From a virus, in IMG/VR virus record IMGVR_UViG_3300007754_000004, positions 1-64,000 of that record: a stretch of 64,000 nucleotides of DNA; one strand, written 5' to 3'. Below the pieces are notes generated by a model. That model was not told where the DNA came from. It did not search any database and worked only from the letters and a program-made list of their open reading frames with translations. Both the position numbers and the translations under genes were made by a program. Below, in pieces: positions 1 to 64,000 of the stretch (positions within the stretch are counted from its first letter, which is position 1; each line of letters begins with the position of its first letter).

Positions 1-174
1 CCCTCTAGGGGTAGGCAGGTATTGAGACCGGGTTTTCGAGGTCATAGGCCCGTTATCGAGTTTCGGTTGCCATCCCTCTAGGGGTAGGCAGGTATTGAGA
101 CTTGGGAACGTGATCTACACGTCATCTGATTCCGTGGTGTTGCCATCCCTCTAGGGGTAGGCAGGTATTGAGAC
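1..174 (-). CRISPR. CRISPR array end: 36-bp repeat GTTGCCATCCCTCTAGGGGTAGGCAGGTATTGAGAC, 37-bp spacers, truncated by the window start
   Basis: Identical repeats at 1-28 (partial), 66-101 and 139-174; unique 37-bp spacers at 29-65 and 102-138. Minus-strand orientation is inferred from the leader-like region on the right and from neighbouring gene orientation. Confidence 0.93.
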
Positions 175-374
175 TCTGGGGTCTCTCGATCTGCTTAAAT
201 AGCGGATCGAGAGGGTAGTTTTCGAGCGGGTTACTTATGCACAGGGTTATCCACAGGTTGTGGGGGGACTCTGGGGCTGTCAAAGATCGGGATTCTCTTG
301 GAATCCTGGTAGGTTACTTCCGCGCGAGCGGGTCCTGGGTTTCAGGCACCACGGACCCGCTCGAAAGGGCGGGG
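175..374 (-). promoter_or_regulatory. Probable CRISPR leader with a 13-bp hairpin (183-213) and tandem DnaA-box-like 9-mers (235-243, 247-255)
   Basis: Non-coding gap between the last repeat and the stop of ORF 375-614; CTCTCGATCTGCT-taaat-AGCGGATCGAGAG inverted repeat; TTATGCACA and TTATCCACA. Confidence 0.55.
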
Positions 375-614
375 CTACCCCAGCTTGGGATGGGGCTTGT
401 TCACGGTAAACTCCAGGTCCGGGATCTCCTGGGAGATGGCTGCGATTGCCTCTCGGGCTTCCTTGGCGGACTCGGAGATGGTATCGGGGAAGTGATCCTC
501 GATGGGCCCTACTTGTCGCTCCCAGGTAGCCGTAAGAGCCAACCCGGTGGCTTCCAACTGGCCGATCGCCTCGGAGATCTTCGTGAGCTGGAGAGTGAGG
601 AAGGCGGCGTTCAT
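375..614 (-). CDS. hypothetical protein (79 aa)
   Basis: ATGA overlap with upstream ORF; part of a coupled minus-strand gene train. Confidence 0.65.
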   Translation of the reverse strand: MNAAFLTLQLTKISEAIGQLEATGLALTATWERQVGPIEDHFPDTISESAKEAREAIAAISQEIPDLEFTVNKPHPKLG

Positions 615-865
615 GTCGAGGAGTCCTTCGTCCGTTGGATCCCGGTAACGTCCCGGGGATCCAGTTCAATGGTGTTGCAGGACCGCAGGGTATCCGAGAG
701 ACCCTCGACCACGGAGACAGAGATCGGGTTCCAGTCGCGGGCCTTCGCCGCGCGAAGGAGGGCGTCCAGGTGTCCTGCGAATCGGAGAGCGTCGTCTCCC
801 CGAAAGAACACCCCGGGCCAGTCGTCCGGGGCTTGAACCACGCCGGTCTCCAACCTGTCAGCCAT
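611..865 (-). CDS. hypothetical protein (84 aa)
   Basis: Overlaps both neighbours; protein-like composition. Confidence 0.65.
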   Translation of the reverse strand: MADRLETGVVQAPDDWPGVFFRGDDALRFAGHLDALLRAAKARDWNPISVSVVEGLSDTLRSCNTIELDPRDVTGIQRTKDSST

Positions 866-1370
866 TGTCGTTCCTCTTCGGCAAGTAAGCTTCTTCCGGC
901 TGAGGGATGAAGATGCTGGTCAGCCTGACCCGCACCACCTTCCCCTCGTGAGTCCCTGTCCGGTACCAGGACTGCGCCTGGACGGGTTCCAGACGTACCC
1001 AGGCTTTCCTCTGCCCATCCTGTAGCCTGGGGCGAAGGAGCACCACCTTGTAGGTGTGGCGGTGGTAGCGGCACATCAGGGGAAGCCCCTTCTTCTGGGC
1101 TCGTCGGATTTTGTCCCGAGCCACGCATCCCTGGTAGTGCTTCCCAGCAGCCGGGATGGGGTCGAGGACGTGATCCCCACTCAGCTCTCTCCCCTTTCGG
1201 GAGACCTTCCGGAACTTCCGCTTCGCCTTGCGGACCTCCCTGCGATGAGGGTTCAGGTAGTCTTCGGTGTACCCCAGGTCCGGGGACTCCTCAGCTCGTC
1301 GGAGGATACCTGTAGAGATCCTCGATGGCGTCGCTCGGATGCGACGAATCCAGTCCCGGGTGTCCCTCAT
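858..1370 (-). CDS. hypothetical basic protein (170 aa)
   Basis: ATG start, Arg/Lys-rich, 8-bp overlap with the next gene. Confidence 0.6.
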   Translation of the reverse strand: MRDTRDWIRRIRATPSRISTGILRRAEESPDLGYTEDYLNPHRREVRKAKRKFRKVSRKGRELSGDHVLDPIPAAGKHYQGCVARDKIRRAQKKGLPLMCRYHRHTYKVVLLRPRLQDGQRKAWVRLEPVQAQSWYRTGTHEGKVVRVRLTSIFIPQPEEAYLPKRNDNG

Positions 1371-1589
1371 GCTGTAACCTTGTGGGTGCTGGAGGAGGCA
1401 GGAGCCATCCTCCTCCAGCGTAGCTCCCCACGGGCTCCCGGGAGCGGGTGTTACTTGGGGGCAGGAACCAGCCCCGGTTCACTAGGCATTTAAGGATTTA
1501 CCCCTTGCTCCTGGTGGTCGCCTAGGCTCGCTCCAGTTGCGTCAGGTTCCTGGGGTGTTTCTTTATACCCTTTCGGGGTCAAGGTTGGT

Positions 1590-1694
1590 TCAGTAGGGGG
1601 GGTACCAGAGGCAGGCGGGGTCATCCTCGACGGCGAAGAACTCGTTCAGCTTCCAGAAGGGCCAGGAGAGGACACGCTTGAGAGTCTTGAGCAT
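1590..1694 (-). CDS. small protein MLKTLKRVLSWPFWKLNEFFAVEDDPACLWYPPY (34 aa)
   Basis: Read by hand (below the ORF-track cutoff); GAGG SD upstream; follows the stop of 1703-2071 by 8 bp. Confidence 0.5.
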   Translation of the reverse strand: MLKTLKRVLSWPFWKLNEFFAVEDDPACLWYPPY

Positions 1695-1702
1695 CAGGCA
1701 CC

Positions 1703-2071
1703 TCAGACGTACAGGTGGAGGATGATGAAGGGAAGATAGACCCATTGAGCGTTATCGGGAGCGATATCCCGCCTTACCTCAACGGTTACCGGAATTGCCC
1801 GCTGGAGTCTCACTCGGATCGCCTCTGCGATGTAGGAAGCGAGGGAGGGGGGAAACCCGAATCGCGTCGCGAAGGGGCTAAGAGCGATCTCCTCCGAGCC
1901 TTTGCCGGAAATGAGGACTTCCCTGAGGTTCGCGTTCACCCAGGCGAGAGCCTGCCCAGCCTGGGCTCGCTCGTTCTGTTGTCGCTCCAGTAGCGCCTTC
2001 GGTGGGACGCTGTCTCGGGCCAGTCTCGCGGCGATCCGAGCTTCAGAGAGTGCTTTCATTTCACCAGCCAT
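1703..2071 (-). CDS. hypothetical protein (122 aa)
   Basis: ATG start 1 bp after the upstream stop. Confidence 0.6.
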   Translation of the reverse strand: MAGEMKALSEARIAARLARDSVPPKALLERQQNERAQAGQALAWVNANLREVLISGKGSEEIALSPFATRFGFPPSLASYIAEAIRVRLQRAIPVTVEVRRDIAPDNAQWVYLPFIILHLYV

Positions 2072-2072
2072 G

Positions 2073-2384
2073 TCATTCCCTCATCTGGTTTGCGTTGAGA
2101 CGGCGACGCTTCTCTTCTTTCTCGGCCTCGACTCGCTGGGCGATCAGGATTTTCCTCTCGGCTTCCCGTCGCTCCCGCTCCCATGAGGCCCACTTCCAGG
2201 GCGGGACGTTGGTGCGAGGGATGAAGATACGAGAGACGAGGTTATCGATCTCACACCAGTTGTTCCCGTTGATCAGGAAGTGGTTCTTGACCTTGTGTCG
2301 AGACCACGCGACCCCGAAGAAGACACCCCAACCGAGCAAGGTTGCGCCGATCCCACAAAGACAGATGATCTCAATCAGGCCCAT
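2073..2384 (-). CDS. hypothetical membrane protein (103 aa)
   Basis: Hydrophobic N-terminal helix; starts 3 bp after the ligase stop. Confidence 0.65.
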   Translation of the reverse strand: MGLIEIICLCGIGATLLGWGVFFGVAWSRHKVKNHFLINGNNWCEIDNLVSRIFIPRTNVPPWKWASWERERREAERKILIAQRVEAEKEEKRRRLNANQMRE

Positions 2385-2387
2385 GGT

Positions 2388-4118
2388 TCACACTCCCGCC
2401 ATTTGCTCAGCCGCCGTGATCCCGATGACCTGGACTCCGTACTTTCGAGCCTTCTTCGCCTTCCCACTGTCGGCGGTGGGGTCGCTGGCGACGAGGTAGG
2501 TCAGGGACCTGCTGACCCCGGACTTCATCACGCCCCCGAGGCCCTCAATCGCCCGCTCCAGGTTGGAGTCACGGAAACCGGTGAAGCAGAAGCTCTTACC
2601 CTTCAGGGGGCCGGTCACCGGGGCCTTGATCGTGATCCCAGCCAGAAGGAGATGGTTGATGATCTCTTCGCGATCCCGGAGACCGTTGACGAATTCCCGA
2701 GCCTTCCTGGTCCCCACGCCGGGGATGGAAGCGATCTCCGCCTCGGTAGCCATCTCCATCTTCGGGAGGGTGTCGTAGCCCGCCTGGACGATCTTCTGGC
2801 ACATGGAGCGAGCCATCATGGGAATCCCCAGCGACCCGATGAGCAGGTGAAGCGGGAGGTCGGTCAGCTTCATCAGGTTGTCGTGAGCGATCTGGACCTT
2901 CCGACCCAAACGGGTCCCGTTCCCGTCCCGAATCTGCGTCGCCTTGGACAGGTTGAGCACATAGAGGTCCGCGGGCTCTCGGATGAGCCCGGCCTCGTAG
3001 AGAGGGACGATGATCCCATCACCCCAGCCCTTGATATCGAGCTTGGAGGTCCAGCGGTCAATCGCCCCGGCTCCCTGAGCCGGGCAGTTGTCGCCCAGAC
3101 ACTTCAGGAAGGCCCCGACCATCGTCAGCTTGCCGGAGCAGGAGGGACAGTCCGTGGGCTGACTCTGGAAGATGGGGGCGGCGTCGGTGGTCGCCTTGAC
3201 CCACTTCTCCACCTTGGGGATCACGTCCCCGCGGCGAGAGACGAAGATGGTGTCTCCGATCGCGAAAGCGGGCTTCCCACTCTTGTGGAGGAGGTCTCCG
3301 ATGATTCCCCAATTGGCGAGGGAGGCCCTCTTGACACTGGCTCCCGAGAGGACGACTTCCTTGAACACCGCGACGGGGGTAACGATCCCGGTCGGGCCGA
3401 CCTGATTCTCGATCCCCTCAAGAATCGTGTTGGCGGCGTCAGCCGTGAACTTGAACGCAGTGGAGCCCACCGGCCCCCGACCGCTGGTGCCCAGGCTGTC
3501 GAAGAAGTCCCGATCATCCTCCTCGTAGATCAGCCCATCGATATCGTAGTCGAGGGTTGCCCGCTTGGTGTCCTGGTACTCCTTGTGCCACGCCAGGGCA
3601 TCGGGGAGATCGATGAAGCACTCCCAGGCTGGGGTCCGGAAGCCCAGCCGCTCCAGCAAGCGGAACTCGACTCGCTTGCTGGCGATCTTCCTCCCGCCGT
3701 CTCGCCGGATCTCGTAGGCGATGACGGTGAGATGCTGATTGTCCGACCGAGCGGAGTCCTCACGCTTGGCGATGCCCACCGCTCCGTTGCGAGGGTTCAC
3801 CATCGTGGGAAAGTGAGCCTTCCAGTCGCTCTTGAGGAGCACGATCTCCGCTCGGATGAAGCCGGTGAAGCCCGGGATCACCTTCACGAGCCCCTTCATC
3901 AGCTTCACGTTCTCGGTGATATCGACCCCGACCATCCGGCCGGTCTGGGGATCCTTCTTCCCCCGGGTCACCCCTCGGGCGAGGCTCCCGTTCTCGTAGT
4001 AGAGAGCGCAGTTGTGAGCCAGGGCTCCGCTGCCGACAAAGTAGGCGTGAGTGTCCTTGACTTCCATGTCATAGGCCACCCGCTCTCCGGGGACTCTCTC
4101 GACGCTGACGACTCTCAT
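2388..4118 (-). CDS. ligA: NAD-dependent DNA ligase, C-terminal part, fused behind a 36-aa split-intein C fragment
   Basis: After HN|C: CALYYENG..TRG, YDIDGLI, AFKF, QVGPTGIVTPVA (OB fold), RRGDVIP, CPSC..C..C zinc finger, HhH repeats, BRCT (GKSFCFTGF). Confidence 0.93.
   Translation of the reverse strand: MRVVSVERVPGERVAYDMEVKDTHAYFVGSGALAHNCALYYENGSLARGVTRGKKDPQTGRMVGVDITENVKLMKGLVKVIPGFTGFIRAEIVLLKSDWKAHFPTMVNPRNGAVGIAKREDSARSDNQHLTVIAYEIRRDGGRKIASKRVEFRLLERLGFRTPAWECFIDLPDALAWHKEYQDTKRATLDYDIDGLIYEEDDRDFFDSLGTSGRGPVGSTAFKFTADAANTILEGIENQVGPTGIVTPVAVFKEVVLSGASVKRASLANWGIIGDLLHKSGKPAFAIGDTIFVSRRGDVIPKVEKWVKATTDAAPIFQSQPTDCPSCSGKLTMVGAFLKCLGDNCPAQGAGAIDRWTSKLDIKGWGDGIIVPLYEAGLIREPADLYVLNLSKATQIRDGNGTRLGRKVQIAHDNLMKLTDLPLHLLIGSLGIPMMARSMCQKIVQAGYDTLPKMEMATEAEIASIPGVGTRKAREFVNGLRDREEIINHLLLAGITIKAPVTGPLKGKSFCFTGFRDSNLERAIEGLGGVMKSGVSRSLTYLVASDPTADSGKAKKARKYGVQVIGITAAEQMAGV
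4011..4118 (-). mobile_element. split intein C fragment (IntC, 36 aa)
   Basis: MRVVSVERVPGERVAYDMEVKDTHAYFVGSGALAHN followed by Cys+1: block F (YDMEV..H.YF) and block G (HN). Confidence 0.92.
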
Positions 4119-4238
4119 GGGCTGTTCCTATGTAGGAAAGCGTTCACCTTCTCCAGTACCCGAGAGGGACCACGCTTCCAATCTTCCCATACGACCAGCA
4201 CACGGAAACTTGCCGACCAAAATGCCCCCAGACACGAT

Positions 4239-4559
4239 TCAACGGACTGTAAACCAGTCTCTCATCCGAATTGCCCGATCAATGGCGTCTTTCGCGTCGT
4301 TGATCGACGGCTTGCAGTACCAGAGAGGGAAGTCTACCTGGAAGAAGCAGTGACCCCCATCTATATCCGGTAGCTGGATGATCCGAAAATTCTTGTAGAA
4401 GTGCTCCGTAGCTTCCCTTTGCAGGTCCCTGACATAGTGAAATTGTGCTCGGTCTAAGGCTGCCTCGCACCAGGGAACAACGATCAAACCTTCCTCTGAG
4501 ATGAAACCCTGGCAGGTATCGTATGGGTGGCATCGGTGAAATGTCAGGACTATACGCAT
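4239..4559 (-). CDS. hypothetical protein (106 aa) between the split-intein halves
   Basis: ATG with GAGGA SD; visibly AT-richer than its flanks. Confidence 0.6.
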   Translation of the reverse strand: MRIVLTFHRCHPYDTCQGFISEEGLIVVPWCEAALDRAQFHYVRDLQREATEHFYKNFRIIQLPDIDGGHCFFQVDFPLWYCKPSINDAKDAIDRAIRMRDWFTVR

Positions 4560-4611
4560 GACGGAATCCTCTATTGATATCCGTCAGGTAGTACCGAGGC
4601 TGTAATCCGGT

Positions 4612-5244
4612 TCAGAACCCCCACCGGAGAGCTGTCCAGACCATCGTGTCTTTCCTGCTGACGTAGGGGTGAAGGGCTTCGGGCTCTACGGGTATCCCGA
4701 AGGCATCCCGCAGCATCTCGCGATACCTATCGTAGGTGTCGTTGGATCGGTATCTGGGGCTCCCGTCCACGTTTAGCACCAGGAGAAATTCGCCCAGCCT
4801 CTCCCGCTGCCGCTGAGCGAATCTGGCGAGGGCTCTCAAATCTCGCTGGATGGTTCTCTTCCCCTTGACTGCCCGGAAGGAGTCATAGACGAGGACTCCG
4901 ACCCGGTCGAAGGCCCCCACCCGCCGGAGGGCCGGAATCAGGGGGCCTTGATGCCAGCTTGCTGGAGCCTCGGGGCCATAGTGGTTTCTGCAACCTAGGA
5001 TGATTTCGGGGTCGGTGTCCACGCCGATAAAGCGAGCCGGGGACGCCAGGGCTTCCCGGTCGAGTAGGAGCCGGAGGGTGGGGGCTTGCGTCCCCGCTAG
5101 CTCCATCCAGTCGCAGCGGAGAGCCTGCTGGGAGCGAGACCAGAGGAAGGAAGACCGGCGGACGATCTTGAGGGCATGTAGCCGGGTCTCGTCCTTGGCC
5201 TCAAACCCCTGGTCGGAGAGAGTTGTGCTGGTGAAGTCAGTCAT
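4612..5244 (-). CDS. putative SAM-dependent methyltransferase-like (Rossmann fold) protein, ~210 aa
   Basis: Start reassigned to ATG 5244, which overlaps the helicase stop; WMELAG, RFIGVDTDPEII and VLVYDSF resemble degenerate motif I/II/IV strands. The fold call is tentative. Confidence 0.5.
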   Translation of the reverse strand: MTDFTSTTLSDQGFEAKDETRLHALKIVRRSSFLWSRSQQALRCDWMELAGTQAPTLRLLLDREALASPARFIGVDTDPEIILGCRNHYGPEAPASWHQGPLIPALRRVGAFDRVGVLVYDSFRAVKGKRTIQRDLRALARFAQRQRERLGEFLLVLNVDGSPRYRSNDTYDRYREMLRDAFGIPVEPEALHPYVSRKDTMVWTALRWGF

Positions 5245-7945
5245 CAGCCAGCTCGTCCAGATTGGCGGGGACAAAGGGTGTCTTGGCTCGGGGGTTCTTT
5301 TTGAACCCCCGGTCGTGTAAAAGCCGGGCGAGTGAGGACCCCCCCGGAAGGCCCCACTTTCCTCGGGCGATGGCGAGGTTGAGTCCTTGCCAGGACGTGT
5401 GAAAACCAATGTAGGGGAAAGCGTCGTCGGTCATCTTGGTTTTGGGGAACTGCCCAAATTGCCGGTAAAACTTGATCGCAGCGTTCACCACTGCATCTTC
5501 TGTCAGATCCGAGGGCTTGATTATCTTGTTCACCTTGAGCCCCCTCTCATGGAGGAGTCTCGCCAGGGAGCTGCTTCCCGGCAGGCCCCACCACCCCTCT
5601 TTTAATGCTATGTCCACACTCCCCCATGATGTAGAGAAATTAAAATGATTGTCCGCCCGACCGGAAGCCGCTTGGGGCCAAACTCCATTTTCTCTGTGGA
5701 AATTCTGGGAAGCTTGGACCACATCATTTTCCGTAAGGTCCACCGGTTTGACTGCTTGACTAAATTTGAGCCCCCTCTGGTGAAGTAGTTGGGGGAGGGT
5801 TGAACCCCCTGGTAAGGATTGAAAACCGCGATCCAATGCCGCGGCAACTCCTCTCCAGGAGACGGGAAAACCAAATTCCCGGGAGGCATCCCCCGATGTT
5901 TCGGTGGGCCACTTCCCGGTTCTATTGTGAAAGCCTTTGGCGGCTGTCACGATTAGTTCTTCTGTCAATCCGGGCCTGGATGCCAGATTGGCTCGTAACC
6001 CCCGCCTATGCAATAGTTGTGCAAAGGTCTCCCCACCAGGAAGCCCTCTTAAACCCTCATAGAGGGCACAATGGACAGCCGTCCACGTTTCCCGAAACCC
6101 GAAATCCTTGGCTGCATCCCCCGTGTTTGAGGAGGGCCACCTTCCCGTTCTCGCATGGTGTCTTTTGGCGGCCTCCACGATCATGTCTTCGGTAAGATTC
6201 GGCTTGTTGAAGTATGCCGTGAGGCGACCTACCACGTCCTTCGCATCCTTCCCCGTGAACGCTGAATAGACCGCCAGGACCCGCGCAGCTTCGGTGTAGG
6301 TCTGATCCCGGTAATCCGCGAGAATCTCGTTCCAGGCCGCGATGTAATCCTCGCGGATTTCTCCTATTGGGAGAGCTGGGCGAGTAGCTCCGACGAACTC
6401 CCCCGCCAGTTGCAACCCGGCTTGATGCTCTACAGGACTCAGGCTCAAGCTCGTCAGGTATCCCTGTAGCTGGCCGACGTTGGGGGCTTCCCCTGTCCGG
6501 GATTCATACAGGCCCGCCCAATTTGTGAGACGGGCTCGCATCCTCAGCAGAATGTGGTCCGGGACCTCCACACGCTGACGGTCCCGAATCCGCTGGACTC
6601 GATCCCCCTCGCCTCTCGGTGGACGTGACCAGGATCTCTCCATCCGAATTCGCAGATCCGCTCGGACTTCTCTCGCGACCTCCCAATCCGCCATGTAGCA
6701 GGCGAGCAGGAAGGCGTAGTTGTGGTGCTGCTTTTCAAACTGAGCCAGCACATCGTCCGGGACCTGCTGAACGAAGAGGGTAATCCGGGCATCCTCCGGG
6801 TGTGGGTGGCCGGCGATTTCGCTCTTGTTCCGGAAAGCCCGACCCCATCGCTGAAGGATCAGCCCGAAGCTGCGGGGGATCCCCATGTTGTAGACGTGGG
6901 AGCAGAGGGGCCAGTCCGTGCCCTCATCAAACCGCTTACAGGCGAGGATGACGTCCGTAGTTGAATCCTCATACCGAGAGACCTCTTTATCGACCTCCAG
7001 TGCCGCCTGAAGCCGCTCAGCGACGTCTCTACCCACCCCGACCGCATCAACTACCCGCACGCCAGGAGAGGCCGCCTGGAGGGCTTTCAGAAGCCGGTTC
7101 GTGAACCGACGAGACCGCTTCGCAGGGACGATAAAGACCGCTTTCGGCTTTCCGTCCGCGACCCACTTGTCTACGAGCCACCGATGGGCTGTCCCGGAGT
7201 TGTTCTCCTGGGCGGATAGCTCCTCTCCAGCGTACTGCCGAGCCGTTTCGGCTACGGAATCCATGAGCACGGTCTGAATCTGGAAGTTGCCAGGGGCGTA
7301 CCCCGAAGCGGCGTGATCAGAAATCGTCCAGATGTGCGTCTTGGTGCCTTCCGGGAAGACCTCTTGACCGTCTGACCGGAAGGGGGTCGCCGTAGTCCGG
7401 AGGACGGTCCCGCCCCGGGACTCCCATGCCACACCGAAATCACCGATCTTGGTATTCAGCCGCCTGTCGGAGTCGCTGGTCCCTGCGTGGTGCCCCTCGT
7501 CCAGAATGAGTAGCTTCCCTGTCAGGTCATCCGGGAGGGTACGTTCGCCCCAGCAGGCGAGCTGCTGGTGGGTCGTCAACAGAAACGGCGTGTCCAACTC
7601 CCCCGTCAAGAGCGACCTGAAGTTCTCCTGCTTGTGCTCTTCTTCTCGCAGGCGGAGAAATTCACCCTCCCGAGCGGTGAACGCCACGGCGGCGGACGAC
7701 CAGGGGATATCGTGAGGATCGACCTGGAGGTACCAGTCCTGCTTGAAATTCTCTTCGATCTGAATCGAGGGAGCCGCGATCACGACCCCGGAGAATATCG
7801 GCCGGGTCTTGGAGACGAGACCCGCCAGGATGAGGCTCTTCCCGCTCCCGGTCGGGGCGACTAGACCCAGGCTCTTATGCCCATCAGAGGCATAGGCTGA
7901 CAGGTCCAGCACCGCATCCCACTGGTATGGGCGAAGGGTCTTCAA
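5237..7945 (-). CDS. SF2 DEAD/DEAH-box (ResIII-like) helicase with four C-terminal ~77-aa repeats (902 aa)
   Basis: LRPYQ, APTGSGKS, LILDEGHH, TATPFRSDG, FDEGTDWP, QRWGRAFR; TTG start 3 bp after the LigA-N stop. Confidence 0.9.
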   Translation of the reverse strand: MKTLRPYQWDAVLDLSAYASDGHKSLGLVAPTGSGKSLILAGLVSKTRPIFSGVVIAAPSIQIEENFKQDWYLQVDPHDIPWSSAAVAFTAREGEFLRLREEEHKQENFRSLLTGELDTPFLLTTHQQLACWGERTLPDDLTGKLLILDEGHHAGTSDSDRRLNTKIGDFGVAWESRGGTVLRTTATPFRSDGQEVFPEGTKTHIWTISDHAASGYAPGNFQIQTVLMDSVAETARQYAGEELSAQENNSGTAHRWLVDKWVADGKPKAVFIVPAKRSRRFTNRLLKALQAASPGVRVVDAVGVGRDVAERLQAALEVDKEVSRYEDSTTDVILACKRFDEGTDWPLCSHVYNMGIPRSFGLILQRWGRAFRNKSEIAGHPHPEDARITLFVQQVPDDVLAQFEKQHHNYAFLLACYMADWEVAREVRADLRIRMERSWSRPPRGEGDRVQRIRDRQRVEVPDHILLRMRARLTNWAGLYESRTGEAPNVGQLQGYLTSLSLSPVEHQAGLQLAGEFVGATRPALPIGEIREDYIAAWNEILADYRDQTYTEAARVLAVYSAFTGKDAKDVVGRLTAYFNKPNLTEDMIVEAAKRHHARTGRWPSSNTGDAAKDFGFRETWTAVHCALYEGLRGLPGGETFAQLLHRRGLRANLASRPGLTEELIVTAAKGFHNRTGKWPTETSGDASREFGFPVSWRGVAAALDRGFQSLPGGSTLPQLLHQRGLKFSQAVKPVDLTENDVVQASQNFHRENGVWPQAASGRADNHFNFSTSWGSVDIALKEGWWGLPGSSSLARLLHERGLKVNKIIKPSDLTEDAVVNAAIKFYRQFGQFPKTKMTDDAFPYIGFHTSWQGLNLAIARGKWGLPGGSSLARLLHDRGFKKNPRAKTPFVPANLDELADD
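5276..6196 (-). repeat. four tandem 76-77 aa protein repeats (LTE..V.AA..FH...G.WP...G.....F...SW..V..AL..G..GLPGGSSLARLLH.RG)
   Basis: Repeat starts at 6196, 5968, 5737 and 5506 (spacing 228, 231, 231 nt). Confidence 0.9.
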
Positions 7946-7948
7946 GAC

Positions 7949-8635
7949 CTACTCCCGGTTGTCGGTGACTTCCTTTCCAGCCAGGAAGCGGGCTTCCACC
8001 CACCCCTCTCCCTCGACGTGGAACTTGTGGTCCTCAGTCACGACTACGGTGGTGCCGTCCTCAAAGGTCAACTTGACCCAATTGTCCCGCACGCCGTTGT
8101 TGAACGTATTGGTCACCCGGCTGGTCGTGATCCCACCCTCCGGGCTCCAGGTCAGCACCTCGGGACGGAGGCCCTCCTCCACGATCTCCCGAATCGGGAC
8201 CTGCTCCCCGTTGGCGAGATGGATGAGGGTACCGCCATCGAAGCAGGAGAAACCGTCGAGTTTTTCTGACCCTACGATGCTGGGGAGCCTCCCCGGCCGC
8301 CTCGCGGCGTGGGTCTTCCACCAGCCCTCAAACTCTTTCGGGTTCTTAGACTTGTTCTGGCTCCCCATCGGAGCCGTGTGGGAGAACTTGCTGAAGCTGG
8401 TCGCTTCCAGCTCGTCCTCAGGATCGACGGCGTCCCCCCAGACCATGTCGAGGAATGCTCGACCTCCCTTCACCTCGGGCTTGTTGGGGCTGAACTTCTC
8501 AGCCAGCTCCAGGGCGATCTTGAACTTGTCGTAAGCGGCGTCATAGACCGCGTCGGATACCTCCGGGCTCCCCGCTCGGTAAGCGGCATTCCACTGGATA
8601 AGCTGGGCGAGCTGGGCTGCGATCTTGGACGCCAT
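7949..8635 (-). CDS. ligA: NAD-dependent DNA ligase, N-terminal part (130 aa) fused to a 98-aa split-intein N fragment
   Basis: YRAGSPEVSDAVYD (domain Ia), HTAPMGSQNK, active-site EKLDGFS, then the intein start CFDGGTLIHL. Confidence 0.93.
   Translation of the reverse strand: MASKIAAQLAQLIQWNAAYRAGSPEVSDAVYDAAYDKFKIALELAEKFSPNKPEVKGGRAFLDMVWGDAVDPEDELEATSFSKFSHTAPMGSQNKSKNPKEFEGWWKTHAARRPGRLPSIVGSEKLDGFSCFDGGTLIHLANGEQVPIREIVEEGLRPEVLTWSPEGGITTSRVTNTFNNGVRDNWVKLTFEDGTTVVVTEDHKFHVEGEGWVEARFLAGKEVTDNRE
7952..8245 (-). mobile_element. split intein N fragment (IntN, 98 aa)
   Basis: Block A CFDGGTLIHLANG and block B VTEDHKF; the ORF stops with no block F/G. Confidence 0.92.
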
Positions 8636-8657
8636 TAGGGGATGCTCCTCTGTCGGG

Positions 8658-8684
8658 TATACGACCCGCGTGTGGGAAGATACC
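8658..8684 (-). promoter_or_regulatory. ECF-like promoter motif GGTATC-N15-CGTATA upstream of ligA-N
   Basis: One of 11 copies with fixed spacing. Confidence 0.65.
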
Positions 8685-8686
8685 TA

Positions 8687-9379
8687 TCAGTACCAGGAGG
8701 GGGATCTGGTGCCCTCACTCTCGATATCTTCGCGGACAGTCTTCTCAAAGGCGGCCTGCTCCTCCGGCTCCCAGCCTTCCAGGCCCTTCTCCAGGGGCTC
8801 GTAGGGCGGCGGGTAGGTCGTGGCCCCCTCGCTGAACTTCCGCCCCTTGAAGCCGATATGTCGAGCCCACAGGAGGTTCCGGAGGTTGATCAGGTGATCC
8901 AGGCTCTCGTTGTAGAAAGCCACCATCTTGAAGCCCACATAGACCCGGAGAGAGCCCATGAAGATGGCTCCAGCCACGCACCAGTTGAAGAGAGTGAGAC
9001 TCCCGGAGTTGTCGGCCCCCGCGACGAGCCCCATGACGCCCGCGAGGACGGTACCGGCCAGGAAGCTGTAGCTGGCTCGGTGGTGCCGCTCGGCGTGGCC
9101 CTTGAGGTTCTCGACCTTTCGGCGGAACTCGCCCTCCATGTCCCGGGACCTGTTCGCCCGGGTGAGCAGGATCTTCATGGCGGCGACGAACGGAGGCCCC
9201 GGCGCCGCGTTGCACAGCTTGATCGCCCGATCGACGTTGTTCGCCATCACAAGCTTCTGGATCTGGGTGTAGAACGCCTGGGCGTTGATCCGCTCCCGGA
9301 GATAGAACGGGACGAGTGAGAGGAGTGCTGCGAGGGAGAACCCGCCCAGCACGACGACGAAGGGGAGTAGCTGTTCCAT
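8687..9379 (-). CDS. MotA/TolQ/ExbB-like membrane protein (divergent, ~230 aa)
   Basis: Start reassigned to ATG 9379. TM helix followed by INAQAFYTQIQKLVMANNVDRAIKLCNAAP...ILLTRANR, which I recognise as resembling the cytoplasmic loop of myxobacterial TolQ/AglR-type proteins, then two more hydrophobic segments. Confidence 0.65.
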   Translation of the reverse strand: MEQLLPFVVVLGGFSLAALLSLVPFYLRERINAQAFYTQIQKLVMANNVDRAIKLCNAAPGPPFVAAMKILLTRANRSRDMEGEFRRKVENLKGHAERHHRASYSFLAGTVLAGVMGLVAGADNSGSLTLFNWCVAGAIFMGSLRVYVGFKMVAFYNESLDHLINLRNLLWARHIGFKGRKFSEGATTYPPPYEPLEKGLEGWEPEEQAAFEKTVREDIESEGTRSPSWY

Positions 9380-9386
9380 GATGGCG

Positions 9387-9413
9387 TATACGACCCGTCC
9401 CGAGAAACTTTCT
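9387..9413 (-). promoter_or_regulatory. ECF-like promoter motif AGAAAG-N15-CGTATA (probably a leaderless transcript)
   Basis: The -10 element ends 7 nt before ATG 9379, leaving no room for an SD. Confidence 0.6.
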
Positions 9414-9417
9414 CGGG

Positions 9418-9459
9418 AAAAGTGAAAGGGCCCCACACCAGCTTCCTGGGGGCCCTTTC
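9418..9459 (-). terminator. intrinsic terminator
   Basis: 11-bp perfect stem GAAAGGGCCCC/GGGGCCCTTTC followed by ACTTTT on the minus strand. Confidence 0.7.
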
Positions 9460-9497
9460 GGAGGTTTACAACCCCACAGGAAGTCAGTGGGGAGGGA

Positions 9498-9719
9498 GTA
9501 GACACGGCAAGCAAGAGAGGCTTACGGTCCCGGTCTGGAGTCCGTGCCACTCCAATTGATCGGGTTTTTCGCCTGTTAACTCAGATTTCTGGGAAACTCC
9601 TCGTCACCCCACCCGATCACCCCGGGTGGGCCCGGTCCCCGTCCAACGCAACGCCGCGGGGATGACAGCAGGTGACCGATTTACCGCGAACGACTCATCA
9701 GGCGCCCTGCCGTGTCTAC
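9498..9719 (-). ncRNA. candidate structured non-coding RNA (~222 nt), family unknown
   Basis: Closed by a 12-bp perfect terminal stem; several internal helices; promoter motif directly upstream and terminator downstream; no credible CDS. Confidence 0.6.
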
Positions 9720-9720
9720 C

Positions 9721-9747
9721 TATACGAGGAGCCCCCGGATAATTTCC
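9721..9747 (-). promoter_or_regulatory. ECF-like promoter motif GGAAAT-N15-CGTATA driving the candidate ncRNA
   Basis: Motif copy not followed by a CDS. Confidence 0.65.
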
Positions 9748-9756
9748 CCTGAAGCC

Positions 9757-10026
9757 TCAACTTTTCTTGTTGGGCTCTCTCGCTTCAACTTCTGTCCGGA
9801 GCTGGAGGCTGAGAGCCTCCCCCATGACCAGATAGTAATTGAAGCCCAGCCACTCCCCGGAGTCATTGACCACTCGGGTCTTCTCCAGCCGCGTCCCGGC
9901 GGGGATCTCCTCCCCCTGCCCCCACTTCCCGAGGAGGCGGTCTACCAGAGCCATGAGGCCGGCGTTGTCTACCGATTCAGGGCTCTCCCCTTCCTCCGCC
10001 CTGGCGTCCATGACGAGCAGCCTCAC
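9757..10026 (-). CDS. hypothetical protein (89 aa)
   Basis: GTGA overlap with the upstream gene. Confidence 0.6.
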   Translation of the reverse strand: MRLLVMDARAEEGESPESVDNAGLMALVDRLLGKWGQGEEIPAGTRLEKTRVVNDSGEWLGFNYYLVMGEALSLQLRTEVEAREPNKKS

Positions 10027-10388
10027 GTCATCTCCCAGACGGATTTGTGCTCATAGTCTATGGATACCAGCCCCCCCGGCCACACCCAATTCCCCGGAAG
10101 CTTCGGGATGACAGCGTAGTTCTCGGTGCCGGAGCCTCGAAAGCGAGCCGCGATCTGCCCCAGGTGAACCCGGTTGTCCCTGGCGGCGTAGAGGCGACCC
10201 TCTCGCCGTCCGTCGATAGGGACGACGATCAAGCTGAATCTCGCGGGGGAATCATCAGCCAGGGCGATGCCCAGCTCTTTCGGCATCACTCGGGAAATGG
10301 CAGCCATCACCCCCCCGTATTCATCCACCGAGATCAATCGGGCAGCGGTCATCAGTTGACGGAAAATCTCTTCAGCATCCGGTAGCAC
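10023..10388 (-). CDS. hypothetical protein (121 aa)
   Basis: GAGG SD; follows the MTase stop by 9 bp. Confidence 0.6.
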   Translation of the reverse strand: MLPDAEEIFRQLMTAARLISVDEYGGVMAAISRVMPKELGIALADDSPARFSLIVVPIDGRREGRLYAARDNRVHLGQIAARFRGSGTENYAVIPKLPGNWVWPGGLVSIDYEHKSVWEMT

Positions 10389-10397
10389 AAGCAGCCT

Positions 10398-11600
10398 CTA
10401 CCCCAACAGGTCGTCGAATGAAAGTTTCTTCCTAGGTGGGCGGGAGTCTGCCTCCGAATCGATCTCCGCCTGATCCCACGGTCGCAGTTGCCTGTTCCAA
10501 TGTCTGATCCTGGCGTCGGAGAGCAGGAGATAACTCTCCTGCTTTTCGATACCCACAAAATCACGATCCGTGGACAAGGCAGCGATCCCGGTGGACCCGC
10601 TCCCCAGGAAGGGGTCCAGCACCGGGCCCTCTCCGGGGAACTCTTCCAAGAGCCACTTCATGATCGCAGAGGGTTTGACTGTCGGATGGTGGTTCCCTCT
10701 CTTGCGGCCCTCGACGAAGTATTTCTCCATGCCCTCCGGGATCCCTCTCCGCTCTACACCCGCGGTGATATCCCGGTCAGGGAAGTGTTGTTGGAGATCA
10801 GCCAGCTCGGTGGGGTCTTCAGACCCCGGGTACCAGAGATACTCGCCCGTCACACCTCGGGCGAGGTGAGCTGTCCCGGCGTTTCTCTCCGTCTGGGAAG
10901 CCTTCGCCGTGTAGAAGACCTCTCCAGGTTCCTGAGCGAGGAACAAGGCGTCTCGGATTTCAAATCCCTGGTCTTCGGCATGACAGGCCCCCGTGTGACC
11001 GGTAGGCTGGTCTTCGGGAGCGATGAGCATCAGGTGAGCCCCGGGCTTGAGAGCCCTCCAGATCTCTTCCAGCCAGGGGGGAGGGTCTGGGGTAGACCAG
11101 CCTCGGATAATCGCTCCATGAAGCGATGCGTCCTCGTGTCGAGACCAGTCATAGGACTCGGGCTCCAGGCAGATGACGGACACCCCGCCGATGTGGGTCG
11201 GGGTGATCATCGTGTAGAGGTAGTCCAGTAGCTCTTGGGGTAGATCCCGGGTCATAGTCTCTCGCCTTATTTGCTTGAAGAAGCGGGAGGTGTCCCCTGA
11301 AGCCGGGCAGCCAGGGCCGCAAATCCAGTGGGCAACGGTCTCACCCCCTTCCCGCCGACAGCCGGGTCGGTGTATGAGAATCAGGTTCGGGGGCCAGCGG
11401 CCTTCGGCGTTGGTAGGCTGGAATCCTGCTTGTTGCCCGTAGGTCTGCCGGTCGTTCCGAGTTGGCTGAAACGGTCGCTTGTGGTCTCCGTTGGACGAGA
11501 TCCTTGAGGCGTCGATGTTCAACGCCCCGGCTCCGTGAGCGAGAGTGTTGGCGGCGAGGGTGCTCTCTGCCAAGGGCTTTCTCGCGACCGTGACGTTCAC
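10398..11600 (-). CDS. beta-class amino (N6A/N4C) DNA methyltransferase, C-terminal/SAM-binding part (400 aa)
   Basis: ARKPL..LNID..RI, GRWPPNL, SRFF, HPTVKP, VLDPFLGSGSTG, FVGIEK; no intact DPPY. Confidence 0.85.
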   Translation of the reverse strand: MNVTVARKPLAESTLAANTLAHGAGALNIDASRISSNGDHKRPFQPTRNDRQTYGQQAGFQPTNAEGRWPPNLILIHRPGCRREGGETVAHWICGPGCPASGDTSRFFKQIRRETMTRDLPQELLDYLYTMITPTHIGGVSVICLEPESYDWSRHEDASLHGAIIRGWSTPDPPPWLEEIWRALKPGAHLMLIAPEDQPTGHTGACHAEDQGFEIRDALFLAQEPGEVFYTAKASQTERNAGTAHLARGVTGEYLWYPGSEDPTELADLQQHFPDRDITAGVERRGIPEGMEKYFVEGRKRGNHHPTVKPSAIMKWLLEEFPGEGPVLDPFLGSGSTGIAALSTDRDFVGIEKQESYLLLSDARIRHWNRQLRPWDQAEIDSEADSRPPRKKLSFDDLLG

Positions 11601-12196
11601 CCATCCATCTCCAGAATGTTCTCCTGACGGGAGAACAGGGGCTCAGGGCTCCAGTGAGTCCAACAGCGTGCTTCGTATACGGCTGCGGCCCCCACAACCA
11701 CCTGCTCCCTGTTGTCTGCGATCCTCTGGCTCCGGGTGGCGTCCTGACCACAGACGGTGCAGACAGCTCGCAGCTTAACCACGTCCTCCGCTTCTGCCAT
11801 CAGCAGGGGAGCGGGTCCAAAAGGATGCCCCCGGTAATCCAGGTCCAGAGTCGCGATGATCACCCGGTGGCCCCGAGAGGCCAGAGTCCGGGCAACCTGG
11901 ACAACATCCCGGGGGAAGAACTGTCCTTCGTCGATCCCTACCACCTGCACTTCCTTCGGGACCTGAAGCATTCTCTCTACATCCTGTGATGGAATCATCT
12001 CACTCGGAAAGCGGGCATCGGAGTGGGAGTGGATATCGCCGGAGTAGCGAGTGTCGATATCCGGCTTGAAGCATACGACCTTCTGCTTCGCGATGGTGGC
12101 TCGCCTGAGCCGTCGAATCAGCTCTTCTGACTTTCCCGAAAACATTCCCCCAGCGATAACCTCGATCCAGCCTGATTGACTCCTGAACTGTCGCAT
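11597..12196 (-). CDS. tdk: thymidine kinase
   Basis: GGMFSGKSEELIRR, FKPDIDTRY, IDEGQFF, LDLDYRGHPF, CTVCG, YEARC. Confidence 0.95.
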   Translation of the reverse strand: MRQFRSQSGWIEVIAGGMFSGKSEELIRRLRRATIAKQKVVCFKPDIDTRYSGDIHSHSDARFPSEMIPSQDVERMLQVPKEVQVVGIDEGQFFPRDVVQVARTLASRGHRVIIATLDLDYRGHPFGPAPLLMAEAEDVVKLRAVCTVCGQDATRSQRIADNREQVVVGAAAVYEARCWTHWSPEPLFSRQENILEMDG

Positions 12197-12205
12197 CTCA
12201 ACCTC

Positions 12206-12766
12206 CTACCAAACGGTCGCTTTCCCTTCGTGGAAGCGAGAGGGAGTTGCTTCCTCCTGGTCTTGATACCGGCCTAGATAGAGACGAGGAGCACCGGTCA
12301 TGCCCATAAACCAGATCTGGCAGATGCGAACGTTGGGGAGCACTCGGACGGGGTGAATTACGCTCATCTCCAGTGTGATCGTCCCCCGAAAGCCGGTGTC
12401 GATAAACCCCGCCGTCGCGTGAATCTGCATCCCCAGCCGGCCCACACTGGACCGACCATCGACCTTCATCACGTAGTCCCTCGTGTGAATCTTCTCGACC
12501 GTTCTCCCCAGGTACAGCGTCCCCGGGACGAGGACGAGGCCCTCCTCTGGAATGGTCAAGCGAGTCGTCGGATTCTCCCCCGACATAGACAGAGGAGGCG
12601 GGTGTGGGCGGAATCCCGGCCCGTAGGGGAGGTCCCCATACACCAGCAGCTCCGGATGGAGCCGGAGGTCCAGGCTGTTAGGCCCCACGTTCTTCTGCTC
12701 AAAGGGAGAGATTTCAATCTTTCCCTGAGCCACCTGCCGCTCAATTTCAGGACCAGTCAACACCAC
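12206..12766 (-). CDS. dcd: dCTP deaminase
   Basis: GPNSLDLRL, DGRSSVGRLG, TAGFIDTGFRGTITLE, RICQI; start set at the GTG with a GGAG SD. Confidence 0.92.
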   Translation of the reverse strand: MVLTGPEIERQVAQGKIEISPFEQKNVGPNSLDLRLHPELLVYGDLPYGPGFRPHPPPLSMSGENPTTRLTIPEEGLVLVPGTLYLGRTVEKIHTRDYVMKVDGRSSVGRLGMQIHATAGFIDTGFRGTITLEMSVIHPVRVLPNVRICQIWFMGMTGAPRLYLGRYQDQEEATPSRFHEGKATVW

Positions 12767-12975
12767 GTTGCAACTCCAGCAAGCAGGGCGAATCGGTGGA
12801 AGCACCCAGCACACAAGACCCGCTCTCGTAGGTGCCGGGGGACGACTTGACGCCAGAAGTCGTCGGGGACGCGAAAATCGTAATTCATCACGACCCCGCA
12901 GACCTTACAGCTCATCTGCTGGTCTCGTCGGATCGGCCTGGGGGACGGGTTCACGGACACAACCCCACCCATCAT
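12757..12975 (-). CDS. small CxxC...CxxC zinc-binding protein (72 aa)
   Basis: ATGA overlap with the MTase-N stop; CKVC and CAGC. Confidence 0.6.
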   Translation of the reverse strand: MMGGVVSVNPSPRPIRRDQQMSCKVCGVVMNYDFRVPDDFWRQVVPRHLRERVLCAGCFHRFALLAGVATWC

Positions 12976-13754
12976 GGTTTGCGTGCTGTTAACACACATT
13001 CCCATGCCGGTTTTAACGCCGTCCCCCAGCCATCCCATGCAGCGGCTTCCGGTGTCCGGTGGACCTTGTCCGGCCTGTAGTCCGCCTTCAACCCGTTCTT
13101 CGCCTTTCCCGTAGCCCCACCCTTGTCCAGAGCGACTCGGTCTACAGAGGGGCCATGTCCTTGTACTGAACGAGGGTTGCCAAGGAAACGGTCGATCGCC
13201 TTGGAGATGTTGTGTGATTTGGGAAAGCCATTGGCAAAGGCCCACGACCTCATTTCCACATCCCGGAAGCCGGCCCCCTCCATTGCTGCCGCGAGCCGAT
13301 GGAAGGTCCGAGTCCCGCTGAAAGCCACCACGTAGCCTCCCGGGACGAGCTTGTCATAGACCGCCTTCAACCACCGCTGATGCCACAATTGCATCTGCTG
13401 GGCTTGTTTCCTAGCGACTTTCTGACCAAGCTGGTGACCAGAGACAACCGGCTCACCACCCACTCGCCAATCTGGGTCCTCGCAGGAACACTTACGTGAC
13501 CCCCGTAGACGACCTCCACAGGTAGCACACGTCGGGTTCGACCCACCGAAGGAAGTAGTCCCCCCAAACGCCGGCCAGGGGATCTCTCGATCACCTATCC
13601 CCGGTTGAGCCATTCCGCTGCCTGTCTCCCAGAGACGATCCCACTCTTTCCCCATGAATTCAAGCCCATACGGCGGATCCGTCAGAACCAGACCGATTTC
13701 GGGGACCTCCTCCAACCGGGCTAGGTTGTCTCCTTTCAGGAGGAGAACCCTCAT
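12972..13754 (-). CDS. beta-class amino DNA methyltransferase, N-terminal catalytic part (260 aa)
   Basis: TDPPYGLEFMGKEWD, LVPGGYVVAFSGTRTFHRL, GFPKSHNISKAID, GWGTALKPAWECVLTARKP-stop; no FxGxG SAM motif. Confidence 0.88.
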   Translation of the reverse strand: MRVLLLKGDNLARLEEVPEIGLVLTDPPYGLEFMGKEWDRLWETGSGMAQPGIGDREIPWPAFGGTTSFGGSNPTCATCGGRLRGSRKCSCEDPDWRVGGEPVVSGHQLGQKVARKQAQQMQLWHQRWLKAVYDKLVPGGYVVAFSGTRTFHRLAAAMEGAGFRDVEMRSWAFANGFPKSHNISKAIDRFLGNPRSVQGHGPSVDRVALDKGGATGKAKNGLKADYRPDKVHRTPEAAAWDGWGTALKPAWECVLTARKP

Positions 13755-15283
13755 GACTTGCCCAGCCCGTCGAGGATCGCCTGATCAATCTCGGCTCCGA
13801 GATCTTCGGCCTCACTCATCGCGGTCTCCTTGAGGGTCAAGATTCGCCTCTGGGGGAACACTACCCGGGCCTTGAACGGATCTGGCTTCGCGTGGTCTCT
13901 CGCCTTGAGAGTCTGGAAGAGAACCTCGTTGGCTTTCTCCAGGTCTGGATCCACCCAGGATGCCGTGACGATATCTGAAGACCGCTCGGCCTCGTTGCTA
14001 TAGCTGAGGTGAGTCAGGTTGTAGGGGTACTCGCTGCCGGCCTTACGGAGCTTCTCAGCCGCTTTGTAGCCCTCCCGGGAGATCTGGAAGAGGACCACGA
14101 TAGCGATCCCCATACCCCGGCGGAAGTTCATCGACAGCCGCTTGAGGTTCCTCAAAACCTCGTTGAGCCGCTCCGTGGTGCTCGGGACCCACTTCCGCGG
14201 AGCCATGAGGCCGGCGTGATCGACGAAGATCATGTGGAAGGGACTCTGCTGGTAAATCAACTCCGCCCGAGCCCGAAGGTCCGAGACCATGTAGTCAGAT
14301 TTATCCGGGTCGCTGACCTCAATGTGGAGAGCCCCATATCCGGGGTGGGTCTTCTTCTTCGGATCGAGAGGATCCGGACACACGTAGTCCCCGTTGAGAT
14401 CCGGGACGACGTAGTTTCGGAAGAAGTCCTCCTGCTCGTCAGTGAGGGAGCCGTCTCGGAGCCCCATGTAGGGGATGGGCGGGTGGATCTTCTTGAACTT
14501 CTCGTGTCGCGAGTGCATCGCGATGAGCATGTTCCGACACTGCTCGTAGGGCATCTCCAGAGAGAGGAAGAGGACGCTGTTCCGGTAGAACACCGTTTGG
14601 TTGTAGGCCCAATTGAGGGCGTAGGTGCTCTTGAGGCCGCCTGTAAAGGCGGCGTGCGTCCACAACTCCGCTCGCTTGGCTCCCTTGAACGCCTCGTCGA
14701 ATTGGGTGATCCCGGTGAAAAACCCGACCCCGGCTTTGGGGTCCGCCTTCACACGATCATATCGGGCGAGAGAGTCGTGACCGTCGCTGGTCACGTTGCC
14801 GTAGAGTCGCTGCCCCGTCGTCGGGGTCACAATGTCATGACTCCTCGACATGACATACTGGATGGCGTGGTATGGGCCCTTGAGGATCTTCTCAACCCGC
14901 CCTTCTTTGAGCGTGATCCCGTCCTTCACGATCCTGGCGGCTTCCGTCAGGATCTCCTTCATCGTTCGGGTTCGCCGGTCCTCCGCCCTCTCGTTGAGCC
15001 GCTGAAGAAAATCTCCCTGATAGCGAGGGGTCATCGCGATCAAGTGTTCCAGCCGGTCTACTACCTCCATCTCTTTCTGGCGGGTGAAGTGCTCCCGCAG
15101 AGAGGTGTAAGCAGGGACATGCTGGTGCTGTCGGACAAAATCCGACAGGTAGGTCCAAATCGCGGTGTCCTCGACCTGCTCGAAACCCAGACCAGCGTTC
15201 GCGAGAGCGAAATGGTTCTCTAGAGCGAGGGCTTTGTCGTCCCTCGGATTTGCCGTGAAACACGACCTGAGCAGGATCTTCAC
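13751..15283 (-). CDS. dnaB: DnaB-like replicative helicase
   Basis: Variant Walker A AFTGGLKS, LSLEM, IFVDHAGLM, FQISREG, SNEAERSSDIV, KARD. Confidence 0.8.
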   Translation of the reverse strand: MKILLRSCFTANPRDDKALALENHFALANAGLGFEQVEDTAIWTYLSDFVRQHQHVPAYTSLREHFTRQKEMEVVDRLEHLIAMTPRYQGDFLQRLNERAEDRRTRTMKEILTEAARIVKDGITLKEGRVEKILKGPYHAIQYVMSRSHDIVTPTTGQRLYGNVTSDGHDSLARYDRVKADPKAGVGFFTGITQFDEAFKGAKRAELWTHAAFTGGLKSTYALNWAYNQTVFYRNSVLFLSLEMPYEQCRNMLIAMHSRHEKFKKIHPPIPYMGLRDGSLTDEQEDFFRNYVVPDLNGDYVCPDPLDPKKKTHPGYGALHIEVSDPDKSDYMVSDLRARAELIYQQSPFHMIFVDHAGLMAPRKWVPSTTERLNEVLRNLKRLSMNFRRGMGIAIVVLFQISREGYKAAEKLRKAGSEYPYNLTHLSYSNEAERSSDIVTASWVDPDLEKANEVLFQTLKARDHAKPDPFKARVVFPQRRILTLKETAMSEAEDLGAEIDQAILDGLGKS

Positions 15284-16107
15284 TTCTTACGCCTCCTCTC
15301 CCACGGCTTCTTTTTCTTCTTGCTATCCGAATCGAGACCAAGATCTACGTTGACGGCTCGGGTCCCTCCCGTAGACCTCGCGAACCTCGGGTCAGTGGCC
15401 GCGGAAGGACGCGGCGGGCCCCCCACACTTGGCTCGAAAGCCATCTCTTCATAGCCCCGAGAGGGCTTCCGAACCGAAGGTGTCCGAGACTGCCCGTAGA
15501 CTCGCTCCCAACCCCGGACGAAATCTCCAACCAGATGGTCATAGGAGAGGTGCCCGTCTTCCAGCGGGTAGTTCGGCTGATCTACTATCCAGGTAGGGTT
15601 GCCTGCGTGGAGCCGGAGCATCAGGGCTTCCAGAAAGACCTCCGCCATCGCGGAGTTGCGAGCCGCCTTGACCCCGAGGTAGATGACCAGCAGTTCAGCG
15701 GGGGCGACCAGATCTTCCAGGGAGTAGTGAGACGCGGTGACCACCATCGCATCCGGGTCAAAGATCTCTGCTCCTTTGACCGCGTGGCTGGCTAACCACG
15801 CCGTCATGAGCTGGGCGTCCGTGACTACCTGAAACGACCAGGATGGGGGCCGGCGGATCGCGACATGCCTCATGTGCTCCACGAACCAGCCACGGGGAGC
15901 GGTGATCCAGGTGTTCTTCTCGACCCGCTCCGTGAGTGGGCTGCTTGGAATCGGGTCGGCTTTCAGAAGGCCGGGCATTCCTCGTTCCACATTTCGCTTG
16001 ATCGCCTCCCGAAGGCGGCAACCACACCGCTGGACGACTGGTGGCACGAGTCCCTCTTGAGGGACTGGAACGACACCAGCCCCTCCACATACGACACACT
16101 CAGCCAT
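15280..16107 (-). CDS. zinc-finger, DnaC/loader-like protein with a degenerate ATPase
   Basis: CVVCGG..RCGC N-terminus; LLVIYLG and PTWI strands; directly upstream of the DnaB-like gene; no Walker A. Confidence 0.5.
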   Translation of the reverse strand: MAECVVCGGAGVVPVPQEGLVPPVVQRCGCRLREAIKRNVERGMPGLLKADPIPSSPLTERVEKNTWITAPRGWFVEHMRHVAIRRPPSWSFQVVTDAQLMTAWLASHAVKGAEIFDPDAMVVTASHYSLEDLVAPAELLVIYLGVKAARNSAMAEVFLEALMLRLHAGNPTWIVDQPNYPLEDGHLSYDHLVGDFVRGWERVYGQSRTPSVRKPSRGYEEMAFEPSVGGPPRPSAATDPRFARSTGGTRAVNVDLGLDSDSKKKKKPWERRRKK

Positions 16108-19100
16108 CGCTACCTCCAGCGCGAGCGTCTTCTACCAGCCCGTCAAAGACTTCCCGAAGCTCGTTGATCTCCTCGATAATCTCCTCGTTCTCCTCTTCTT
16201 CGTCCCCCTCCCCTTTGATCCTCTTCCCGAGGATAGCTTCGACCAGCTTGAGCTTCTTCCGACAGGTCCCCAGAGTCCGCTCATCCACGGTCCCCCGTGC
16301 AATCAGGTGGATCGCATAGACCATGTCATGCAAGATCCCGATCCGAATCATCCGACCGAGAATCTGCAAGTAAATCCCAGCCGACCAGGGCGTGTCCAGA
16401 AAGACGATCGCCTTCGCTGCCTGGAGATTGATGCTATCGGAACCCGCCTTGGTAATCCAGACGATATTCACCCCGGAATCGTGAGCCTGGAAGGCGTCCA
16501 TCGCAGCCTGTCGAGCCGCGATGGTGTTCTCATCTCCGGTCACCCGGACTGACTTGACCTTGAGCTTCTTCTCCAGCCAGGGCTTCCCGAAGTTCACCAT
16601 CTCCTTGAATCGGGTGTAGATGATGACCTTCTGACCTTCCAACTCCCCGCCCGGAGCCAGGAGGTCAGCCAACACGTCCAGCTTCTCAGACGTCTCCTCG
16701 TCGAAGCCGATGAGGCAGGGGTGATTCACAATCTCCTGGCAGTAGGTGATCGCGGTGAGATGCGTGGTCTCTCTCAGCTCACCGTCTCCAACCTCCAGCA
16801 ACCCCTCCAACGCCTCCGCGTATTTAGCCGCCTGGAAGGAGGTGAGCCCGTGGCGGATTTCTTTGATCTGAAGCGGCGGGAGATCCTGCGCTACCTGGAA
16901 CTTCGCCCTTCCCAGGTGGAAGGGGTCGATCTTGGCCTTGAACCGAGCGATATCCTTCGGCCGATACCCTCGGATAACCGGGACCTTCCTGCCTCGACCG
17001 ATCGGCTGCATCTGGACGATGCAGTAGTCGTTCATAAAGGCGTTCCGGCTGTGGGTAAACAACCCAGGGACCAGCACCTTCATGATCCCAAACCCTTCCA
17101 TCAGGTTGTTCTGAATCAGCGTCGCTGTCATTCCCCAGACGCGGTTTGCCCTCTCCACCCCCCCGAGGTGCCTCATGATCTGGTGAATCTGAGACGACGG
17201 ATTCTTGAACGCCTGACAGTTTGACACCAGGGTGCCGTTGGCAAAGAAATTGTGGTTACCTTCGACCTCCAAGTCATAGACATATCGGTCTTTCTTGGGG
17301 TCAGATGGAACCCAAGTTCCGGTCTCTGTGACCCAATCCAGAATTGTTCTTTGCTGGGGACGGGTGTCAAAGTCGGAAGCCCTGGCACAAGTCTTTTCAG
17401 GAAACTTGTACATGACTCCAGGAAACCCACATGGAAGCAGGTTCAGGAACACTGATGTTGCTTGGTCATTGAGATAAAGGAGGAGGTGCCCTCTCTTAGA
17501 CACCTTGATTTGTGCCTTGACCCCCCACTTCCACCACAACCACCCAGCCAACAGCTCAACCTCGCCCCTGTCAAACCCACTTGTATGGAGTGTGACTCGG
17601 CGGGTCCTACCGTCTTTGCAAACGTGCTCATTCAGGGAGCCGTCATCGGCATACCACACAGCCAAACCAAGAGGCCCAACATGATTTAGCCAAGAGGCTG
17701 TGATCCTCTTACCACCTTGCCAAACGCGGTTCTGCACCGCCCAAGAAGTGACAGCCTCATTGGTTTGGAGCTTGAATCGAGCATAACCCTTCGGCTGTCC
17801 GTCTGTTCTAGGGAAGCCGCCGTTGGCTGATGTGTCTACCTCCGACACCCCCAGAGACTTCAAGATTTCTCGCTTGAAAATCAGGTAGTCCTTCTGGACC
17901 TCAGAATGGCCGAAGGCCACTCCGACCCGGACGTTGTTTGGATAGGCTAGACTGGAGTCCCCCAACAAAGCCCCGAAAATGACTTGCCATTGATCCTCAG
18001 AAGGGACATTTGAGCAGAGGTGTTGTACCTTGGAGCCTTCTTTGAGACGACTCGCCAGAACCTTTCCTCCCTCGGGGGTATAGAACTTGTGGGTGCTGGT
18101 GACACGAAGCCGTCCCCCGAACCGAAAACCGAGATGGAGTAGGTTTCTTCTCCGGCCCCTTTGGAAGGGAACCCGATGCCAATCAACAACTCTCTTCGGC
18201 TCGACCTCTCCTGTTTCTGGGTTCCAAGAAAGAACCTCAACAGGTAATTTCTGAGAGACAATCTTCCCGATTAACTCGGTACTACCGTCCGCTAGGAGGA
18301 CGGGGGTGTGGTACTGGAAGCACTCATCTGCGATGAGGATGTAGTCTTGCCACCCCTGCATCTGCCGGAAGTCCCGCCGGACAGACCCGTAGCCCATAAC
18401 CAGGACCGGATAGCGATCCTTCTCCTGCCAAGCCTTATATGCCTTCTTCCTCTTCACGGGGGTCCCCGCGGAGACGACCGGATCGACCACCCGGGTGAAA
18501 TTCTTAAAAGCGAGAGCCCACTGAGTGACAGCGGACTTGTTGCAGATAATGATCACTTTGCGAGTGGGATCCTCGATTTCCCAGAGGAAGCAGAGGGCCG
18601 CGATCACCTCTAAGGTGTTGTGGTTGACTAAGCCGTTACCCACGAAGCAGTGGCGGGGGTCATCCACCTCAATGTCCACAACCTCCTTGAACCCGGTTTT
18701 GATGGATTCGATGGGGTCGTAGAAAAACCTCCGTGATAGAAGCTTTTCGATGCCCTTATAGGCAGGGTGGTCCTTAGCCACCCCCACCTCGTAGGCCACC
18801 TCCAGCATCCACTCCAGAAACCCGTAGGTAGGGTTCCTGCGCCTAGCCCGGACGTGGGTGAGCGTGTTGTAGAAGGAGGACCCCCATCGAGTGCTAATCG
18901 AGAACCCATGCTTCTTGCAGCCGACAAGAATCTCCGACCGCAACAGCTCGACAGCACCCCAAGCGAACGGGACAATATCGTGGTTGGGGTTGGACTTGTT
19001 CGGGATGGCTCCCGCCAAACTACTCTTCTTACGAGAGGAGATGAAACCCACCTCGGCCTCGAAAATCCGGGCGTCCTCCCCGAACATTGTGAGCCGCCAG

Positions 19101-20179
19101 TAGGTGTGGTCGCGACCCTGGACCATCTTGGGGGAACGATTGGAGACGATTCCCAGGCGCAAGAGGAGGAGTTGAACCTCTCGAAGAAGCCTCTCAGAGG
19201 CGGAGCTGATCTCCACACCACCAGAAACAACGGACCCCTCTCCCTCAAACAGACCTCGGAGGAACGCTACCTGTGAATCCCGGGTCCCGATCATGACGGG
19301 GTCAGGAACGCGCTTGTCAGCGGGCAAGCCGTAGTCCACCCCCATCCCCTCCAGATACTTGCGGAGGTAGACGCTATCGATCCGCATCTCTTTCTGGTCG
19401 GACTCCTTGCCCCATCCGAACTGCTCCGCCAGGAGCCCCTGAATGTCTCGATGAACCGCTGGATTCTTCTCGGGACACTGCGAGATAGTGAACACGTAGG
19501 GGTGATTCACCCAGGCTTCCCCCACGATGTATCCGAGCAAACGGGCTAGGCTCGGGTTGAGCTGCGTAGGGACAGAATACACCTTGGCGTTAGGGGCCAC
19601 GGTGGGGAGCCGGAGCGGGGGCTCCTCGTCGGGGAACTGCGTAGGAGTCCTGTCCACGCAGAGGTAGTCCCCGACTTCCAGTTCTCCTGTCTTGATGAAC
19701 TGCTCTCCCGTGATCCCCCTCACGAACAGAGGGTGGACCAGTGAGCCCTCAACCTCGAATCCGTAGCGGCTCCGCACCCTCCGGGTCGGCTTGTTCCCGC
19801 AGTAGTAGAAGCTCTTGACCAGGACCATGTCGGACCCGATCCGAACCTGAACCCCAGAGCCCTCCAGGGAGGCGAAGGAGTCGGGGTCCATAGGACCCGG
19901 CTGGAGATCCCCGATGGGGACCAGCCCCCTATTGGTGTCCAGCAGGGTGTCTTTCGTGACGCACTTACCCAAGCCCGTGTCGTCCCCCACCAGGAACCTC
20001 TTCATGGAGAGGAGATGGACGACCATCTGGGCCTGATAGTAGCGGAGGGAGAAAGGCTTCTCGGTCCCGTCTAGTGCCTTGTACGAGGGCACCATCAGCG
20101 ACGAGGCCCGGAGAACCAAGTCCTCTTTCTCCCGGACAGCTTTCAGCTTCTCATAAGTGGCAGCCAGTACGGGATCCAT
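16100..20179 (-). CDS. SNF2-family helicase containing two inteins (predicted spliced product ~542 aa)
   Basis: LRYYQ, GDDTGLGK|T, IADE|CQ, MTATLIQNN, SINLQAA, QILGRMIRIG; start set at ATG 20179 with a GAGGAGG SD. Confidence 0.92.
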   Translation of the reverse strand: MDPVLAATYEKLKAVREKEDLVLRASSLMVPSYKALDGTEKPFSLRYYQAQMVVHLLSMKRFLVGDDTGLGKCVTKDTLLDTNRGLVPIGDLQPGPMDPDSFASLEGSGVQVRIGSDMVLVKSFYYCGNKPTRRVRSRYGFEVEGSLVHPLFVRGITGEQFIKTGELEVGDYLCVDRTPTQFPDEEPPLRLPTVAPNAKVYSVPTQLNPSLARLLGYIVGEAWVNHPYVFTISQCPEKNPAVHRDIQGLLAEQFGWGKESDQKEMRIDSVYLRKYLEGMGVDYGLPADKRVPDPVMIGTRDSQVAFLRGLFEGEGSVVSGGVEISSASERLLREVQLLLLRLGIVSNRSPKMVQGRDHTYWRLTMFGEDARIFEAEVGFISSRKKSSLAGAIPNKSNPNHDIVPFAWGAVELLRSEILVGCKKHGFSISTRWGSSFYNTLTHVRARRRNPTYGFLEWMLEVAYEVGVAKDHPAYKGIEKLLSRRFFYDPIESIKTGFKEVVDIEVDDPRHCFVGNGLVNHNTLEVIAALCFLWEIEDPTRKVIIICNKSAVTQWALAFKNFTRVVDPVVSAGTPVKRKKAYKAWQEKDRYPVLVMGYGSVRRDFRQMQGWQDYILIADECFQYHTPVLLADGSTELIGKIVSQKLPVEVLSWNPETGEVEPKRVVDWHRVPFQRGRRRNLLHLGFRFGGRLRVTSTHKFYTPEGGKVLASRLKEGSKVQHLCSNVPSEDQWQVIFGALLGDSSLAYPNNVRVGVAFGHSEVQKDYLIFKREILKSLGVSEVDTSANGGFPRTDGQPKGYARFKLQTNEAVTSWAVQNRVWQGGKRITASWLNHVGPLGLAVWYADDGSLNEHVCKDGRTRRVTLHTSGFDRGEVELLAGWLWWKWGVKAQIKVSKRGHLLLYLNDQATSVFLNLLPCGFPGVMYKFPEKTCARASDFDTRPQQRTILDWVTETGTWVPSDPKKDRYVYDLEVEGNHNFFANGTLVSNCQAFKNPSSQIHQIMRHLGGVERANRVWGMTATLIQNNLMEGFGIMKVLVPGLFTHSRNAFMNDYCIVQMQPIGRGRKVPVIRGYRPKDIARFKAKIDPFHLGRAKFQVAQDLPPLQIKEIRHGLTSFQAAKYAEALEGLLEVGDGELRETTHLTAITYCQEIVNHPCLIGFDEETSEKLDVLADLLAPGGELEGQKVIIYTRFKEMVNFGKPWLEKKLKVKSVRVTGDENTIAARQAAMDAFQAHDSGVNIVWITKAGSDSINLQAAKAIVFLDTPWSAGIYLQILGRMIRIGILHDMVYAIHLIARGTVDERTLGTCRKKLKLVEAILGKRIKGEGDEEEENEEIIEEINELREVFDGLVEDARAGGSDG
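17219..18322 (-). mobile_element. intein 2 (368 aa) with LAGLIDADG endonuclease, inserted in Walker B (DE|CQ)
   Basis: CFQYHT... to ...YDLEVEGNHNFFANGTLVSN|C; GALLGDSS and LAVWYADDGS motifs. Confidence 0.93.
18617..19963 (-). mobile_element. intein 1 (449 aa) with LAGLIDADG endonuclease, inserted in Walker A
   Basis: CVTKDT... to ...NGLVNHN|T; LLGYIVGEA and FLRGLFEGEG motifs. Confidence 0.93.
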
Positions 20180-20245
20180 AAGCCTCCTCGGGACCCCTCC
20201 CTCTACCACACCGGGAGGCTTCTTAGCCCCCCGACTGCGTCAACC

Positions 20246-20827
20246 TTACCGAGTCTCCGACCACCCGAAGAGCACCGTCCTCAGCAAGACCCCCTTGCTG
20301 AACCACTGAGGTCGCTTGTCCACCGCTTCTGTAAGACGAAGTTTGATGTATCGAGTCAGATTTGCCCCCGTAGGTGCAGAGGGGTGTGCCCTCTCTAGTA
20401 CCCGGGTCATATCTTTCCTCTTTGTTTTCACGAGGTTATCGACCAAGGAGCTAATCCTCGGCCGGAGGCTCTGGACTGACCACGCCCCGAGAGCGTCCGC
20501 GGCGTTGAAGAGATTGTCCTCTGATCCCTCAGGGGGGACATGCACCTGCCCCCAGGTGGCGGAACCTCCGGCTTGCCACACCGAGAGGAGCACACGAAGT
20601 CCTGGAGAATAATGACCTGACGACTGGAGAGACCGCTTCCCCGCAGGGCTCGCGAGGCTGTACCGGAAGTACCCCCTGTCCAGGTTGTGTACCACGGCGA
20701 TCCGATCGATCTGCTGCTCGATCTCAGGCACCAGTCGAGGAAGCCCCGCGAGAACCGCCTCCCCGAGCCCGATCAGGATTCGATTGCGGGGCGTCCTGGC
20801 CTCGCGAATGGTCTCCAAGAAATTCAT
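20246..20827 (-). CDS. hypothetical protein (~193 aa)
   Basis: ATG 20827 with GGAGG SD, next to the upstream stop. Confidence 0.65.
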   Translation of the reverse strand: MNFLETIREARTPRNRILIGLGEAVLAGLPRLVPEIEQQIDRIAVVHNLDRGYFRYSLASPAGKRSLQSSGHYSPGLRVLLSVWQAGGSATWGQVHVPPEGSEDNLFNAADALGAWSVQSLRPRISSLVDNLVKTKRKDMTRVLERAHPSAPTGANLTRYIKLRLTEAVDKRPQWFSKGVLLRTVLFGWSETR

Positions 20828-20828
20828 T

Positions 20829-21608
20829 TCAGCCTCCAATTTCCACGATAAGCCTTCCGGGCCCTTCAATCGCCAGGGAAGCTCCTTGAGCTGTTTGAAC
20901 CGCGGCGACTCCACCCGTGGCGATGGTCCTCACGACGCCGGGAGCCACCACGTATCCCCAGCGACGCGATGCCTTCCCGGAGACGCTCTCGGGGATCTCA
21001 CCGAGGGCAACCGCAGCCTTCGTGAGCGGCTGCCCCTGGAGCCCCAGGGAACGCAAAGCTGAACTGGTCCGCGGGCCGATGATCCCATCCACGGGACCGC
21101 AAGGAGCCCCGAGTCGATGGAGCTGGGCTTGGACAAATCGCTCCGTCGTCTTGCCCCCACCCCAGGTCCCCACATCCACCTGTGCCGCCGCACATACGGA
21201 CTTCCAGGCGACTTCCCCTCTCCCCTCGCCCAGGAGAGAATCATACAACCTCTGCCAGGGTCCGAAAAAGTGAAACACGCCCTGCGTAGGGCTCGGGAGG
21301 GGGTATCGATCGAAGGGCGTAAACCCCAGGGGGATGACCAACCCCCAGAGAGCCTCCAGGGACTCCTGAGACGCTCTACCGGCTACCTCCAGGGTCAGGG
21401 TCACCTCCCGCCCTGAACGCCGAAGAGAGAGGCTCTCAGGCAGCCCTGTGAGACCCGCATCCGTCTTGACCTGGGTTCTCCGAACCCCTGTCGCTGTCAG
21501 GGCTCCGAAGCCTCTCTCAGCAGCTCGCCTGTTGGCCTGACGCAGTCCTTCCACGAGGTCCGGCGTAAACACCGAGGAGCGAGTGCTGATCAGGGAGGTT
21601 CGGAACAT
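20829..21608 (-). CDS. peptidoglycan-binding domain protein, possibly a degenerate M15-type endolysin
   Basis: VQAQLHRLG...GPVDGIIGPRTSSAL is a PG_binding_1-type signature. Confidence 0.7.
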   Translation of the reverse strand: MFRTSLISTRSSVFTPDLVEGLRQANRRAAERGFGALTATGVRRTQVKTDAGLTGLPESLSLRRSGREVTLTLEVAGRASQESLEALWGLVIPLGFTPFDRYPLPSPTQGVFHFFGPWQRLYDSLLGEGRGEVAWKSVCAAAQVDVGTWGGGKTTERFVQAQLHRLGAPCGPVDGIIGPRTSSALRSLGLQGQPLTKAAVALGEIPESVSGKASRRWGYVVAPGVVRTIATGGVAAVQTAQGASLAIEGPGRLIVEIGG

Positions 21609-21634
21609 CCAGGGGTCTCCTATCCCGAGAGGGG

Positions 21635-21649
21635 CATAGGAGGTATACC
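21635..21649 (-). promoter_or_regulatory. putative late promoter motif GGTA-N6-CTATG
   Basis: Recurs at 28518, 47130, 57729 and 60985. Confidence 0.5.
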
Positions 21650-21650
21650 G

Positions 21651-22124
21651 CTAGGGCCCCTTGGGCTGGAGAGCCCCGATATGCTTGAAGAGAGCTTCCC
21701 ACCCCCCGATCGCCGCGAGTCCCGCGGTCAATCCCTGCATCAGGGCAGCGTCAACCGCGGCGTTTGCTGAGAGGGCCGCCCCCGTGGTTCCGAGTACGGC
21801 GAGGCTCAAAGTCACCCACGGCACCGCTTTCTTAGGGACCTTGTTCTTCAAGGCGTACTTTCGAGCCAGAGCTACCAGGATGCTGAGGAGCAGGCCGACC
21901 ACCACCGGCCAGGACTTGCTATCCAGGGCTCCCACAAGAAGCCCGACTTCGTCTGCGACCTCCTGAAGGGCTTCAGCTCCCTCGACAATCGCCTCTTCAA
22001 TCTCCTCCGGATTCGGAGCGTCTCCCACCCGCTCCACGGGTGCCGGCTCAGACGGAGGGCTATCCTGTCCATAAGCGACAGGGGAGGCCAAAGAGACCAT
22101 CAGGAAGAAGTAGAGAAATCGCAT
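21651..22124 (-). CDS. holin-like membrane protein with an N-terminal signal-like peptide
   Basis: Signal-like N-terminus, 2-3 TM segments, adjacent to the PG-binding gene. Confidence 0.5.
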   Translation of the reverse strand: MRFLYFFLMVSLASPVAYGQDSPPSEPAPVERVGDAPNPEEIEEAIVEGAEALQEVADEVGLLVGALDSKSWPVVVGLLLSILVALARKYALKNKVPKKAVPWVTLSLAVLGTTGAALSANAAVDAALMQGLTAGLAAIGGWEALFKHIGALQPKGP

Positions 22125-22132
22125 GGTCGTCC

Positions 22133-22498
22133 TCAACGATGAGCGAGGATGGTTTCGACAATCCTCGCTTTTGTCATGTCCGGGGTTACGAGAGCACCCT
22201 CTCCCCGAGCCACCGTCAGGAGATCGGATTTAGGGAGACGTTGAAGAGCCGATCGACTCAACAGGATGGGGCTCGGTTCACCGGTCCCGGGGTCGATAGC
22301 CCCTGGAGGCGGGGGGCTGTCCGCCCGGTAGGTCTTAGGCTTACCCAACTCCAACAGCCGTCGCTTCACGTTCTGCCTCTGGTCCTCAGAAAGTCCCGGG
22401 TTCAACAAAGCAGACCTGAGCTGAGACCGGTACCTCGCGAGGTGTTGTTCCCGCAGCTCAAAGGGAACGTCCATCTGACTCAAGAAGTGAGGCATCAA
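22133..22498 (-). CDS. hypothetical protein with a C-terminal Rho-N/HeH-like motif
   Basis: LQRLPKSDLLTVARGEG...MTKARIVETIL. Confidence 0.55.
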   Translation of the reverse strand: MMPHFLSQMDVPFELREQHLARYRSQLRSALLNPGLSEDQRQNVKRRLLELGKPKTYRADSPPPPGAIDPGTGEPSPILLSRSALQRLPKSDLLTVARGEGALVTPDMTKARIVETILAHR

Positions 22499-25400
22499 CC
22501 CACCGTGCTAGAGACGTCGCCGCCAGAGTAGACAGCCAACACAACGCCGGCCACATCGGGCGAACTCCGACGACGACCCTTGACCATCGGCCGCCCCTCA
22601 AGCCGATACCTGTCCGCGGCGGCGTAGCCTTCGCCATATCCGCTCGGGGAGATGATCCCACTCAAGGAGAGACCATCATCCTGAATGCTGCTCCCCAGGA
22701 GCCCGTAGGTCGCGACGACCATCTGAACCTCGTCTCCCTGGCTCACCTGAGCGTTGGTGGAAAACGCCTGCTCGGGGAAGTTCCGGACCAGCATTGCCTT
22801 GCAGACCAGGACGCCACCCTTGAGGACCGGCTTGAGGCTGGCCTCAAGGGCTCCGCTTACCCAATCCACGGGACCACCCGGGTTGGGGTCGTCCATGACG
22901 AACACGGAGCCCCCGCCGCGATAGAGGCGGTACTTCTTGCTGCCCGTCGGCTCGTTCACGTCGTGGTACGCCGTGTAGGCCAGGATCCCACCGTCCGCCA
23001 TCCCGACCCAATGACCCGCCCCACCCGTGAAACGGGTGTAGGCCCCGCTCCCGCTGTTTGTCAACGGAAGGAGAGTCTGTACCGGCCGAATCCCAGGCGG
23101 GAGCGTCTGCATCGCAGATGCTTTGTTGCCCAGGGGATCCTCGCAAAGGAAGTCGCTGTCCTGAAGGAGAATCCCAAGCGGGAGTCGCTCCGTCATTCCC
23201 GTCAAGTCAATCTGAGAGGTGCCCGACCCGGCGTTCATCACCAGATCAGACCCATCCCGGAGATTCGCCGCCGTCGGGGTGCCCACTCCGGGCTCCGGCG
23301 TCGTCGGAGTCAGAAGCTTGAACGCCGCCGGAGTGTCGTGAGACACCTTGATCCCATTCCCCTGAGCACCTACAGGGACCGCCTCGATCAACAGGACGTC
23401 GTCACCCTCCGTCCGCGCCGTCACCACCGCCGTCAAAGACGTGTGGGCGTTGATCCCAGCGACCAGATTCACGATCGAAGCCGCAGCGTCAGCTCCGACC
23501 TGAAACTCAGTTTGGTCCGCAGGGGACCCCGAAACTGCCGTGAGGGTAATCTTTGTCCCGCTCAAGTTGTAGATGGTCAGAATAGCCCCGGTCAGGGAGC
23601 CGTTAGCAATGACCTGAAGGAGAACGGAAGCCCTTGAGTTGTTTTCCCGCTGGCCCTCACTGAACGCCCTGGGGAGAATCCTCCAGGGGTTCGCGGAGGC
23701 TGAAGCCGGCACCCGAGAGGCTGCCGCTGCGGTGTCCTCCGTGTATCCGACGTCGAGGATCGTCCCGGCCTTGAGCTGGCCTCCGACCTTCCCTGTTCCG
23801 AGGGTCGTGTAGAAGTCGATGCTGGCGAGCACCTGAACTACTCGCCGGTTGGGGGTCTCGATTTGAAGAACCCCGGAGCTGTCGAATTGCTGAATCGGAG
23901 TCGCCAGAGCGTAGGCATCTGAGACAGCGATCTGCCCATAGCGATGCTGGTAGTCGCTGGTAGTGCGGGTACTCCCCGCTCGCGTCATGTAGGGGTCCCC
24001 CTGATAGACCGTCCGGTCGTATCCGACATACACCTGATCGTTAAGGGGTGCCGCAGCGGGGATCGTCATGTTGATCCCTTCCAGCTCCACGTTGGTCCCT
24101 TCGGTGACCGCAGCACCGGCCCCCGTGTTCCTCCGAGCGAGGACGAAGTTGTTCAGGTTGATGAATCCCCGGGCGAAACCGAAGACCACGCACTCAACCA
24201 CATACTCCAGGTCGTCGAAGGTCTCGCCGGAGACATAATCCGGGCTCAGGCTGATATCGAGGGCGTTGGACGGAATCACGTAGGTGTGATCGTCCGCGTC
24301 GCCGGTCACGTCGTTCGCCCCACCCTTCCGAATGAACAGGGTTTGAGCCTTGGCGTCCTTCCTCAAGAGGTTGGTCGCCGCGTCTGAAGACACCGTGACC
24401 CGGTCGGCGTCGAAAGTCGCCCCACCCTTATCGATGAAGTTCCGACGATCATAGACGCCGTAGAGGCGAGCAATACCCAGATAGGGAGGCAGCTCGATCC
24501 CCTTCAGAGTCCGTCCGAGATCTGAAGAGACTACCGTGGTGTCCGTGACCAGCCGGGCCTGATACGCCGGGGTCGCGGGACCGGCGATGGTTCCATACTC
24601 CCCGTAATCCAGACCCGAAGTGCTCCCGGTCTGGAGGTAGAGAGAGGACACCAGATTCCCAGCGGAGTCGTTGTTCTGCCCGCCCACGACATAGAAGACC
24701 GGCTTGGTCTCGTCAGCGTCATCGGTAAAGAGGTGGTTGATCCCAGGGAGAAAGGTCCCCGTGGTCACCGAGGTGTCATGGTAGGGAATGTCCTGGCGAC
24801 CAAACCGGGGCATGTACTCCCAGGGGACCACGAATCCCATCCTCAGGTTTGAGGTAAAGATCGTCGCCCCATCCTTGTCTGTCCCGATGGTCGGGGCCGG
24901 GCCCGGATAAGTGGTCGCGCCGACTAGGCTGGAAGCCGCCATGTTCACGGAGAACATGGTCATGCTCCGGTCCAAGAAAGGCCGGAAGACAAGAGACTTG
25001 CTCCCCTTATCGAAGAAGACCTCAACCTCTCGATCCTGCTCCGAGAACGCGATGATCTCGCCCCCGTGGGCCGGGGCAGCGGAGCCATCCAGCCCCAGGC
25101 CACTCAAACGATTCCAGACCTGGACATGAGCCGAGTCGAAGTGCGTCTCTGCGGACGCGACCCCGGACTCAGAGGAGAACGTGGAGTCCAGCGTAGACCC
25201 CGCCTGCCGGAGATAGTTCGCCCCAGCACTCCTCACGGCGACGCGGCGGATTTCGTCCGCGACTCTCGCTGTACCGCCACGACCAGGGTGATACAGCAGA
25301 GAGGTGGAGAGGATCGCCTTGCTGGCGATCGGCTGGCTGATCGCGTTGGCCCCGAGCGTCCCCGCTGCCCAGGGAGCGGATCCCGCTCCCTCCAGGTCCG

Positions 25401-27846
25401 TCAGGACAACACAAGCTGCCGCCTTCCCGTCCGTGAACCCGGTCCCGTCCTGAGAGTTGCAGTGCTGTGACCGCACCTCAGCGTTCAGAGTCCCCGAGCT
25501 GGGCAACGTAAACTCAGTCACGCCCTGACAGATAAATTCCACCCGGAGACGATCCGCAGCGGAGGCATCCTTGTCGGTGTACCCAGCCGTCCCCGCTCCG
25601 ACGACCTTGAAAACTCCGTTGTTGTCCGCGTTGGTGTCGTCCCCATACACCACGATGTAGACTTCAGAGCTAGCCCCTGTCCGATCCTGACCTCCGTTGG
25701 TCAGCATGTCATACAGCGTGCGGGTGCTGTTGATCAGAGTCTTCGATGACCCCGTCGTAGACAGGCTCATGTCTCCGTTGGTCTCCAACGAGAACCACGT
25801 ACCTGCGGTGTCGAAGTCTAGACCCGGGAGATCGATCTCGTACTCACTGGACGAAGGGCTGTCGTTGACCAGGGTGACCGCGGAGACCTGGAGGTCGTTG
25901 TGCAGCAACCCGCCCAGGAACATGAAAGGCTTCTCAAAGTTCTCTGAAGCCAGAGGGTACATAGGCCCCGGATGCAGAGCGGCGACCTCACCCGGGGCGG
26001 CCGGGTTCATCGCGTCCTCTTCAATGAACCGGAGAGTCACGGACTTCTGGAGCCCCGTGGAGCTGTCCGGGTCATCGGTCTTCCAGTATTCCCGGGGGGA
26101 CAGGAACCGGACGGCTCGCTCTGTGGTGTCCCGGAAGGTGGCCCTTGCTCCCTCGGAGCCGTTGTCCCCGCCGATGTGGAGGAAGAATACGGAGCCGTTG
26201 TTGAACCCCGTCGCGTCCGTCATGAAGCCGCTGGGCTTGAAGTCCGCCCCTACATCCCACTCTGTCACTGCATCAAAGCTCGTGACGCTCCCGCTGGTCT
26301 GCGTTGCCTCGTCATCTAGGAGGACCGTCACCCCAGGCTGAATGACCGCGGCGTCAGACCAAATGGTCCGGATCCCGTCAGGACCATCCACCGCTTGCGT
26401 CTGGTTGGGTACGGAAGCAGCCCCGTTGGCGTAGAGGTAGTCTACCTCCACCACCGAAGGCCCCTGCGTGTCTCCCGTGTCCGACTGCTTGTGGCACGTC
26501 TGGAGGCGACCAAGGATCAGCTTCGTCAGGTTGTGGCGGAGCAGGTGGTCGTAATCCCACTGGCCCAGGGAGATCCCCCGGCGAAGGTCCAGCACATCCC
26601 CCGCTGCGATCTCATCCGCAAAGCGACCATCCGGCCGGCTGTTGAAGAAGCCGATGGAGGCACCCGCCGAATGAGGGAGAGCCATCGAGCCATTGCGACC
26701 CCGGCCGCCCGTCGGGATTGTGATCGTCCCGGCGGTCGTGTCCACCGCCGAGATCCCCATGACCTCCCCATCGATCACCATGAAGGTGCTCGAAACCGAG
26801 AGGCTCGGGTCATCCCAGCCAGAGTTGGTCAGCCCCGTGACCTGGATAGCTCCCGTGTCATCCTCATCGATCGCGTTCGTCAGGGTCGCGGTTCCAAAAG
26901 CCTTCGCCCCATCCCGGGGGTTCGTCAGGGACGCCGCGGAAGGGTTCCGATCAAAAGAGCCGTTCTGGTTCGCGTTACCTGAAGTCTCCACCGCTACGAA
27001 GGCGTTCGCGTTCCTCCGGAAGACCGCACATAGGGGGATCGCGTACACGTAGCCGTCATAGGTCCCCAGGCTGTTGGTCGCGTCTCCATCACCCGCCCGC
27101 CAAAGCGAAGGGTCGCCCAAAGTCTCCCGCATGTTCGTGAAGACCATGCCGCTAACCGGAGCCGTCGCCACCCCCTGCCCCAGCACGTTGGGGTCGTCCA
27201 GCCCGTCCGGATACTGGTCCAGCGCAACAGAGGAACCCGATCCCGCCCCCTGCCCAAATACCCGAATCCGATACTGAAGCTGGAGTCGCTCTGTCGTCTC
27301 AAACCCGAAAGCCGGGTCTTCAATATCGTCCGTGATGTTGGTCCCCCCATACTCCACGTTCCCCCACTTGTAGACGGTGGAAGCTGAAGGCTTGTTCGTG
27401 GTGCTCGGGTTAGGCCCCACCTGAGTCAGCCACACCTCCAGAAAGACCAGATCGGTTCTGGCATCCGTAGCCGGAGGGGGGAAGAGCTTGACGAGGTGGC
27501 TCGTGTCCGTGTCCGCAGACACAGCGGTTCCTACAACCGGAACCACCCAACCATTGACCAGAGCCCAGAGGATCGGCTCCAGCTCCCCAGACTGCTGCCG
27601 GCCGAACTTGAAGTAGTTGCTCCAGGCAGAGTTGAATTCGTAATCCGTCAGGGCAGACACCGGATCCAGCAAGAAGCCTGAGTGGGATTGACTCTGGAGA
27701 GCCTCCCGCATCCTCTCCCAGGCAATTTGAGCCATTAGATTTAGCTCATGATCTAACGGCGGTTTCCCAGCCTGCCATACTACTGAGGCGAACTGCCTGT
27801 CAAGAGCAGACAGGGTACGACTAGGTCCATTGAATCGCTCAGCCAT
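22495..27846 (-). CDS. large virion (baseplate/tail-associated) protein, 1783 aa; paralog of 54402-57692
   Basis: N-terminal VVWQAGKPPLDHELN (DUF4815/DUF6519-like); G/S/T/D-rich beta composition. Confidence 0.75.
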   Translation of the reverse strand: MAERFNGPSRTLSALDRQFASVVWQAGKPPLDHELNLMAQIAWERMREALQSQSHSGFLLDPVSALTDYEFNSAWSNYFKFGRQQSGELEPILWALVNGWVVPVVGTAVSADTDTSHLVKLFPPPATDARTDLVFLEVWLTQVGPNPSTTNKPSASTVYKWGNVEYGGTNITDDIEDPAFGFETTERLQLQYRIRVFGQGAGSGSSVALDQYPDGLDDPNVLGQGVATAPVSGMVFTNMRETLGDPSLWRAGDGDATNSLGTYDGYVYAIPLCAVFRRNANAFVAVETSGNANQNGSFDRNPSAASLTNPRDGAKAFGTATLTNAIDEDDTGAIQVTGLTNSGWDDPSLSVSSTFMVIDGEVMGISAVDTTAGTITIPTGGRGRNGSMALPHSAGASIGFFNSRPDGRFADEIAAGDVLDLRRGISLGQWDYDHLLRHNLTKLILGRLQTCHKQSDTGDTQGPSVVEVDYLYANGAASVPNQTQAVDGPDGIRTIWSDAAVIQPGVTVLLDDEATQTSGSVTSFDAVTEWDVGADFKPSGFMTDATGFNNGSVFFLHIGGDNGSEGARATFRDTTERAVRFLSPREYWKTDDPDSSTGLQKSVTLRFIEEDAMNPAAPGEVAALHPGPMYPLASENFEKPFMFLGGLLHNDLQVSAVTLVNDSPSSSEYEIDLPGLDFDTAGTWFSLETNGDMSLSTTGSSKTLINSTRTLYDMLTNGGQDRTGASSEVYIVVYGDDTNADNNGVFKVVGAGTAGYTDKDASAADRLRVEFICQGVTEFTLPSSGTLNAEVRSQHCNSQDGTGFTDGKAAACVVLTDLEGAGSAPWAAGTLGANAISQPIASKAILSTSLLYHPGRGGTARVADEIRRVAVRSAGANYLRQAGSTLDSTFSSESGVASAETHFDSAHVQVWNRLSGLGLDGSAAPAHGGEIIAFSEQDREVEVFFDKGSKSLVFRPFLDRSMTMFSVNMAASSLVGATTYPGPAPTIGTDKDGATIFTSNLRMGFVVPWEYMPRFGRQDIPYHDTSVTTGTFLPGINHLFTDDADETKPVFYVVGGQNNDSAGNLVSSLYLQTGSTSGLDYGEYGTIAGPATPAYQARLVTDTTVVSSDLGRTLKGIELPPYLGIARLYGVYDRRNFIDKGGATFDADRVTVSSDAATNLLRKDAKAQTLFIRKGGANDVTGDADDHTYVIPSNALDISLSPDYVSGETFDDLEYVVECVVFGFARGFINLNNFVLARRNTGAGAAVTEGTNVELEGINMTIPAAAPLNDQVYVGYDRTVYQGDPYMTRAGSTRTTSDYQHRYGQIAVSDAYALATPIQQFDSSGVLQIETPNRRVVQVLASIDFYTTLGTGKVGGQLKAGTILDVGYTEDTAAAASRVPASASANPWRILPRAFSEGQRENNSRASVLLQVIANGSLTGAILTIYNLSGTKITLTAVSGSPADQTEFQVGADAAASIVNLVAGINAHTSLTAVVTARTEGDDVLLIEAVPVGAQGNGIKVSHDTPAAFKLLTPTTPEPGVGTPTAANLRDGSDLVMNAGSGTSQIDLTGMTERLPLGILLQDSDFLCEDPLGNKASAMQTLPPGIRPVQTLLPLTNSGSGAYTRFTGGAGHWVGMADGGILAYTAYHDVNEPTGSKKYRLYRGGGSVFVMDDPNPGGPVDWVSGALEASLKPVLKGGVLVCKAMLVRNFPEQAFSTNAQVSQGDEVQMVVATYGLLGSSIQDDGLSLSGIISPSGYGEGYAAADRYRLEGRPMVKGRRRSSPDVAGVVLAVYSGGDVSSTVG

Positions 27847-28456
27847 AGGACACCTCAGAGTTTAGAGGGAACGACCTGGGGCCGCCGTTTCTCCCTTGCT
27901 TGGAAAAACTCGGAATCCCCATCCGTTTCCGATATATACAGACCATCGACTTGGAGACACCACCGATTTCGGCTACCGCTGCGTCGGTCATGGTCCCGGC
28001 TAATGGGTGCCAATCTCGATGGGGTGGCTTCGATGTTTTGAGTCGGTAAGGCACGAAGTCTGCGGGTGCTTCTACCTGAGTCTTGAGCCCCTTCCCACGT
28101 CGCTTCCACACCATGTCAATGTCTGCGGGGTCATTTCGGGAAGCCCCCTTACTCGTCTGCTGAGTCCGCTCTCGGTGGCAGTTGGCACAGACCACCTCAC
28201 ACTTGGCAGCCTCAGCACGGATGGCATCCTTCGATCCCATGTGAAGAACGCAGCCCAGCTTCCTACCCCGAACGTGGTCGAAATCGAGCTGACAGTAGTG
28301 CCACGCCAATCCGCTCCACTCCCGCTTTGCGGCCCGCTCGCACTCCCGACACTGGCGGTGACGAGGCCGGAAATCACCGGGTTCCCCACACTTTGAACAC
28401 AACTGCCGCTGGAGGGCTGAGAGCGTCCAGGAAGCGTTCGGGGTTTTCTCTGCCAT
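27839..28456 (-). CDS. HNH-type homing endonuclease-like protein with a C-terminal HTH
   Basis: CSKC, CREC, LDFDH...KCEVVCANCHRERT; HTH-like GTMTDAAVAEIGGVSKSMVCIYRKRMGI. Confidence 0.75.
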   Translation of the reverse strand: MAEKTPNASWTLSALQRQLCSKCGEPGDFRPRHRQCRECERAAKREWSGLAWHYCQLDFDHVRGRKLGCVLHMGSKDAIRAEAAKCEVVCANCHRERTQQTSKGASRNDPADIDMVWKRRGKGLKTQVEAPADFVPYRLKTSKPPHRDWHPLAGTMTDAAVAEIGGVSKSMVCIYRKRMGIPSFSKQGRNGGPRSFPLNSEVSYG

Positions 28457-28517
28457 CGATCGATCCTAGGCGTGGTTCAGTAGGCTGAGTCAGCCCTCAG
28501 ACCCTACCCAGGCTCCC

Positions 28518-28533
28518 CTATAGCCTCCTTACC
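28518..28533 (-). promoter_or_regulatory. putative late promoter motif GGTA-N6-CTATAG
   Basis: Intergenic, upstream of the HNH/1783-aa gene unit. Confidence 0.55.
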
Positions 28534-28545
28534 ACGGATCACATC

Positions 28546-29142
28546 TCAGCCGGACTCGTAGGGCTCCACTTCATCGTGATCGTAGTATCCCTCGCCTCCC
28601 GCCTCATGCCGGACCTTGTACATCAAACCGTGGGAATCACTGACCTCAACGACCTCTCCCACAACACCCCAACGACACCGCTCGCGGACACCCGGCGCCC
28701 ACCCAGCTTCTTCGCTGGACGGTTCCAGCGTCCGAACTGAGGCCCCCACCGTCAGCCGATTCTTCCGGCCGATGATATATCGGACGTCCCGAAGGGGTTC
28801 CGCCATCCATCCGATCAGCCGCGTCCCTCCGCAGAGAATCCCGGCTTCAGACAGGGCCCCCATCATCTCCCGACGCCCCAAGTCGTGATTGGTGTTGACC
28901 AGGACCGGGATGGTGAACCCGTGCTTTACCAATCGCTCGCAAAGCCACTCCCCGTTACCCGGGCCCATGCTGTAGTCGAGGATGATCACGTCAAAGCAGG
29001 GATCCTGACCCATGAGGAGATAGTCCAGAGCTTCCTGCCCATTCTGCTTCCAGACGAGGTCACAGGCATGACCCAGCTTCTTCTGAGCGGCTTCCCACTC
29101 CGTGCTCATGTCGTCCACGACCAGGACTCGAAACTTCGTCAT
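28546..29142 (-). CDS. receiver (CheY-like) domain protein with a C-terminal SH3-like domain
   Basis: RVLVVDD, NGQEALDYL, FDVIILDYSMGPGNG, IPVLVNT. Confidence 0.75.
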   Translation of the reverse strand: MTKFRVLVVDDMSTEWEAAQKKLGHACDLVWKQNGQEALDYLLMGQDPCFDVIILDYSMGPGNGEWLCERLVKHGFTIPVLVNTNHDLGRREMMGALSEAGILCGGTRLIGWMAEPLRDVRYIIGRKNRLTVGASVRTLEPSSEEAGWAPGVRERCRWGVVGEVVEVSDSHGLMYKVRHEAGGEGYYDHDEVEPYESG

Positions 29143-29750
29143 CAGGGGCTCCCCATCGGAGGGTCGGGAAGCCCGAGGGCTTCTCGCAGGTTGGTCAGGG
29201 CTTGCCTGACTAGGAAGTGGTCATCCCGCCGAATATCAGGCATCCCATCCAAGACCACACGGGTGGGGCTCCCGTAGGGAAGCGAGACGATCTCGAAATC
29301 CAAGGCGTGCCCCTCATCCCGGCGATCTCGGTACCGGAAATATCGATCAGGGACTTCCGACAGGTCCGCCTCGCGAGCCTTCTTGTACCAATCCGCAAAC
29401 ACGACAGGGATCACCCTGGCCTGAAACCAGGAGCCTTCAGCCGGGAAGTTCTGCGTCCACCGGAACACCCGGAGATTTTGAACGGAGGGGATTACCAGAA
29501 CAAAGCCATCCGGGAAATCCGAGGTACAAGAGTCGAACACCGTGGTCGCCCGAGCTACCCGCAAGGTACCGCTCCCCCAGGCTACCAACCCCTGTCTGTC
29601 CATCAGGTCATAGAGAGCCGAGACCGTCTGACCCAGAAGGAGATCCCGGCGACAGCAACTCTCATAGAGAGCCGACACCAGCTCTTCGTTGTCACACCAG
29701 GGGTGATCGTGGAGGTAGAACCTCACGACTGCCCCGAAGAGTTGGACCAC
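29142..29750 (-). CDS. hypothetical protein (202 aa)
   Basis: Overlap-coupled ORF. Confidence 0.55.
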   Translation of the reverse strand: MVQLFGAVVRFYLHDHPWCDNEELVSALYESCCRRDLLLGQTVSALYDLMDRQGLVAWGSGTLRVARATTVFDSCTSDFPDGFVLVIPSVQNLRVFRWTQNFPAEGSWFQARVIPVVFADWYKKAREADLSEVPDRYFRYRDRRDEGHALDFEIVSLPYGSPTRVVLDGMPDIRRDDHFLVRQALTNLREALGLPDPPMGSP

Positions 29751-30208
29751 GCATAGACCACCCGGGCCTTCTCCAGCCCATGCTCCTCCTCAAATCGATC
29801 GAGGGTGAACCGGGGACGGTCAGGGTTCGACCCAAGGGGGCTCCCCTTGGTCGGCATCTCCCCCTCAGGGACAAGCTCCGCTCCGAGGAGGAAGAGACGA
29901 CGGTCCATCTCTACCGCCATCGCGGTCAGATCGTCCCCGATGTGTTCCTCCTTGAGGAAGGGAAGACCTTCAACCCGCCTGTAAAGCAGGGCGGGGCCAA
30001 ACTCATCCTTGAGGGAGACAAAGAGAGACCACTGATGGCGACCTGAACGCCGCTCCAAGGCCCCCTGTGACGCCTCCCAGGGGAGGAAGTAGACCCACCC
30101 CATGAGCCCGAACTCCGGATGCCTCGCCGGGACACGGATAGCGGCGTCGATTGGCTCACCTCGCTCAAGAGCGTCGAAGGCTTCTTCTTTGGTGCTCGGG
30201 GTGGTCAT
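29723..30208 (-). CDS. hypothetical protein, paralog of 30577-31068
   Basis: Shared AAIRVP, W.YF..W, DR.LF.LGAE.V..GE.P and DRP.F.L. Confidence 0.7.
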   Translation of the reverse strand: MTTPSTKEEAFDALERGEPIDAAIRVPARHPEFGLMGWVYFLPWEASQGALERRSGRHQWSLFVSLKDEFGPALLYRRVEGLPFLKEEHIGDDLTAMAVEMDRRLFLLGAELVPEGEMPTKGSPLGSNPDRPRFTLDRFEEEHGLEKARVVYAWSNSSGQS

Positions 30209-30567
30209 ACCTGCTCCAGGGCGTTCGCGATTTCATCCAGATATCGAGAGCCTTCCAGAATCCTGAGTCGGCCGGACGACTCCGTGAGGTACCAGTCCCC
30301 GGCGTTCCCGTTTCGCCGGCCCTTGACGACCAGCCGGATCCCGCTGCCTGGACCCTCCTCCACGAGGGTATCCACGTCCTCCTCCAGATAGCGGCGATGA
30401 GCCTCCCGGAACATCCCGACCAGTAGAGCCCTTTCCTGAGTAGGCTGGACAACCTGCTTCCCCCCATCCCGAGCCCTCCCGAGCCACGTCCCCTCCTGTA
30501 GGAGGAGCCGATGCTCCTTCCTGCTCACCAGGATAGGGAAGTAGCCGTTGGATTGCCGAACAACCAA
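30205..30567 (-). CDS. hypothetical protein (~120 aa), start uncertain
   Basis: ATGA overlap at its 3' end; TTG start, or a frameshifted ATG at 30580. Confidence 0.55.
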   Translation of the reverse strand: MVVRQSNGYFPILVSRKEHRLLLQEGTWLGRARDGGKQVVQPTQERALLVGMFREAHRRYLEEDVDTLVEEGPGSGIRLVVKGRRNGNAGDWYLTESSGRLRILEGSRYLDEIANALEQV

Positions 30568-30576
30568 GGGGGTAGC

Positions 30577-31068
30577 TCATGACCGCTCCCTTGAGCTACC
30601 CCGGAAGACCAGCTTTCGGGCTTCCTCTCGCCCCAGATCATCCATCGCCCACCGCAAGCTGAACGGGGGGCGATCCTCCCGGTACCCAGCCCCGACGCAG
30701 TTGCCCGGCCACTCGCCATCAAGGACGACCTCCGCCCCCAGGCGGAAGAGGTAGCGATCCACCGCCACCGAGATCTGCTCCGCGGTCATGCTGCTGTCCA
30801 TCTCGATCTGGGCATACTCCAGCCCGACCTCTCCAACCTTGCCATAGGCCGGCTGACCCTGGTATGCCTCCACAGCGGACACGGAACCGATGCCCCCCAT
30901 GTGACTCCGCCCCCACCAGCGACCCATCTGGTTCCAGCAGCGGAAGTAGAGCCAGCGGCCGGTGTTGGTTCCGTCCGAGAGATAGACCGGGACCCGAATC
31001 GCGGCCCGGATCGCGATGCCCTCGTTGAGGAGGTCTTGGGCGTGTCCCTGGCTGGTCGGGCGGATCAT
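30577..31068 (-). CDS. hypothetical protein, paralog of 29723-30208
   Basis: GAGG SD; downstream of an ECF-like promoter. Confidence 0.7.
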   Translation of the reverse strand: MIRPTSQGHAQDLLNEGIAIRAAIRVPVYLSDGTNTGRWLYFRCWNQMGRWWGRSHMGGIGSVSAVEAYQGQPAYGKVGEVGLEYAQIEMDSSMTAEQISVAVDRYLFRLGAEVVLDGEWPGNCVGAGYREDRPPFSLRWAMDDLGREEARKLVFRGSSRERS

Positions 31069-31097
31069 GAGCTACCTCGTGTCTAAAGTCCCTGGTG

Positions 31098-31124
31098 TAT
31101 ACGAACTTGCTCGAAAAACTTACC
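31098..31124 (-). promoter_or_regulatory. ECF-like promoter motif GGTAAG-N15-CGTATA
   Basis: Motif copy. Confidence 0.65.
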
Positions 31125-31368
31125 TGTAAAGATCAAGGTCTCGGACTTCCCCGACCACACTCCGCATCACATCGACAGCCTCCTGCTCGGAGTTATAGAT
31201 GGGTGCGGAGTTGACGAGGGGCTTCCACTTCATCCGGTCATGGTCGATCAACTCGATCCACCCGGTCCACTTCCCCTCTTCATTAGGCCCCCCCGCGGTA
31301 CAGGAGACGTCGCGGGTTTGGATGATCAGCATGGTCCCGCGACTCAACCTTGCGGTGAGGGGACTCAT
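31120..31368 (-). CDS. hypothetical protein (82 aa)
   Basis: ATGA overlap. Confidence 0.6.
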   Translation of the reverse strand: MSPLTARLSRGTMLIIQTRDVSCTAGGPNEEGKWTGWIELIDHDRMKWKPLVNSAPIYNSEQEAVDVMRSVVGEVRDLDLYR

Positions 31369-32273
31369 CGGTCTAGCTTTGACCAGGAAGGAGCCTCCCA
31401 GGTAACCGGCTCGTGGCCGAACCCGCTTCGGTGCTCGCTGACACGCCGCACCAGCTCTTCAGCGTCATCCTTGTGGATGTAGACGAAGTGGTAGCCCCGT
31501 CCATCCCTCCACTCGATCCGCAGGTCTTCACAGAGCTGAGTGGTGTGCTCCGCCGCCGCCTCGGCGGGGTAGAGATAGCGAGAGAAATACTGGTTCTGCA
31601 TCCCGAAGAGCCGGGAGAACGTCCGGATCTCGTAGAAGCCATCCCAGAACCAGCTCATCCAGAGCTTGAAGAGATCCCACCGAGCCTGGGCGAGTCTCCA
31701 GGCGACCATCGGGGTCTCATCCTCCCCATAGGCGGTGACCCGGAAGCAACCCGGGTCGTTCCAGAACTTCCCACCATGCCCCAGCCACCCGCCGAAGCGA
31801 TACTCCCGAACCGGCTCCGCCTTCATCATGGCGTGGATGAAGTCACGTCGGTCATGTCGTGAGGAGTGGGCCCCACACCGGTTCACCAGCACATCGTAGA
31901 CGGCTACCGCCTGCTCCTCAGTCAGGGTCCGCGGATCCCGGCGAGGGGTCGGCCAGTCGAACGACGGCGGGGGCTTGGGGATCTCCTCCGTGAGACCCTT
32001 CAGGTAGTGCCCCAGGTAGGCGTTAGCGGCCTCCCAGCGGGTCTTGAAGGGCCCGAGGGACTCCCGGGGGCTGGTCAGCTTGAGGTGGACGTACCAATCC
32101 CCTCGCTTGCCCTCCACGGTGCAGAGATACACCGGGATGTTCCCCTTGAAGGGAGGGAGGTTCCGATCAGGCTGAGTCCAGTCGCAGTAATAGCTGTGAC
32201 GACCCTCACCCCTGCCGCTGATGTGGCGGCCTCGGAAACTGAAATCAATCTCGGCACCCATCATCGTGTCCAC
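31365..32273 (-). CDS. hypothetical protein (302 aa)
   Basis: Long aromatic-rich ORF in the coupled gene train. Confidence 0.65.
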   Translation of the reverse strand: MDTMMGAEIDFSFRGRHISGRGEGRHSYYCDWTQPDRNLPPFKGNIPVYLCTVEGKRGDWYVHLKLTSPRESLGPFKTRWEAANAYLGHYLKGLTEEIPKPPPSFDWPTPRRDPRTLTEEQAVAVYDVLVNRCGAHSSRHDRRDFIHAMMKAEPVREYRFGGWLGHGGKFWNDPGCFRVTAYGEDETPMVAWRLAQARWDLFKLWMSWFWDGFYEIRTFSRLFGMQNQYFSRYLYPAEAAAEHTTQLCEDLRIEWRDGRGYHFVYIHKDDAEELVRRVSEHRSGFGHEPVTWEAPSWSKLDR

Positions 32274-32470
32274 CTTTCGATCCTCTCGACCGCTTCCTCT
32301 ACGTCTTCGGCCATCGCGAGGAGCACGTCCGCCGTCTCCTCGTCCACATGACCAGCCTGAGACCGAAGGATCTCCGGGTCCGGCATGTTGGCGATCAGAC
32401 CCTCCAGAAGGGCCACCACGGCTCGCCTGTCAAGCCCTCGCACCCGCTCTCGTAGCCTCAACCTGTCCAT
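32261..32470 (-). CDS. hypothetical protein (69 aa)
   Basis: ATG 32470 with AGGAG SD just downstream of a promoter motif. Confidence 0.6.
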   Translation of the reverse strand: MDRLRLRERVRGLDRRAVVALLEGLIANMPDPEILRSQAGHVDEETADVLLAMAEDVEEAVERIERWTR

Positions 32471-32488
32471 TCGTATCTCCTGATTGAG

Positions 32489-32515
32489 TATACGAATGGG
32501 ATCAAGAAAGTTACC
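32489..32515 (-). promoter_or_regulatory. ECF-like promoter motif GGTAAC-N15-CGTATA
   Basis: Motif copy. Confidence 0.65.
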
Positions 32516-32517
32516 GG

Positions 32518-33213
32518 CTAAGAGCAGGAAGCTTCCCACCAGAGTGCCACGGGGATGCCTTGTTCGTCGCAGGAGAGCATGACCACGACGTTTCCACCGT
32601 CTCCCCACCCGGTCTCCAGGGTAGCGAGGCAGGAGGCACTGACGCCGTCATGAGAGGGGAAGACGGGCTCCTGATTGAACCCAGGCTGGCCTCCCCATTG
32701 GTCCACACCATGAGGTCTGGGGAGGACCCTTCCGCTGGTCAGGTCGTCCAGAGCCATCTGCTTGTGGTGAATCTGACTGAGTACCTCCCGCCATCCCAGA
32801 GTCCGAAACTGCCCGTTAGAGCGGTAGGCTCCATCATGGAGCCGGTTGATCTCGGATTCCAGAGCGGCCACCTTCTTCCGAGCCTCCCCCACTTCGTCAT
32901 ACGGGGTGAAGGGTGTCTCCGGTTCGCTCACCGGGAAGAAATAACCGATGACGCCGTCATACCCCCCAGCTCGGGAGCACTGAAGAGCGAGCACCACCCG
33001 ATAGTTCTGACCATGGATGGGGACGATGATCCCTGATCCATGGGGTCTCCCAGGGTAAAGCCGCGGGGAGAACAGCTCCGGCCACCGAGAGGTCTTGTAG
33101 TGGATTGTCTCCCCGGAATCCGAGATCAGGTGTTCCCACTGGCAAACCTCTAAGCCCTTCAGGGGGCCCGGCGGCCGGTAAGGGGCCCGCTTTGCGGTCA
33201 GGGTGATCAGCAT
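32518..33213 (-). CDS. hypothetical protein (231 aa)
   Basis: Coupled ORF; C-terminal WGDGGNVVV...WWEASCS is reminiscent of YwqG/DUF1963-type ends (weak). Confidence 0.6.
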   Translation of the reverse strand: MLITLTAKRAPYRPPGPLKGLEVCQWEHLISDSGETIHYKTSRWPELFSPRLYPGRPHGSGIIVPIHGQNYRVVLALQCSRAGGYDGVIGYFFPVSEPETPFTPYDEVGEARKKVAALESEINRLHDGAYRSNGQFRTLGWREVLSQIHHKQMALDDLTSGRVLPRPHGVDQWGGQPGFNQEPVFPSHDGVSASCLATLETGWGDGGNVVVMLSCDEQGIPVALWWEASCS

Positions 33214-33731
33214 AGGATTATCTTAATCAAGGGGAGGGAGCCGCAACCCTTACAGGTGGTCTCCAAGGTAGGCCCCACCACCCGCACCTGAAGGGGATGA
33301 CAGAGGCTCGGGGAGGTCTGAAGCGAGGGACAGCGAACCTTCTTCATCAAGAGAGTTGAATCTGCTCTCCGATACGTCCTGATAGGACCACCGCAGGGGG
33401 AGCAGACCACATGGACGAGCCCCGGAGCCAACCAGACGTTGACAAACTGGTAAATGCACCGGGAGCACTTCAGAACCTCCGTCCCCGAAAAGGAGCCCTC
33501 TCTGGGGGACCAGTCTGGGTAAAGGCTCTCCGGAAGCTGCCCAGCGGGGCAACCTGACCCGTGCTCGGGTCGTGGGCCCCGCCACCACTCATGGCAGTGG
33601 AGGCACTTCGACAGCTTGCTATCACCGAGCCCGCCCTGTGAGGCTAGGATCCCCCCGTAGCTGCTCCAGCCAGGGCCCGGGTCTCTCGCCTGGAAGCCGG
33701 GTGGGGCTCCAATGGGGGGTTTCCAAGCCAT
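33207..33731 (-). CDS. Cys-rich putative zinc-ribbon protein (174 aa)
   Basis: Four CxxC pairs; GGAG SD. Confidence 0.55.
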   Translation of the reverse strand: MAWKPPIGAPPGFQARDPGPGWSSYGGILASQGGLGDSKLSKCLHCHEWWRGPRPEHGSGCPAGQLPESLYPDWSPREGSFSGTEVLKCSRCIYQFVNVWLAPGLVHVVCSPCGGPIRTYRRADSTLLMKKVRCPSLQTSPSLCHPLQVRVVGPTLETTCKGCGSLPLIKIILC

Positions 33732-33752
33732 CGCTTCGCTCCTACTCCCCGC

Positions 33753-33779
33753 TATACGAACGAGGTCCCCATTATTGCC
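33753..33779 (-). promoter_or_regulatory. ECF-like promoter motif GGCAAT-N15-CGTATA
   Basis: Motif copy. Confidence 0.6.
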
Positions 33780-35187
33780 GGCTCTTGTGGAGGATCATGT
33801 ACACCGTATTGATCCGAGTGCCTGATTCAAGGAAAGACTCAGGGGGGAGATCGGTGAAGAGATGCCCCCACCGGGACTTCTGACTCTTCGCCCAGGCCCG
33901 GAACCGCTTGTGCTTCGCGGTGGTGCCCAGGTCCGCGGAGATAGGCAGCACCGCGACCAGAGTGCCCCCCGGAGCCAGGAAGTCAAAGGCGTGGGTGACG
34001 TGCTCCATCCAGTGAGTCCCGTAGAACGGGGGGTTCATCACCACATGGGTGTAGATCGGATTGGCGGGGAGGTTCAGGAAGTTCGCCGGAATCACGGTGA
34101 GGCGAGGATTGTTGATCCCCTCCAGGGCAGAGACGCGGTCAGGATGAATCTCCACCGCGTCCACCTGACCGGCACCCTGACTCAGAAGATGGCGGACGAT
34201 ATGACCCGTTCCAGCGGACGGCTCCAACACCCGGGAGCCTTCGGAAAAGCGAACCCGATCGAGGATCTTCCCCACGACCGGGCTCGGAGTCGGGTAGAAG
34301 CTGAGATTCTTTGCGGGGAGGCCCGCCTTGGTCTTGAGGCTGTCCGCCGTGTCCCCACGAGGAGCCGCGTCCGGGAGAACCTCCCCGTAGTAGTCCGCCA
34401 GGACTTGATTGGCCTTCTCGACCAGATCATCCCGCCGGAACCAGAGGTGTGCGTTCCCATTCTTGAAACACCGCACGCGGAAATAGGGAGTCTCCGCGTA
34501 GGACTGTCGGGGGTTGTAGCCCCGGCCCCGGGTTTCCTCGATCGCCTTGGTCAGGGCACCGGGCTCCGGCTTCTTGCCGTCCAAGACAGCGAAGACACGC
34601 TCGATATCCGCCATCGTGTCCCGCATCCCGGAGTGGTAATTCCACGACCCCCACGAGTCGAACACGTTGGTCAGAATGATCCGGGTCCCGAGCTTGAACC
34701 CGTCGTGAGACTTGAACCTCCGATCCAAGTGCGTGAAAGCTCTGGCGAGCCCACGCTGAAAGATGAGGTTGGCGTCTGAGAGCAGGCTCTCAAGAATCCC
34801 CCGAACGTTGTCCACCGTGACCTCAGGCACGTCCCCACAGAGATCCTTCTCCAGGTCTTCCTTCGCCTTCCGGTCCATCAGGGTCCCCATCCCTGTCAAG
34901 ACGACGAGGTTCTTCCAGACACGGGCGTCCACGTACTTACGCCACACGTCCAGGGACGCCCCCGGATCGAACTGCTGGAAGAGGCGACGATAGGCCCCAT
35001 CCTCAGAGCGGTCGCGGAGGGCAAAGACGGCAGCCCCGTGAGCCTCCCGGGCGATCACTGCTGCCTCATCCACCATGTCATGACCCGCCTGGATCATCTC
35101 CACAGCTCGCCGCATCCTCTCAATGGAGGCATCGCGGGCAGCCACGATCCGAACGATCGTAGTCCGGGGGATAAGCTCCTGATCCAC
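33772..35187 (-). CDS. DUF4942-like domain plus adenine methyltransferase (471 aa)
   Basis: YFRVRCFKNGNAHLWFRRDDLVEKAN; FYPTP, VLEPSAGTG, VMNPPF, LAPGGTLVAVLP. Confidence 0.85.
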   Translation of the reverse strand: MDQELIPRTTIVRIVAARDASIERMRRAVEMIQAGHDMVDEAAVIAREAHGAAVFALRDRSEDGAYRRLFQQFDPGASLDVWRKYVDARVWKNLVVLTGMGTLMDRKAKEDLEKDLCGDVPEVTVDNVRGILESLLSDANLIFQRGLARAFTHLDRRFKSHDGFKLGTRIILTNVFDSWGSWNYHSGMRDTMADIERVFAVLDGKKPEPGALTKAIEETRGRGYNPRQSYAETPYFRVRCFKNGNAHLWFRRDDLVEKANQVLADYYGEVLPDAAPRGDTADSLKTKAGLPAKNLSFYPTPSPVVGKILDRVRFSEGSRVLEPSAGTGHIVRHLLSQGAGQVDAVEIHPDRVSALEGINNPRLTVIPANFLNLPANPIYTHVVMNPPFYGTHWMEHVTHAFDFLAPGGTLVAVLPISADLGTTAKHKRFRAWAKSQKSRWGHLFTDLPPESFLESGTRINTVYMILHKSRQ

Positions 35188-35212
35188 GGGACAACTCCTG
35201 TTGTTGACTTTG

Positions 35213-35239
35213 TATACGACCCGACCCCAGAAAGTTACC
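35213..35239 (-). promoter_or_regulatory. ECF-like promoter motif GGTAAC-N15-CGTATA
   Basis: Motif copy. Confidence 0.65.
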
Positions 35240-35294
35240 CCCTAAAGTTCCTGGGCTAGCGTATACCGGGTATGAGCCAACGTGAGACAAGCCC

Positions 35295-35705
35295 GTGATA
35301 GCCCTTGTTCGTTTCCTGAAGCGGCGTCTCGGGGTGAAGACATGGCATGTAGAGTCAGCCTTCGTCCTCTCGGTGCTGGTAGCCGTCGCTTCCCTGAACT
35401 GGTCCCGTTGGGAGGAGTGGCTTGGGGTAGCCGCTGTTTGGCTCACCTTCGGCCACGCCTCGGTCTCTGACCGGCTCTCTGAGAAAGAAGGACTCCGAGC
35501 AGCCTCCGGGGACCCCAGCATCGTTGAGTGCTGGGAATGGGAGCGGAGGTACTTCTACGGCAAAGAAGTGACGTGGTTCGTCTATTTCCTCGCCTTGGAA
35601 GCGTGGAGTGCCCTGGTGGGGGTGGTGGTCTTCCTCTTCCATCGGAAGTGGAGAGCCCACTGGAGAGCCTACAAGTCAGTTACCGAAGAGACCGGACCAG
35701 AATAG
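35295..35705 (+). CDS. hypothetical membrane protein (136 aa)
   Basis: Several hydrophobic segments; one of the few plus-strand genes. Confidence 0.65.
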   Translation: MIALVRFLKRRLGVKTWHVESAFVLSVLVAVASLNWSRWEEWLGVAAVWLTFGHASVSDRLSEKEGLRAASGDPSIVECWEWERRYFYGKEVTWFVYFLALEAWSALVGVVVFLFHRKWRAHWRAYKSVTEETGPE

Positions 35706-36055
35706 GGATAGGGATAGGAGTAAAGCCCACCCGCCCGCACGTAGAAGGTGTCCCCATCAGAGCAGGCGGCGAAGATGACGTTGGCCTCTTCTGGGGAGCA
35801 CTCTCCAGAAGGGATGCTCATCTCCTCGATCGACTGGACAAGCGCATTGGCCTCAGCCCACTCAGGATCCTTGAAAAAGCGGAAACGAACCCCCGCGGCT
35901 TCCAGGGCTTTCACCATGTCCCTTTGGGGAGCCCCTGAGGACCACTTCGTCGGTGGTCTGGGATAGTAGAAGTGTAAGAGATTGATTCGGACTCCCCGGC
36001 GAGTACAGCCGGGGTGAGTCGGGTCGCCTTGGAACTCCAGACCGAACATGATCAC
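35669..36055 (-). CDS. hypothetical protein (128 aa)
   Basis: AAGGA SD and a promoter motif upstream. Confidence 0.6.
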   Translation of the reverse strand: MIMFGLEFQGDPTHPGCTRRGVRINLLHFYYPRPPTKWSSGAPQRDMVKALEAAGVRFRFFKDPEWAEANALVQSIEEMSIPSGECSPEEANVIFAACSDGDTFYVRAGGLYSYPYPYSGPVSSVTDL

Positions 36056-36066
36056 CTCGGTCCTTC

Positions 36067-36093
36067 TATACGACCGAGGCTCGGATAGTTTCA
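36067..36093 (-). promoter_or_regulatory. ECF-like promoter motif TGAAAC-N15-CGTATA
   Basis: Motif copy closest to the sigmaW-type consensus. Confidence 0.65.
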
Positions 36094-36849
36094 GAAGAGG
36101 ATCGAGTAGGCGGCGAGGTATCTCTTCGTGGACGTGCTTCGGTTCACGAAAGCGAGCCTCAAGGTGGCGGACTTCACGCAGAAGCCTGTAGGCTCCAATC
36201 TGCCTACCTGCGTCCAGGCGAGCCCGTCATTGAGACTCAGGTGGACCTCAAAATCCCCAGGCTCCTGGTTGGTCTCCGTGACGGACTTGACCGCGGGGGA
36301 GTTAGTCCCGCTGGTCGCCCCGTAGGAGGATCGAATGTCGTGGCTGGTGGAGAAATCATAGATCTGCCACCAGACCATAAACTCGTCCGCCCCGACGCCG
36401 CTGGTCTGAGCTGAGATATCAATGGAGTCTGTGACTACGCAGCCGGGGCGAACCGGTGTCACCATGGCATTCTGGGAGAGGATCGCAGTCATACAGGGAG
36501 CGGTGCCCGTCGCTGCGGGGCCCGTACCCCGACCTGTCTGCACCCGAGCAATCGCGGATCCCGGCCCGGTGGTGCTGAGGTCCAGGTCAGCCACGTCGGA
36601 TGCAGACAGGAGAGGGTTGAAAACGATGTTCCCGTATTGGGGATACTGAGCGAGTAACCCAGCTTGAGCCAAGCTGGAGACGTCTCCCCCATCCACAGGA
36701 GAGATGTACGAAGCCGGACCCACCTCGACCTTGGCCCCATCCGGGACGGGAATAATGAACTTCCCGTTGAATGGAGTGGGATCGCCCACCGCCGGGGTCT
36801 TCTCGACCTGAAGAATCTTCAGATCTGCGAAGTTTCCGAGGATCCTCAT
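36091..36849 (-). CDS. putative virion protein (252 aa)
   Basis: ATGA-coupled to the 3412-aa gene; beta-rich. Confidence 0.65.
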   Translation of the reverse strand: MRILGNFADLKILQVEKTPAVGDPTPFNGKFIIPVPDGAKVEVGPASYISPVDGGDVSSLAQAGLLAQYPQYGNIVFNPLLSASDVADLDLSTTGPGSAIARVQTGRGTGPAATGTAPCMTAILSQNAMVTPVRPGCVVTDSIDISAQTSGVGADEFMVWWQIYDFSTSHDIRSSYGATSGTNSPAVKSVTETNQEPGDFEVHLSLNDGLAWTQVGRLEPTGFCVKSATLRLAFVNRSTSTKRYLAAYSILF

Positions 36850-39800
36850 CGGTCATTCCCCAGGTGGTTGACGTTCTCCACATAGGCGGTGCCGTCTGCG
36901 GTCTCGACCTCAAAGGCCGCCTTCACGCTACCCACCCAGCAACCCGCTCCGGTGGAATTGGTCACGTCGCCATTACCCGCGGTGATTTCCAGGTACACCC
37001 GAGCCCCTGGAGGCAACATAGACCCAGATGGGGCCGCGATACCGTACCTCTCCAAGATGTAGTCCAGCCAGTTGCCCACCTTGAAGGGCCTGTCCTTCGG
37101 ACGGAAGCTCCCAGGAGTCAGCCGGCGACCGAACTTCTGGATGCTGGCCGAGTCCGTCGCGTCGAAGTCATCCCCAACCGGGGTGAGCGCGATCGTGAAG
37201 GCGTGGGGACAGGTCGTAGGGACATTGTTGATCGCTGATCCGGCGTTGATATCCGGAGCCTTCGGGTTCTCGCCGCCATGAGCGACCACGATCCCTGTCA
37301 ACGCCTGCGGGCAGACAGCAGGCGGGGTCGTACCCGAGAAATCATCCATGTCCGGCCAGAGACCGCTGGTGAAGGCCGAACGAATTCCGCCGCTCGTAAG
37401 GGAGGACCGAGGCAGAGGGCTTGCGAGCACAAGGGAGTCATCCCGAGCCCCCCAGACGCTCGCCGTGAAGTCCTGAGAGCCCCAGACAATCGGGTTGTGG
37501 GCGTTCCCCAGATAACTGATGGAGCCGTGAAGGTCGTTCGCTGAGGACTCACTGGAGCAGCCGAAGCCGTACTCGGGATCTCCGGTACGCCAGTCAGACT
37601 CCGCGCCTGGAGTGTTGGAGGGGCCCGCGTCCACCCAACGCTCCATCACGTTGGGCATGATATCCCCGGCTTCCCGGTTCACGTACAGGGGAACCACGAC
37701 GGCACCGCCCGCCTTGTGAGTCCCTGTGTTGTCGTCGTGGTTGTACATGACCGTAGGAGCCCGGCCACCGAAGGGGCTGATTCCCGGACCTGAAGCGTAG
37801 GGGTGCTCCTCAAGGGAGATCCCCGACTTGAACTCGCGGGCGTGTGAACCCGGAAGCTCCACGATCAGGTTGAACGCCATGTAGTAGGGGGCCAACGGAT
37901 CACCGCTGGTGTCCACATAGCCCGGGGTGGCTTCCTCACCTCGGCTGGGGAGATTGTTGCCCCAGACGCCGAAGTTTACCCAGAGCCGAAGCAGTCGAGC
38001 ACCCTTGGGCTGCTTCCCCGGGAAGGGAGAGGCGATTCCGCCACCCGGCTGCATCGCCTGGGTGAAGGCGTCCGTCAGGTCCACCCGGAGGGTGGGCATC
38101 GGCTCCTCTGCGTCCCGCTGGTTGTCCGGGCTGGGAACCCAGAGCTGCCACCAAGCAGGTCCAGGAGTCCAGACGTAATTCCGTCCGGTGTCCGCATTCC
38201 AAAGCAGCGTACCCGTCCGGCCGGAGACCATTGACCGATCCATCAGTACCCAGGGCGTCGAGAGATCGAACCCAAGCCCCGAGGTGGTGTTGGTCATCAC
38301 CTTGGGCCCTGTTCCAACATCTACGTCGCCAGAGGTCGTGGCTCCCGGGACTACCCAGGTGCTCGACTTCATGTTGTTGGGGGAGATGGTGACGATCCGC
38401 TCGCGAGCGACCGGCTGGATGGCGTACTGCATCACGTAGTTGTGTCCCCGAGAGGGGATCTCCCCCGACACCGTGTCCGGCCAGAATCCATAAACCCCAA
38501 GAGGGGAATAGAGCAGAGGCCGACCTCGTCCTGAGTCTCCGTTGGTACCAGAGACCACTCGACCCACCTTGATCAGCTCAGTGTAATACTCCTCGCAGTC
38601 TCCCCCGAGGATCAAATCCGCGGTGGTCGGGCACCGGTTGATCCGGAAGATATCCACCTGCTCGTCGATATCATCGCCAGGGTACGGGTTTCCACCCACC
38701 CATGCCTTCGTGGTCAGGGAAGCCCCTGCTTCGGACTGCGAAGCCAAGAGCGTGTTGAACCGGTACTTCGCCGGCCTCTTCAGGTGGACATAAGACCCCG
38801 AGTGCTCTTCCGTCAGGGGAGCTGAGAACACCCACCGGAGACCGGCAGCGGCAGACCGAGAGAAATGCTGGCTGTTGTCTACGATGGGGAGAGCGTTGTT
38901 TCGATCACCGAAGCCCCGGTCAAGCTGAGAGGCGTGACCCGGGTAGGAGTGGAACCCGATCGACATGGGATCACGAGCGTTCCCCGCTGTCGGCATCGTG
39001 TGACCGGTAGACGTAGAGAGCCACTCCACCCGGAGTGCTGCCCGGTTGCCTGTCACCTGAGCCGCTTGGGTAGCGGTGAGCAGGCTCAGGTCGTAGGTGA
39101 CCTCCAGGGAAGCCCCGTTGCTGGACCAGACAATGAACTGAACCCCGAAAGAGGTCGAGAGCCCGTTGAACGCTGCCGTGCTGTTCAACAACGTCACGAT
39201 CCCATCCGGGTCTGCGGAACCCGGAGCCAGGATGGTAGGCCCAGCCGTGTAGAATGAAGCCCCGGTGTTGTCCGTAATCCACAGGGACATGTTGCCGAAG
39301 TCACCCGGCGTCCCGGACATGAGAGATTGATTCGTCCGGAAGTTGCTCGCAGCCTCAAGCAAAGGAGCCCGAGCGACCAGCGGAAGAGCCCCATCGAAAG
39401 TGGTGGAGTGTTTCTTCGCGTCACCCTCTCGACGAAGCTTCCGAACTACGGCTACCGAAGTCGTCAGAGCCGCATTTGCTCCGGTCCCGTCGAACTCGTT
39501 CACAATAGCTGGCTGGACCTCGTAGTTGTCCAGCACGTCAATGACGACCCACCATCCCGTGTACTTATAGTTGTACGTCCCGCAGATGTAGATCATCCGA
39601 CCTACATCCCCCGCTCCGAAGTCACCCCCAGGGGGTTTGAAGGAGTACCGGGTGGAGTAGAAGATCGCGTCGGCGGAGTCGATAGACGTCGTGGGATCCG
39701 TGGCGTCCGTCCACGGCGGAATGAGGCCGCCCCCTACTCCCCGAGGCCCGAGCACCGGGACAAACTCCACGTTCGGAGTGATCCGATACCGGTGACCCAC

Positions 39801-42800
39801 CAGGGGCCGACGAACCTGCTCAATTTCCTGATCCGAAGCAGCGACCACGACGGTGACCGTGTCAATCCGATCACCGAAGCCGTTGGAGGTACCGTTCACC
39901 GTGTCCGCTTCCGGGTCTTCGCTCACGTCCACGTAGGGCCCGATATCGTAGACCACCTGAAGCTCGTTGGTCACGCCCCCGTGGTTGATGGTAATGCTCC
40001 CGTTGATCGGACCGCGGGTGCCATTCCCCAACTCTCCGGAGAGGGTGTTCACGTTCGTGTAAGCGAACTCTCGACCCAGGTGCCCGGCGGTGAAGAAGCA
40101 CCCGTTGGACACATCCTCGATGACCATCCCATCGAGGATCCGCATCTGCTCCGCGGTCCCGCTATTGGGGTAGTCCCCCGTAACGCTGCGGCTGCGAGAG
40201 TGCCGGTACGCCTGAGACAGGACCCCCGGACCTGCTTCGTGGGAAGCCGGCCCTTCGGTCCTGTCCCCATCCTTGGTCCTCTCCGCGGAAGAGAAACACA
40301 TCTCGGGGCTGATTCCGAAATCCGTGGTCTTGTTGGCCCGGAATTCATACAGCGGGGTGTCCGTCGGGGTGCTTCCCACCGCGGTGTCGGTGACGAAATC
40401 CGCCCACCCGCTACCCGCCATCGTCGGGGGGCCCTTCGGGAGGAGGAGACACTCCCCGAATGTCGGGACCTCAATCCCACGGATACCCGAGCTGGGTGCC
40501 CCCAGAAGGGCGTTCATACCCTGGTGACCACCCTTGGCGTCGATTACCCGGAAGGGCCTCTCATAGCGGACGGTACCCGGCGAGCGGAACCTGATGCCCG
40601 ACCAGGGAGCCGGGAAGAGGCTGTCATTCGGTGTGATGTGGATATTGGGTTCGTCCGTACCTCCCAGATCAGGACTGGTCCTGGCGATGAGCAGTCGGGC
40701 GGGGCTCGCGAATGAACTCGCCGCGACAGCGTTCTCCTTCAACCTGAAGGGCAACCCCTGAGCCGCTCGGGCATCTTCAAACTGGAGAGAGCCGTGGGGG
40801 CCTACGACCGTGGCGTCCTCAAAGAATTCAACAGTGTTGAACGTAGAGGGGACGCTGGGGGCCCCGTGGCTCCGAGACCTGAAGTGGGAGGTCAGGGGCC
40901 ACGCCGACGCCTGACCGACGACGGAGAATCCCGCGAGGGTCTCCATCTCTACCGGACGGGGAGTTGCCCGGAAGGCGGAAGCCATCACCAGACCGAGGCC
41001 GCCATCCAACAGGACACCGGGACCAAGTCGCTGAGTGTGTCCGACGAAGCTGACACGCCCCGCCCTGTCCATCGCGAATTCTCCCCAGGTGCTCGCAGAG
41101 GAGAGGTCGTCGAGCCCGTCAGCCCGAGCCGTCGCATGGACTACCGCTCGGGCATAGACGTGGTGGGTGGTGGTCGTGCCGGGAGTCCCGGACCAGGAGA
41201 ACCAAGCGTGGCTGGTGACCCGTCCCCGGGAGTCTTCAGAGGATCGAATACCCAACAGCCGAGCCGCTCCTGGGAGCGGCCAGCGATCGGTACCCGGACC
41301 ATCCCGGAAGACCGGGATCATCTCCATCGGGAGATCTTCCCGCCCGAGCCAGCTCGGATCCAGGCTCATCCCGTGGATGCCCTGCGGGGCACCAGTCGGA
41401 GAACCTCCGGGATCCACTACGTCCGCGACGTAAACCTTTTCCGTCGCCTGGATATCCGCGTAAATGCCCCAGGGGTGACCCTGAAGCTGGTTGGCCCGGA
41501 CACTCTCCGGAACAAAGCTTTCAAGGGTCGCCGCGACGTTAGCATCATTCGCAGGCGGGACCGCGTACCTCTCAACGCGGAGCTGGAGGACAGAGACGAC
41601 GGCGGAGGCCGGGAGAGTGCCGTCTTCCATGTCCCGGATGTTTGCGGTCGATCCCGTCTGACCGGTCGCGAGGGAAGTCAGAGCCGGGAACTTGCTCTCC
41701 AGCTCAGCACTCAACCCGGACATGGTGATCACCGGAGCCCCGACGATCCTCCACACCCCGTTGTTGTTGTCGCTGGTGTATCCCCCAGACGTATCCTCAA
41801 GCTGGAGATACTTGCCCTCAAGGAAAGGCATCAGGACAGGCATGTCCGGATTGCCAACCCACCACGCTGCCCGAAGAGCACCGATCGCGTCGGCCCCCCG
41901 GATCAAGTCGTCCTGGGTACCGGGCCAGTCAAGCTGACCCGATGCCATGAGGAAGGCGTGGAGGTCGGCCCGGGTCAGACCCAGGCTTACCGTCGCCTCC
42001 TGAATGAACATGGTCTCGGCAGCACTACCCGCTCGTCGAGCAGCTCCGAAACCGGAGATCGCGTGAGCCATCCCGTTGTCGTAGCCACCCGTTGCAGCGG
42101 GGCCGACCTCCATGAGGTTCCACCCGACGGAGCCCTTAACGGCCAACATCCGACGGACGTAGGCAGTCGCCTGCGTGGAGGCCAGAGGGCGGGGATTGGT
42201 CAACCAGATCTGAGCGTCACCAGACACCCTGAGACCCGCCACACCGCCGACATGGGCTCCCCCGGCGTAAGACCCCTTGGGGAGCCTCTGGAGGCTCTCA
42301 GAGGTGCTCTCACCGGTCGCAAGGCCCTGATCGTAAACGCCACCTGAGTCCGGGGCGGGCCAGTCGAGGTTACCCAGGGCGACCGAAGTCGAAAAGACCC
42401 CGCTCTCAAGGAAGGTGGTGGTGACCTGAAGAGGGGAAGCCGCGAGACCCTCTCCCACAACCGGCGTGGTAAACGAGACACCGGGGAGAGCTGAAGGCCC
42501 GATCAGGCTGATGAGGTCTACTCGACCTCCGCCGACCAGGACACCGGAGAATGAAGATGTAGCTGTGGTGTCTGCCGAGCCTCCGTCAAGCCCCTGTCCG
42601 TACTCATCCGACGTGTTGGTCAGTGCCGTATTGGCGTGCTTCGCCAGTGACCTGAAAGCGGAAGCGAACTGGTTGAATCCCGGTCGGGGAATGATCGAGA
42701 CTTCCAGGTCCGTCGAAGCGGTGTTCGCCGTAGGGGAGAACGCTCCAATGGACGTGGGCTGGAAGCCCTGAGGGAGGAGATGACCATCCGTGGTCTCGTA

Positions 42801-45800
42801 AGTCCCTCGGGAGACCACCAACAGCTCGCCCGTGTTGGTAGAAGTATCCCAAGCCAGCACCCGCCCCTCAAAGGCTTCCGTGGTGCCGTCCCTGATGCCC
42901 GTAACCAGATCCCCGGCGGCGATCGAATTGGGAGCCACCGAAGGTGAGTCGAACTCCGTTCCAGTCGCCGTCACCTCGATGAGGAAGGACGGGTAGCCGA
43001 CCTGGGAAGTCGCTGTCAGAAGACAGGAGAACCCCATCTCCCCATGCGGGGAGAGACCGTAGCTCACCCAGATATCCGCGAGTCCGGCAGCGGAACCCGT
43101 CGTCCGGTCGATAACCGTCAGATCCTCGGCACCCCAGACCCACCGGCCCATGTAGCCGTACTCATAACCCTTGTCAGGCCACGCCTGAGCCGGCGTCGAT
43201 CCCGGCTCCAGGTCTGTCCCCACTTGGAAGACCGGCGCCCGACGAGGACCAGCGAACCAATCCGAGCCATGCCCGCGAAGGATCTCGATCCGAGCCCGAA
43301 GAGGACTCGATGCCGTGCTCTTGACGCGGTGAGATCCGACGAGATGCCCTAGCGGACGAACACCATTCTGGGAGAAACCGAGATCCGTGGCTCCCGAGTT
43401 GGCCGCCGCTTCCGAAGGGAAGTCACCCGCAACCGGAGGCGAGGGAGTGTCATTGGCGTCGTCCCCGAAAAAGAGCCCACAGGTGGGGATCTCGTAAGGG
43501 TCCGGGTCGAAGTCCCCAGCGAGGAGCCCCGCGATATCCCCTGACGAGTCCTCCGCGTTGACTCGCCCGACCTCAATCATGACATTGTAGAAGTCCTGAG
43601 CAGACGCGCTAGCGTCACCAGAACCCCACCCACCGCAGATGAGGCAGACCGTCTCCGAGCCCGTCGGGTGACGGGCATCCCCTGGTCCAATGAAGAGGAA
43701 CTGACGCTCTCCAACAGGGGCTCCAGTCGGAGCCGCGATCGACCCGGCAGCGGCACCGCCAATCCAGGCGTTCGGGGAAGCCGAGACCCCCGCGGGGGTC
43801 TCGTAGAACCCCGCATCGTCCAGCTTGTCCCCAACATACCCGGCGTAGGTGGTCTCGTAGAGAGCCTGATTCAGGAAAGCTGCGACCTCATCCGGATCCG
43901 TGGACGTGATCGTCGTGTCGTAGTTCAGAACGAGGGTAGCCCACTTGCTGCCGTTGTCGTTCTTGGGATCTGCGGAGAACACCGACAGAGCGAACCCAGA
44001 GGCCACGCTGGTGGTGAACGGGTTGAGGGCGTTGATTACCTGAGACTCCAGGTAATACTGAGCCGGGAGGACCCGGACCTGTCGGCCGGACACAAGGAGC
44101 CGCTCAGTGGCCCCACTCCCCTCCGTTGTTGATGGAGAGGAGGCCGGGGTGAGCCCGGAATAATGGCTGTTGATCGCCGTCTGGATATCAGTGGGGCTAT
44201 CACTCCCCACCGCCGTGTAAGCGAACCAGTTGAGGGGGTTCGCGGGGGCCTCGGCATACTCCCGGGCGGTGATCAGCTTCCCACCAGCACGCCCGAAGAT
44301 CTTAGCGTCTACCACCAGCCGCACACCGGCTACCAGCGGCGTCCAAGAGGCGTTCTCTGCCGACGCGATGGTGGAGCCTTCCACCACGGCACAGAGCCCC
44401 GCCACGTTGGTCGGGAGAGCCGTCTGGAAGACCGAAGAAGCCTCATCCACCACGAGGTCAAACTGATTCGGCGGGGAGGCAGAATCAGGGATCGTAGCGT
44501 TAACCGAAGAGACCTGCTCCACTCGGTTGAGGAACCGGGTGCTGGAGAGCGTCCCGGCTGCGAAATCTAGCGACAAGGAGGCGTAGAGACGTCCCCTCGC
44601 CACCTCCAACCCGACCTCGTTGTCCTCAGAGTCCGAAGCCCAGGAGGGTGCTGTGGTCGTCCACCGGTTCGACTTCGTATCGAGGAAGAGACGGGCCACC
44701 TCTGACGAGCCGCCCAGAGGGAAGCCCGCCCTCAACTCCGCCGCCGGCCCCTGGACCGCAGTTGGGGTGATCAGCAGAGAACCATCCGGCTGAGCCGTCA
44801 AATCACCGTAGGCGATTCGCCATGTACCTGACCGCCACTTTGCACCATAGGTGGTATCCAGGCGGAGATCGCCGTCGCCCTTCCTCAGAACCACGGTCGC
44901 CGGAACGGTGAACGGAATGGCGGCGTCCGTCGCCACACCAGTCAGGTCAAACGTCGTACCCGTGACGTTCCCGAGCCCGGTCCAGAAAATCCGACCCTGG
45001 CTCAACCCGAGAGGGCTTCCCCCCTCGTAAAGCACTTCGGCGGAACCCGTCTCCGGCCAGTTGGCCGAGTTGGTCCCCGTCAAGGTCATAGTGTGCGGGT
45101 TGCTGCCAGCCGCATGAGCAGTCAGCGTCGCGTGAACCCGACCCCCGAACACATCCCGCTGCGTCGCGGAAGAATAGCCCAGGGTCGCGGACTCCAGATC
45201 GCCACCCGTGACCCGTAGCCCCACGCCCGTCTGCCCTGACTCACGGGAATACGGGACACAGGCAGCGAAGAGCACCACCTCACCCCGAGGGTTGTTTCCC
45301 CCGGAACCGATGATCCCCGCCGGGACAATCGCCCCCCCGGAGGACGCCGGGGGTGCGTGGGAGAGGTAAACGAGTCCGCCAGCGTAGTCCACCTCGATGA
45401 ACTGGCTGTCTGTAGTGACCGAAGGATCGATCACCACATCCCGAGTGTAGATCGGCCGGCTGAAATCCGGGACCGCGTCCCCACCGCCGTCATCCTTCGC
45501 AGGGAAGAGCACCATCCGGAAGCCCAGGTCCAACAAGCTCCCAGGATCCGCCTGCCCGGTCCCGGATTCTGTATCGAAGATGGACCGATCCGCCCGACCC
45601 GGGCTCCCGCCAGAAGGCACCTTGCCGGAGGCATCGATCTTGGTCGTTCTGCGGACCCACTCCGGATCGATCAGATTCCCGAGCCTCGCCGCCTCAACCC
45701 GGTCCAGATCGAAATCACCCGTGAACAACTCGCTGATGGCATCGTGGAGCGTGAAAGTCACCTCCACCTTGGCAGCACCGGTATGCCCCGTGGTGTCAAA

Positions 45801-47084
45801 GTAAGGACCGGGGCCGAAGAAGTACCGACCCGTCGCCGGGTCCACTTCAGGCAACCTCTTGAGCTGGTACTCGTCCGCGGCAGAGGCGTCCACGATCTCG
45901 TAGTAGCCAAGAAGGGCCGCCTCATCTCCGTGAGACAGGGCCGCCCCGTCTACCAGATTGACACCCGTGACCCGGACAACCTTGCCGGCGTCTCCCGCAA
46001 CGACAGGGCTCCCCGCAATATCCTGAATCCGCCAGATCCCAGGACCGTCAGCAGGGGTGCCGCCGCCGTATTCCACCACACCTTGCATGGTCCTGCGGGC
46101 TACAGGGATGGGCGTCGCCGCCTGTCCGCCGTAAGAAGCCACCTCACCTGCCGTTGAGGTAGCCTCAAACCCTCCGTCCTCCCACACCTTGTAAGGAGGG
46201 TAGAAGCCGGAAGAAGCCGTGTTCTCCGGCGGCACCACGACAAAGATCCGCTCCCGCCCCACTGCGGGGCCGGAACCCGGCATACCAACCAGCCTCGTAA
46301 CCTGAGGCTGGAAGAGCATGATGGAACGGAGGGCCGGGTTCAAAGGAATCGTGAAGACGCTGGACAACCTCTTTTCAGAGGCCAGCGTGATCACCCCGCC
46401 CGTGTAGGAGGACACCCGGAAGATTTCAAACCGAGCGGACCCCACATACTTGCTCAGCGGAGTCAGCCCATTGACCCCAGCCGCCAGGGTGCCGTCCACG
46501 GATCCCGTGTCCGAGATCACCAGATAGAGGCCCCCGTTGTAGGCAGAGATCCCCGTCCCGGAGAGGTTGTAGGCTTCTGCGAGATCGGCGGCAGACCGCG
46601 AGCCGCTAGGCCCGTCCGCCATCGTCAGAGTGTCATTGTTCCCTACAGATCCGACCGTCCACTGCCAGTCGCAGAAGGGAGAGGCCTTCGTGGGTCCAAT
46701 GACATGGAAAGCGATCGGGTGACCGAGCAGCGAGGGGCCCTTTGGCCCGAACCGATGGGAGCCGTGGTCATAGGGCCTGAAGTTAATCTCAGGGTGGCCC
46801 GCGAGACCAAGTCGAGAGTCGATGGTCTGAACGTCGTGGGGGAACGCCGTCGCTGTCGATCCGCTCTTGTCCGCATTGCTGGAGTCGGGCTCCTGAGTCG
46901 CCTGGAAGCTCCGCTCAAGAGAACCAGCCCAGGAACCAGCGAGACCCGAGACGACCTCACTGCTCTGAATCTGAGCAACGCGGCTCAGATGCTCCTGCCA
47001 AGCCTCGCGAACGAAATCCGTGGCAGCCCTGTTCTCCAGAGCCTTGCGTAGGCGGATCAGGGTTTCGTCGTCACGAGTCGCCAT
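36846..47084 (-). CDS. giant putative virion/tail-associated protein (3412 aa)
   Basis: 10.2-kb uninterrupted ORF, G/S/T/D/P-rich, no recognisable enzyme motif. Confidence 0.75.
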   Translation of the reverse strand: MATRDDETLIRLRKALENRAATDFVREAWQEHLSRVAQIQSSEVVSGLAGSWAGSLERSFQATQEPDSSNADKSGSTATAFPHDVQTIDSRLGLAGHPEINFRPYDHGSHRFGPKGPSLLGHPIAFHVIGPTKASPFCDWQWTVGSVGNNDTLTMADGPSGSRSAADLAEAYNLSGTGISAYNGGLYLVISDTGSVDGTLAAGVNGLTPLSKYVGSARFEIFRVSSYTGGVITLASEKRLSSVFTIPLNPALRSIMLFQPQVTRLVGMPGSGPAVGRERIFVVVPPENTASSGFYPPYKVWEDGGFEATSTAGEVASYGGQAATPIPVARRTMQGVVEYGGGTPADGPGIWRIQDIAGSPVVAGDAGKVVRVTGVNLVDGAALSHGDEAALLGYYEIVDASAADEYQLKRLPEVDPATGRYFFGPGPYFDTTGHTGAAKVEVTFTLHDAISELFTGDFDLDRVEAARLGNLIDPEWVRRTTKIDASGKVPSGGSPGRADRSIFDTESGTGQADPGSLLDLGFRMVLFPAKDDGGGDAVPDFSRPIYTRDVVIDPSVTTDSQFIEVDYAGGLVYLSHAPPASSGGAIVPAGIIGSGGNNPRGEVVLFAACVPYSRESGQTGVGLRVTGGDLESATLGYSSATQRDVFGGRVHATLTAHAAGSNPHTMTLTGTNSANWPETGSAEVLYEGGSPLGLSQGRIFWTGLGNVTGTTFDLTGVATDAAIPFTVPATVVLRKGDGDLRLDTTYGAKWRSGTWRIAYGDLTAQPDGSLLITPTAVQGPAAELRAGFPLGGSSEVARLFLDTKSNRWTTTAPSWASDSEDNEVGLEVARGRLYASLSLDFAAGTLSSTRFLNRVEQVSSVNATIPDSASPPNQFDLVVDEASSVFQTALPTNVAGLCAVVEGSTIASAENASWTPLVAGVRLVVDAKIFGRAGGKLITAREYAEAPANPLNWFAYTAVGSDSPTDIQTAINSHYSGLTPASSPSTTEGSGATERLLVSGRQVRVLPAQYYLESQVINALNPFTTSVASGFALSVFSADPKNDNGSKWATLVLNYDTTITSTDPDEVAAFLNQALYETTYAGYVGDKLDDAGFYETPAGVSASPNAWIGGAAAGSIAAPTGAPVGERQFLFIGPGDARHPTGSETVCLICGGWGSGDASASAQDFYNVMIEVGRVNAEDSSGDIAGLLAGDFDPDPYEIPTCGLFFGDDANDTPSPPVAGDFPSEAAANSGATDLGFSQNGVRPLGHLVGSHRVKSTASSPLRARIEILRGHGSDWFAGPRRAPVFQVGTDLEPGSTPAQAWPDKGYEYGYMGRWVWGAEDLTVIDRTTGSAAGLADIWVSYGLSPHGEMGFSCLLTATSQVGYPSFLIEVTATGTEFDSPSVAPNSIAAGDLVTGIRDGTTEAFEGRVLAWDTSTNTGELLVVSRGTYETTDGHLLPQGFQPTSIGAFSPTANTASTDLEVSIIPRPGFNQFASAFRSLAKHANTALTNTSDEYGQGLDGGSADTTATSSFSGVLVGGGRVDLISLIGPSALPGVSFTTPVVGEGLAASPLQVTTTFLESGVFSTSVALGNLDWPAPDSGGVYDQGLATGESTSESLQRLPKGSYAGGAHVGGVAGLRVSGDAQIWLTNPRPLASTQATAYVRRMLAVKGSVGWNLMEVGPAATGGYDNGMAHAISGFGAARRAGSAAETMFIQEATVSLGLTRADLHAFLMASGQLDWPGTQDDLIRGADAIGALRAAWWVGNPDMPVLMPFLEGKYLQLEDTSGGYTSDNNNGVWRIVGAPVITMSGLSAELESKFPALTSLATGQTGSTANIRDMEDGTLPASAVVSVLQLRVERYAVPPANDANVAATLESFVPESVRANQLQGHPWGIYADIQATEKVYVADVVDPGGSPTGAPQGIHGMSLDPSWLGREDLPMEMIPVFRDGPGTDRWPLPGAARLLGIRSSEDSRGRVTSHAWFSWSGTPGTTTTHHVYARAVVHATARADGLDDLSSASTWGEFAMDRAGRVSFVGHTQRLGPGVLLDGGLGLVMASAFRATPRPVEMETLAGFSVVGQASAWPLTSHFRSRSHGAPSVPSTFNTVEFFEDATVVGPHGSLQFEDARAAQGLPFRLKENAVAASSFASPARLLIARTSPDLGGTDEPNIHITPNDSLFPAPWSGIRFRSPGTVRYERPFRVIDAKGGHQGMNALLGAPSSGIRGIEVPTFGECLLLPKGPPTMAGSGWADFVTDTAVGSTPTDTPLYEFRANKTTDFGISPEMCFSSAERTKDGDRTEGPASHEAGPGVLSQAYRHSRSRSVTGDYPNSGTAEQMRILDGMVIEDVSNGCFFTAGHLGREFAYTNVNTLSGELGNGTRGPINGSITINHGGVTNELQVVYDIGPYVDVSEDPEADTVNGTSNGFGDRIDTVTVVVAASDQEIEQVRRPLVGHRYRITPNVEFVPVLGPRGVGGGLIPPWTDATDPTTSIDSADAIFYSTRYSFKPPGGDFGAGDVGRMIYICGTYNYKYTGWWVVIDVLDNYEVQPAIVNEFDGTGANAALTTSVAVVRKLRREGDAKKHSTTFDGALPLVARAPLLEAASNFRTNQSLMSGTPGDFGNMSLWITDNTGASFYTAGPTILAPGSADPDGIVTLLNSTAAFNGLSTSFGVQFIVWSSNGASLEVTYDLSLLTATQAAQVTGNRAALRVEWLSTSTGHTMPTAGNARDPMSIGFHSYPGHASQLDRGFGDRNNALPIVDNSQHFSRSAAAGLRWVFSAPLTEEHSGSYVHLKRPAKYRFNTLLASQSEAGASLTTKAWVGGNPYPGDDIDEQVDIFRINRCPTTADLILGGDCEEYYTELIKVGRVVSGTNGDSGRGRPLLYSPLGVYGFWPDTVSGEIPSRGHNYVMQYAIQPVARERIVTISPNNMKSSTWVVPGATTSGDVDVGTGPKVMTNTTSGLGFDLSTPWVLMDRSMVSGRTGTLLWNADTGRNYVWTPGPAWWQLWVPSPDNQRDAEEPMPTLRVDLTDAFTQAMQPGGGIASPFPGKQPKGARLLRLWVNFGVWGNNLPSRGEEATPGYVDTSGDPLAPYYMAFNLIVELPGSHAREFKSGISLEEHPYASGPGISPFGGRAPTVMYNHDDNTGTHKAGGAVVVPLYVNREAGDIMPNVMERWVDAGPSNTPGAESDWRTGDPEYGFGCSSESSANDLHGSISYLGNAHNPIVWGSQDFTASVWGARDDSLVLASPLPRSSLTSGGIRSAFTSGLWPDMDDFSGTTPPAVCPQALTGIVVAHGGENPKAPDINAGSAINNVPTTCPHAFTIALTPVGDDFDATDSASIQKFGRRLTPGSFRPKDRPFKVGNWLDYILERYGIAAPSGSMLPPGARVYLEITAGNGDVTNSTGAGCWVGSVKAAFEVETADGTAYVENVNHLGNDR

Positions 47085-47129
47085 GCAATTAGCTCCCGGT
47101 AGCCTGAGGCACCTCTACCGAAGGGCCGG

Positions 47130-47145
47130 CTATAGCCCTCATATT
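47130..47145 (-). promoter_or_regulatory. putative late promoter variant AATA-N6-CTATAG
   Basis: Upstream of the 3412-aa gene. Confidence 0.45.
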
Positions 47146-47149
47146 GAGA

Positions 47150-47176
47150 GGTAATTTCCAGGGGCCAGATCGTATG
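47150..47176 (+). promoter_or_regulatory. ECF-like promoter variant GGTAAT-N15-CGTATG
   Basis: Upstream of the plus-strand gene at 47199. Confidence 0.55.
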
Positions 47177-47198
47177 ACCCAGCAACCGGAGTAGATAA

Positions 47199-47627
47199 AT
47201 GAGTCTCTTCCTTTCCCTGGTCGTCGGGGCTACCCTGCTCGCCATCCTCCTCGCGGGCTCCCTAAAGCAGAAGCCACGGAAGCCGCCCCCCCTCGCCCTG
47301 GTAGGACCAGCCCCGTACATCGGGCCGGCGACCCACACCCACTCCTCAATGGGGACTCCCTACGGGAAGGAGCTGCCCTGGCAGGAAGCCACCCCGGACG
47401 GACACCTCGCGTGGGCTCACGTCCTGCTGGGCTCCGCTCCGCTGGATGAAGGAGCGGGCTACTTCCACAACGTCGGCCACGAAGCTGTCGTGCTGAAGAC
47501 GGATCTCTCGCCGGAGCTGGTGGCAGCGTCCATCGCAACCACCTCTGGGCTTCAGGGGCAGGTGCGACGCAGCGGATCCTACCCGAACACCTACCGCTGG
47601 ATCAGCTACGAGGTCTCCTCGACGGAG
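47199..47627 (+). pseudogene. 5' part of an interrupted membrane-anchored protein gene (intact form 163 aa when joined to 50561-50623)
   Basis: GGAG SD and N-terminal TM; the frame continues in the second repeat copy as ...EVSSTE-ARRRDFGTYTRFSIEVRRLT-stop. Confidence 0.7.
47453..47627 (+). repeat. 175-bp direct repeat, copy 1
   Basis: Matches 50386-50560 with one mismatch seen (offset 2933). Confidence 0.95.
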
Positions 47628-47666
47628 TCGGACGACTGCTCCATGGAGTGTGTATCCGAAGGTCTC

Positions 47667-48770
47667 TTACCAACCGAGCGAGAGTTGACCTCCAATGCCC
47701 TTTCGCACCACTTTTCCGGTTCTCCGCCGCTCCAAGGCCACCAGCACCGCTTCCCCAAGCCGCCGAGCCAAGAGGGGGGGCACGGCATTTCCCACTTGGT
47801 GGGCAGTTGGTACAGTCTTGCCAACAAAGATGAAATCGTCGGGGAAGCTCTGAAGACGAGCGGCCTCACGCATGGTGATGTTCCGGTCGGCCACCGGGTG
47901 GGCGAAACGGCCGCGGGTAAAACTATTACACTTGGTGGTGATGGTTCCCGCAGGCTTATCCCAGTGGAGACGACCGTAAACGCCTCGGTGGCCAGCCTTT
48001 TCCACGCTGACCCGGTGACATGGAAGACGGAGTTCCTCGGGGATATCTGCTCGGCCGCCGCCCATTGGGACGTGGGAAATACGCCGGCGATTCTGGGCCG
48101 AGATGTTGTCTCGGTTGTGATTGGGAATTCTGGATGCGGCCTCCGGACGGGCAAACGGACACGGAAGGTCGCCTATAGCGTCACGAACTGTAGACCACGA
48201 CTCCGAATTGTGGGTCGGTTCCGGCCAAATGAAAGCCTTGGGGCGATCGACTCGTTCGCCGACCAAAAACGCACGTTTTCGATGTTGAGGCACACCAAAA
48301 TCAGCGGCATTCAATGTGTTCACATCGGTTCGGTAACCGAGAGTTCTTGCAAATTCAATCGCTTGAGACAATTGCGCCTTGCCCCTCCTGTTGCGGATGG
48401 CGGCGACATTCTCCATGATGAAGAACTCAGGCTCCATCTCACCAACTAACCGAATGAAATCGAGTACGAGTTGGTTTCGATCGTCTTCGTTGCTTCCCCG
48501 TCGCTGTCGGGAAAAACCCTGACATGGAGGGCCGCCGACAACAAGAGCGGGGTCTCCTCGATACAAATTAGCCTTGGCGAGCAGCATGTCCCCATGTAGC
48601 GTCGAGGCATCAGCCTCCAACACATGGTCGCCGAGGTTGTGGCGGTGGGTTCTGACGGCCTCCGTGTTCCAGTCGAAGGCGGCGCCTAAGCGGAAGCCGG
48701 CTTGGAGCAAGCCAAAAGCGAACCCGCCGGCTCCGGCGAAGCAGTCGATAGCAACGGGAAGGTCGCTCAC
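47667..48770 (-). CDS. DNA (cytosine-5) methyltransferase (367 aa)
   Basis: FAGAGG, GGPPCQGFS, MENV, PQHRKRAF, REAARLQSFP, QVGNAVPP. Confidence 0.95.
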   Translation of the reverse strand: MSDLPVAIDCFAGAGGFAFGLLQAGFRLGAAFDWNTEAVRTHRHNLGDHVLEADASTLHGDMLLAKANLYRGDPALVVGGPPCQGFSRQRRGSNEDDRNQLVLDFIRLVGEMEPEFFIMENVAAIRNRRGKAQLSQAIEFARTLGYRTDVNTLNAADFGVPQHRKRAFLVGERVDRPKAFIWPEPTHNSESWSTVRDAIGDLPCPFARPEAASRIPNHNRDNISAQNRRRISHVPMGGGRADIPEELRLPCHRVSVEKAGHRGVYGRLHWDKPAGTITTKCNSFTRGRFAHPVADRNITMREAARLQSFPDDFIFVGKTVPTAHQVGNAVPPLLARRLGEAVLVALERRRTGKVVRKGIGGQLSLGW

Positions 48771-50068
48771 TTGAGCCTCTTGGTGTGCTTGCGACCAGGG
48801 ATGCTGCTCGAGAACGAGTTGCTGGTCGGCTCCAATACATCACCGTCCGTGTTCATCTCGACGACCTCGTTCGGATCGCGGGACAACTCCGTCAAGATGT
48901 GAGCAGCCAGATGAGCGGCGAATTGCGGCGGCACGGCGTTGCCAATCTGCTGAAACCTGTCGTCAAATGGTCCCTCAAACATCCAAGAGGAGGGGAAGGC
49001 TTGCAACAGGGCCGCTTCTCGGATGGACAGGCCACGGTCTTGTTCCGGATGAACGTACCGACCGCTGGCCGGATTGCGGGAGTAGCCGGTGATCGTGTTG
49101 GCAGGTCGATCCCAGAACATGCGCCCGTAAACATCACGGTAACCATCCACTCTGTCGAGGCACTTTGGACCTACGCCGGGTGGTCTTGAGCCGCCGTCCT
49201 TGGGGATTTGTCGAATCGTAGCGACGGTGCTGGCTCGGTGTCGGGTACAGGCATGCATCGGATCGTCGGGTGACGGGGAGCGGGGCCCGATGGGAGGCAG
49301 GTGCCCAATGGCGGAGCGTACGGTGCGGTAGTCAGCGCTGTCGGTCAGGAAGGGGTCAGGCATTCGGAATGGGCGTGGAGAGGCCAACACCAGGGCTCGG
49401 AATCGGGCCTGAGGTACACCAAAACCAGCAAGGTTGTGGATGCGGGCCCGCACAATGTAGTCGGGATCGAGCAATTTCTTCAGGGACTGAAAACGGTCTA
49501 AGTACTTATGAGCCAGCAACTCCGGCACATTTTCCATGACTATGAAGTCAGGGTTGAGACGGCGTGCGATGCGAGCAAAGGCGTCTACGAGGTGGTTGCG
49601 TTCGTCAGATTCCCGGCGAAGGCGCTTTCCGTGAGCGGAGAAGCCCTGACACGGGGGCCCCCCGATGAGAACCTTGGGGGCCCCCGAAACGAGGCCGAGG
49701 CTACTCAAGAAGTTGTCGATGTTGTCATCGGATGCCGCGACAACGGCCAGATCTTCTCGTCGCACCCGTACCGGCAGGTTGCGGTCGAACGTGTCGGCCG
49801 CGTGGGGGTCGAGGTCTGCCGCACCCGCCAGTCGGAAACTGTTGATAGAGCGCCCGATAGCTTCAAAGCCGGCAGCAAGCCCACCACAACCGCAGAAGAG
49901 GTCAATGACTTCGATCGGGCCGGAGGCCGGGGGGGCTTGAGGATCGAAGGCGGCGACAGCCTGCTCCGCTATCGCGCGGAGTGGATACCGAGCCCCTTCT
50001 CCGCCTTGGCCCTCTCGACTTGTGGCCAACGGTTTCGGCTGAATCTGGCTGGACGGGACAATTCTCAT
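48767..50068 (-). CDS. DNA (cytosine-5) methyltransferase (~433 aa)
   Basis: FCGCGG, GGPPCQGFS, MENV, PQARFR, QIGNAVPP; start set at the TGATG overlap with the regulator. Confidence 0.95.
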   Translation of the reverse strand: MRIVPSSQIQPKPLATSREGQGGEGARYPLRAIAEQAVAAFDPQAPPASGPIEVIDLFCGCGGLAAGFEAIGRSINSFRLAGAADLDPHAADTFDRNLPVRVRREDLAVVAASDDNIDNFLSSLGLVSGAPKVLIGGPPCQGFSAHGKRLRRESDERNHLVDAFARIARRLNPDFIVMENVPELLAHKYLDRFQSLKKLLDPDYIVRARIHNLAGFGVPQARFRALVLASPRPFRMPDPFLTDSADYRTVRSAIGHLPPIGPRSPSPDDPMHACTRHRASTVATIRQIPKDGGSRPPGVGPKCLDRVDGYRDVYGRMFWDRPANTITGYSRNPASGRYVHPEQDRGLSIREAALLQAFPSSWMFEGPFDDRFQQIGNAVPPQFAAHLAAHILTELSRDPNEVVEMNTDGDVLEPTSNSFSSSIPGRKHTKRLK

Positions 50069-50277
50069 CAGGGCTGCTTCCGGTTGACGGGGTCGAAGAG
50101 GGGGCGTTGTTCGGGGAAGCCGACCGCGTCCAGGTGTTGCTTGATCAGGTGATCTGCAAACGTGCTTTTCTTGCGGCATGTCTGCTCGCAATAGGCTTGG
50201 TAGCGCTCATACTCAACAAGGCTGAGGCAGACGGTGATGCGTCGAGTGGTCTGGTGCTGTTTGCTCTCCGCAGGCAT
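50068..50277 (-). CDS. small ribbon-helix-helix-like regulator (69 aa)
   Basis: RRITVCLSLVEYERYQAYCEQTCRKKSTFADHLIKQHL; GAGGAG SD; first gene of the MTase operon. Confidence 0.65.
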   Translation of the reverse strand: MPAESKQHQTTRRITVCLSLVEYERYQAYCEQTCRKKSTFADHLIKQHLDAVGFPEQRPLFDPVNRKQP

Positions 50278-50298
50278 GGGTCGCTCCTCTCTCCCGGC

Positions 50299-50328
50299 AG
50301 TATAACAAGCCTGCACAAGATTGCGCAA
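50299..50328 (-). promoter_or_regulatory. sigma70-like promoter of the MTase cassette (TTGCGC-N18-TATACT, extended -10)
   Basis: TGnTATACT about 20 nt upstream of the regulator start. Confidence 0.5.
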
Positions 50329-50385
50329 AACATCTCAAAAGTGCGCACTCTTACGTCATAGTGCGCTATTCGCCGAAGGAAGCGA

Positions 50386-50560
50386 AGCGGGCTACTTCCA
50401 CAACGTCGGCCACGAAGCTGTCGTGCTGAAGACGGATCTCTCGCCGGAGCTGGTGGCAGCGTCCATCGCAACCACCTCTGGGCTTCAGGGGCAGGTGCGA
50501 CACAGCGGATCCTACCCGAACACCTACCGCTGGATCAGCTACGAGGTCTCCTCGACGGAG
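50386..50560 (+). repeat. 175-bp direct repeat, copy 2
   Basis: See copy 1. Confidence 0.95.
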
Positions 50561-50597
50561 GCCCGACGCCGGGACTTCGGAACCTACACCCGATTCT

Positions 50598-51290
50598 CTA
50601 TCGAAGTCCGGCGCCTGACATAGTCACCTCGATAGCGACGTAGGTGTAGCGGTCATCCTGAGTAGGGACGCTCCCCGTAGTCACCACTAGCGTGTGGTCT
50701 CCCCGATCCCACTCGCGGTAGACTCGGACATATCCCCACTCGACTGCGTAGAAGAAGGGGACTTGGCTGCTCTCCCAATCCCGACAACGGAAGTTGGTGA
50801 AGTAGCCCTGAGCGGAGGGGTTGCTCCAATCGCAGTGCTTCCCGGGCGTCCGGGAAGGGGTCGGGAGGGAGCGCATCCTTCCCCGGCCCTCCTTCAACCA
50901 GAGTGCCTCATCCCAGACGAAGGACTCTTCGTACTCCCCCTTGAGGGACGCCGTGAGAGCCTCGAAATAAGCCCACTCTTCGTCGGTGGATCGCTCAGGG
51001 CTGTAGAAGAGCTGGCTGTCGTTCCCAGGGTACAACGGCTCCGGGAGGAACAACCACTGAACCAGTGTCCCCCCTTCGTCGAACCTGTACTCCGTCTCCC
51101 CCGCAACCCCCATCCGAGTCTCCTTGTACCGGAGAATACCGGACTGGACCAGGAGAGGCGGGAGGCCCTGATGGGCGTGGCGGACCAGATGCTCGGAGGA
51201 GCCCAGCGGGGGCCCCATCATGTCAAAGGTCACGGGGCCCTTGTCACAAGCCAGGGTCAGCAGGCAGAAAATCGTCGGGGGAAGTCTCAT
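50598..51290 (-). CDS. putative lipoprotein (230 aa)
   Basis: MRLPPTIFCLLTLA|C lipobox-like signal. Confidence 0.65.
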   Translation of the reverse strand: MRLPPTIFCLLTLACDKGPVTFDMMGPPLGSSEHLVRHAHQGLPPLLVQSGILRYKETRMGVAGETEYRFDEGGTLVQWLFLPEPLYPGNDSQLFYSPERSTDEEWAYFEALTASLKGEYEESFVWDEALWLKEGRGRMRSLPTPSRTPGKHCDWSNPSAQGYFTNFRCRDWESSQVPFFYAVEWGYVRVYREWDRGDHTLVVTTGSVPTQDDRYTYVAIEVTMSGAGLR

Positions 51291-51315
51291 CTCATTGCTC
51301 AGTAGTTCCCTTCCC

Positions 51316-51342
51316 TATACGAACCCGCCCAGGAAACTTTCC
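51316..51342 (-). promoter_or_regulatory. ECF-like promoter motif GGAAAG-N15-CGTATA
   Basis: Motif copy. Confidence 0.65.
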
Positions 51343-51387
51343 GAAGAAAGATTCCAAGAAACCTGTGGGCCCGCGTATATAGGGGGT

Positions 51388-54300
51388 TTACGAGCGGATA
51401 ATTTCCAAACCCACGAGGCCGCGGAGGTTATCTACGGTGCCGCTGCTACCCCCCTGCTCCAGGTTGAGGGCCTTCCCTCCGGCGGTATCCTTGATGATAA
51501 CCTTCACGAGGACCGGGACGGTCCCTTCAGCGGAGACGAAGAGAGTCGCCGCTGGACCTACGTGGACCCGCACCTGACACTCCACAACGCCCGAGACAGC
51601 GTCCACATCATCAAACGTGGCAGGTCCCGTGACCTGACAGCCGGCTCCATCTTGGAAGGAATCCTGCTTGCTAGGGCCGGCACCGTCGCCCCGCCCAAGG
51701 TCCATCCAGGTCGTCCGTCCAGGGACCTTGACCAGGATAGCAATCTCCGGAGCCCCAGGCCCGGGAGGATCGTAAGCGAAATCGTTGAGGAGAAGGCCCT
51801 TCACCTTGAGAGTGAATAGGGCTGAACCTTCGGCTGCAACCGGGGTACCCGAATTCTTGAACCCTACATCGAAGGCTCGGATGTAGATCCGGTCTCCAGT
51901 CTCCGAGCTGTAATCCGGCTGGTCTGCGGCGATATCAGAATCCCCTGAAGGACCGGAGGGACGCATCCCGGAGCTGTAGTCGTGCTGGGGGAAAATCAAC
52001 ACGCCTGCGCTGGGGAAAGCAGACGCCACCCCGTCCGAGAGGGGCGGGTTCCGATCCGGGAGACCCGCGACCTGAAGCTCTCCCGCAGGGATGGAGCTGA
52101 GATGGTTCCCAAGCTGCACCCAGGAACTCGTATCGTAGCCCGAGACCGCCGTAGTCCCCGCTCGTACAGGGACGTCAATCGCAGAAGAGGCCCCGCCGAG
52201 CCCTGGCCCCACCAGGAGAGCCTGATCTCCCGCCGACACCCCCGGGAAGGTAGCATCATAGCGGTAGACCTCATCAAGGAACCGCTCCTCTACGTCCTTC
52301 TGAGCCGTCTGAGTACCCGCCGCCGCAGTGGTCGCCGTCGCGGGGTTGGCATACACGGACTCATCGGTGCTGTGGAAGAGCAGGGTGTCCCCGTTGGTCT
52401 CCAGAATCGTTGTTCCATACACGGCCGTCGCCGCTGCGCTGTTCCCCAGGGGACGACGGATAAACATCCTGACCCGAGCATCCCTGGAGAAGCTGGGAGC
52501 CGAATCGTCCCCCGTGGGCTGGAAGCCTGTACCGGCGATCGTAAAATCAGCCTTGTCCGTGAGACCAGGAGGGGCGACCAGGGAGAAAGGACCGTCAGTG
52601 TCCCCGAGATGAGTCATGTTCATCTCAATCCGGCCTGCCTTGGACGTGCCTGTACCAGCGGGCACGGAAAAGGTCGTCCCCTGAGCGAACGGGCCCACCC
52701 AGAGGAAACCGACGTCAGGGCCTTCCAAGCCAGAAGAAGCGGGGGTCCCGTTCCCCACTCGATAGCTGCTATCCCAGACCCCCGTCGCCTCCATCGGGAG
52801 CGACGTGATCTTCCAGGGGTTGAGCTGGGTGGACGGGATGAAGTAGCTGACACCGCTCAACACCTGGACGTTCACCGGAGAACCCGGGTCAAAGGTGTAG
52901 ACCGTGTTGACAAACACGGGAGCCGCCGTGCCGTCATCATCCTCGATATGAGCACCGCGGACGATGCGGTAGCTCCCCGCCGGATCGAAGGGCGAGGAAC
53001 CCGTGGAGAGGTTGGCCGGAAGCTCCACGTTGGTCCAATTGACGATATTGGCAGACCATAGGGCACTGTCCGCAGGGGAGGTGCCGTCCACCACGAGGGC
53101 CTCAAAAGCGGCCTCCGTCTTGAAGTGGAGGAGCAGGAAGGAGCCGATATCCCGGGCGTCGCCGCCAGCTACCGTGGGGAACTCGAACCGCTGACGGAAA
53201 CGAGCCAATTGGAAGGTCCAATAGGTCGTCTCAAAATCGGTGAAATCACCCGCCTGAGTGAGATCCGTCCCTGCATTGAGGGCGATTGTCGGCTTGCTGA
53301 AATAGCGAGTCCGCTCTGCCGTCGGTGTGAATCGCAACCCCGTCGAGGTGCTGTAGTCGTTCAGGTAGGGCAACCTGTATCGGAAGAAGTTGTTGTCATC
53401 CCGGTTGTCCGCCGCTCCCGCGAGTGTGGGAGCCGACGCGGAGGTAGTTCCCCCGAGGATATCGAAGCCCAGACGGGTCATGCCGACCGTCGTGTCCGCC
53501 GCCGGGGGGGAGACGCCACCCGTGGAAGAGACTCCCGTGTGCAACTCAGAGAGATCAAACTGACCTGTTGCTCGCCCAGGGAAGGTATAGGGATCAAAGC
53601 CGTCTGAAGTCGAGTCTCCCAGCGTGAACATCCCGCCCGGGTCACCGTCGCATCCAGAAACCTTCCCCGATCCAAGGGAGAGAGCGGCGATGCACCGAAG
53701 GTTCTGAGCCTGACCGGTGAAATCCGCAAGGGTTCCTCCGGCTGGGAAGTACAGGAGAGCCAACACGCCTCGATCAGCGGGGTAAACCGCGCCGCTGACT
53801 ACAGCGTAGCTGTTCCCTGATCCGGGCTTCGGCATCACCCGAGCGGTCTCGATGACCGCACTCCCCCGAGTGAACCCGCCCTGATAAGTGTCCCCTGAAC
53901 CCCCGCCCGTATAAGTCCCGTCCGCGACGTTGAAGGTGCTGTCCGTTGAGGGGTCATTCCCCGGCGTCGTGAAGCCGTCAGCGTACTTCGGGAGGACGTG
54001 GAAATAGGGGTAGATATCCGTGTCAGCGTTGGGGGCTGTTATGTCCGGACATGTCACCACACCATTAGCGACGAGGCCGGCGTCGTTCAGCTTCAGGACT
54101 CCCCAATCCGGGACACCAGAGAACGTCAGGTAGCTGAGATCCTTCCCCAGACCAGGAGGTCGGGGCGGAACCAGAGCAGCCAGCTCGTCAAAACCCTCCT
54201 GCGTGCTGTCTCCGTCAAAGGAGCCCGACTCGTCTTCCAGAGCGATGGCTGACGCCGCGTGAGCGGCTGTCGGGTCATCAACATGCCCGCTGACGCTGGA

Positions 54301-54402
54301 AACCCCGCCCGCGCTTGGGGCAAGGGAAACAGCCTCAACGCTGTCCTGGGCAGCGAGACCCGACCCGACCTGGAGGTCACCGGGGTTGTTACTACGAGGC
54401 AT
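51388..54402 (-). CDS. putative virion structural protein (1004 aa)
   Basis: TGATG-coupled; HVDDPTAAHAASAI fibre-type motif; G/S/T/D-rich. Confidence 0.72.
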   Translation of the reverse strand: MPRSNNPGDLQVGSGLAAQDSVEAVSLAPSAGGVSSVSGHVDDPTAAHAASAIALEDESGSFDGDSTQEGFDELAALVPPRPPGLGKDLSYLTFSGVPDWGVLKLNDAGLVANGVVTCPDITAPNADTDIYPYFHVLPKYADGFTTPGNDPSTDSTFNVADGTYTGGGSGDTYQGGFTRGSAVIETARVMPKPGSGNSYAVVSGAVYPADRGVLALLYFPAGGTLADFTGQAQNLRCIAALSLGSGKVSGCDGDPGGMFTLGDSTSDGFDPYTFPGRATGQFDLSELHTGVSSTGGVSPPAADTTVGMTRLGFDILGGTTSASAPTLAGAADNRDDNNFFRYRLPYLNDYSTSTGLRFTPTAERTRYFSKPTIALNAGTDLTQAGDFTDFETTYWTFQLARFRQRFEFPTVAGGDARDIGSFLLLHFKTEAAFEALVVDGTSPADSALWSANIVNWTNVELPANLSTGSSPFDPAGSYRIVRGAHIEDDDGTAAPVFVNTVYTFDPGSPVNVQVLSGVSYFIPSTQLNPWKITSLPMEATGVWDSSYRVGNGTPASSGLEGPDVGFLWVGPFAQGTTFSVPAGTGTSKAGRIEMNMTHLGDTDGPFSLVAPPGLTDKADFTIAGTGFQPTGDDSAPSFSRDARVRMFIRRPLGNSAAATAVYGTTILETNGDTLLFHSTDESVYANPATATTAAAGTQTAQKDVEERFLDEVYRYDATFPGVSAGDQALLVGPGLGGASSAIDVPVRAGTTAVSGYDTSSWVQLGNHLSSIPAGELQVAGLPDRNPPLSDGVASAFPSAGVLIFPQHDYSSGMRPSGPSGDSDIAADQPDYSSETGDRIYIRAFDVGFKNSGTPVAAEGSALFTLKVKGLLLNDFAYDPPGPGAPEIAILVKVPGRTTWMDLGRGDGAGPSKQDSFQDGAGCQVTGPATFDDVDAVSGVVECQVRVHVGPAATLFVSAEGTVPVLVKVIIKDTAGGKALNLEQGGSSGTVDNLRGLVGLEIIRS

Positions 54403-57400
54403 CAGCTACTCACCGTCAACAAGAGGTTGCGAGTCCGATAAACCGCGGCACAGGTTCGGTTACCTGAGTCCACGAATCGGACAGTGTTTTCCTCGTCCAA
54501 CTCTGCAAGGCGACTGACCACCACCAACAACACCTCATCCTTCCGGAAGAGCAGCGAGTCCGCCGTCGCTCGGGCCAGGAAAGGAATGAAGACCTTGTGG
54601 CGGACGACTCCGCTGAGACCCTGGGCGAACGCGGTAGGCCGGTAAGAGGAGGTGTCCGAGACCTTGTACATTGCCCGGAACTCAACATCCTTGTCCGCAG
54701 ACGAGAACGTGAAGTTCCCGGTGCCGTCTACAGGAACCAGCCCACGGAGGTTGAGCAACCCTGTCTCTGCGTTGAAATCGTCAATGGAGATGTTGCTCGT
54801 CGCCGCGAAGTACCACTCACCTGGGAAGTTGCTGGTCCCGTCGTCGTTGACGGGAATCTGATCCAGGGGAGCCAGATACGGGTAAGGCAGATCGACCGAC
54901 CCCATCCCTACCTGACCCGTCCACAGCCCCTCGGACATAACCAGAGGTTCTACCGTCAGGGGATCCGGAAGCTCGCTCATCGGAGCGTTTCGAGTGCCCA
55001 CAGTTTGAGGTGCGTTGCTACGGAAGTAAACCCCGACCTGATAGCCGCCCCCGCTGGCACCATAGTTCGGGACCGGGTCCTGAGCGAAATACGTGATCTG
55101 GCAGAGGGTCTGCCCCGCTCCGGAGAGAGGATCCTTGGACGGTGATCCACCCGCAGTGTCGAGCACGATCTTTCGGCTACTCGACCCGTACTCGGTAGAC
55201 GCAGCGGCTACATCATGTGCCTGAGAAGCCACCTGATCCGTAACCCCCGTGAGGTGAGACCCTGACCCGTAGATCCGGCGAAGAGGGTGGATGTTGGTCG
55301 TGTCCCGTGAGACCACCGTGTCCGTGATAGGGGTACCTGATCCGAAACCGGTCCCGGGGTCGTTCGCTATATACTCCAGCCCGACCTCACGATAACCGCT
55401 ACGGAAAGTCGGGCTCAAGAGATTCTCCATGTCGCCGGGGCGTTGGCTGGTGGCGTTCTCCAGAACCGGACCACGAGGCCAGGGGCCAGCGTCCGGGCTC
55501 AAGGTCACGTCCGGGGTATCCGTGACGCCCACACCCATCGGGTAGGTCAGCTCAACCTCAAGGAAGACCCGCCGCTGAGAACCAACGTCCGAGCTGGTGC
55601 CCACCATCGCATGATCAGGGTTCCCAGAGTCGCCCCCGTTCACCTGAACCTCATTAGCGTCCAGAGTGAGCTGGAGATGACCCGTCCCGACCCCGGTGAT
55701 GGACTTGAACTGGACCGCCTGATCTACAGCGGTGGTGTAGTGCCCGTCATCATGCCACGCCCCGAGAACATCCGTAATCATCGTCCCTGGAGGAGCGAAA
55801 TCAAGAACACTCGCGTTGTGACCAGGACCGGGGCCCGAGAAGGTCGCGTTCGCGGGATCAAAAGCCCCCATCGTGGAAGCATTCAACTCCGTCAAGTCCA
55901 GGTTGAGAACGTCGCCCTCACCCCAGCCATTCCAGGCTCCATTCGCCTGGGCCACATACTTCCCAGGGTATGTCCCTGAGTCATAGGAAGGCACGAACTC
56001 GAAAACCACCCGCTCGACCACCGCCTGATCAGCAAATCGTCGAGCGACGTGATCGAAATTCCGGATCGTGTCACCGCGAGTTGTCGAACCGCTCGTGGGG
56101 TTGTTTCCGCCGTGGGTCGTGTCTCGGCCAATCTGATTGCAGACCAGGAACTTCGTGGACACATCACCCGAGCCTGACCCGAGGGTCTGCTTGTCCGAAG
56201 CGTCCACAGCCCAGGTAGCCGTCTGCCCGTCAAGGAGACTCTGCATCTGGAATTGCAGCTCAGCGGCGAAGTCAAAGCCCATCGCCGCGACGTGCCGCCG
56301 GAGGTCAAGGAGGTCCCGGCTGTTAATCGCGTCCGAGAAGGCGCCGTCAGGACGATCGGACTCTCCCACCGCAATGACACCAACCTGAGGATTCGTGAAC
56401 CCCGTGTGCGTGCTGGGGAGCCCTCCGTTCGCGTTCGTCTGCGGATCCCAACCTGATCCAGCCCCCCCGTTGTAGGAGTTGTTCCGCCGGAACACGAAAC
56501 ATACCGGGATGGCGTAGACGAAACCATCTACCGTGCCCAGAGCACTCGCCGCAGTGGAGGAACCATCACCCGCGACCCACAACCCGCTGTCCTCTCGATC
56601 ATAGGCGACAGCGGAGCTGTTGGAGCTGGTAGAAGACAGGTCCGCGGCGACAAAGGGATAGCCAGCGACCGGGCTGGCTTCCGCCCCTTGAGCGAGAATC
56701 GCGGTGTTGGAGAAACCCTCGGGCTGTGTCTTGTGGTTGACCGCGATGGTCTGACCCGTCGTGCGAAGCCGATACTGGACCTGCACCCGCTTGGTCGTCT
56801 CCGCGTCCACCACCGTGTCCTCGATATCATCATCAAGCCACACGCCGCTGGGAGAGTCTACATTGCCGTGCCGGTAGATCTTGTCCTGAGCAGGCTTGTT
56901 CGCCGTATCAGAACCCCCAGCCAGAGTCGCCCCGGATAGGACGAAAGCCGTCGCATCGCTAGTCGCCAGAGTGATCGAGTTGCCGGCGGCGCCTGGGGTC
57001 GCGGCCTTGACGGTGACCGTGTCCGTTCCGTTGGACGCCGCGGTCACCGTCGTGATGTAGGTCCCGATAGCCGAAGCGAGGTTGGACGCCGTCAGAACAT
57101 CCGACGCCCCAATCAAAAACTCGTTCGCCCCGGGAGCAGCAGCCCTCGCCGTCAGCACAGTCCCGTCAATGGTCGTTGTGTCCCCGTCGTCCATATTGGA
57201 GGTGACCGTCTGAATAGTCCCGGACGCCCGAGGGGACCGAGAAACCAGGGCTCGCCACACCTCCAAGAAGACAAAATCTGTCCGCTTCACGTCCGGGGCT
57301 GAGCCCCCGAAGACCGGAGCCGAGTCCAGGGTGATCAGGTTGTCTCCGCTCGTGGTGGTCCCCGTAAACTCAACCACCACAGGCATCCCGGCGACTACAG

Positions 57401-57692
57401 CGGTCCTCCTCGTCATATGGAAGGCGTCAACCGCAAATCCGGGATCCGCAGGAAGATCAAAGCTGAAATCGGCGTACCCGTTGTGTCGAGTCTGACCCCT
57501 GAGCCAACCCGAGGGATGCTGCCATTGGCGGAGCAAGCCCCGAACCTCTTGAGCGATATCCCCCGGGAGGTTCAAATCCGCGTCCAAGACCGGATGACCC
57601 GCCTGCATCACCACGGCATCGAAGGACCGCTCCCCTGCGGGGAGATGCCGCGATACATCTGATCCCGAGAAATACTTATCGCGGTTCGCCAC
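54402..57692 (-). CDS. large virion (baseplate/tail-associated) protein, 1096 aa; paralog of 22495-27846
   Basis: VVMQAGHPVLDADLN, RTDFVFLEVW, ETTKRVQVQYRLR, DGFVYAIPVCFVFRRN, RPDGAFSD..DLLDLRR. Confidence 0.78.
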   Translation of the reverse strand: MANRDKYFSGSDVSRHLPAGERSFDAVVMQAGHPVLDADLNLPGDIAQEVRGLLRQWQHPSGWLRGQTRHNGYADFSFDLPADPGFAVDAFHMTRRTAVVAGMPVVVEFTGTTTSGDNLITLDSAPVFGGSAPDVKRTDFVFLEVWRALVSRSPRASGTIQTVTSNMDDGDTTTIDGTVLTARAAAPGANEFLIGASDVLTASNLASAIGTYITTVTAASNGTDTVTVKAATPGAAGNSITLATSDATAFVLSGATLAGGSDTANKPAQDKIYRHGNVDSPSGVWLDDDIEDTVVDAETTKRVQVQYRLRTTGQTIAVNHKTQPEGFSNTAILAQGAEASPVAGYPFVAADLSSTSSNSSAVAYDREDSGLWVAGDGSSTAASALGTVDGFVYAIPVCFVFRRNNSYNGGAGSGWDPQTNANGGLPSTHTGFTNPQVGVIAVGESDRPDGAFSDAINSRDLLDLRRHVAAMGFDFAAELQFQMQSLLDGQTATWAVDASDKQTLGSGSGDVSTKFLVCNQIGRDTTHGGNNPTSGSTTRGDTIRNFDHVARRFADQAVVERVVFEFVPSYDSGTYPGKYVAQANGAWNGWGEGDVLNLDLTELNASTMGAFDPANATFSGPGPGHNASVLDFAPPGTMITDVLGAWHDDGHYTTAVDQAVQFKSITGVGTGHLQLTLDANEVQVNGGDSGNPDHAMVGTSSDVGSQRRVFLEVELTYPMGVGVTDTPDVTLSPDAGPWPRGPVLENATSQRPGDMENLLSPTFRSGYREVGLEYIANDPGTGFGSGTPITDTVVSRDTTNIHPLRRIYGSGSHLTGVTDQVASQAHDVAAASTEYGSSSRKIVLDTAGGSPSKDPLSGAGQTLCQITYFAQDPVPNYGASGGGYQVGVYFRSNAPQTVGTRNAPMSELPDPLTVEPLVMSEGLWTGQVGMGSVDLPYPYLAPLDQIPVNDDGTSNFPGEWYFAATSNISIDDFNAETGLLNLRGLVPVDGTGNFTFSSADKDVEFRAMYKVSDTSSYRPTAFAQGLSGVVRHKVFIPFLARATADSLLFRKDEVLLVVVSRLAELDEENTVRFVDSGNRTCAAVYRTRNLLLTVSS

Positions 57693-57728
57693 GTAGCCTC
57701 CGAAGGACTCGACCTTACCTGCTGCCTG

Positions 57729-57744
57729 CTATAGAGCGCCTACC
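57729..57744 (-). promoter_or_regulatory. putative late promoter motif GGTA-N6-CTATAG
   Basis: Upstream of the 1096-aa gene. Confidence 0.55.
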
Positions 57745-57753
57745 GGAAGAGGA

Positions 57754-58410
57754 CTACGATTCGCCTTCATTGGTGACCCAGAAGTCTCGGGTCAGCATAG
57801 AAGCTCGCCCCTCAGACATGCTTATGGCTTCCTTTACCCGCAGGCCGATCCCTGACTTGAGCGTCTGCGAACCCTGCTTGAGACGATGAAGGTTCAAATA
57901 CACAATCTCTTGCGCGGTCACGTCCACGAACCCAACAAGAAGCTGGGAAGGGTCGTCCGCGAGGAGGAGGCTATGACCCTCAAGGGCTCTCGCCCTCATC
58001 GTCTTCAAGTAACTATCCAACGAATCAGGCCGGATAACCGCTCGCCAGTCCGAATTTGGGTTCCGCCCTGTGTCTATGTCGTCTGAAGGCAGGGGATCCC
58101 CGGACCAGAAGGCTTCCGTCAGAAGGAACGCCCGTCCAGCCGGGTACCGGATTGCTTCCCGGATTCTTTGAGCTTGGGAGCCCGCCGGCTCATCGTCACC
58201 GCCTCCCCATCCCTTGATGTATCGAAGGCCCACCTTGAAGGACTCGCCTGTATCCTTATCCACGAAGCCAATATGTCGAGTCCGAGGGTTATCCTCGCTC
58301 TCCAAGGAGGCCCCCGCCTCTACCCGAAGCTTGATCTCCGCAAGAAACTCGTCGAAGGAGTAGAACTCAACGATCCTACCCAGATCAAAGACACCGTGCC
58401 CTTTTTTCAT
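57754..58410 (-). CDS. hypothetical protein made of two tandem ~90-aa domains (~218 aa)
   Basis: GFVD...EAI....GRA..LT..FW occurs twice. Confidence 0.7.
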   Translation of the reverse strand: MKKGHGVFDLGRIVEFYSFDEFLAEIKLRVEAGASLESEDNPRTRHIGFVDKDTGESFKVGLRYIKGWGGGDDEPAGSQAQRIREAIRYPAGRAFLLTEAFWSGDPLPSDDIDTGRNPNSDWRAVIRPDSLDSYLKTMRARALEGHSLLLADDPSQLLVGFVDVTAQEIVYLNLHRLKQGSQTLKSGIGLRVKEAISMSEGRASMLTRDFWVTNEGES

Positions 58411-58587
58411 CTCTCTTCCCTCTATGCCTGGGCACATTACCCGAGATACTCGTATAAGAGCGTGACCCTCAAACCGAGCAACCTTTGACACCGCTCCAAG
58501 AACTCTGCTGCCTCGTAGGATTCCCGGCCAGCATCGACCGAGACCTGCTCATCACGAGAGCCGTGAGCCGACACTGCGGAGGCAACC

Positions 58588-59034
58588 GTGTTCCCTAGCC
58601 ACGACCTGTCCGGTCTCTATGGCTTCCTCTCCCCTTCCCAGGGTCAGCAGTTGGCAGCCCTGGAGAAGGACTACCGGAGGCTCCTCGCAGCCGCGGAAAA
58701 GGACCGTCAGATTCTCCTCGGCGTGCTCGACACCATCGGAGTGCGGCTGGACGAGCTGGTCCCGGACCCCGAGGTAGCCAAGGCCCGGGTTCTCCACTAT
58801 ATGAACCTCTGGAAGGAGGATAGGGCAGACTCCTCCCGATGGCAGGAGATCGACCAGGAAGACGAATCGACGTGGCCCCCGAACAACGAGTGGACTCTCA
58901 ACTGGAACGAGAGTGAGTGGTACGTCGAGGTCCCCGGGAATTTCCGAGGGATGGTGGACGAGTCCCCTGAACACTTCCACGGGATCAAATACCTCATCCT
59001 CTCCTTCCACGGGAAGGTGCCCGGTGGATCCTGA
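58588..59034 (+). CDS. hypothetical protein (148 aa)
   Basis: GGAGG SD before GTG. Confidence 0.65.
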   Translation: MFPSHDLSGLYGFLSPSQGQQLAALEKDYRRLLAAAEKDRQILLGVLDTIGVRLDELVPDPEVAKARVLHYMNLWKEDRADSSRWQEIDQEDESTWPPNNEWTLNWNESEWYVEVPGNFRGMVDESPEHFHGIKYLILSFHGKVPGGS

Positions 59035-59566
59035 ATCCTGGCCCGCCGCCCTCCCCAGCGGCAGCACCTACGCCAATATCCAACATCCGGTACTCGCCCG
59101 AAGTCAATCGCACAAAGAGCCCGTGAGAGCGATCCTAGGCCCCTATCGGCGGGGTGAGCTGGTCGTCCCCGACTACCAGAGGGGGCGAGTCTGGACGCCT
59201 CGACAGCAGGCGGAATTCACGGGCTTCCTGCTGGAAGGCGGACCCGTCCCCGCGATCTTCATCCGAGACGTGGACACCGACGATGGGTTCCGAGACGAGC
59301 TGGTAGACGGGCAGCAACGGATCCTCGCCCTCATCGCGTGGGAAGATGAGAAGATCCCCGCGATCCTGCCCTCGCAGAACCGCTGCATCTGGAAGCGAGA
59401 TATGGAGTGGCCCGGCTGGAGGATGAACATCTGCCTACCGGTTGGCCGTTTCCGAGGAACCCGAGCAGAAGCCATGAGCCTCTACCTCGCCATCAACACC
59501 AAGGGGACGCCGCATACACAAGCGGAACTCGACCGGGTTCGGGGAATGTTGGAAAAGGAGAGGTAA
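59024..59566 (+). CDS. stand-alone DUF262 (GmrS/ParB-like) domain protein (~180 aa)
   Basis: VPDYQRGRVW, PVPAIF, LVDGQQR, INTKGTP. Confidence 0.85.
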   Translation: MDPESWPAALPSGSTYANIQHPVLARSQSHKEPVRAILGPYRRGELVVPDYQRGRVWTPRQQAEFTGFLLEGGPVPAIFIRDVDTDDGFRDELVDGQQRILALIAWEDEKIPAILPSQNRCIWKRDMEWPGWRMNICLPVGRFRGTRAEAMSLYLAINTKGTPHTQAELDRVRGMLEKER

Positions 59567-59589
59567 CTCTTAGGGGGTTGGTTCGTATA
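59562..59589 (+). promoter_or_regulatory. ECF-like promoter motif GGTAAC-N16-CGTATA
   Basis: Motif copy on the plus strand, ahead of plus-strand genes. Confidence 0.6.
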
Positions 59590-59605
59590 CCCCATTAACC
59601 TGGAG

Positions 59606-59830
59606 TTGAACATGTCCCCCCGACTCATCAACCTCACCAAGAGAATTCTCCGGGCGCGTTCCGTCATCGCGGCGGACGTGAATCGGGCGAGTCCTGAGAA
59701 CGACCTCCTGAGAGGGGTCGCTGGGAGCCTGTCTCACCTCACCCGGGATATCGCGACCCTGACCGTTCTCATGGAGAACGAGGGTGCCGCCTGGGAGGAA
59801 ATCCTCGCTCATCTGGAGAACAGCTCGTGA
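59606..59830 (+). CDS. hypothetical protein (74 aa)
   Basis: GGAG SD; GTGA overlap with the next gene. Confidence 0.6.
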   Translation: MNMSPRLINLTKRILRARSVIAADVNRASPENDLLRGVAGSLSHLTRDIATLTVLMENEGAAWEEILAHLENSS

Positions 59831-60117
59831 CCGTCGAACGTTTCGTCAAGTCTCCTGGGGAAGCCCCCTCCACCACCCTCCCCGACGGCTCCACGATGAC
59901 CGTCTACGGCGACCACACGCCCACCTGGGTCCGCCTCCCGCCGGACCTGGGAGGCGCCCGAGTGGCCGTGACCCACGCCCGGGAAGTGACGTGCCCCATG
60001 ATGGGCTGCGGGAGTCACCGGGGCTTCGTTACCTCCGCGCCCGCTCCCAGGGACGGGATGATCGCCTTGGTGGAATGCCCAGAGTCCTCCCGGATCTTCT
60101 GGGTTCGGGTTCAGTGA
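59827..60117 (+). CDS. hypothetical protein (96 aa)
   Basis: Coupled ORF. Confidence 0.55.
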   Translation: MTVERFVKSPGEAPSTTLPDGSTMTVYGDHTPTWVRLPPDLGGARVAVTHAREVTCPMMGCGSHRGFVTSAPAPRDGMIALVECPESSRIFWVRVQ

Positions 60118-60151
60118 GACTCGCCTGGAGTCTCCTCTCGGAGGCTGAGAC

Positions 60152-60673
60152 GTGAACCTCCCAGACTTATGCGAAGCCCTCGGGATCCCTTATTCTCCGG
60201 ACACCGCCCATCGTACCGAAGACAAGATGTGGGAGACCCCCTGGGATGGGAAGCAGCTCCACGGGGCTTGTGAGGGCGGCCTGAGTCGTGAAGCGGACCT
60301 CTTTCACGATATCGGACACTGGCTAGTGGCGTCTCCTGACCGCCGACACCTCATCGGTTTCGGTCTAGGACCGTCCTACGACGGAGCTGGGGGGGATCAA
60401 AAAGACGATCCCCTCTTCAAAGCCTATGTCCTGGTGGAACCGGAAGTCCAAGCCTCCGCCGTTGGAATCCTACTCCACGCACAACAGGATCCAACTCAGG
60501 CCGGCTTCCATGCCGACGAACATGGCTGGTTTGACCCCGGGGATCGCTGGACAGATCTCCGAGAATCTATCCGGAAAGAGATCCCGGAACGAGTCCTCGT
60601 GCTCCTAGAATCCGCTGGTGTGGAGATTGACTGGTCCTGCATCGATTTCAGGAAGTCAACCCCTCCTCAGTGA
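60152..60673 (+). CDS. hypothetical protein with an HDIGH (HExxH-like) motif
   Basis: LFHDIGHWLVA...EVQAS; GGAGG SD. Confidence 0.6.
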   Translation: MNLPDLCEALGIPYSPDTAHRTEDKMWETPWDGKQLHGACEGGLSREADLFHDIGHWLVASPDRRHLIGFGLGPSYDGAGGDQKDDPLFKAYVLVEPEVQASAVGILLHAQQDPTQAGFHADEHGWFDPGDRWTDLRESIRKEIPERVLVLLESAGVEIDWSCIDFRKSTPPQ

Positions 60674-60959
60674 CCGTGAATTCATCCCGCTCCGTCACCT
60701 CGTTCATCTCCTTGGAGTCCGGTGCATACTCCTTGGGGAGACCCTTGACCTTCAAACGGTCAATCCCATCCCCATCCACGAACACCTTGACGACCCGACT
60801 GGAACCCCAGACCCCGAGTAGTTCCACGGCTCCAAGGAAACGACAGATCTTCTGGACGGTCTCGGGTCTCCCCGAGATTTTCAAGTCCACCGTCTCGGTC
60901 TCCTGAGCCTGACGACGAAGCCAATGGCCGGCAACACGAGAGGATGAGGGTTTGGACAC
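60648..60959 (-). CDS. hypothetical protein (~103 aa)
   Basis: GTG start with AGGAGG SD; late-type motif at 60985-60999. Confidence 0.6.
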   Translation of the reverse strand: MSKPSSSRVAGHWLRRQAQETETVDLKISGRPETVQKICRFLGAVELLGVWGSSRVVKVFVDGDGIDRLKVKGLPKEYAPDSKEMNEVTERDEFTVTEEGLTS

Positions 60960-60984
60960 GGTAACCTCCTGTTCCATCCAGGAA

Positions 60985-60999
60985 CATAGAGGGACTACC
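60985..60999 (-). promoter_or_regulatory. putative late promoter motif GGTA-N6-CTATG
   Basis: Motif copy. Confidence 0.5.
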
Positions 61000-61098
61000 A
61001 CCTCAAACGAAACGACCTAGCTCGTCCCGTGACGACAAGCAGAGCAGGTTTTCATGCCTGGGATATTAGGTTTTCCCTACCCGCTACGTCAAGTGATT

Positions 61099-61746
61099 TT
61101 AACCCGAGCTGATCCGCCACGTAACCCCGAAACGAGCCGTTGCGGCGATCGTGACGACCCCGTGGGTCAAGTAGTTCGCGAGGATATCGTAGTTGGTGAG
61201 GTCCACCGTCGTATCCCGAGTCGGGTAGGTGTCCGGGTTATGGTTCTTCACCGCGACGTTGGAGGAGATGGTGGACAACAAGCCCATCTCATTGAGAGGG
61301 CCTACAGCCTCTCCCTCCCCGAACGAGACCGTATAGTCCACGATGTTGGTCGGGTAGCTGACCGCTGCCCCATCAGTATCCCGATAGACGACGGAGCTGA
61401 AGGCTTTCCGGGCGATCTCAGCGTTGAGCTTCCGCTGAGCCTTGTCAGGAGCGTCAGGGGACAGCAGGGCTCCTGTAGCCCCGGTACCCACCGCCAACAT
61501 GTTGATCCCGTTGGTTCGACTGGAAGGATCCTTGAGGAGGATCGCGGCTAGGATGCCGGCGTCGTGGGTGATGAGGTTCCGCTTGTGGAACTTGTGGAGG
61601 GTTCGCCCGGTCTTCGCATCCCAGGCGTGGAAGAACACCTCCCCGATCTTCTGACCCGGAGCCGGGTCAGCGTAATGGAAGTGGAAAGCCATCGACACGT
61701 CATCGCCGCCGGGCTTCATCTCGTCGTAGTGAATGATGTTGCTCAT
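61099..61746 (-). CDS. putative baseplate/tail-collar protein (215 aa)
   Basis: NLIT..AG, MLAVGTG, LNAEIARK, GEAVGPLNEMGL, VTWRI pattern typical of tail-collar/baseplate proteins. Confidence 0.7.
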   Translation of the reverse strand: MSNIIHYDEMKPGGDDVSMAFHFHYADPAPGQKIGEVFFHAWDAKTGRTLHKFHKRNLITHDAGILAAILLKDPSSRTNGINMLAVGTGATGALLSPDAPDKAQRKLNAEIARKAFSSVVYRDTDGAAVSYPTNIVDYTVSFGEGEAVGPLNEMGLLSTISSNVAVKNHNPDTYPTRDTTVDLTNYDILANYLTHGVVTIAATARFGVTWRISSG

Positions 61747-61775
61747 AAAGTCCTCGATGCCACCTTACCGGGGCC

Positions 61776-64000
61776 TCAGTTAGCTGCTTCCACGGAACCA
61801 TCCGTGATCGTCGGAGCGTCCACGGCAGCCCCACCGAGAAGAACGAATTCGCTGCCATCCAGAGCGACCCCGCCCGCCAGGAGACTCTCCTGGTTGAGAG
61901 CGACGAGCCCCGGACCCCAGGGGGCCGCTCTGGAGTAGAGCCCGGCACCGTCCGTGATTCGATACGCGGCAGCCCCGTTGCCTTCCGCCCCTGCGGTGCC
62001 GTTGCCCCCATCGACGGTCGCCGGAGGAGCATTGTCCGTCCCCAGAGCGACCGTGTCCTCAAGAGCCGTCTCACTCCCAACATCATTGGCGTCGGTCAAA
62101 ACCGACCGGATCTTGAGATCCCAGGAGACCCGCTTTCGGGTGGGGCTCCGGGTCGATTGACCGGAGTGCTGAGCATTGGGCCAGAGGAGCATGGTGCCTG
62201 GGCCCAGAGTCCCTCCGGTGTACACTCCCCCAGAGCAGAAGAACAGGCTCGTTTGCTGGTGGCTGTTGTCCAGGCTGTCCTGAATCAGGGCATCTGACTT
62301 GACCGCCTGTTCGGTAAACTGCGTCCCCTCCAGCGTGATCTCAATCAGCCCCTCACCGATAGCAGGACCATCGCAGAGCATAGAGAGGAGTCCTTCCTCC
62401 CCCCCATCGTCCGCCTCAAAGAAGTCCAGGGATTCATAGCGGGCGTCGGGGTCCTTCGTCTGAACCGTCCGATAGGGGTCGTTCAGGATGAAATCCATGT
62501 CCCCGAGCGTGTCGTTGGGGTCGTTGACCCGCGACCCGTGCTGGACCTCCGTGGTTGTCGTTCCCAGCTCGCTCTTGGGGAAGGGGGGAGTCCCCTCGTT
62601 CAACCGGGTGACCGTTTGATGGAAAGCCTGCCCCTGGAGGTACGTGCTGGTAACCGGACCCCCAGGAGCGAAAGTCACCGTCACCCCGGAGGTGGGGTCA
62701 GTCAACGCCGTCGTCAGGGTGATCGTCTGGGCGTCCGCGTCGAAAGTCCAAGCGGAGGAACTGAGTACGACCCCACCCGCAGTCACCGAGAAGACCCGAC
62801 TCGCGTTGATGTGGGCGGGGCGGAGGGAGACCAGGGTGGCAGTCAAGGGAGTGACTACCACGGTCTCCACCGACACATCTGTCCCCAGCTCGCCGCTGTG
62901 GATGATGTTGCCGCGGTTGAGAACCATGTGGTGCGGCGAGATGAAGTCTTCTGTCGGATACTGGTAGATCCGGTAGCGGACTTCTTTCCATCTCTGCTGG
63001 GTAATCGAGCCCGCCCCTAAAGCCCCCCAACGGACCATTCCGAAGGACTCGCTGGACCGCGGGAGGTCCCGGTACTCTACGTTGATCCACGCCGCGGAAG
63101 GCTCCGTGGTCTCCGTCGCGAAGTCCCCATCATACCCTGAAGGCAGGTCCATATCGGGGCGGAGGAGACTGACTCCCCAGGCCGGATCCCGATGGAGACG
63201 GAGACGAATCGGGCTCCTCCAATCCATTTCCTGAAGCGTGGCTGCCGTAGAGGAGTTGACTGCGTCGGTCCCGTCCGTCCGGGGTAGCCGCCAATGGTCA
63301 ATATCCCCCGGCGTTGTCCCTACGAAGATGCCGAGAGTACGCTTGGCGGTGGCGGGAGGAAGCTCTTGGACGCTGAAGGAATCGACGTCCATTGAAAATG
63401 CCGTGTCGGCCCCCATCGCACCCACAAACGCCATTGTATCCGTGGTCGCGAGGGTAAAATCAGTGAGCGTCGCCGTCCCCTGGAGGACGTCGTCCACCAG
63501 GAGGGAGACCACACCCGTCGTGGGATCCGCCAACACTCGATAGACGTGATGAGCCGCATCAGTCCAGTCAAAGCTGAAGGTCGCGATCGGGGTCCCGTCG
63601 CTGTGTAGGATCACCCTCGCCGGGTTGGCGAGGAAACCCACGGCTACCGTCCGAGCCGCTGGCGCGGTGCCTACCTCCGCTCCCCAGACAGGCCCCATTT
63701 CATCAGACCCGTTCGCCGTGTAGCTGAGCACGGCAGCCCGAGCCTCGATGATCCGACCTCCGCTGGCTGGGGTTTTCAGGTCGGAAAACCATGTCCCCGT
63801 CTGACCGACGACCTGGGTAATCCTGATGAGCGAGTTTTCAGCCGCCGCCGTGATATCCAAACCCGTAGCCGCGGTCCAACCGGCTCCCGCTGGTGTCTCA
63901 AGCCCGGAGAGAGACGCCTCGCTCAAGGTCAGGAGAGATCGGGTGGAGCCCGACTCCTGGTAGAGCAACGTCCCGAGCTGAACCTTCCGAGTCGCGTCGT
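61776..64000 (-). CDS. large putative virion protein, 5' end outside the window (>740 aa)
   Basis: Frame stays open to the window edge; lectin/LamG-like beta segments (HVYRVLAD...SLLVDDV). Confidence 0.7.
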   Translation of the reverse strand, partial: DATRKVQLGTLLYQESGSTRSLLTLSEASLSGLETPAGAGWTAATGLDITAAAENSLIRITQVVGQTGTWFSDLKTPASGGRIIEARAAVLSYTANGSDEMGPVWGAEVGTAPAARTVAVGFLANPARVILHSDGTPIATFSFDWTDAAHHVYRVLADPTTGVVSLLVDDVLQGTATLTDFTLATTDTMAFVGAMGADTAFSMDVDSFSVQELPPATAKRTLGIFVGTTPGDIDHWRLPRTDGTDAVNSSTAATLQEMDWRSPIRLRLHRDPAWGVSLLRPDMDLPSGYDGDFATETTEPSAAWINVEYRDLPRSSESFGMVRWGALGAGSITQQRWKEVRYRIYQYPTEDFISPHHMVLNRGNIIHSGELGTDVSVETVVVTPLTATLVSLRPAHINASRVFSVTAGGVVLSSSAWTFDADAQTITLTTALTDPTSGVTVTFAPGGPVTSTYLQGQAFHQTVTRLNEGTPPFPKSELGTTTTEVQHGSRVNDPNDTLGDMDFILNDPYRTVQTKDPDARYESLDFFEADDGGEEGLLSMLCDGPAIGEGLIEITLEGTQFTEQAVKSDALIQDSLDNSHQQTSLFFCSGGVYTGGTLGPGTMLLWPNAQHSGQSTRSPTRKRVSWDLKIRSVLTDANDVGSETALEDTVALGTDNAPPATVDGGNGTAGAEGNGAAAYRITDGAGLYSRAAPWGPGLVALNQESLLAGGVALDGSEFVLLGGAAVDAPTITDGSVEAAN

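Follow-up and report, generated by a model that had tools for sequence, protein, structure and literature searches.

In a large marine phage, the NAD-dependent DNA ligase was found to be divided between two genes of one strand, each carrying one of two matching intein halves. We infer that a canonical class-1 split intein very probably joins the two ligase pieces once they have been translated, and that ligase activity depends on this splicing. The locus lies in the 64,000-nucleotide stretch of viral DNA that we analyzed (the window); its anatomy and homology, the selection on it, its history and its assembly could be shown and are described below.

Results

The two genes, their parts and the DNA between them are listed in Table 1. 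An initial annotation had given the gene coordinates, the KLDGFS end of the first ligase piece, the 98-aa N-terminal intein half (IntN), the 36-aa C-terminal half (IntC) ending in HN and the CALYYENG that follows it, and all of these were correct to the base; its sum for the joined product (130 + 540 = 670 aa) also holds. The halves, which it had placed 3.8 kb apart, were separated by 3,830 nt and three ORFs. Each half had its own start and stop codon, the ATG of the C-half gene (4116-4118) having AGGA upstream.

Table 1. Features of the split ligase locus, in the 5' to 3' order of the minus strand
Feature	Position	Strand	Description
Promoter-like motif TCGTATA	8658..8664	(-)	About 20 nt upstream of GAGGAG Shine-Dalgarno and N-half ATG; from a motif scan
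N-half gene	7949-8635	(-)	228 aa: LigA residues 1-130 plus 98-aa IntN
N-extein	8246..8635	(-)	Residues 1-130, end GSEKLDGFS; TIGR00575 model positions 6-109
IntN	7952..8245	(-)	98 aa, starts CFDGGT; Cys1 = C131; block B T200-E-D-H203; stop TAG 7949-7951
SF2 helicase	5237..7945	(-)	902 aa; ResIII/DEAD, Helicase_C; PF04851 1.3e-10, phrog_16 1.8e-24
Direct repeat, left copy	7925..7943	(-)	GAAGACCCTTCGCCCATAC, 19-nt imperfect; first codons of helicase gene
Methyltransferase-like gene	4612..5244	(-)	210 aa; predicted class I SAM-methyltransferase-like fold; ATG overlaps helicase stop
Direct repeat, right copy	4663..4680	(-)	GAAGCCCTTCACCCCTAC; near 3' end of methyltransferase-like gene
orf106	4239..4559	(-)	Putative 106-aa ORF; occupies the place of the endonuclease gene body in relatives
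Endonuclease remnant	4115..4234	(-)	Last 39 codons, ending VLVVWEDWKRGPSRVLEKVNAFLHRNSP and stop, of a Vsr-like homing endonuclease gene
C-half gene	2388-4118	(-)	576 aa: 36-aa IntC, then Cys+1 and rest of ligase, 540 residues
IntC	4011..4118	(-)	36 aa, MRVV...ALAHN; block F AYDMEV..THAYFV; block G ALAHN
C-extein	2388..4010	(-)	Starts CALYYENG; TIGR00575 model positions 109-647; 2owo residues 122-661

The N-extein consisted of domain Ia followed by the first part of the nucleotidyltransferase domain up to motif I (K125-L-D-G-F-S130), and the C-extein contained the rest of the adenylation domain, the OB fold, the Cys4 zinc finger (C324, C327, C340 and C345 of the C-half product), HhH and BRCT, so that the LigA domain set was complete and in LigA order across the two genes. 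Pfam matches to the C-half were all above their gathering cut-offs (adenylation 5.8e-21, OB 8.8e-18, BRCT 3.6e-9). N-half residues 13-131 and C-half residues 37-565 aligned to the TIGR00575 LigA model with the two exteins abutting at model position 109. Alignment to 2owo put the split point at E. coli A120|V121, five residues past K115, with Cys+1 as the equivalent of V121. By itself, neither half scored as high as the 444 bits that NCBIfam sets as its equivalog cut-off for LigA (25 bits for the N-half and 301 for the C-half), and the latter score is what a diverged, truncated phage enzyme is expected to give. Residues Y19, D28, D32, K125, D127 and G128 were unchanged across 15 relatives in the N-half alignment. 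TCGTATA occurred only once on the minus strand from 8664 to 2388; a scan for sigma-70 promoters and terminators gave counts no better than chance. Since the genome record is about 16% complete, a second, intact ligase may exist elsewhere in the genome.

We next consider the intein halves. Both passed their curated NCBIfam cut-offs and matched far beyond chance: IntN scored 38.5 bits against TIGR01445 intein_Nterm (cut-off 24.5; residues 131-206) and 4.6e-6 against Pfam Intein_splicing, and IntC scored 24.1 bits against TIGR01443 intein_Cterm (cut-off 15.6; residues 15-37). Cys1 (C131), directly after KLDGFS, the KxDG motif, and T200 and H203 of block B, which aligned with the TSDH motif of Ssp DnaE, were unchanged in 15 N-halves. 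Blocks F and G read AYDMEV..THAYFVGSGALAHN|C, and the terminal HN and Cys+1 were unchanged in seven C-half lineages, whose phages range from 37 to 62% GC. An AF2 model of IntN alone (pLDDT 66-89 over residues 131-228) has the HINT N-lobe fold, and the top Foldseek matches of this model were all inteins or Hedgehog, the best being Npu DnaE IntN (4qfq_A, E 8e-6). Motif, profile, fold, conservation and the selection described below support the reading as a natural split intein, as had been proposed from the letters, and we assign it to class 1. IntN and IntC of the two chains would associate into a HINT fold, Cys1 would attack the carbonyl of Ser130, the acyl group would shift to Cys+1, and cyclization of IntC Asn36 would free the 670-aa ligase with the junction KLDGFS-CALYYENG. 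Electrostatic steering has been described for DnaE inteins. The net charges of the present halves were -9 for IntN and -1 for IntC, and the nearly neutral IntC suggests that such steering is weaker here than in DnaE inteins.

The gap between the halves was largely occupied by foreign genes. The helicase gene, which starts 3 nt past the N-half stop codon, is cargo and lies outside the intein. About four repeats of some 76 aa were seen at the C-terminus of its product at the protein level only; a tandem-repeat finder detected no DNA repeats in the 3' half of the gene. The methyltransferase-like protein gave no match in sequence-family searches, and its Atlas structure had TM-scores of 0.63-0.67 to RlmJ/Methyltrans_SAM clusters, the nearest clusters being phage hypotheticals. 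No relatives of either protein were found in phage records or viral_contigs. The product of orf106 (model pLDDT 0.55) had no homology to the endonuclease gene and no relatives were found for it. The endonuclease remnant matched positions 274-312 of the endonuclease profile (E 4.4e-8), and its TGA overlaps the C-half ATG exactly as in the closest relative, L004, as shown by DNA alignment; a profile search found no second endonuclease copy in the window.

Relatives were gathered by DNA-pattern scans. The allele KLDG[FIA]S|CF was also present in at least six other phage lineages, all metagenomic and some on contigs of 436-528 kb. Their order was N-half, a Vsr-like ORF of 309-365 aa (DUF559/MTES_1575; about 1 kb) and C-half, and the Vsr-like gene lay between the halves in L003, L004, L005, L008, L010 and L017, being fused in frame to IntN in L005/L006. 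The expectation of an endonuclease in the gap held for the relatives, and has to be supplemented for the window: in place of the homing endonuclease gene that stands free between the intein halves of a fractured gene, only the 39-codon 3' remnant was found. In L003/L012 and L005/L006 the ligase had an additional break, located after the OB fold and before the zinc finger, without an intein there; this second cut carried a TnsA-like/NUMOD3 ORF, and the window ligase was uncut at this place. In L004 a scar ORF, MKTLHPYVSRQDTMVWTALRWGF, consisted of the helicase N-terminus and the methyltransferase-like C-terminus joined at the 19-nt repeat, the left copy of which is the crossover point of the deletion. 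This scar shows that the shared ancestor held the helicase gene, the methyltransferase-like gene and the endonuclease gene together. When the IntC region (residues 1-90) was used in a word-index search, only the query protein was returned, and none of the best 150 of 8,994 profile matches had a contiguous (cis) intein at this site of LigA. Three other candidates were rejected: H1, listed as 'Acinetobacter phage MD-2021a', proved to be bacterial DNA and has an ordinary ligA, and two matches of the profile search, P0067 and P0021, have an intein with flanks unlike LigA.

These comparisons give a history for the locus. It originated as a usual fractured gene, with a Vsr-like homing endonuclease gene in the endonuclease loop of the intein, as six relatives still have. 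In the common ancestor with L004, a cassette of the helicase and methyltransferase-like genes was inserted behind the stop codon of the IntN gene, ahead of the endonuclease gene; later, the window lineage lost the endonuclease gene except for its last 39 codons, and L004 deleted the cassette. The 3.8-kb spacing is secondary, consisting of a decayed Vsr-like homing endonuclease and an inserted helicase/methyltransferase-like cassette, and the window is a stage between loss of the endonuclease and separation of the halves.

One could go further and regard the gap between the intein halves as the cargo bay of a split-intein homing element, although we think this unlikely. The ancestral cassette would have lain beside an active Vsr-like endonuclease within the fractured ligase, and whenever the element homed into the ligase gene of a co-infecting phage that lacked the intein, cargo, intein and endonuclease would have been copied. 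What speaks for it is limited to the past coexistence of the cassette and the endonuclease at the locus, which falls short of joint movement.

We then compared the codons of the window with those of L004, at dS of about 0.3-1.3. The dN/dS ratio was 0.10 for IntN, 0.17 for IntC and 0.23-0.24 for the exteins, so that purifying selection was stronger on the intein codons than on the ligase codons. These ratios show that strong selection on the intein halves persists past the loss of the endonuclease.

Could the halves serve only as a non-covalent clasp, the ligase chains working unspliced through IntN/IntC association? Split-gene NAD ligases without an intein do exist, as the second cut in L003/L012 and L005/L006 exemplifies. 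However, Cys1, the block B Thr and His, the terminal His-Asn and Cys+1 were all unchanged across lineages with exteins only 30-45% identical, and such invariance of every splicing residue would not be needed for association alone. Moreover, the cut falls within the core of the adenylation domain, beside motif I, and we consider a mere clasp quite improbable. The decay of the endonuclease and the entry of foreign genes into the gap could also suggest a non-functional locus in which both ORFs are becoming pseudogenes and the phage leans on the host LigA, and with an incomplete genome the dependence of the phage on this ligase cannot be shown. However, both ORFs were intact, the dN/dS ratios were low over an appreciable dS, the catalytic and zinc-binding residues were all kept, and conservation extended to the context of the start codon and to the ATGA overlap, which makes a decaying locus very improbable. 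The initial annotation had named misassembly as a ground for refutation, and a wrong joining of the 3.8 kb in between the halves, in favor of which we found nothing, the source being a metagenome-assembled viral contig, can be dismissed: in four runs, belonging to two marine studies, contigs spanned all junctions without alternative joints (runs X1 and X2, of two studies, had the whole 6.4 kb in one contig, and run X5 had one contig across 2300-6136 and another across 7749-8700), the contigs showed neither joints nor indels nor loose ends, and the L004 scar is separate evidence that the helicase and methyltransferase-like genes must have been at this place.

Discussion

A phage ligase with a split intein is neither a new host enzyme nor a new kind of arrangement, because Dassa et al. 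2009 (PMC2677866) had already described a phage whose DNA ligase is broken by a split intein, and the allele of the window occurs in at least six other lineages. The set in that paper includes a single Lake Gatun DNA-ligase locus with a Felix01-like ligase, which is likened to the window by enzyme type and not by intein insertion point; its intein may be allelic (KLDGxS|C) or may sit at one of two other LigA sites that we saw. As in those fractured genes, a split intein divides a phage replication/repair enzyme and the parts lie on one strand, relatives of the window have a free-standing Vsr-like endonuclease in the gap separating IntN from IntC, all five catalytic residues are there, and the half lengths lie within the ranges given there (IntN 88-105 aa, IntC 33-54 aa; PMC2677866). 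Unlike them, the window has a 39-codon endonuclease remnant, and the helicase gene, the methyltransferase-like gene and orf106 fill the 3.8 kb. The gene-breaking steps in that work include loss of the endonuclease, as in gp41-7 (step III), and uncoupling of the halves (step IV; PMC2677866); the window is a derivative of the fractured-gene arrangement, as is gp41-7, and on that scheme we place it between steps III and IV.

The forms of the ligase allele found in nature can be arranged as a series that fits the gene-breaking model proposed by Dassa et al. 2009. The series starts with the endonuclease in frame with IntN (L005/L006) and proceeds to a free-standing endonuclease (five lineages), to an endonuclease with inserted cargo (the inferred ancestor) and to deletion of the cargo with a scar left behind (L004); it ends, in the window, with the endonuclease decayed and the halves drifting apart. 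What is unusual is that the nuclease gene has decayed and that the gap holds a helicase and a methyltransferase-like gene, the split-ligase layout being already known. For intein specialists the locus is incremental and not surprising. It adds a complete and well-supported natural split intein of 98 + 36 aa with the native junction GFS|CAL, and its identity of less than 27% to any solved intein would make it a reasonable candidate for orthogonal protein ligation.

The closest solved relatives were the cyanobacterial DnaE inteins of Ssp and Npu (sequence E about 1e-3). They share with the window intein the split in the endonuclease loop, Cys1 and Cys+1, an acidic IntN and similar half lengths, the solved Npu IntN chain 4qfq_A having 101 aa. 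They differ in that identity is 21-26%, the host protein and insertion site are others, the window IntC is not basic, and the DnaE halves have no endonuclease trace; in cyanobacteria the DnaE halves are at separate loci, far apart on the chromosome (PMC2677866). The gp41-1 and NrdJ-1 inteins are alike in their fractured phage gene origin and HINT fold (6qaz, 6riz and 8ubs were among the fold matches), whereas identity was 17-25% and fold scores were weaker, with E between 6.5e-3 and 0.1. In the window intein, the catalytic +1 residue is Cys. Intein-less two-piece NAD-dependent ligases, such as the T5 two-subunit type, resemble the window locus in having a phage LigA in more than one gene; a free-standing endonuclease at such a cut was seen at the second cut in L003/L012 and L005/L006.

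Both halves of the DNA ligase and their intein

Translation of the two ligase genes confirmed the coordinates of the initial annotation, with an IntN of 98 aa and an IntC of 36 aa, and its arithmetic was also correct (130 + 540 = 670 aa; genes 3,830 nt apart). Coordinates are collected in the table.

Features of the split ligase locus and of related loci (L-numbers; L004 is the closest relative)
Feature	Positions	Strand	Description
Ligase N-half	7949-8635	-	228 aa; residues 1-130, NAD-dependent DNA ligase N-terminus ending GSEKLDGFS; residues 131-228, IntN, starting CFDGGT and including TEDH
Ligase C-half	2388-4118	-	576 aa; residues 1-36, MRVV...ALAHN; from residue 37 CALYYENG, then remainder of LigA
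Endonuclease remnant	4115-4234	-	final 39 codons of the gene, by DNA alignment with L004
Endonuclease profile match	4261-4118	-	profile positions 274-312, E 4.4e-8
Helicase C-terminal repeats	5237-6250	-	about four tandem ~76-aa repeats, residues ~565-902
19-nt imperfect direct repeat	7925-7943 and 4663-4680		contains the chimera switch point
TCGTATA copies	8658-8664 (ligase N-half), 9387-9393, 9721-9727		just upstream of minus-strand gene starts
L004 chimeric ORF	L004:10690-10761		23 codons, between N-half and endonuclease gene; MKTLHPYVSRQDTMVWTALRWGF
IntN-endonuclease fusion	L005:6735-8327 (identical in L006)		one uninterrupted 530-aa ORF
Second ligase cut	L003:11556-14219 (= L012); L005:8347-10874 (= L006)		between OB fold and zinc finger

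In the LigA model TIGR00575, positions 6-109 are covered by N-half residues 13-131 and positions 109-647 by C-half residues 37-565; because the alignments meet at position 109, the exteins join without a gap or a repeated stretch. In the comparison with E. coli LigA (2owo), C-half residue 38 is the first to align and pairs with chain residue 122, and thus Cys+1 replaces V121; the cut lies five residues past the equivalent of the catalytic K115. The adenylation, OB and BRCT domains all scored above the Pfam threshold, and all four zinc-finger cysteines are present in the C-half.

The NCBIfam model intein_Nterm (TIGR01445) matched N-half residues 131-206 with 38.5 bits (cut-off 24.5), beginning precisely at the Cys, and intein_Cterm (TIGR01443) matched C-half residues 15-37 with 24.1 bits (cut-off 15.6), stopping at Cys+1. 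In an AlphaFold2 model of the N-half, IntN is beta-rich, and its top PDB fold matches were all inteins; the split Npu DnaE intein ranked first, through its IntN chain (E 8e-6), and identity to any solved intein among the fold matches was only 17-29%. IntC queried alone matched the DnaE, RadA and KlbA inteins only weakly, in their block F/G regions, as expected of 36 residues. The intein profiles, the extein fit, the IntN fold match and the conservation described below support the earlier reading that the ligase is split by a split intein.

Conservation and selection

Searches by word index, by profile and by DNA pattern recovered the same allele, with its cut at KLDG[FIA]S|CF, in L004 (a 436-kb contig; 76% identical), L005/L006, L008/L009, L010/L018 (528-kb contig), L017 and L003/L012, in the further 50%-identity protein clusters P0008-P0013 and P0037, and in several short fragments. 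The phages carrying it range from 37 to 62% G+C. Cys1, Thr and His of block B, and the K, D and G of motif I do not vary among 15 N-halves, nor do the terminal HN and Cys+1 among seven C-halves.

Compared with L004, conservation is higher in the intein halves than in the ligase parts: amino acid identity and dN/dS were 87% and 0.10 for IntN, 92% and 0.17 for IntC, 68% and 0.23 for the N-extein, and 73% and 0.24 for the C-extein. This is the pattern expected if a needed enzyme requires splicing. If the intein halves merely formed a non-covalent clasp holding the ligase together, their conservation above that of the exteins would be hard to explain, and this conservation, with dN/dS values of 0.10-0.24, likewise argues against a decaying ligase locus. 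We consider it very probable that the ligase depends on trans-splicing adjoining motif I, a biochemical role predicted from these comparisons.

A third explanation, named by the initial annotation as a refutation, that the DNA between the halves is misassembled, fails, since Logan contigs from four runs in two studies cover the entire 6.4-kb stretch at >=99% identity, with no alternative joints, indels or loose ends seen in them. X1 and X2, metagenome runs from different studies, each hold a single contig across the full stretch, and X5 has separate contigs bridging 2300-6136 and 7749-8700. Six metagenome runs, marine or seawater and drawn from two studies, contain the window (G+C ~60%); its source IMG/VR record is 84.4 kb, with a CheckV completeness of ~16%.

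Upstream of the N-half lies a TCGTATA motif, followed by GAGGAG and the ATG; a minus-strand scan from N-half to C-half found no second TCGTATA copy. Genes at the locus are tightly packed or overlapping, and terminator-like sites there occur at chance level. It is plausible that both halves are co-transcribed.

Endonuclease decay and the inserted cassette

The initial annotation stated that a homing endonuclease usually lies between such halves. This holds for the relatives but not for the window, which retains only a 39-codon remnant. Wherever a relative's flanks are long enough, a single ORF of 309-365 aa separates the halves, which lie ~1.0-1.1 kb apart; it begins ML.G..W..EH, finishes ...VVWE.(D/E)W... 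and weakly matches DUF559 / REase_MTES_1575. A profile built from these Vsr-like endonucleases found no intact copy in the window and matched only the remnant's frame. The remnant's TGA still overlaps the C-half ATG, and in place of the rest of the gene stand 376 nt with an unplaced 106-aa ORF.

Upstream of the remnant lies a 902-aa SF2 helicase (PF04851, phrog_16). Its C-terminal repeats (consensus LTE..IV.AA..FH.RTG.WP....GDA...FGF..SW..V..AL..G..GLPGGS.LAQLLH.RGL) matched no family and show up as repeats in the protein only, not in the DNA. The Atlas model of a 210-aa protein also encoded in this cassette resembles class I SAM methyltransferases (TM 0.63-0.67). The chimeric ORF of L004 matches the helicase start (MKTLRPYQ...) in its first residues and the methyltransferase-like protein's end (...LHPYVSRKDTMVWTALRWGF) in the rest. 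The direct repeat at the switch point probably did not arise as a target duplication, because LRPYQ seems to belong to the conserved N-terminus of the helicase itself. Most simply, the L004 ORF would be a deletion scar, left when the cassette was deleted by recombination at the 19-nt microhomology. In the common ancestor the helicase, the methyltransferase-like gene and the endonuclease would therefore have followed the N-half in this order, ahead of the C-half. In more distant relatives the endonuclease alone stands between the halves, an arrangement that we infer, from gene order, to be the older state.

Dassa et al. (2009, PMC2677866) named DNA ligase as a new intein host, and one of their 27 fractured-gene loci is a DNA ligase closest to that of phage Felix 01. 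That locus shares with ours the host enzyme and a split intein. In their model, step III is endonuclease loss (gp41-7) and step IV the later uncoupling of the halves (cyanobacterial DnaE); the window arrangement fits between the two. Our literature search returned no other paper on LigA inteins. A phage ligase split by an intein was thus already known; what sets the window apart is endonuclease decay with unrelated genes entering the gap, a history backed by the deletion scar in the nearest relative. The window intein is a possible candidate orthogonal split intein. Many such candidates exist.

Other split or intein-bearing ligases

In the fusion ORF of L005/L006 the N-extein and IntN are joined in frame to the Vsr-like endonuclease, and IntC with the C-extein stands alone on a separate gene, resembling step IIa/IIIa of the Dassa model; L005 and L006 are identical over 5 kb of DNA and thus one lineage in two samples. 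At the second ligase cut of L003/L012 and L005/L006 we found no intein, so that these ligases are in three pieces, with one split-intein join and one join without an intein. The ORF at this cut (273-315 aa) carries a TnsA-like endonuclease N domain (PF08722, 1.4e-8 and 7.7e-14) and, in L003 only, a NUMOD3 match (PF07460) that is weak (E 0.016) and falls short of the gathering score.

Metagenomic LigA N-halves (P0028, P0029, P0032, P0133; P0035, P0048, P0050, P0068, P0079, P0155, P0017, P0033, P0020, P0022) carry IntN at two other points, directly after KxDG (K.DG|C) and after the TRGDG motif (RG[DEN]G|C), so that split inteins occupy at least three sites of LigA, all within ~25 residues of the catalytic lysine. 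Related IntN sequences (31-36% identity) occur in RNA ligases, at motif I (K.HG), in P0005, P0006 and the phage hits H29-H34 and H39, among them mycobacteriophage RNA ligases and the 'intein-containing RNA ligase' of a Pseudaeromonas phage. Among the phage records, L002 (CAKLQH020000007.1), labelled 'Acinetobacter phage MD-2021a', contains smc, zipA, ligA, bfr, otsAB and bioH/A and looks like a bacterial chromosome fragment.

Follow-up and report, generated by a model that had tools for sequence, protein, structure and literature searches.

Small RNAs embedded in the 3' untranslated regions of bacterial and phage operons, such as those of the DapZ or MicL type, possess an internal promoter and share the terminator of the operon. 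A noncoding element on the minus strand of a marine phage genome resembles these RNAs in several respects: its promoter lies just past the upstream stop codon, it contains no ORF, its predicted transcript ends at the terminator hairpin of the operon, and a single-stranded stretch is located just 5' of this hairpin. The element differs from the DapZ- and MicL-type sRNAs in its predicted size (~295 nt, much longer than typical sRNAs) and in that neither homologs nor a seed-target pair were found. We describe it here as a plausible and well-delimited orphan candidate for a phage ncRNA.

The analyzed DNA, hereafter the window, comprises the first 64 kb (64,000 nt) of an 84,412-bp IMG/VR virus record. 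Since CheckV rates the record as only ~16% complete, corresponding to an estimated genome of ~500 kb, it represents part of a megaphage. The stretch is present unchanged in six DNA runs from two marine/seawater studies, with zero variants across the element, and a 99%-identical strain exists as a 1,848-bp contig. None of the runs that contain the stretch is an RNA run, and the single run labeled as a metatranscriptome yielded no sequence of it. The genes flanking the element are all encoded on the minus strand and belong to a replication and nucleotide-metabolism block, which includes the following features:

Minus strand, member of the block: DnaB-like helicase
10398-13754 (within), minus strand: DNA methyltransferase, split into two genes that enclose those for dCTP deaminase and thymidine kinase
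9757-10388, minus strand: small ORFans of 121 aa and 89 aa, upstream of the element
8687-9379, minus strand: MotA/TolQ/ExbB-like gene of 230 aa, downstream of the element
7949-8635, minus strand: N-terminal part of a ligase with the N-half of an intein splicing domain
Minus strand, member of the block: SF2 helicase

The two upstream ORFs (121 aa and 89 aa) have no Pfam or PHROG family match, and the 230-aa MotA/TolQ/ExbB-like protein has no Pfam match of its own. Metagenome and genome scans with an alignment of ExbB-like proteins returned homologs of the ExbB/TolQ type, and those in named genome records are mostly proteins of Myxococcota MAGs. Because almost all of these relatives come from Myxococcota MAGs and the G+C content of the phage is 61%, the host is probably a marine member of the Myxococcota.

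Several other properties of the block were observed. The genes at 7949-8635 and within 10398-13754 are unusually fragmented. The ExbB-like protein carries an N-terminal conserved motif (QKLVMANNIDRAIKLCNAAP type) that is common almost only to Myxococcota MAG proteins, and its gene has no adjoining ExbD/TolR partner. A 78-nt segment of this gene (positions 9201-9278 of the window) is also matched, with 12 mismatches, by a second, unrelated contig in three marine runs, which may be a homolog of the conserved motif from the host or from another organism in the same samples.

The gap that contains the element extends from the stop codon of the 89-aa ORF (9757) to the ATG at 9379. The phage genome is compact, yet 376 noncoding nucleotides are kept here. 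All three minus-strand frames of the element contain several stops, and its G+C is ~0.60 at each codon position (flat across GC1, GC2 and GC3); the neighboring genes have GC3 of 0.68-0.87 and GC2 of 0.41-0.49. The stops and the flat codon-position profile indicate that the element is neither a gene nor a recently decayed gene. An in-frame extension of the ExbB-like gene to a GTG at 9550 was rejected, as the N-termini of its relatives align with the ATG at 9379 and a promoter copy (P2, see below) is located 7 nt ahead of this ATG.

Promoter copies and candidate terminator bordering the element

A promoter motif with the consensus GGWAAnTTTC-N10-TCGTATA and fixed spacing is present in at least 12 copies across the 84-kb record. 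In the window, 7 matches to the pattern GAAAnTnTC..GGG..TCGTATA were found where 0.01 would be expected, and the heptamer TCGTATA was observed 12 times against 1.4 expected. The copies and the other signals that border the element are as follows:

4194, 8664, 9393, 9727, 31104, 32495, 35219, 36073 and 51322 (minus strand), 47170 and 59583 (plus strand): promoter copies in the window, spanning 4188-59589
75665 and 75935 (plus strand): promoter copies beyond the window in the same 84-kb record, with weaker ones at 70093 (plus strand) and 72831 (minus strand)
9721-9746, minus strand: promoter copy P1 (GGAAATTATC-N10-TCGTATA), from pattern match and PWM
9713-9716, minus strand: predicted transcription start, placed by the spacing at the leaderless copies
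9418-9459, minus strand: intrinsic-terminator-like hairpin (11-bp GAAAGGGCCCC/GGGGCCCUUUC) followed by ACUUUU, pair probability 0.94
9387-9412, minus strand: promoter copy P2 of the leaderless MotA/TolQ/ExbB-like gene, 7 nt before the ATG at 9379

ECF promoters of the sigma-W type have the form TGAAAC-N16-CGTA. We take the phage motif to have an ECF-sigma-like architecture, with AAC at -35 and CGTA at -10. As in sigma-W type promoters, its -35 block contains AAC with TTT next to it, and its -10 element reads CGTA(TA), whereas its spacing is about one base shorter. A gene with sigma-70 region 2 was not found in the 84-kb record.

P1 lies on the minus strand upstream of the inverted repeat, where the initial annotation had noticed a promoter motif, and it proved to be a full-strength member of the family. 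Using a PWM trained on the 11 other copies with P1 left out, we obtained a score of 22.6 bits for P1, which places it at rank 12 of ~169,000 positions; only the 11 training sites score higher, and no non-site position of the genome reaches its score. All other copies precede the start codon of a substantial ORF by 7-29 nt (69 nt in one case), and P1 is the only copy without an ORF start shortly after it.

Exactly 7 nt separate TCGTATA from the ATG at the copies 9393 (minus strand) and 75935 (plus strand), which implies that the corresponding mRNAs are leaderless. By the same rule, P1 transcripts are predicted to start at A9713. With a start near this position, the outer 4-7 nt of the 5' repeat arm may lie upstream of the transcription start, so that this portion of the inverted repeat may exist in the DNA and be absent from the RNA.

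At the other end of the element, the terminator hairpin (9459-9424) is followed by ACUUUUCC, has an energy of ~-30 kcal/mol and clearly exceeds in strength the structures that precede the other promoter copies. It makes a strong candidate for the intrinsic terminator proposed earlier, although it was not flagged by a consensus terminator scan because its U-tract consists of only 4 U. The end of the terminator is less than 10 nt from the -35 block of P2, the promoter that the next gene had been predicted to possess. The -35 block of P2 is itself a perfect palindrome hairpin, CCCGAGAAAGUUUCUCGGG (9397-9415, minus strand), located directly after the terminator U-tract, and this palindrome might serve as an operator or as another hairpin of the terminator type. 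Between the stop codon of the upstream gene (9757) and P1 no hairpin is present; thus, read-through from the upstream operon would also end at the 9459-9424 terminator.

Given the strength of P1, the lack of codon periodicity and the strong hairpin directly ahead of P2, a discrete noncoding transcript of ~295 nt is likely made. The proposal of an independently transcribed unit is in line with these observations: P1, the stops in all frames, the hairpin and P2 support a separate noncoding unit running from promoter to terminator.

Predicted folding and comparison with known RNA classes

The candidate pairings of the element are listed below:

9708-9719 with 9498-9509, minus strand: perfect 12-bp inverted repeat
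9706-9720, minus strand: 5' arm of the inverted repeat (GGUAGACACGGCAGG), which abuts the -10 element
9497-9511, minus strand: 3' arm of the inverted repeat (CUUGCCGUGUCUACU)
9704-9699 with 9575-9570, minus strand: CGCCUG/CAGGCG, as read from the letters
Minus strand: UCCCCG/CGGGGA, pair probability 0.96
9636-9662, minus strand: local hairpin UCCCCGCGGCG...CGUUGGACGGGGA, pair probability 0.87-0.96, the most confident internal helix
9557-9619, minus strand: domain closed by the 9-bp helix UGAUCGGGU/ACCCGAUCA (9619-9611 with 9565-9557), in the minimum-energy fold, pair probability 0.68
9536-9554, minus strand: hairpin UGGAGU-GGCACGG-ACUCCA, pair probability 0.73
9472-9492, minus strand: hairpin CCCCAC/GUGGGG within the C-rich 3' tail, with flanking CCUCC-type motifs, pair probability 0.98

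The perfect 12-bp repeat was confirmed, and its length grows to 15 bp (9720-9706 with 9511-9497) when G-U pairs are counted. Its 12-mer, GTAGACACGGCA, occurs in two inverted copies and nowhere else in the window, and self-BLAST of the 84-kb record adds no further copy. However, the window contains six perfect inverted repeats of at least 12 bp within 300 nt, of which several fall in coding sequence, versus one or two expected by a rough calculation from composition. The 12-bp inverted repeat is not more than chance gives.

Whether this repeat closes the RNA, as had been claimed, depends on the position of the 5' end. When the segment 9722-9416 is folded, the closing stem has a pair probability of 0.93, and the value remains at 0.91-0.94 for any 5' end at 9716 or further upstream. 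It drops to 0.43 for a 5' end at 9715, to 0.11 at 9714 and to 0.01 at 9713, where a local 5' hairpin, ACGGCAGG/CCUGCUGU, replaces the closing stem. Hence, the claim would hold for a transcript that begins at or upstream of 9716 and would fail for one that begins at 9713-9714.

The internal pairs listed in the initial annotation are all complementary where it had placed them, and the 9-bp UGAUCGGGU/ACCCGAUCA pairing, suggested there as an alternative or pseudoknot, belongs to the minimum-energy fold; CGCCUG/CAGGCG and the UUCG hairpin are absent from this fold. The complementarity of CCCACCCG/CGGGUGGG is also real, but this helix competes with the 9-bp helix, and the two cannot coexist because they overlap. 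Five G-runs at 9607-9640 (minus strand) conform to the canonical G-quadruplex motif, which is not enriched in the genome as a whole (14 versus 11.5 +/- 3.3 in shuffles).

The folding energy was compared with two kinds of controls. Relative to dinucleotide shuffles, z = -2.4 was obtained for the 381-nt gap and likewise for the 229-nt core. Among 562 G+C-corrected 230-nt windows taken from this genome on the strand of the element, the core in its best register ranks 18/562, with z = -1.7. For the 293-nt RNA that begins at 9713 the fold has z = -1.45, and a fold as good is reached by 16 of 200 shuffles. The description of the element as highly structured is unsupported, since its energy is unexceptional and its fold depends on the position of the 5' end. 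A multi-branch fold closed by a 12-15-bp stem is not established.

The element was then compared with described RNA families. Scanning the whole window with Rfam release 15 at gathering thresholds gave no match, and searches of 801 nt and 310 nt at E up to 10 gave only weak, terminator-shaped matches to rli56, ctRNA_p42d and BjrC68, confined to the terminator parts of these sRNA models. ARAGORN called no tRNA or tmRNA and nothing tRNA-like. The earlier statement that the element cannot be matched to tRNA, tmRNA, 6S, SRP or RNase P agrees with these negative results of ARAGORN and Rfam (E up to 10).

Two suggestions, a ribozyme and a retron-like RNA, were not supported. The element resembles a hammerhead in having CUGAUGAG (CUGAUGA motif, 9701-9694), CGAAA (9571-9567) and a G-C pair that could close helix II. 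Unlike a hammerhead, it would need a 120-nt insert in helix II, and its sequence does not allow helices I and III to be drawn together with A15.1-U16.1 and a UH cleavage site; the hammerhead-like motifs thus fail on geometry, and no Rfam ribozyme family was matched. The likeness to the a1/a2 arms of retron msr-msd consists in inverted repeats of 12-15 nt (12 bp, 15 with G-U) that bracket a ~200-nt segment, and such repeats occur here by chance. In contrast to retrons, no RT gene is adjacent to the element, and what follows it is the ExbB-like gene with a promoter of its own. The remark that the window encodes no reverse transcriptase can be extended, as RVT_1 was not found in the entire 84,412-bp record (~16% of the genome).

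Other classes were considered and rejected. A group I intron is contradicted by the downstream relatives, which begin at the ATG at 9379, by the ORFan status of the 89-aa ORF and by the lack of an RF00028 match; the flanking ORFs are not two halves or exons of one gene. For a Y RNA (YrlA), no TROVE (Ro60) protein was found in 84 kb, and there was no tRNA-like call and no Rfam match. The riboswitch and cis-leader classes gave no Rfam cis-regulatory match above noise, and P2 lies between the terminator and the ATG at 9379. A type III antitoxin was dismissed for lack of tandem repeats, an inverton for lack of an internal promoter and of rearranged joints, and a MITE because the element is single-copy and has no target-site duplication. 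Neither a CsrA sponge (7 GGA motifs versus ~6 expected from composition) nor an anti-SD role (2 CCUCC motifs versus ~0.5 expected by a rough composition estimate, not significant) was retained.

Search for relatives of the element

No DNA match to the element was found by blastn in distant mode among 50,697 phage records, and protein-anchored searches of IMG/VR, which used both flanking ORFs, the SF2 helicase and the ExbB-like alignment, gave no homolog either, both small flanking genes lacking diverged relatives there. With the DnaB gene, 8 loci were identified. The nearest five share 41-56% identity; they are fragments of megaphages with a G+C content of 38-55%, which have no DNA match to the element and no clustering of TCGTATA. 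Scanning IMG/VR with the promoter motif produced 14 single hits, which corresponds to chance level. In a collection of 5.8 billion proteins, the only counterparts of the 89-aa upstream ORF are near-identical copies, which lie on 8 contigs with lengths of up to 133 kb. Within the 84 kb of the phage itself, we detected neither a paralog of the element nor any long complementarity between it and the other transcripts of the contig.

We also built a covariance model, R1, from the single element sequence. Nothing credible was found with R1 in 5 related records, 46 loci and 156 Myxococcota genomes (5 + 151), the best matches, with E 0.037 and E 0.26, being short. No homolog was thus found in any of the data searched, and the element, a single sequence whose fold depends on the predicted 5' end, is not yet callable as a structured RNA class.

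Alternative explanations and possible role

A possible explanation is a spacer without any RNA-specific function, in which the upstream operon would end with its untranslated tail and terminator, the promoter would be a relic or a spare, and the helices would have arisen by chance in a sequence of 60% G+C. Such a spacer is compatible with the six perfect inverted repeats of at least 12 bp within 300 nt, with the position of the core at 18 of 562 genome windows, with the z-score of -1.45 from the predicted start and with the outcome of the searches for relatives; moreover, no terminator separates the stop at 9757 from P1, so read-through enters the region. On the other hand, a compact phage genome retains 376 noncoding bases at this site, P1 is a full-strength member of its motif family, the tight terminator-promoter junction looks purposeful, and the sequence bears no remnant of an ORF; we consider the spacer unlikely, while granting it a substantial share of the probability. 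The order of promoter, structured segment, terminator and gene would also suit a cis-acting leader of the riboswitch or attenuator type, in which the state of the P1 RNA sets the terminator read-through into the ExbB-like gene. Two GUGGGG segments are available as alternative partners of CCCCAC, a further pairing is possible between UGGGG and the CCCCA of the terminator's 5' strand, and a 5-codon mini-ORF (AUG at 9698) is located near the 5' end. Alternative pairings are, however, easily found in G+C-rich sequence, no Rfam riboswitch or leader was matched at E up to 10, and read-through is unneeded because P2, lying between the terminator and the gene, gives a leaderless mRNA. We regard the leader as improbable. 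A comparably low probability is assigned to the element being the first representative of a new class of large (~300 nt) structured phage RNAs, which would be transcribed from an ECF-type promoter, closed by a long terminal helix and multi-branched, and would act by binding or mimicking some factor of the host or the phage, e.g. as a decoy in defence or counter-defence.

The function might instead reside in the DNA, as a pair of looping operators, as the flanks of an invertible or mobile segment, or as the site of an origin primer or R-loop transcript. This account draws on the start of the inverted repeat directly after TCGTATA, from where it may reach upstream of the transcription start, on the restriction of GTAGACACGGCA to two places in the window with no further copy in the 84-kb record, on the location among DnaB, helicase, ligase and dNTP-metabolism genes, and on the five-run G-quadruplex-type motif at 9607-9640. 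Yet the inverted repeat is at chance level, G-quadruplex motifs are not enriched (14 against 11.5 +/- 3.3), and neither iterons nor an AT-rich stretch nor a target-site duplication is visible in the sequence. In addition, self-BLAST of the 84-kb record gave no second copy of the element, the contigs of the DNA runs contain no rearranged joint, and no recombinase was noticed nearby. A DNA-level element is thus quite improbable in our estimate. Least credible of all is a known catalytic or retroelement RNA (hammerhead, retron msr-msd or group I intron), to which we give almost no weight. It is suggested by CUGAUGAG at 9701-9694 and CGAAA at 9571-9567 with the G-C pair closing helix II, and by terminal inverted repeats resembling retron a1/a2; it is opposed by the lack of an Rfam ribozyme or intron match at E up to 10, by hammerhead helices I/III with A15.1-U16.1 and the UH site that cannot be drawn, by the lack of an RT in 84 kb, and by flanking ORFs that are not halves of one gene.

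The reading that we tentatively prefer, at somewhat less than even probability, is a stand-alone ncRNA unit of a marine megaphage with a probable Myxococcota host, most likely a trans-acting regulator. P1, as a phage promoter of the ECF-sigma type, would fire ~7-8 nt past TCGTATA, roughly at 9713-9716, and the transcript would end at the strong GC hairpin with its short U-tract, at ~9418-9421. The product would be a G+C-rich RNA of ~295 nt with no ORF. Because the terminator lies less than 10 nt before P2, the RNA would be insulated from the ExbB-like gene and form a discrete molecule. The same terminator would serve read-through from the upstream replication and nucleotide-metabolism operon, so the predicted architecture is that of a 3'-UTR-embedded sRNA with an internal promoter. 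It can be speculated that this RNA is a trans-acting phage regulator that is co-expressed with the genes of the same promoter regulon and acts via its local hairpins and the single-stranded C-rich stretches of the CCUCC type just 5' of the terminator.

At present, the value of the element is that of a well-delimited candidate for metatranscriptome mapping and not that of a discovery. If the transcript is real, it would be among the few ncRNA genes defined by a promoter and a terminator in an uncultured megaphage, and its tie to an ECF-type promoter regulon would provide a handle on the timing of accessory functions.

Follow-up and report, generated by a model that had tools for sequence, protein, structure and literature searches.

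Genes A and B of the window, the 64,000-nucleotide stretch of DNA from a very large marine phage analysed here, probably encode the subunits of one heteromeric beta-class DNA methyltransferase (N6-adenine or N4-cytosine) whose active site is composite. As a rule, an amino-methyltransferase is one chain or a dimer of complete folds; in this case two gene products apparently build the Rossmann fold, with the recognition module as a detachable and multipliable third unit. A would supply motifs IV-VIII, including the catalytic DPPY, and the S part of B would supply the SAM-binding motif X and motif I. The active site would arise only when A docks to S, a single Rossmann fold being assembled in trans. 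T, the N-terminal part of B, would be the DNA-recognition module. Dd would be a second copy of the catalytic half, in which DPPY and the substrate loop have been lost, and probably acts as a scaffold holding T beside the active fold. Beta-class enzymes split recognition and catalysis between two protomers (PMC7544214), and the T-Dd arrangement would be a hard-wired form of the 'division of labour' proposed for homodimeric enzymes of this class. How A and B assemble physically, what T and Dd do and which base is methylated are inferred from gene structures, motifs, conservation, co-localisation, fusions and predicted folds.

Both open reading frames that the first-pass annotation had placed on the minus strand are present (Table 1). 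Gene A carries LTDPPYG (motif IV), GFPKS, GWGTALKPAWE and a four-Cys zinc-knuckle insert (NPTCATCGGRLRGSRKCSC), and it ends in GWGTALKPAWECVLTARKP and a stop codon, that is, in TARKP, the last strand of the half-fold. Motif IV (DPPYG) is invariant in 30 relatives, and the four Cys and GFPKS are likewise invariant in the A-family alignment. Gene B opens with MNVTVARKPLAESTLAANTLAHGAGALNID (MNVTVARKPL), lacks motif IV, and carries motif X (NHHPTVKP) and motif I (DPFLGSGS, within LDPFLGSGS). The motif losses are complementary, with DPPY found only in A and motifs X and I found only in B. The PF01555 matches run from residue 22 to 181 in gene A (profile positions 3-90 of 221) and from residue 176 to 358 in gene B (profile positions 35-216). 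Across both genes, the beta order of IV-VIII, recognition module, X and I is preserved along the operon.

Table 1. Features of the split methyltransferase locus and its neighbours in the window.
Feature	Positions	Strand	Description	Basis or remark
Gene A	12972-13754	-	Catalytic half-methyltransferase, 260 aa	ORF list, PF01555, family alignment
Gene B (T-Dd-S)	10398-11600	-	400 aa, GTG start	
T module	11256-11600	-	Gene B residues 1-115; presumed target recognition	
Dd	10917-11255	-	Gene B residues ~116-228; dead copy of the catalytic half	hhalign, family alignments, model
S	10398-10916	-	Gene B residues ~229-400 plus stop; SAM-binding half	PF01555 positions up to 216
72-aa ORF	12757-12975	-	Cys-rich (CKVCG...CAGC; CxxC...CxxC)	Overlaps gene A stop (ATGA) and dcd start
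dcd	12206-12763	-	dCTP deaminase	PF22769 E 2e-37, phrog_1663
tdk	11597-12196	-	Thymidine kinase	PF00265 E 2e-50; stop overlaps gene B start (GTGA)
DnaB-like helicase	13751-15283	-	Directly upstream of gene A	PF03796

Each gene is translationally coupled to the gene before it, as had been proposed: the start of gene A overlaps the stop of the DnaB-like gene in ATGA (13751-13754), and the start of gene B overlaps the tdk stop in GTGA (11597-11600). The first-pass annotation had put dcd and tdk between the two halves. Both are there, along with a third intervening gene that it had left out, the 72-aa Cys-rich ORF, which has no Pfam match, no homolog in related loci, and lies outside the enzyme. 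DnaB-like homologs with 40-52% identity adjoin the cluster in ten related loci. tdk homologs occur beside or within the methyltransferase cluster in three (L008, L102 and L091), and dcd is missing from the equivalent position in related loci. We considered whether dcd and tdk contribute to the enzyme's function and rejected the idea because the intervening genes vary between relatives, though tdk recurs nearby. Most likely, dcd, tdk and the small ORF are incidental passengers, carried in a variable locus for replication and nucleotide metabolism that lies downstream of DnaB.

The gene pair had been described as free of inteins, and no intein or Hint domain was found in the protein of gene A or gene B; the ligase N-part at 7949-8635 of the same window does match Intein_splicing. 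Split-intein fractured genes, of the type attributed to Dassa et al. in 2009, reportedly carry intein N- and C-halves at the break. Such halves are absent at the break between A and B, and this class was rejected for the pair.

The real unit of the system is three modules, A, T and Dd-S, and not two halves of one chain. T begins with the strand NVTVARKP, continues through GAGALNID and GRWPPNLIL, and closes at SRFFKQ. It matches the middle segment of single-chain enzymes by homology. Its ends are conserved and its middle is variable, the pattern expected of specificity modules. In relatives, T may be joined to Dd-S or to A or stand as a free gene, often with multiple copies. A PDB sequence search returned no solved structure with a T module.

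The suggestion that gene B contains a degenerate copy of the catalytic half was borne out by hhalign, which aligns A 126-189 with B 171-237 (E 5e-5). The same comparison led us to reject 'DPPP' as a decayed motif IV (DPPY), the reading given to it at first, as it aligns to the helix before motif V and is not conserved in relatives. Dd lacks both DPPY and the loop between the last two strands, and keeps a near-invariant PTGHTGAC..EDxGFEIRD. This dead half is kept in each of the 146 aligned Dd-bearing members. S carries FYTAKASQTER in addition to motifs X and I, its motifs are invariant across 146 relatives, and its C-terminal tail is conserved and acidic-hydrophobic (SFDDLLG in the window; family consensus SLDDLFGF).

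ARKP does stand on both sides of the split, with TARKP closing gene A and ARKPL near the start of gene B. The two copies are written in different codons (gcacgcaaacca versus gcgagaaagccc), and a recent target-site duplication is rejected on that ground; no DNA repeat was found at the junctions. Of the 30 proteins of the A family, nearly all have an (R/K)KP-type motif at most a few residues from their end, with K259 and P260 conserved to 90% or more, and 24 of 24 aligned T modules open with a conserved ..tvaRKPL consensus. The segments are, as had been stated, contiguous in single-chain homologs such as P0114 (...KPAHEPIVVARKPLIGTVVENVLEHGNGGINID...). The fracture had also been taken as peculiar to this genome. 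It is not, as proteins of type A ending in RKP and proteins of type B starting with ARKPL both form large metagenomic families. The same genes in relatives are directly adjacent (L004) or parted by HNH and MT-A70 genes (L100). Judged from sequence, the ARKP repeat is non-random, and the split is family-wide and old and was not caused by dcd or tdk.

This bears on whether a single-chain gene was recently broken at its ARKP codons by a dcd-tdk cassette, leaving halves that are newly obligate partners or are decaying. Such an event would account for the position of dcd and tdk between the halves with ARKP on either side. We regard it as very improbable, as the ARKP copies differ at synonymous positions, the junctions have no DNA repeat, RKP at the end of A and ARKPL at the start of T are features of the whole family, and A and T-Dd-S are adjacent or parted by unrelated genes in relatives. 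Single-chain enzymes also lack Dd altogether, so gene B is more than the latter half of a gene of that kind.

To go by sequence matches, the split family is large and widespread in phages. Each query, A or B, matched thousands of metagenomic proteins. Many A-type proteins, 200-290 aa in length, end at RKP and keep DPPYG and the four Cys, and many B-type proteins (364-529 aa) have ARKPL at their start. One Dd-S and at least one T are present in each of about 17 related viral records, many of them contigs of 95-536 kb and most not near-complete. Every related record with enough flank holds exactly one Dd-S, accompanied within a few kb by one or more A and one or more T; these include two records at CheckV 100% completeness (436 and 536 kb) and one at 94% (497 kb). 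Some relatives have arrays, with up to six A genes and up to six or seven T genes. Among 369 collected proteins, the modules were fused as A-T-Dd-S (5), A-T (5), Dd-S-A (3), T-Dd-S-A (1) and A-T-A-T-Dd-S (1). Inteins typically occupy functionally essential sites, and in some relatives inteins lie inside motif X, between HP and TVKP.

The window's set, within the 84 kb available, is the smallest possible, one A and one T-Dd-S. No extra copies of A, T or S and no free T were found in the 84-kb record, which is a fragment of the genome (16% complete by CheckV's estimate), and further A or T genes may lie beyond it. A scan of 185,579 cellular genomes for the PTGHTGAC pattern gave 51 matches, about the chance expectation, and speaks to the rarity of that exact motif only; one of the 51 held the system (L120, a MAG contig with an A/T array). 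The phage collection yielded no cultured phage with the full B architecture and no place covering at least 80% of the query. Literature searches that included reviews found no description of a split A/T-Dd-S family, and the family is apparently new to description.

In two related huge phages, an interruption falls directly behind DPPYG in the sole A gene, which may mean that A is not functional in every case. This could be extended to the view that both genes in the window are decaying remnants without function, to which we give hardly any credence. Both open reading frames are intact and translationally coupled and retain every invariant residue of the family, and homologs at 40-60% identity keep their full length and motifs, which indicates purifying selection.

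Structure predictions are consistent with a fold made from A and S. An AlphaFold model of the fused homolog P0038 (pLDDT 82.9, pTM 0.84) aligns to CcrM with Z 20.9 (rmsd 2.6 A, 222 residues, span 1..548 of the model) and to M.BceJIV with Z 19.5 (209 residues). In this model A and S are predicted to form one beta-class fold, a result that may be biased toward pairing A with S by the single-chain A-T-S sequences in its alignment, which were included to correct a register in which A-only sequences lay beneath Dd. The model of the window's gene B protein (pLDDT 89.3, pTM 0.82) used B-family sequences only. To this model, beta-class enzymes of the PDB align only at residues 227-384 (74-99 residues, Z ~6), and Dd and parts of T align separately to other Rossmann domains; domain contacts were read from alignment ranges, that is, from the first and last aligned residue only. 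Dd is predicted by the gene B model to fold apart from S and not to complete it.

These models also inform a quite different reading, in which B is self-contained. Dd and S would then make a complete but non-catalytic SAM-binding fold, serving, for example, as a DNA binder that depends on SAM, as a regulator, or as an enzyme whose catalytic residues are unorthodox, and A would have another partner or be idle. The Pfam alignment of B 176-358 spans nearly all of the PF01555 profile, the enzyme of Synechococcus phage S-CAM4 and other small complete phage methyltransferases align in one piece to B 169-366, and strongly conserved residues are kept in Dd. However, Dd and S are not one methyltransferase fold in the B-only model, and A is fused to Dd-S in several orders and adjoins Dd-S in every record with enough flank. 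A has no SAM-binding motifs yet an invariant DPPYG, which makes sense only if A borrows a SAM site. We therefore think a self-contained B unlikely.

The heteromeric enzyme that we favor partly preserves what the first-pass annotation had offered, a two-subunit enzyme or an active/inactive heterodimer. Co-occurrence, fusions, complementary motifs and the models all suggest that the products work together and that one part is a dead copy. The pair is not, however, one of two full folds. Against docking of T on Dd in the favored enzyme, we counted the extra free T genes in phages whose Dd-bearing subunit already has a fused T.

More tentatively, and with the balance somewhat against it, the methyltransferase may be combinatorial, with one Dd-S core accepting interchangeable A halves and T modules. 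Docking would occur via conserved terminal strands, xVARKP at the start of T and GGASRFFKQ at its end. The A/T arrays of a huge phage would then give many specificities from one core, evading many restriction systems, and the window's phage would have the minimal form with one specificity.

It is also conceivable, though improbable in our estimation, that the complex is real and has some role other than sequence-specific protective methylation. It might act on ssDNA, replicating DNA or RNA, or be tethered to the replisome via its C-terminal tail. The cluster lies directly downstream of a DnaB-like helicase in the window and in the ten related loci, and the conserved tail of the Dd-S subunit is similar to clamp-binding peptides. 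Action on ssDNA or RNA is known for some beta-class enzymes (PMC7544214). However, no sliding-clamp gene or other similarly tailed protein was found in the 84 kb, and the variable T modules favor sequence-specific recognition.

If our favored two-gene assembly is correct, this would be the first natural split family of beta-class DNA methyltransferases. In relatives with A/T arrays, it could give huge phages a new way to methylate against restriction with multiple specificities. Specificities could also be swapped on the natural scaffold that the conserved docking ends of T would form, which makes them attractive for engineered methylation tools. As for annotation, 'partial' PF01555 proteins in viromes, which number in the thousands, should not be called pseudogenes.

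Several known systems share parts of this arrangement. The single-chain A-T-S phage beta-class enzymes (PF01555, phrog_67) have the same A, T and S in the same order; examples are the Salmonella phage 9NA/Sasha enzymes, those of many mycobacteriophages, P0112 and P0114. Over its conserved segment, the window's T is 59-63% identical to those of P0114 and P0112; these figures come from the best local alignments by BLASTP, with 18-20% of gene B covered. In contrast to the window's family, the single-chain enzymes are one polypeptide with no Dd and one ARKP strand, and T runs into the first S strand (GGASRFFYCAKPSQKER). In the window's family, Dd is inserted at the T/S junction and the chain is cut after A.

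The M.EcoP15I Mod2 and CcrM dimers (PMC7544214) have the same fold (Z of the P0038 model 20.9 to CcrM and 19.5 to EcoP15I Mod) and likewise place recognition and catalysis on different protomer-like units. Those enzymes are homodimers of two complete identical folds, whereas the window's family is predicted to have one two-chain fold plus a dead half-fold. METTL3-METTL14 and the ciliate MTA1-MTA9 (MTA1c), which are MT-A70-type, also retain a partner without motif IV, with distant fold similarity to the P0038 model (Z ~10). In METTL14 and MTA9 the fold is complete and the active site eroded, and their active partner binds SAM itself; in the window, SAM-binding motifs occur solely on the chain with the dead half and are missing from the catalytic chain. 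A full-fold pair in the style of METTL3-METTL14 was rejected for the window, as gene A has neither motif X nor motif I and Dd and S are not one fold in the model.

In M.AquI and M.EcoHK31I, a C5-methyltransferase fold comes from two genes whose products must associate (PMC3404938). Motif content and the P0038 model suggest that in the window, too, the parts of one catalytic fold lie on two gene products, the M.AquI-type arrangement in its broad sense. M.AquI and M.EcoHK31I differ in being of the C5-cytosine class, with cuts in the variable region or of motif IX alone, and stand as isolated cases that lack both a dead duplicated half and separate recognition genes.

Multispecific C5-methyltransferases of Bacillus phages have tandem recognition domains. 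In Type I HsdS and Type IIB BcgI B, recognition is likewise an exchangeable or multiplied module, as with the free T of relatives, but T has no sequence relation to HsdS, the window's T is fused and not free, and no restriction partner is present. The window was rejected as a methyltransferase with a free specificity subunit, since its T is fused to Dd-S and no free T was found in the 84 kb available; its relatives do encode recognition modules as separate genes.

The putative beta-class methyltransferase of the window is divided between gene A, which encodes the catalytic half (motifs IV-VIII; module A), and gene B, whose product (the D protein) joins a presumed recognition module (T), a dead copy of the catalytic half (Dd) and the SAM-binding half (S). 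Both lie on the minus strand in a series of overlapping genes, in DNA of about 61% G+C. CheckV puts the full 84.4-kb record, of which the window is the initial 64 kb, at 16% completeness, so the window represents a fragmentary sequence of a very large phage.

Features of the methyltransferase locus in the window and of related loci
Record	Feature	Position	Strand	Remarks
Window	DnaB-like helicase gene	13751-15283	-	First in gene series
Window	Gene A	12972-13754	-	260 aa; DPPYG; C-terminus ...ECVLTARKP
Window	Cys-rich ORF	12757-12975	-	72 aa; CKVCG...CAGC, zinc-ribbon-like
Window	dcd	about 12206-12763	-	Between genes A and B
Window	tdk	11597-12196	-	Between genes A and B
Window	Gene B	10398-11600	-	400 aa; N-terminus MNVTVARKPL...; NHHPTVKP and DPFLGSGS
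Window	Last 8 codons of gene B	10401-10424		Acidic-hydrophobic tail LSFDDLLG
Window	ORF without assigned function	after gene B	-	121 aa
Window	NAD-dependent ligase, N-terminal part	7949-8635	-	Ends in intein N-half (weak PF14890 match, below cut-off)
L005	Array	10919-18707		Dd-S, six A and six T, all separate ORFs; IMG/VR contig of 126 kb
L008	Array	5541-11855		Six free T, Dd-S with intein, two A, further short T-like ORF
L008	D subunit with motif X intein	8328-10241		
L103 (G005)	Interrupted A gene	5796-7217		3-codon insert between two in-frame stops after DPPYG
L099 (G001)	Interrupted A gene	2905-4922		Frame change after DPPYG; 435.8-kb complete phage

The split pair described in the first-pass annotation is real. 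DPPYG is in gene A and HPTVKP/DPFLGSGS in gene B, and each covers only part of the PF01555 profile (positions 3-90 and 35-216, respectively). ARKP stands on both sides of the split, in different codons, and no DNA repeat shared by the two junctions was found. Upstream translational coupling also held: the helicase stop overlaps the gene A start as ATGA, and the tdk stop overlaps the gene B start as GTGA. Pfam finds no intein in the pair, as the annotation had said, and we rejected a split-intein gene. Besides the dcd and tdk already recognized between the halves there is a third gene, the Cys-rich ORF, translationally coupled between gene A (ATGA overlap) and dcd; it lacks a Pfam match, and the related loci contain no homolog of it.

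Each protein was searched against 5.8 billion proteins. Gene B retrieved many T-Dd-S proteins (364-529 aa, 33-41% identity) that start shortly before (A/V/L)RKPL, and shorter Dd-S proteins without T. Gene A retrieved many proteins of 200-290 aa, matched over the whole of A at 40-52% identity, and nearly all A-type proteins end within a few residues of RKP. The annotation had treated the fracture as peculiar to one genome; these sequences indicate that separation of A from T-Dd-S is conserved in relatives and is a family trait. Atlas neighbours are viral clusters (82-100% of members with a taxon record), and the full gene B layout occurs in no cultured phage of the phage collection.

HMMs for the four modules classified 369 collected proteins as T-Dd-S (115), A alone (about 104), Dd-S (63), single-chain A-T-S (50), T-T-Dd-S (8), A-T-Dd-S (5), A-T (5), Dd-S-A (3), T-T-T-Dd-S (2), T-Dd-S-A (1) and A-T-A-T-Dd-S (1). 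Fusion of two proteins is classical evidence that their free forms function jointly. A occurs joined to either end of the D protein, and the free forms are therefore taken to work together. Fusions retain both RKP strands, as in ...VIVCRKQKGEDMHKSHLIYIGRKPL... of P0038, a natural A-T-Dd-S protein. Inteins interrupt motif X of some D subunits between HP and TVKP (P0039, P0051 and one in L008), and the Dd-S-A fusion P0267 has one in its A part, before GFPKS.

As anticipated, the segments are contiguous in single-chain relatives (P0114, 437 aa; P0112, 525 aa; Salmonella phage 9NA and mycobacteriophage enzymes), which run from A through ARKPL and a middle module to ...GGASRFFYCAKPSQKERNAG...HHPTVKP...DPFMGSGTTG. 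Module T extends from xVARKPL via GTGALNID and GRWPAN to GGASRFF, and S comprises (F)YxAKxxxxER, motif X and motif I. The order A, T, S matches that of the full-length homologs, and the roughly 110 residues between T (residues 1-115) and S (about 229-400) of gene B, namely Dd, are missing from the single-chain enzymes. Profile-profile comparison shows homology between Dd and the stretch of A with motifs V-VIII (A 126-189 versus B 171-237, E 5e-5), and the degenerate catalytic copy noticed earlier thus stands. Its "DPPP", by contrast, is no remnant of DPPY: as a decayed motif IV it was rejected, since in the alignment it falls on the helix that precedes motif V and its residues are unrelated in relatives. 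Dd lacks motif IV and the loop between the last two strands.

Motifs X and I and the Dd motif PTGHxGAC..EDxGFEIRD show little or no variation across 146 B-type proteins. DPPYG, four inserted Cys, GFPKS, and G244, T245, K248 and P249 of the GTALKP motif are invariant in 30 A-family proteins. The four-Cys insert (NPTCxxCGGRxRG..KCxC, gene A residues about 73-91) lies between motifs IV and V, is present in all A-family proteins and absent from single-chain P0114, and is probably a zinc knuckle. In T modules from nine records, the first ~35 residues, the GRWPAN strand and the C-terminal GDxGGASRFFKQ are shared and the stretch between diverges widely, as one would predict for a specificity module whose docking elements are fixed. 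The D tail (consensus S(L)DDLFGF), which resembles sliding-clamp-binding tails, is conserved in about 146 relatives and kept immediately before A in Dd-S-A fusions. No other ORF of the 84-kb record has a similar tail. Docking of A is one role that the peptide could have.

A has an invariant catalytic motif and no SAM-binding motif, and B has invariant SAM-binding motifs and no catalytic motif. Because these contents are complementary, the simplest reading is that A and B would build a composite active site. Two AlphaFold runs examined this reading. The P0038 model (577 aa; pLDDT 82.9, pTM 0.84) matched CcrM (Z 20.9, rmsd 2.6 Å, 222 residues, model range 1..548), M.BceJIV (Z 19.5, 2.2 Å, 209/250 residues) and M.RsrI (Z 19.4), though its alignment took in single-chain sequences and may favour A:S pairing. 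The model of the window's B protein (pLDDT 89.3, pTM 0.82), from B-family sequences only, is an independent control: the same three enzymes match only residues 227-384 (74-99 residues, Z 6.0-6.6), and separate alignments place other Rossmann domains over the region that runs from about 30 or 109 to 228 (Z 5-6). The ~130 extra aligned residues in P0038 must therefore be supplied by A, so that A and S are predicted to form the methyltransferase fold. In the model Dd leaves S incomplete and, with parts of T, is predicted to be a separate alpha/beta domain. The models argue against reading the active/inactive heterodimer that had been suggested as a pair of two full folds.

Fusion orders agree with an A + S fold: A-...-S is the beta-class order, and S-A is the unpermuted order of strands 1-7. 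In beta-class enzymes recognition and catalysis are known to be divided between two protomers (PMC7544214). The family may have genetically fixed this division of labour, with A:S as catalytic unit and T, borne on the dead half, as recognition unit. DPPY favours N6-adenine as the likely target base; N4-cytosine is also possible.

Related loci were gathered by protein and DNA patterns, and whole viral records were searched. The Dd-containing system occurs in about 17 viral records, many being contigs of 95-536 kb, and in one MAG contig; two records are 100% complete by CheckV (435.8 kb with terminal repeats, and 536 kb). Wherever the flanks are long enough, a single Dd-S gene lies within a few kb of one or more A and one or more T genes. 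The 84 kb of the window's phage, with one of each, is the minimal form. L004 has the window's order minus the inserted genes (DnaB, A and T-Dd-S directly adjacent), in L083, L086, L092 and L100 other genes spanning 1.3-2.6 kb separate A from T-Dd-S, and G003 has T-Dd-S, A and five free T genes. A/T arrays lie beside a single Dd-S in L005, L008 and the MAG contig L120. DPPYG is present in every A of L005, and all of these proteins close with ...VGRKP; the T proteins of L005 begin MIVITVARKPL and, with one exception, end in ...RFFKQVxR or a close variant. Arrays of this kind suggest that the methyltransferase is combinatorial and multispecific.

In L100 the intervening genes encode an HNH endonuclease and an MT-A70 methylase, and in L099 another methyltransferase stands between A and T-Dd-S; because these differ, we rejected dcd and the 72-aa ORF as parts of the system. 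The DnaB-like helicase is a conserved upstream neighbour, with homologs (40-52% identity) adjoining the cluster in ten loci; its match is in pieces in L005, L084 and L086, which suggests inteins or insertions. Three loci have a tdk homolog next to or within the cluster. Since neighbours vary while DnaB and tdk homologs recur, the locus is conserved but fluid, and the window shows one of its arrangements. In two related huge phages (G005, G001) the sole A gene is interrupted directly after DPPYG, which could reflect recoding, a further split or inactivation.

Motifs and predicted fold place the pair in PF01555. The only methyltransferases known to occur naturally as two polypeptides are the C5 enzymes M.AquI and M.EcoHK31I (PMC3404938). 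Our literature search found no description of a split beta-class enzyme, a Dd domain or A/T gene arrays, and a PDB sequence search found T in no solved structure. Unlike split-intein genes, the window pair has no intein, and unlike METTL3/METTL14 it does not consist of two full folds. With the single-chain 9NA, mycobacteriophage, P0112 and P0114 enzymes it has A, T and S in common, whereas Dd belongs to the split system.

Follow-up and report, generated by a model that had tools for sequence, protein, structure and literature searches.

Two C5 DNA methyltransferase genes lie in antisense orientation inside a plus-strand phage gene, between two copies of the same sequence, and the question raised by this locus is how they came to be there and what they would do for the virus. 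The window analysed here is a 64,000-nt stretch (positions 1 to 64,000) of the viral record IMGVR_UViG_3300007754_000004, an 84-kb contig that represents about 16% of the estimated genome; the features of the locus are listed in Table 1. The first-pass annotation had described direct repeats with one mismatch, and comparison of the two copies bore this out: each is 175 nt long, they are spaced 2,933 nt apart, and the only difference (G at 47569, A at 50502) changes Arg to His. The sequence occurs exactly twice in the 84-kb record, and no other direct repeat of at least 40 nt within 15 kb was found in the whole window. Between the copies are 2,758 bp whose minus strand carries a promoter/operator region, a small gene of the ribbon-helix-helix (RHH) kind and the methyltransferase genes M2 and M1. 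The three genes and their leader fill the entire insert, in agreement with the earlier claim that it carries neither recombinase nor restriction endonuclease, and no transposase, integrase or inverted repeats were found at the insertion. It is probable that a foreign methylase operon was recently inserted into the interrupted gene, here called gene X, with duplication of its target, that the orphan pair serves a predicted counter-restriction function, and that the repeats allow exact loss of the insert.

Table 1. Features of the gene X locus (positions in the window).
Feature	Position	Strand	Basis or remark
Gene X promoter, phage-type	47150..47176	+	GGTAAT-N14-TCGTATG, then GGAG and ATG at 47199
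Gene X, codons 1-143	47199..47627	+	codon usage, hydrophobicity, homologues
Left copy of target duplication	47453..47627	.	codons 86-143 of gene X
Foreign tail, 39 nt, 3' of M1 stop	47628..47666	-	read from sequence
M1, C5 DNA methyltransferase, 367 aa	47667..48770	-	PF00145, E 5e-60
M2, C5 DNA methyltransferase, 433 aa	48767..50068	-	PF00145, E 1e-47
RHH protein (putative), 69 aa	50068..50277	-	homologues upstream of M2, weak profiles, AF2/Foldseek
Foreign leader	50278..50385	-	read from sequence
Right copy of target duplication	50386..50560	.	second copy of 175-nt repeat
Gene X native 3' end, codons 144-163 and stop	50561..50623	+	alignment with homologues
230-aa neighbour gene	50598..51322	-	own phage-type promoter TCGTATA at 51316-51322

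Several observations bear on whether gene X is a gene at all. Across the window the motif TCGTATR is found 17 times where 4.2 would be expected, and the arrangement at gene X, with an upstream GGTAA box and a downstream Shine-Dalgarno sequence and ATG, is the same as at about a dozen other phage genes. The first 143 codons encode a hydrophobic anchor at the N terminus (residues 1-19 average 2.47 on the Kyte-Doolittle scale, 19-residue window), then a linker rich in Pro and the greater part of a conserved domain, with a codon score (0.226) and GC3 (0.82) that resemble those of the phage's own genes; beyond codon 143 the reading frame continues into antisense M1 as a spurious 416-aa ORF. When 47199-47627 is joined to 50561-50623 an open 163-aa frame results, and five homologues of 164-172 aa (P0123-P0127; E 1e-28 to 2e-12) align with it from end to end, including the family's conserved C-terminal motif F(S/T)IEVR, which is encoded solely to the right of the insert. 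Each of P0123-P0129 shares 4-9 of the 20 tail residues with the restored protein but only 1-3 with the left read-through. As judged from the phage-type promoter, the phage-like codon usage and the end-to-end homologues with their right-hand tail, gene X is a real gene, as had been claimed, and the 163-aa form is evidently ancestral, although no record of the intact 163-aa protein was found among 15 billion proteins. Gene X and the convergent 230-aa gene, which overlaps its 3' end by 26 nt and for which no relatives were detected, form a lineage-specific island flanked by two conserved large genes; in two relatives (L244 and L245) only about 65 nt lie between the counterparts of these large genes, whose products here are 1004 aa and 3412 aa long. 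An insertion after codon 143 of a phage accessory gene is the best explanation of the split gene X.

The insert itself is foreign and recent, because its codon usage is atypical, its GCGC density is high and the repeats differ by a single base in 175 nt; the first-pass claim of a recent acquisition holds on all three counts. The three insert genes have codon scores of -0.03, -0.03 and -0.07, compared with 0.12-0.38 in phage genes. The phage otherwise avoids GCGC, yet 11 of the contig's 57 sites fall inside the 2.76-kb insert (3.99/kb against 0.56/kb elsewhere, Poisson P 8e-7), as does the sole CTCGAG of the 84-kb contig. No phage-type promoter motif was found inside the insert. For a genome that avoids GCGC the 11 sites are a cost, unless the methylases cover them or the present host does not cut there.

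That the insert encodes two coupled C5 methyltransferases, as first proposed, was upheld by the Pfam matches of both proteins and by their overlapping start and stop codons. The motifs FAGAGG, GGPPCQGFS, ENV, QHRKR and GNAVPP of M1 are conserved in alignment A1, and its GTG start overlaps the M2 stop (GTGA). The M2 ORF was listed as 48767-50191 on the minus strand; the true start is more likely an ATG at 50068, whose overlap with the stop codon of the RHH gene reads TGATG. M2 and M1 are 37% identical to each other.

The small protein at the head of the operon had been called an RHH-like regulator. The sequence support for this is weak (Pfam RHH_5 E 0.14; PDB profiles ParG E 0.015 and SvtR E 0.03), while the fold evidence is consistent with it: the AF2 model has an extended segment followed by two helices, the monomer model leaving the RHH strand unformed, and the top Foldseek matches are all RHH proteins (ParG, CopG, PutA, MazE and Arc), each at E >0.1. 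Homologues of the gene lie directly upstream of M2 in three other loci (L167, L172 and L200). The leader carries three GCGCA boxes spaced exactly 20 nt apart (50366, 50346 and 50326), which are candidate operators, and, on the minus strand, an extended -10 element (TGtTATACT, 50307-50299), an AGGAG Shine-Dalgarno sequence (50288-50284) and the ATG at 50277. By eye these elements make the suggested sigma70-like promoter plausible, but a sigma-70 scan of 47000-51400 called no site. The 69-aa protein is likely an autorepressor of the operon. The controller (C) proteins of Type II restriction-modification (R-M) operons are of the helix-turn-helix class and usually act on the nuclease gene. The insert resembles C protein-regulated operons in having a small DNA-binding protein first, translational coupling and repeated boxes over the promoter, and differs in that the regulator is of the RHH type and is predicted to control only methylases. 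The shared layout suggests delayed or self-limited expression.

Where the operon came from was approached through related pairs. Adjacent M2-like and M1-like genes in the same order were found at 14 loci; the nearest relative of M1 is 65% identical, and M2 shares 43-65% identity with the upstream member of every pair found. At nine of the 14 loci an AAA_5/McrB-like gene and a PDDEXK_7/DUF2357 or PF10117 McrC-like gene lie alongside. In L167 the order is RHH-M2-M1-R1-R2, where R1 is McrB-like and R2 McrC-like, and start and stop codons overlap there just as they do in the insert. The other five pairs adjoin a Type ISP/IIG-like enzyme with no McrBC-like genes, so the partner system is uncertain, though in the tree the window's pair groups among the McrBC-linked pairs. 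By sequence and gene order, M2-M1 are orthologues of pairs that sit in restriction systems, and the capture breakpoint coincides with the point where restriction genes begin in the related loci (in L167, 52 nt separate the M1 stop from the next gene start). Thus the idea that the protective half of an R-M system was captured agrees with the orthologous pairs beside restriction genes, but the host as direct donor does not fare as well: the most similar pair (65% identity) is an orphan too, carried by a different viral contig, so capture may have been from phage to phage. On another phage-like contig RHH-M2-M1 adjoins a terminase.

The layout recalls LlaJI of the Lactococcus plasmid pNP40, in which two adjacent, co-oriented C5 methylase genes encode enzymes that methylate one strand each of an asymmetric site and an McrB-like GTPase and an McrC-like nuclease cut unmodified DNA (O'Driscoll et al. 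2006, PMC1459862). The insert shares the adjacent, co-oriented pair with LlaJI and its relatives LlaI and BsuMI, and the nine McrBC-linked loci have the full LlaJI layout of M2-M1 followed by an AAA_5 GTPase and a PD-(D/E)XK nuclease; this likeness is one of gene layout, and R1 and R2 are absent from the window. M1.LlaJI contributes to control, and to our knowledge LlaJI has no separate regulator gene, whereas here and in the three loci named above the pair follows an RHH regulator gene.

These comparisons bear on the alternative that the phage carries a complete R-M system whose nuclease lies in the roughly 84% of the genome off the contig, or that the methylases serve the phage's own ends. 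Such ends could be gene timing, packaging, a self mark that guards against a nuclease encoded by the phage, or superinfection exclusion. The contig is only about 16% complete, many IMG/VR contigs carry full M2-M1-R1-R2 systems, and this phage has at least two further methylase genes (DUF4942/MTase, 33772-35187; N6_N4_Mtase, 10398-11600). However, every complete system found has its restriction genes directly beside M1, while here the foreign DNA ends 39 nt past the M1 stop; no R1 or R2 homologue was detected on the 84-kb contig, and palindromic sites are strongly avoided by the phage, a sign of restriction pressure from the host. We consider this alternative unlikely.

Next is whether the insertion is real. 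A 175-nt repeat exceeds any assembler k-mer, so the path through it depends on read pairs, and a graph of flank-repeat-flank plus repeat-cassette also permits an intact gene X in the phage with the cassette carried by a separate replicon, be it host DNA or a small circle, in which the same 175 bp occur; the cassette is also shallower than the flanks. Against such an artefact, contigs from four public runs in two studies stop 30 nt into the repeat at each of its ends and continue nowhere else, both cassette ends leading only into the repeat with no loose ends, and in one run (X6) a single contig spans the cassette, the right repeat copy and the right flank. Repeat depth matched the sum of flank and cassette (41.6 vs 42.2, 88.9 vs 84.0 and 10.9 vs 11.6), and the depth of the cassette rose and fell with that of the phage across a sevenfold range (r = 0.9997). 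A host copy of the repeat is unlikely, as the repeat codes for phage protein and follows the codon usage of the phage; a 2.9-kb circle would have no replication gene; and the protein search noted above returned no intact gene X. The contig breaks and depth fit a real insertion, and the artefact that the first-pass annotation had named as its possible refutation is very unlikely.

The cassette-to-flank depth ratios in the four runs were 0.83, 0.83, 0.68 and 0.61. This hints that about 17-39% of genomes are without the insert, but the deficit could be coverage bias, because contigs built at k = 31 cannot distinguish filled from empty sites; no empty-site genome or contig was found. The natural population probably holds both forms, and excision is suggested by contig depth alone. 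Amplification, which had also been proposed, finds no support, as in none of the runs does cassette depth exceed that of the flanks.

In the favoured reading the 2,758-bp operon entered after codon 143 and duplicated 175 bp of target, presumably in an illegitimate "long target duplication" event such as staggered breaks or template switching might produce. Such insertion of R-M genes, which the first-pass annotation gave as background, has been described in bacterial chromosomes, with the R gene included by definition (Nobusato et al. 2000; Furuta, Abe & Kobayashi 2010, PMC2853133). Published duplications span 46 to 423 bp, and Type IIS systems, whose sites are asymmetric, were the earliest examples. 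It was suggested that such insertions require DNA breakage caused by the R-M system and that the repeats permit amplification and release (PMC2853133). The present locus is similar in being a short gene block between direct repeats of the target without transposase, integrase or inverted repeats, in the length of its duplication and in an insert composition that differs from the genome. It differs in that the target is a phage genome, the insert is a regulator plus methylases with no R gene, and the target gene is known from protein homologues rather than from an empty-site genome.

A circle made of one repeat and the cassette, released by excision from a further copy of this or a related phage, could also have re-integrated by a single homologous, Campbell-type crossover with an intact gene X, which would give exactly the observed structure. 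The single base that separates the copies and a depth that fits a mixture of filled and empty genomes agree with this. The mismatch appears only as A in run X1 and only as G in run X4, which could reflect exchange between copies, but bubble popping while the contigs were built may account for single-variant contigs. Circle-junction contigs are impossible at k = 31, and this route merely shifts the origin back, as the first joining of foreign DNA to gene X is still needed. It is quite unlikely as the explanation; if true, the 175-bp repeat would be the cassette's transfer route between co-infecting genomes.

Returning to insertion with target duplication, the flanking 175-bp direct repeats make exact deletion possible: homologous recombination of one with the other would remove the insert and restore gene X. 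The term "reversible switch" used earlier overstates this, because loss would be one-way within a genome and regain needs co-infection with an insert-bearing phage. A trade-off of methylation against the membrane protein is speculation, because gene X has no known function.

As to function, the captured operon would bring its own promoter, candidate operator boxes, a putative repressor acting on the operon, and translationally coupled M2 and M1. Without a nuclease, the most likely target of the pair is the DNA of the phage that carries it, which once methylated could escape a host restriction system of the same specificity. Phage orphan methylases and insertion with long target duplication are both known already, and the locus offers a clear case from nature, in a large marine phage, of an established phage counter-defence gained by an unusual route. 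The lactococcal phage phi50 is said to have acquired a portion of the LlaI methylase gene carried by plasmid pTR2030, a finding credited to Hill, Miller and Klaenhammer in 1991. In both cases a phage takes the modification function of a restricting system's kind without the nuclease. Unlike in phi50, a whole regulated two-methylase operon rather than a single domain was captured here, it sits within a phage gene and is flanked by long target duplications, and it is seen in an uncultured marine phage population with no laboratory selection.

The cassette, 2,758 bp of foreign minus-strand DNA, lies between two copies of a 175-nt direct repeat that are 174/175 identical and are spaced 2,933 nt apart. 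The first-pass annotation had described near-identical direct repeats of this length inside a plus-strand gene, and this description was borne out. The repeat is the sole direct repeat of at least 40 nt within 15 kb in the whole window, and only two copies of it are present in the whole record. In the homologues of gene X, the 163-aa phage gene that is split by the insert, the repeated segment is present once, and therefore a single-copy, uninterrupted gene X is ancestral and the 175 bp represent a target duplication. The insert has neither a transposase nor an integrase, and its ends carry no inverted repeats. Instead of mobility functions, the insert is filled completely by the genes for an RHH-like protein (RHH) and two C5 methyltransferases (M2 and M1) plus a leader, in line with the earlier claim that neither a recombinase nor a restriction endonuclease lies between the repeats. 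Microhomology at the junctions was weak; GAAGGA is found both at the native left border and 11 nt inward from the end of the cassette, and TCGGA is shared on the downstream side.

Gene X is a real gene on three independent lines of evidence (promoter, codon usage and homologues). The promoter layout in front of gene X also precedes about a dozen other phage genes, and its TCGTATR element was counted 17 times compared to 4.2 expected. The gene X frame has a codon score of 0.226 and a GC3 of 0.82 (phage genes: 0.12-0.38, GC3 0.68-0.78), whereas the other frames at this position contain stops or have scores that are negative or near zero (at most 0.07 where the 5' part is unique). When 1.84 billion representatives were searched in full with HMMER, five homologues were found, which are 164-172 aa long and have E values between 1e-28 and 2e-12. 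When the two halves are joined, the restored 163-aa protein aligns with these homologues from end to end, including the conserved C-terminal F(S/T)IEVR, which is encoded solely to the right of the insert, while read-through from the left repeat copy does not match the C-terminus of the homologues. This confirms the claim that a single gene was split. The first 19 residues are strongly hydrophobic with a basic cluster behind them, which fits an N-terminal membrane anchor. Only the full HMMER scan detected the gene X family; a word-based search returned gene X's own fragment only, the ESM Atlas gave nothing usable, and IMG/VR scans with gene X, its family and its 230-aa neighbour returned zero loci. 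The family (P0123-P0127, P0129 and P0130) is small and unannotated, its members are about 165 aa, and they share the N-terminal anchor, PPYIGP, LDxGAGY(F/W)HNxGH, YRW and F(S/T)IEVRG. One member is on a 180-kb contig.

Coordinates of the features discussed, as positions in the window
Feature	Position	Strand	Description
SNF2-type helicase gene	16100-20209	-	interrupted by intein and LAGLIDADG domains
Accessory stretch	47085-51387		4.3 kb between 1004-aa and 3412-aa genes; 230-aa ORF, gene X, cassette
Promoter-like motif of gene X	47150-47176		GGTAAT-N14-TCGTATG, then GGAG and ATG
Gene X, restored	47199-47627 + 50561-50623	+	163 aa
Left repeat copy	47453-47627		G at 47569 (lone mismatch)
M1	47667-48770	-	367 aa; PF00145
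M2, ATG codon	50068	-	overlaps the small gene's stop (TGATG)
M2, start of listed ORF	50191	-	TTG
Small gene (RHH), most likely start	50277	-	ATG; 69 aa; AGGAG upstream
GCGCA boxes	50321-50366	-	three, exact 20-nt spacing
Right repeat copy	50386-50560		A at 50502 (lone mismatch)

Two relatives of the phage (L244 and L245, about 40% protein identity) are without the whole island of gene X and the 230-aa ORF. In these contigs the gap between the two large flanking genes is about 65 nt (L244, 13168-13233) and about 245 nt (L245, 12970-13216). The accessory stretch is a hotspot for accessory genes in which insertions are nested.

Both methylases match PF00145 well above the cut-off (204 and 163 bits vs 22), they are 37% identical to each other, and their genes overlap by 4 nt. 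The C5 motifs (catalytic PC, ENV, QxRxR and GNAV) are invariant in the methylase alignment that includes M1 (A1) and are visible in the pairwise alignment of M1 and M2. The M2 stop overlaps the GTG start of M1, and the small gene upstream overlaps M2 in a similar way, so that RHH, M2 and M1 are translationally coupled; the proposal of two coupled C5 methyltransferases between the repeats is thus upheld. The small protein had been called an RHH-like regulator. At the level of sequence families the matches fell below the cut-offs (Pfam RHH_5, E 0.14; RHH_9, E 0.1, for the homologue at locus L167), and profile matches to PDB entries gave ParG (E 0.015) and SvtR (E 0.03). An AlphaFold2 model (pLDDT 72) has an extended segment followed by helices at residues 20-33 and 37-52, and matches a strand-helix-helix fold of about 45 residues. 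The top Foldseek matches to this model (ParG, CopG, PutA, MazE, Arc, NikA and AmrZ) are all RHH proteins, each with E >0.1, and superpose with an rmsd of 1.2-2.3 A across 40-43 columns. Several weak lines agree on the RHH nature of the protein; the fold part of the claim stands, and the assignment to a sequence family is tentative. As for the claim of a sigma70-like promoter, a tool-based sigma-70 scan called no promoter in the cassette, but an extended -10 element (TGtTATACT) can be seen by eye in the leader. The leader also contains the three GCGCA boxes, which lie upstream of and across a weak -35 region and make up 3 of the 11 GCGC sites in the cassette. These boxes are candidate RHH operators.

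The composition of the insert is foreign to the phage. The three genes of the insert have codon scores of -0.03, -0.03 and -0.07 with GC3 values of 0.61-0.70, and no promoter motif of the phage type was found within the insert. The 11 GCGC sites of the insert correspond to 3.99 per kb compared to 0.56 per kb elsewhere (Poisson P 8e-7), and the only CTCGAG of the contig is inside the insert. The restriction sites of the insert have not been purged. The insertion has been caught early, with promoter, codon usage and restriction sites still foreign, and a difference of just one base between the 175-nt repeat copies likewise fits a recent event. Together with its foreign regulator, this makes the insert an unusually clean natural snapshot of the acquisition of a putative counter-defence, in which the disrupted gene can be reconstructed precisely and compared with homologues that are intact.

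Genome and viral collections were scanned for M2-M1 pairs, followed by tblastn, and at least 14 loci were found to have an M2-like gene directly upstream of an M1-like gene. Identity to the upstream members is 43-65% for M2, and identity to the downstream members is 44-65% for M1, whereas comparison of either protein with the opposite member gave just 32-39% identity. Since identities to their own members exceed the cross identities, M2 and M1 represent two orthologous lineages in a fixed order, an arrangement that would fit a division of labour between the strands of an asymmetric site. A McrB-like AAA_5 gene (R1) and a gene for a McrC-like nuclease (R2; PDDEXK_7/DUF2357 or PF10117) adjoin the pair in 9 of the 14 loci, and R1/R2 are found beside the orthologous pairs of L003, L004, L006, L007 and L166-L169. 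The gene order at L167 is RHH-like, M2, M1, a 275-aa protein, AAA_5 and McrC-like; its RHH-like protein is 38% identical to that of the window and the stop/start overlaps are the same. In the window, foreign DNA ends 39 nt past the M1 stop, where R1 or its N-terminal partner starts in complete systems. The idea that the cassette is the protective half of a restriction-modification (R-M) system is thus supported, and the relatives of the cassette reveal the type of the source system, nuclease genes included. No R1/R2 homologue was found on the 84-kb contig, which covers about 16% of the genome.

Four of the 14 loci (L008, L165, L170 and L171), and L083, a further metagenome locus with the same adjacent M2-M1 pair, have, downstream or upstream of the pair, a 905-1,093 aa N6_Mtase protein and not McrBC-like genes. 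All of these proteins except that of L170 have a Type_ISP_C domain, and the methylase pairs linked to Type ISP/IIG proteins form a separate clade in the tree. One C5-methylase pair module is thus common to two very different restriction partners. The window pair is placed among the McrBC-linked pairs and groups with the pair of L164 (both genes 65% identical, support 100), a viral contig on which restriction genes are absent within 6 kb downstream. In L164, M2 is preceded by an 85-aa ORF that does not encode an RHH protein. L172, a high-GC viral contig (5980-7719, 8713-10485), represents another phage in which the module is an orphan; here RHH-M2-M1 is just upstream of a large terminase gene, and the M1-like gene is a 579-aa ORF that exceeds its relatives by about 200 aa. 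Because L164 and L172 are viral, orphan copies of the module are already in circulation among phages, and the cassette could have come directly from either a host or a phage. The closest relatives of M1 are 57-67% identical (P0003 is encoded on L164). Other searches gave lower values, with a best of 48% among the matches listed in a scan of genome contigs with A1, 45% at best in a scan of metagenome contigs with variable peptides of M1 alone, and nothing above 39% when phages and plasmids were searched at the protein level with M2. A lactococcal plasmid match (H52) was rejected, as it has a McrBC-like pair without methylases. No long repeats flank the other M2-M1 loci.

One concern is whether the insertion is an assembly artefact or the cassette belongs to a separate replicon. 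This was addressed with Logan contigs (k = 31) of public sequencing runs. Four runs from two studies gave the same breakpoints: the contig of the left flank stops 30 nt inside the repeat, that of the cassette covers 47598-50415 (30 nt into each repeat copy), and that of the right flank begins 30 nt before the repeat end; the only loose ends are those of an unrelated contig with a match to a conserved methylase motif. The depth of the repeat equals the sum of flank and cassette depth (41.6 vs 42.2, 88.9 vs 84.0 and 10.9 vs 11.6), and cassette depth tracks that of the phage across a sevenfold range (r = 0.9997). In run X6, a single contig leads from the cassette via the repeat into the right flank. 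The contig graph would be compatible with an intact phage and a separate circle of repeat and cassette; however, such a circle would lack a replication gene and have to stay at a near-constant ratio to the phage, so an artefact or separate replicon is very improbable. The mismatch base in the repeat contig is only A in run X1 and only G in X4, and in X5 the contig breaks at this base. The A-only and G-only contigs could stem from bubble popping during contig building or from exchange that homogenises the two copies.

As standard recombination behaviour predicts, a crossover between the 175-bp direct repeats would remove exactly 2,933 bp and leave gene X intact again. The ratio of cassette to flank depth was 0.83, 0.83, 0.68 and 0.61, below both flanks in 4/4 runs, while the flank contigs keep full depth up to the repeat and no further branch was reported. 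The simplest reading, which we somewhat favour over coverage bias, is that an empty site is present in 17-39% of genomes, a joint that k = 31 contigs cannot show. The cassette is possibly polymorphic in nature. Amplification, which had been suggested along with excision, did not hold up as the main state; in none of the runs does cassette depth exceed that of the flanks, and tandem amplification as the major state is therefore excluded. Loss of the cassette is one-way within a genome and regain needs recombination with a carrier, which means that the proposed switch would operate at the population level at most. If the depth deficit does represent real empty sites, the same public samples could be used to measure the rate of gain and loss of the module.

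Insertion of bacterial R-M genes with long target duplication has been described with repeats of 46-423 bp (PMC2853133). The criteria used were repeats >30 bp that represent one target copy, an insert <20 kb without mobility genes, homologues of both R and M genes in the insert, and a related genome with an empty site (PMC2853133). The window insertion shares the >30 bp repeats, the single-copy target and the short insert without mobility genes, but it lacks an R gene and so departs from the published definition on that point. The published cases are also whole R-M systems in bacterial chromosomes, whereas this one is methylase-only and in a phage. The insertion mechanism was proposed to rely on DNA breakage by the R-M system itself (PMC2853133). 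Here any DNA break would have had to come from elsewhere, and one speculation is that it was made by host restriction of the phage DNA. A methylase-only insertion in a virus weakens the view that this type of insertion requires the system's own nuclease.

The LlaJI system uses two C5 methylases for the asymmetric site GACGC/GCGTC, and its R1/R2 resemble McrBC (PMC1459862). The 9 loci with McrB-like and McrC-like genes beside the pair share the LlaJI layout. By gene layout the cassette is similar, with two adjacent, co-oriented C5 methylase genes, but the window and the 84-kb contig are without the McrB-like R1 and the McrC-like PD-(D/E)XK R2. GACGC occurs 250 times in the phage with 250 expected, and since this equals expectation the count is uninformative on specificity. 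Phage orphan methylases are known as a means of counter-restriction; the cassette may be such a case, with no nuclease found on the 84 kb analysed (about 16% of the genome). Hill et al. (1991) reportedly found a phage that had captured the methylase of a LlaI/LlaJI-class system. The parts are therefore known, and what is new is a regulated, methylase-only LlaJI-like half placed in a phage gene via long target duplication.

One reading of these data, which we regard as unlikely, is that the 175-bp duplication is more than a scar and maintains the cassette as a presence/absence polymorphism through which the phage hedges between two kinds of host. Precise loss would occur by recombination between the repeats, and regain by a single crossover with a co-infecting genome or an excised circle. 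The cassette would be favoured in hosts with a LlaJI-like system, where m5C would be protective, and would be costly in hosts that carry methyl-dependent (Type IV, McrBC-like) nucleases, because of m5C, or in which gene X is needed, because the gene is broken. The 'invade, amplify, release' life cycle that Kobayashi proposed for R-M genes would, if this reading is true, extend to an M-only element in a virus.

The source of the window is a large marine phage. The record is linear and 84,412 nt long, the window is its first 64 kb, and CheckV estimated its completeness at about 16%; the source samples are marine and seawater metagenomes. Nearly all genes of the window are on the minus strand, and they encode very large proteins, a DnaB-like helicase, an intein-bearing SNF2 helicase and other methylases. 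No DNA match to the phage collection and no close relative in phage, IMG/VR or metagenome collections was found; relatives with 40-50% protein identity are on IMG/VR contigs of 78-289 kb. Domain matches in the SNF2-type gene were two LAGLIDADG domains and one Intein_splicing domain. Restriction sites are strongly avoided across the 84,412-nt contig. GCGC was observed 57 times with about 303 expected; CAGCTG, GTCGAC, GAGCTC, CACGTG and the asymmetric GACATC have zero occurrences; and CTCGAG and AGGCCT are present once each and GTCCCA twice. This site avoidance coexists in the phage with at least four methylase genes.
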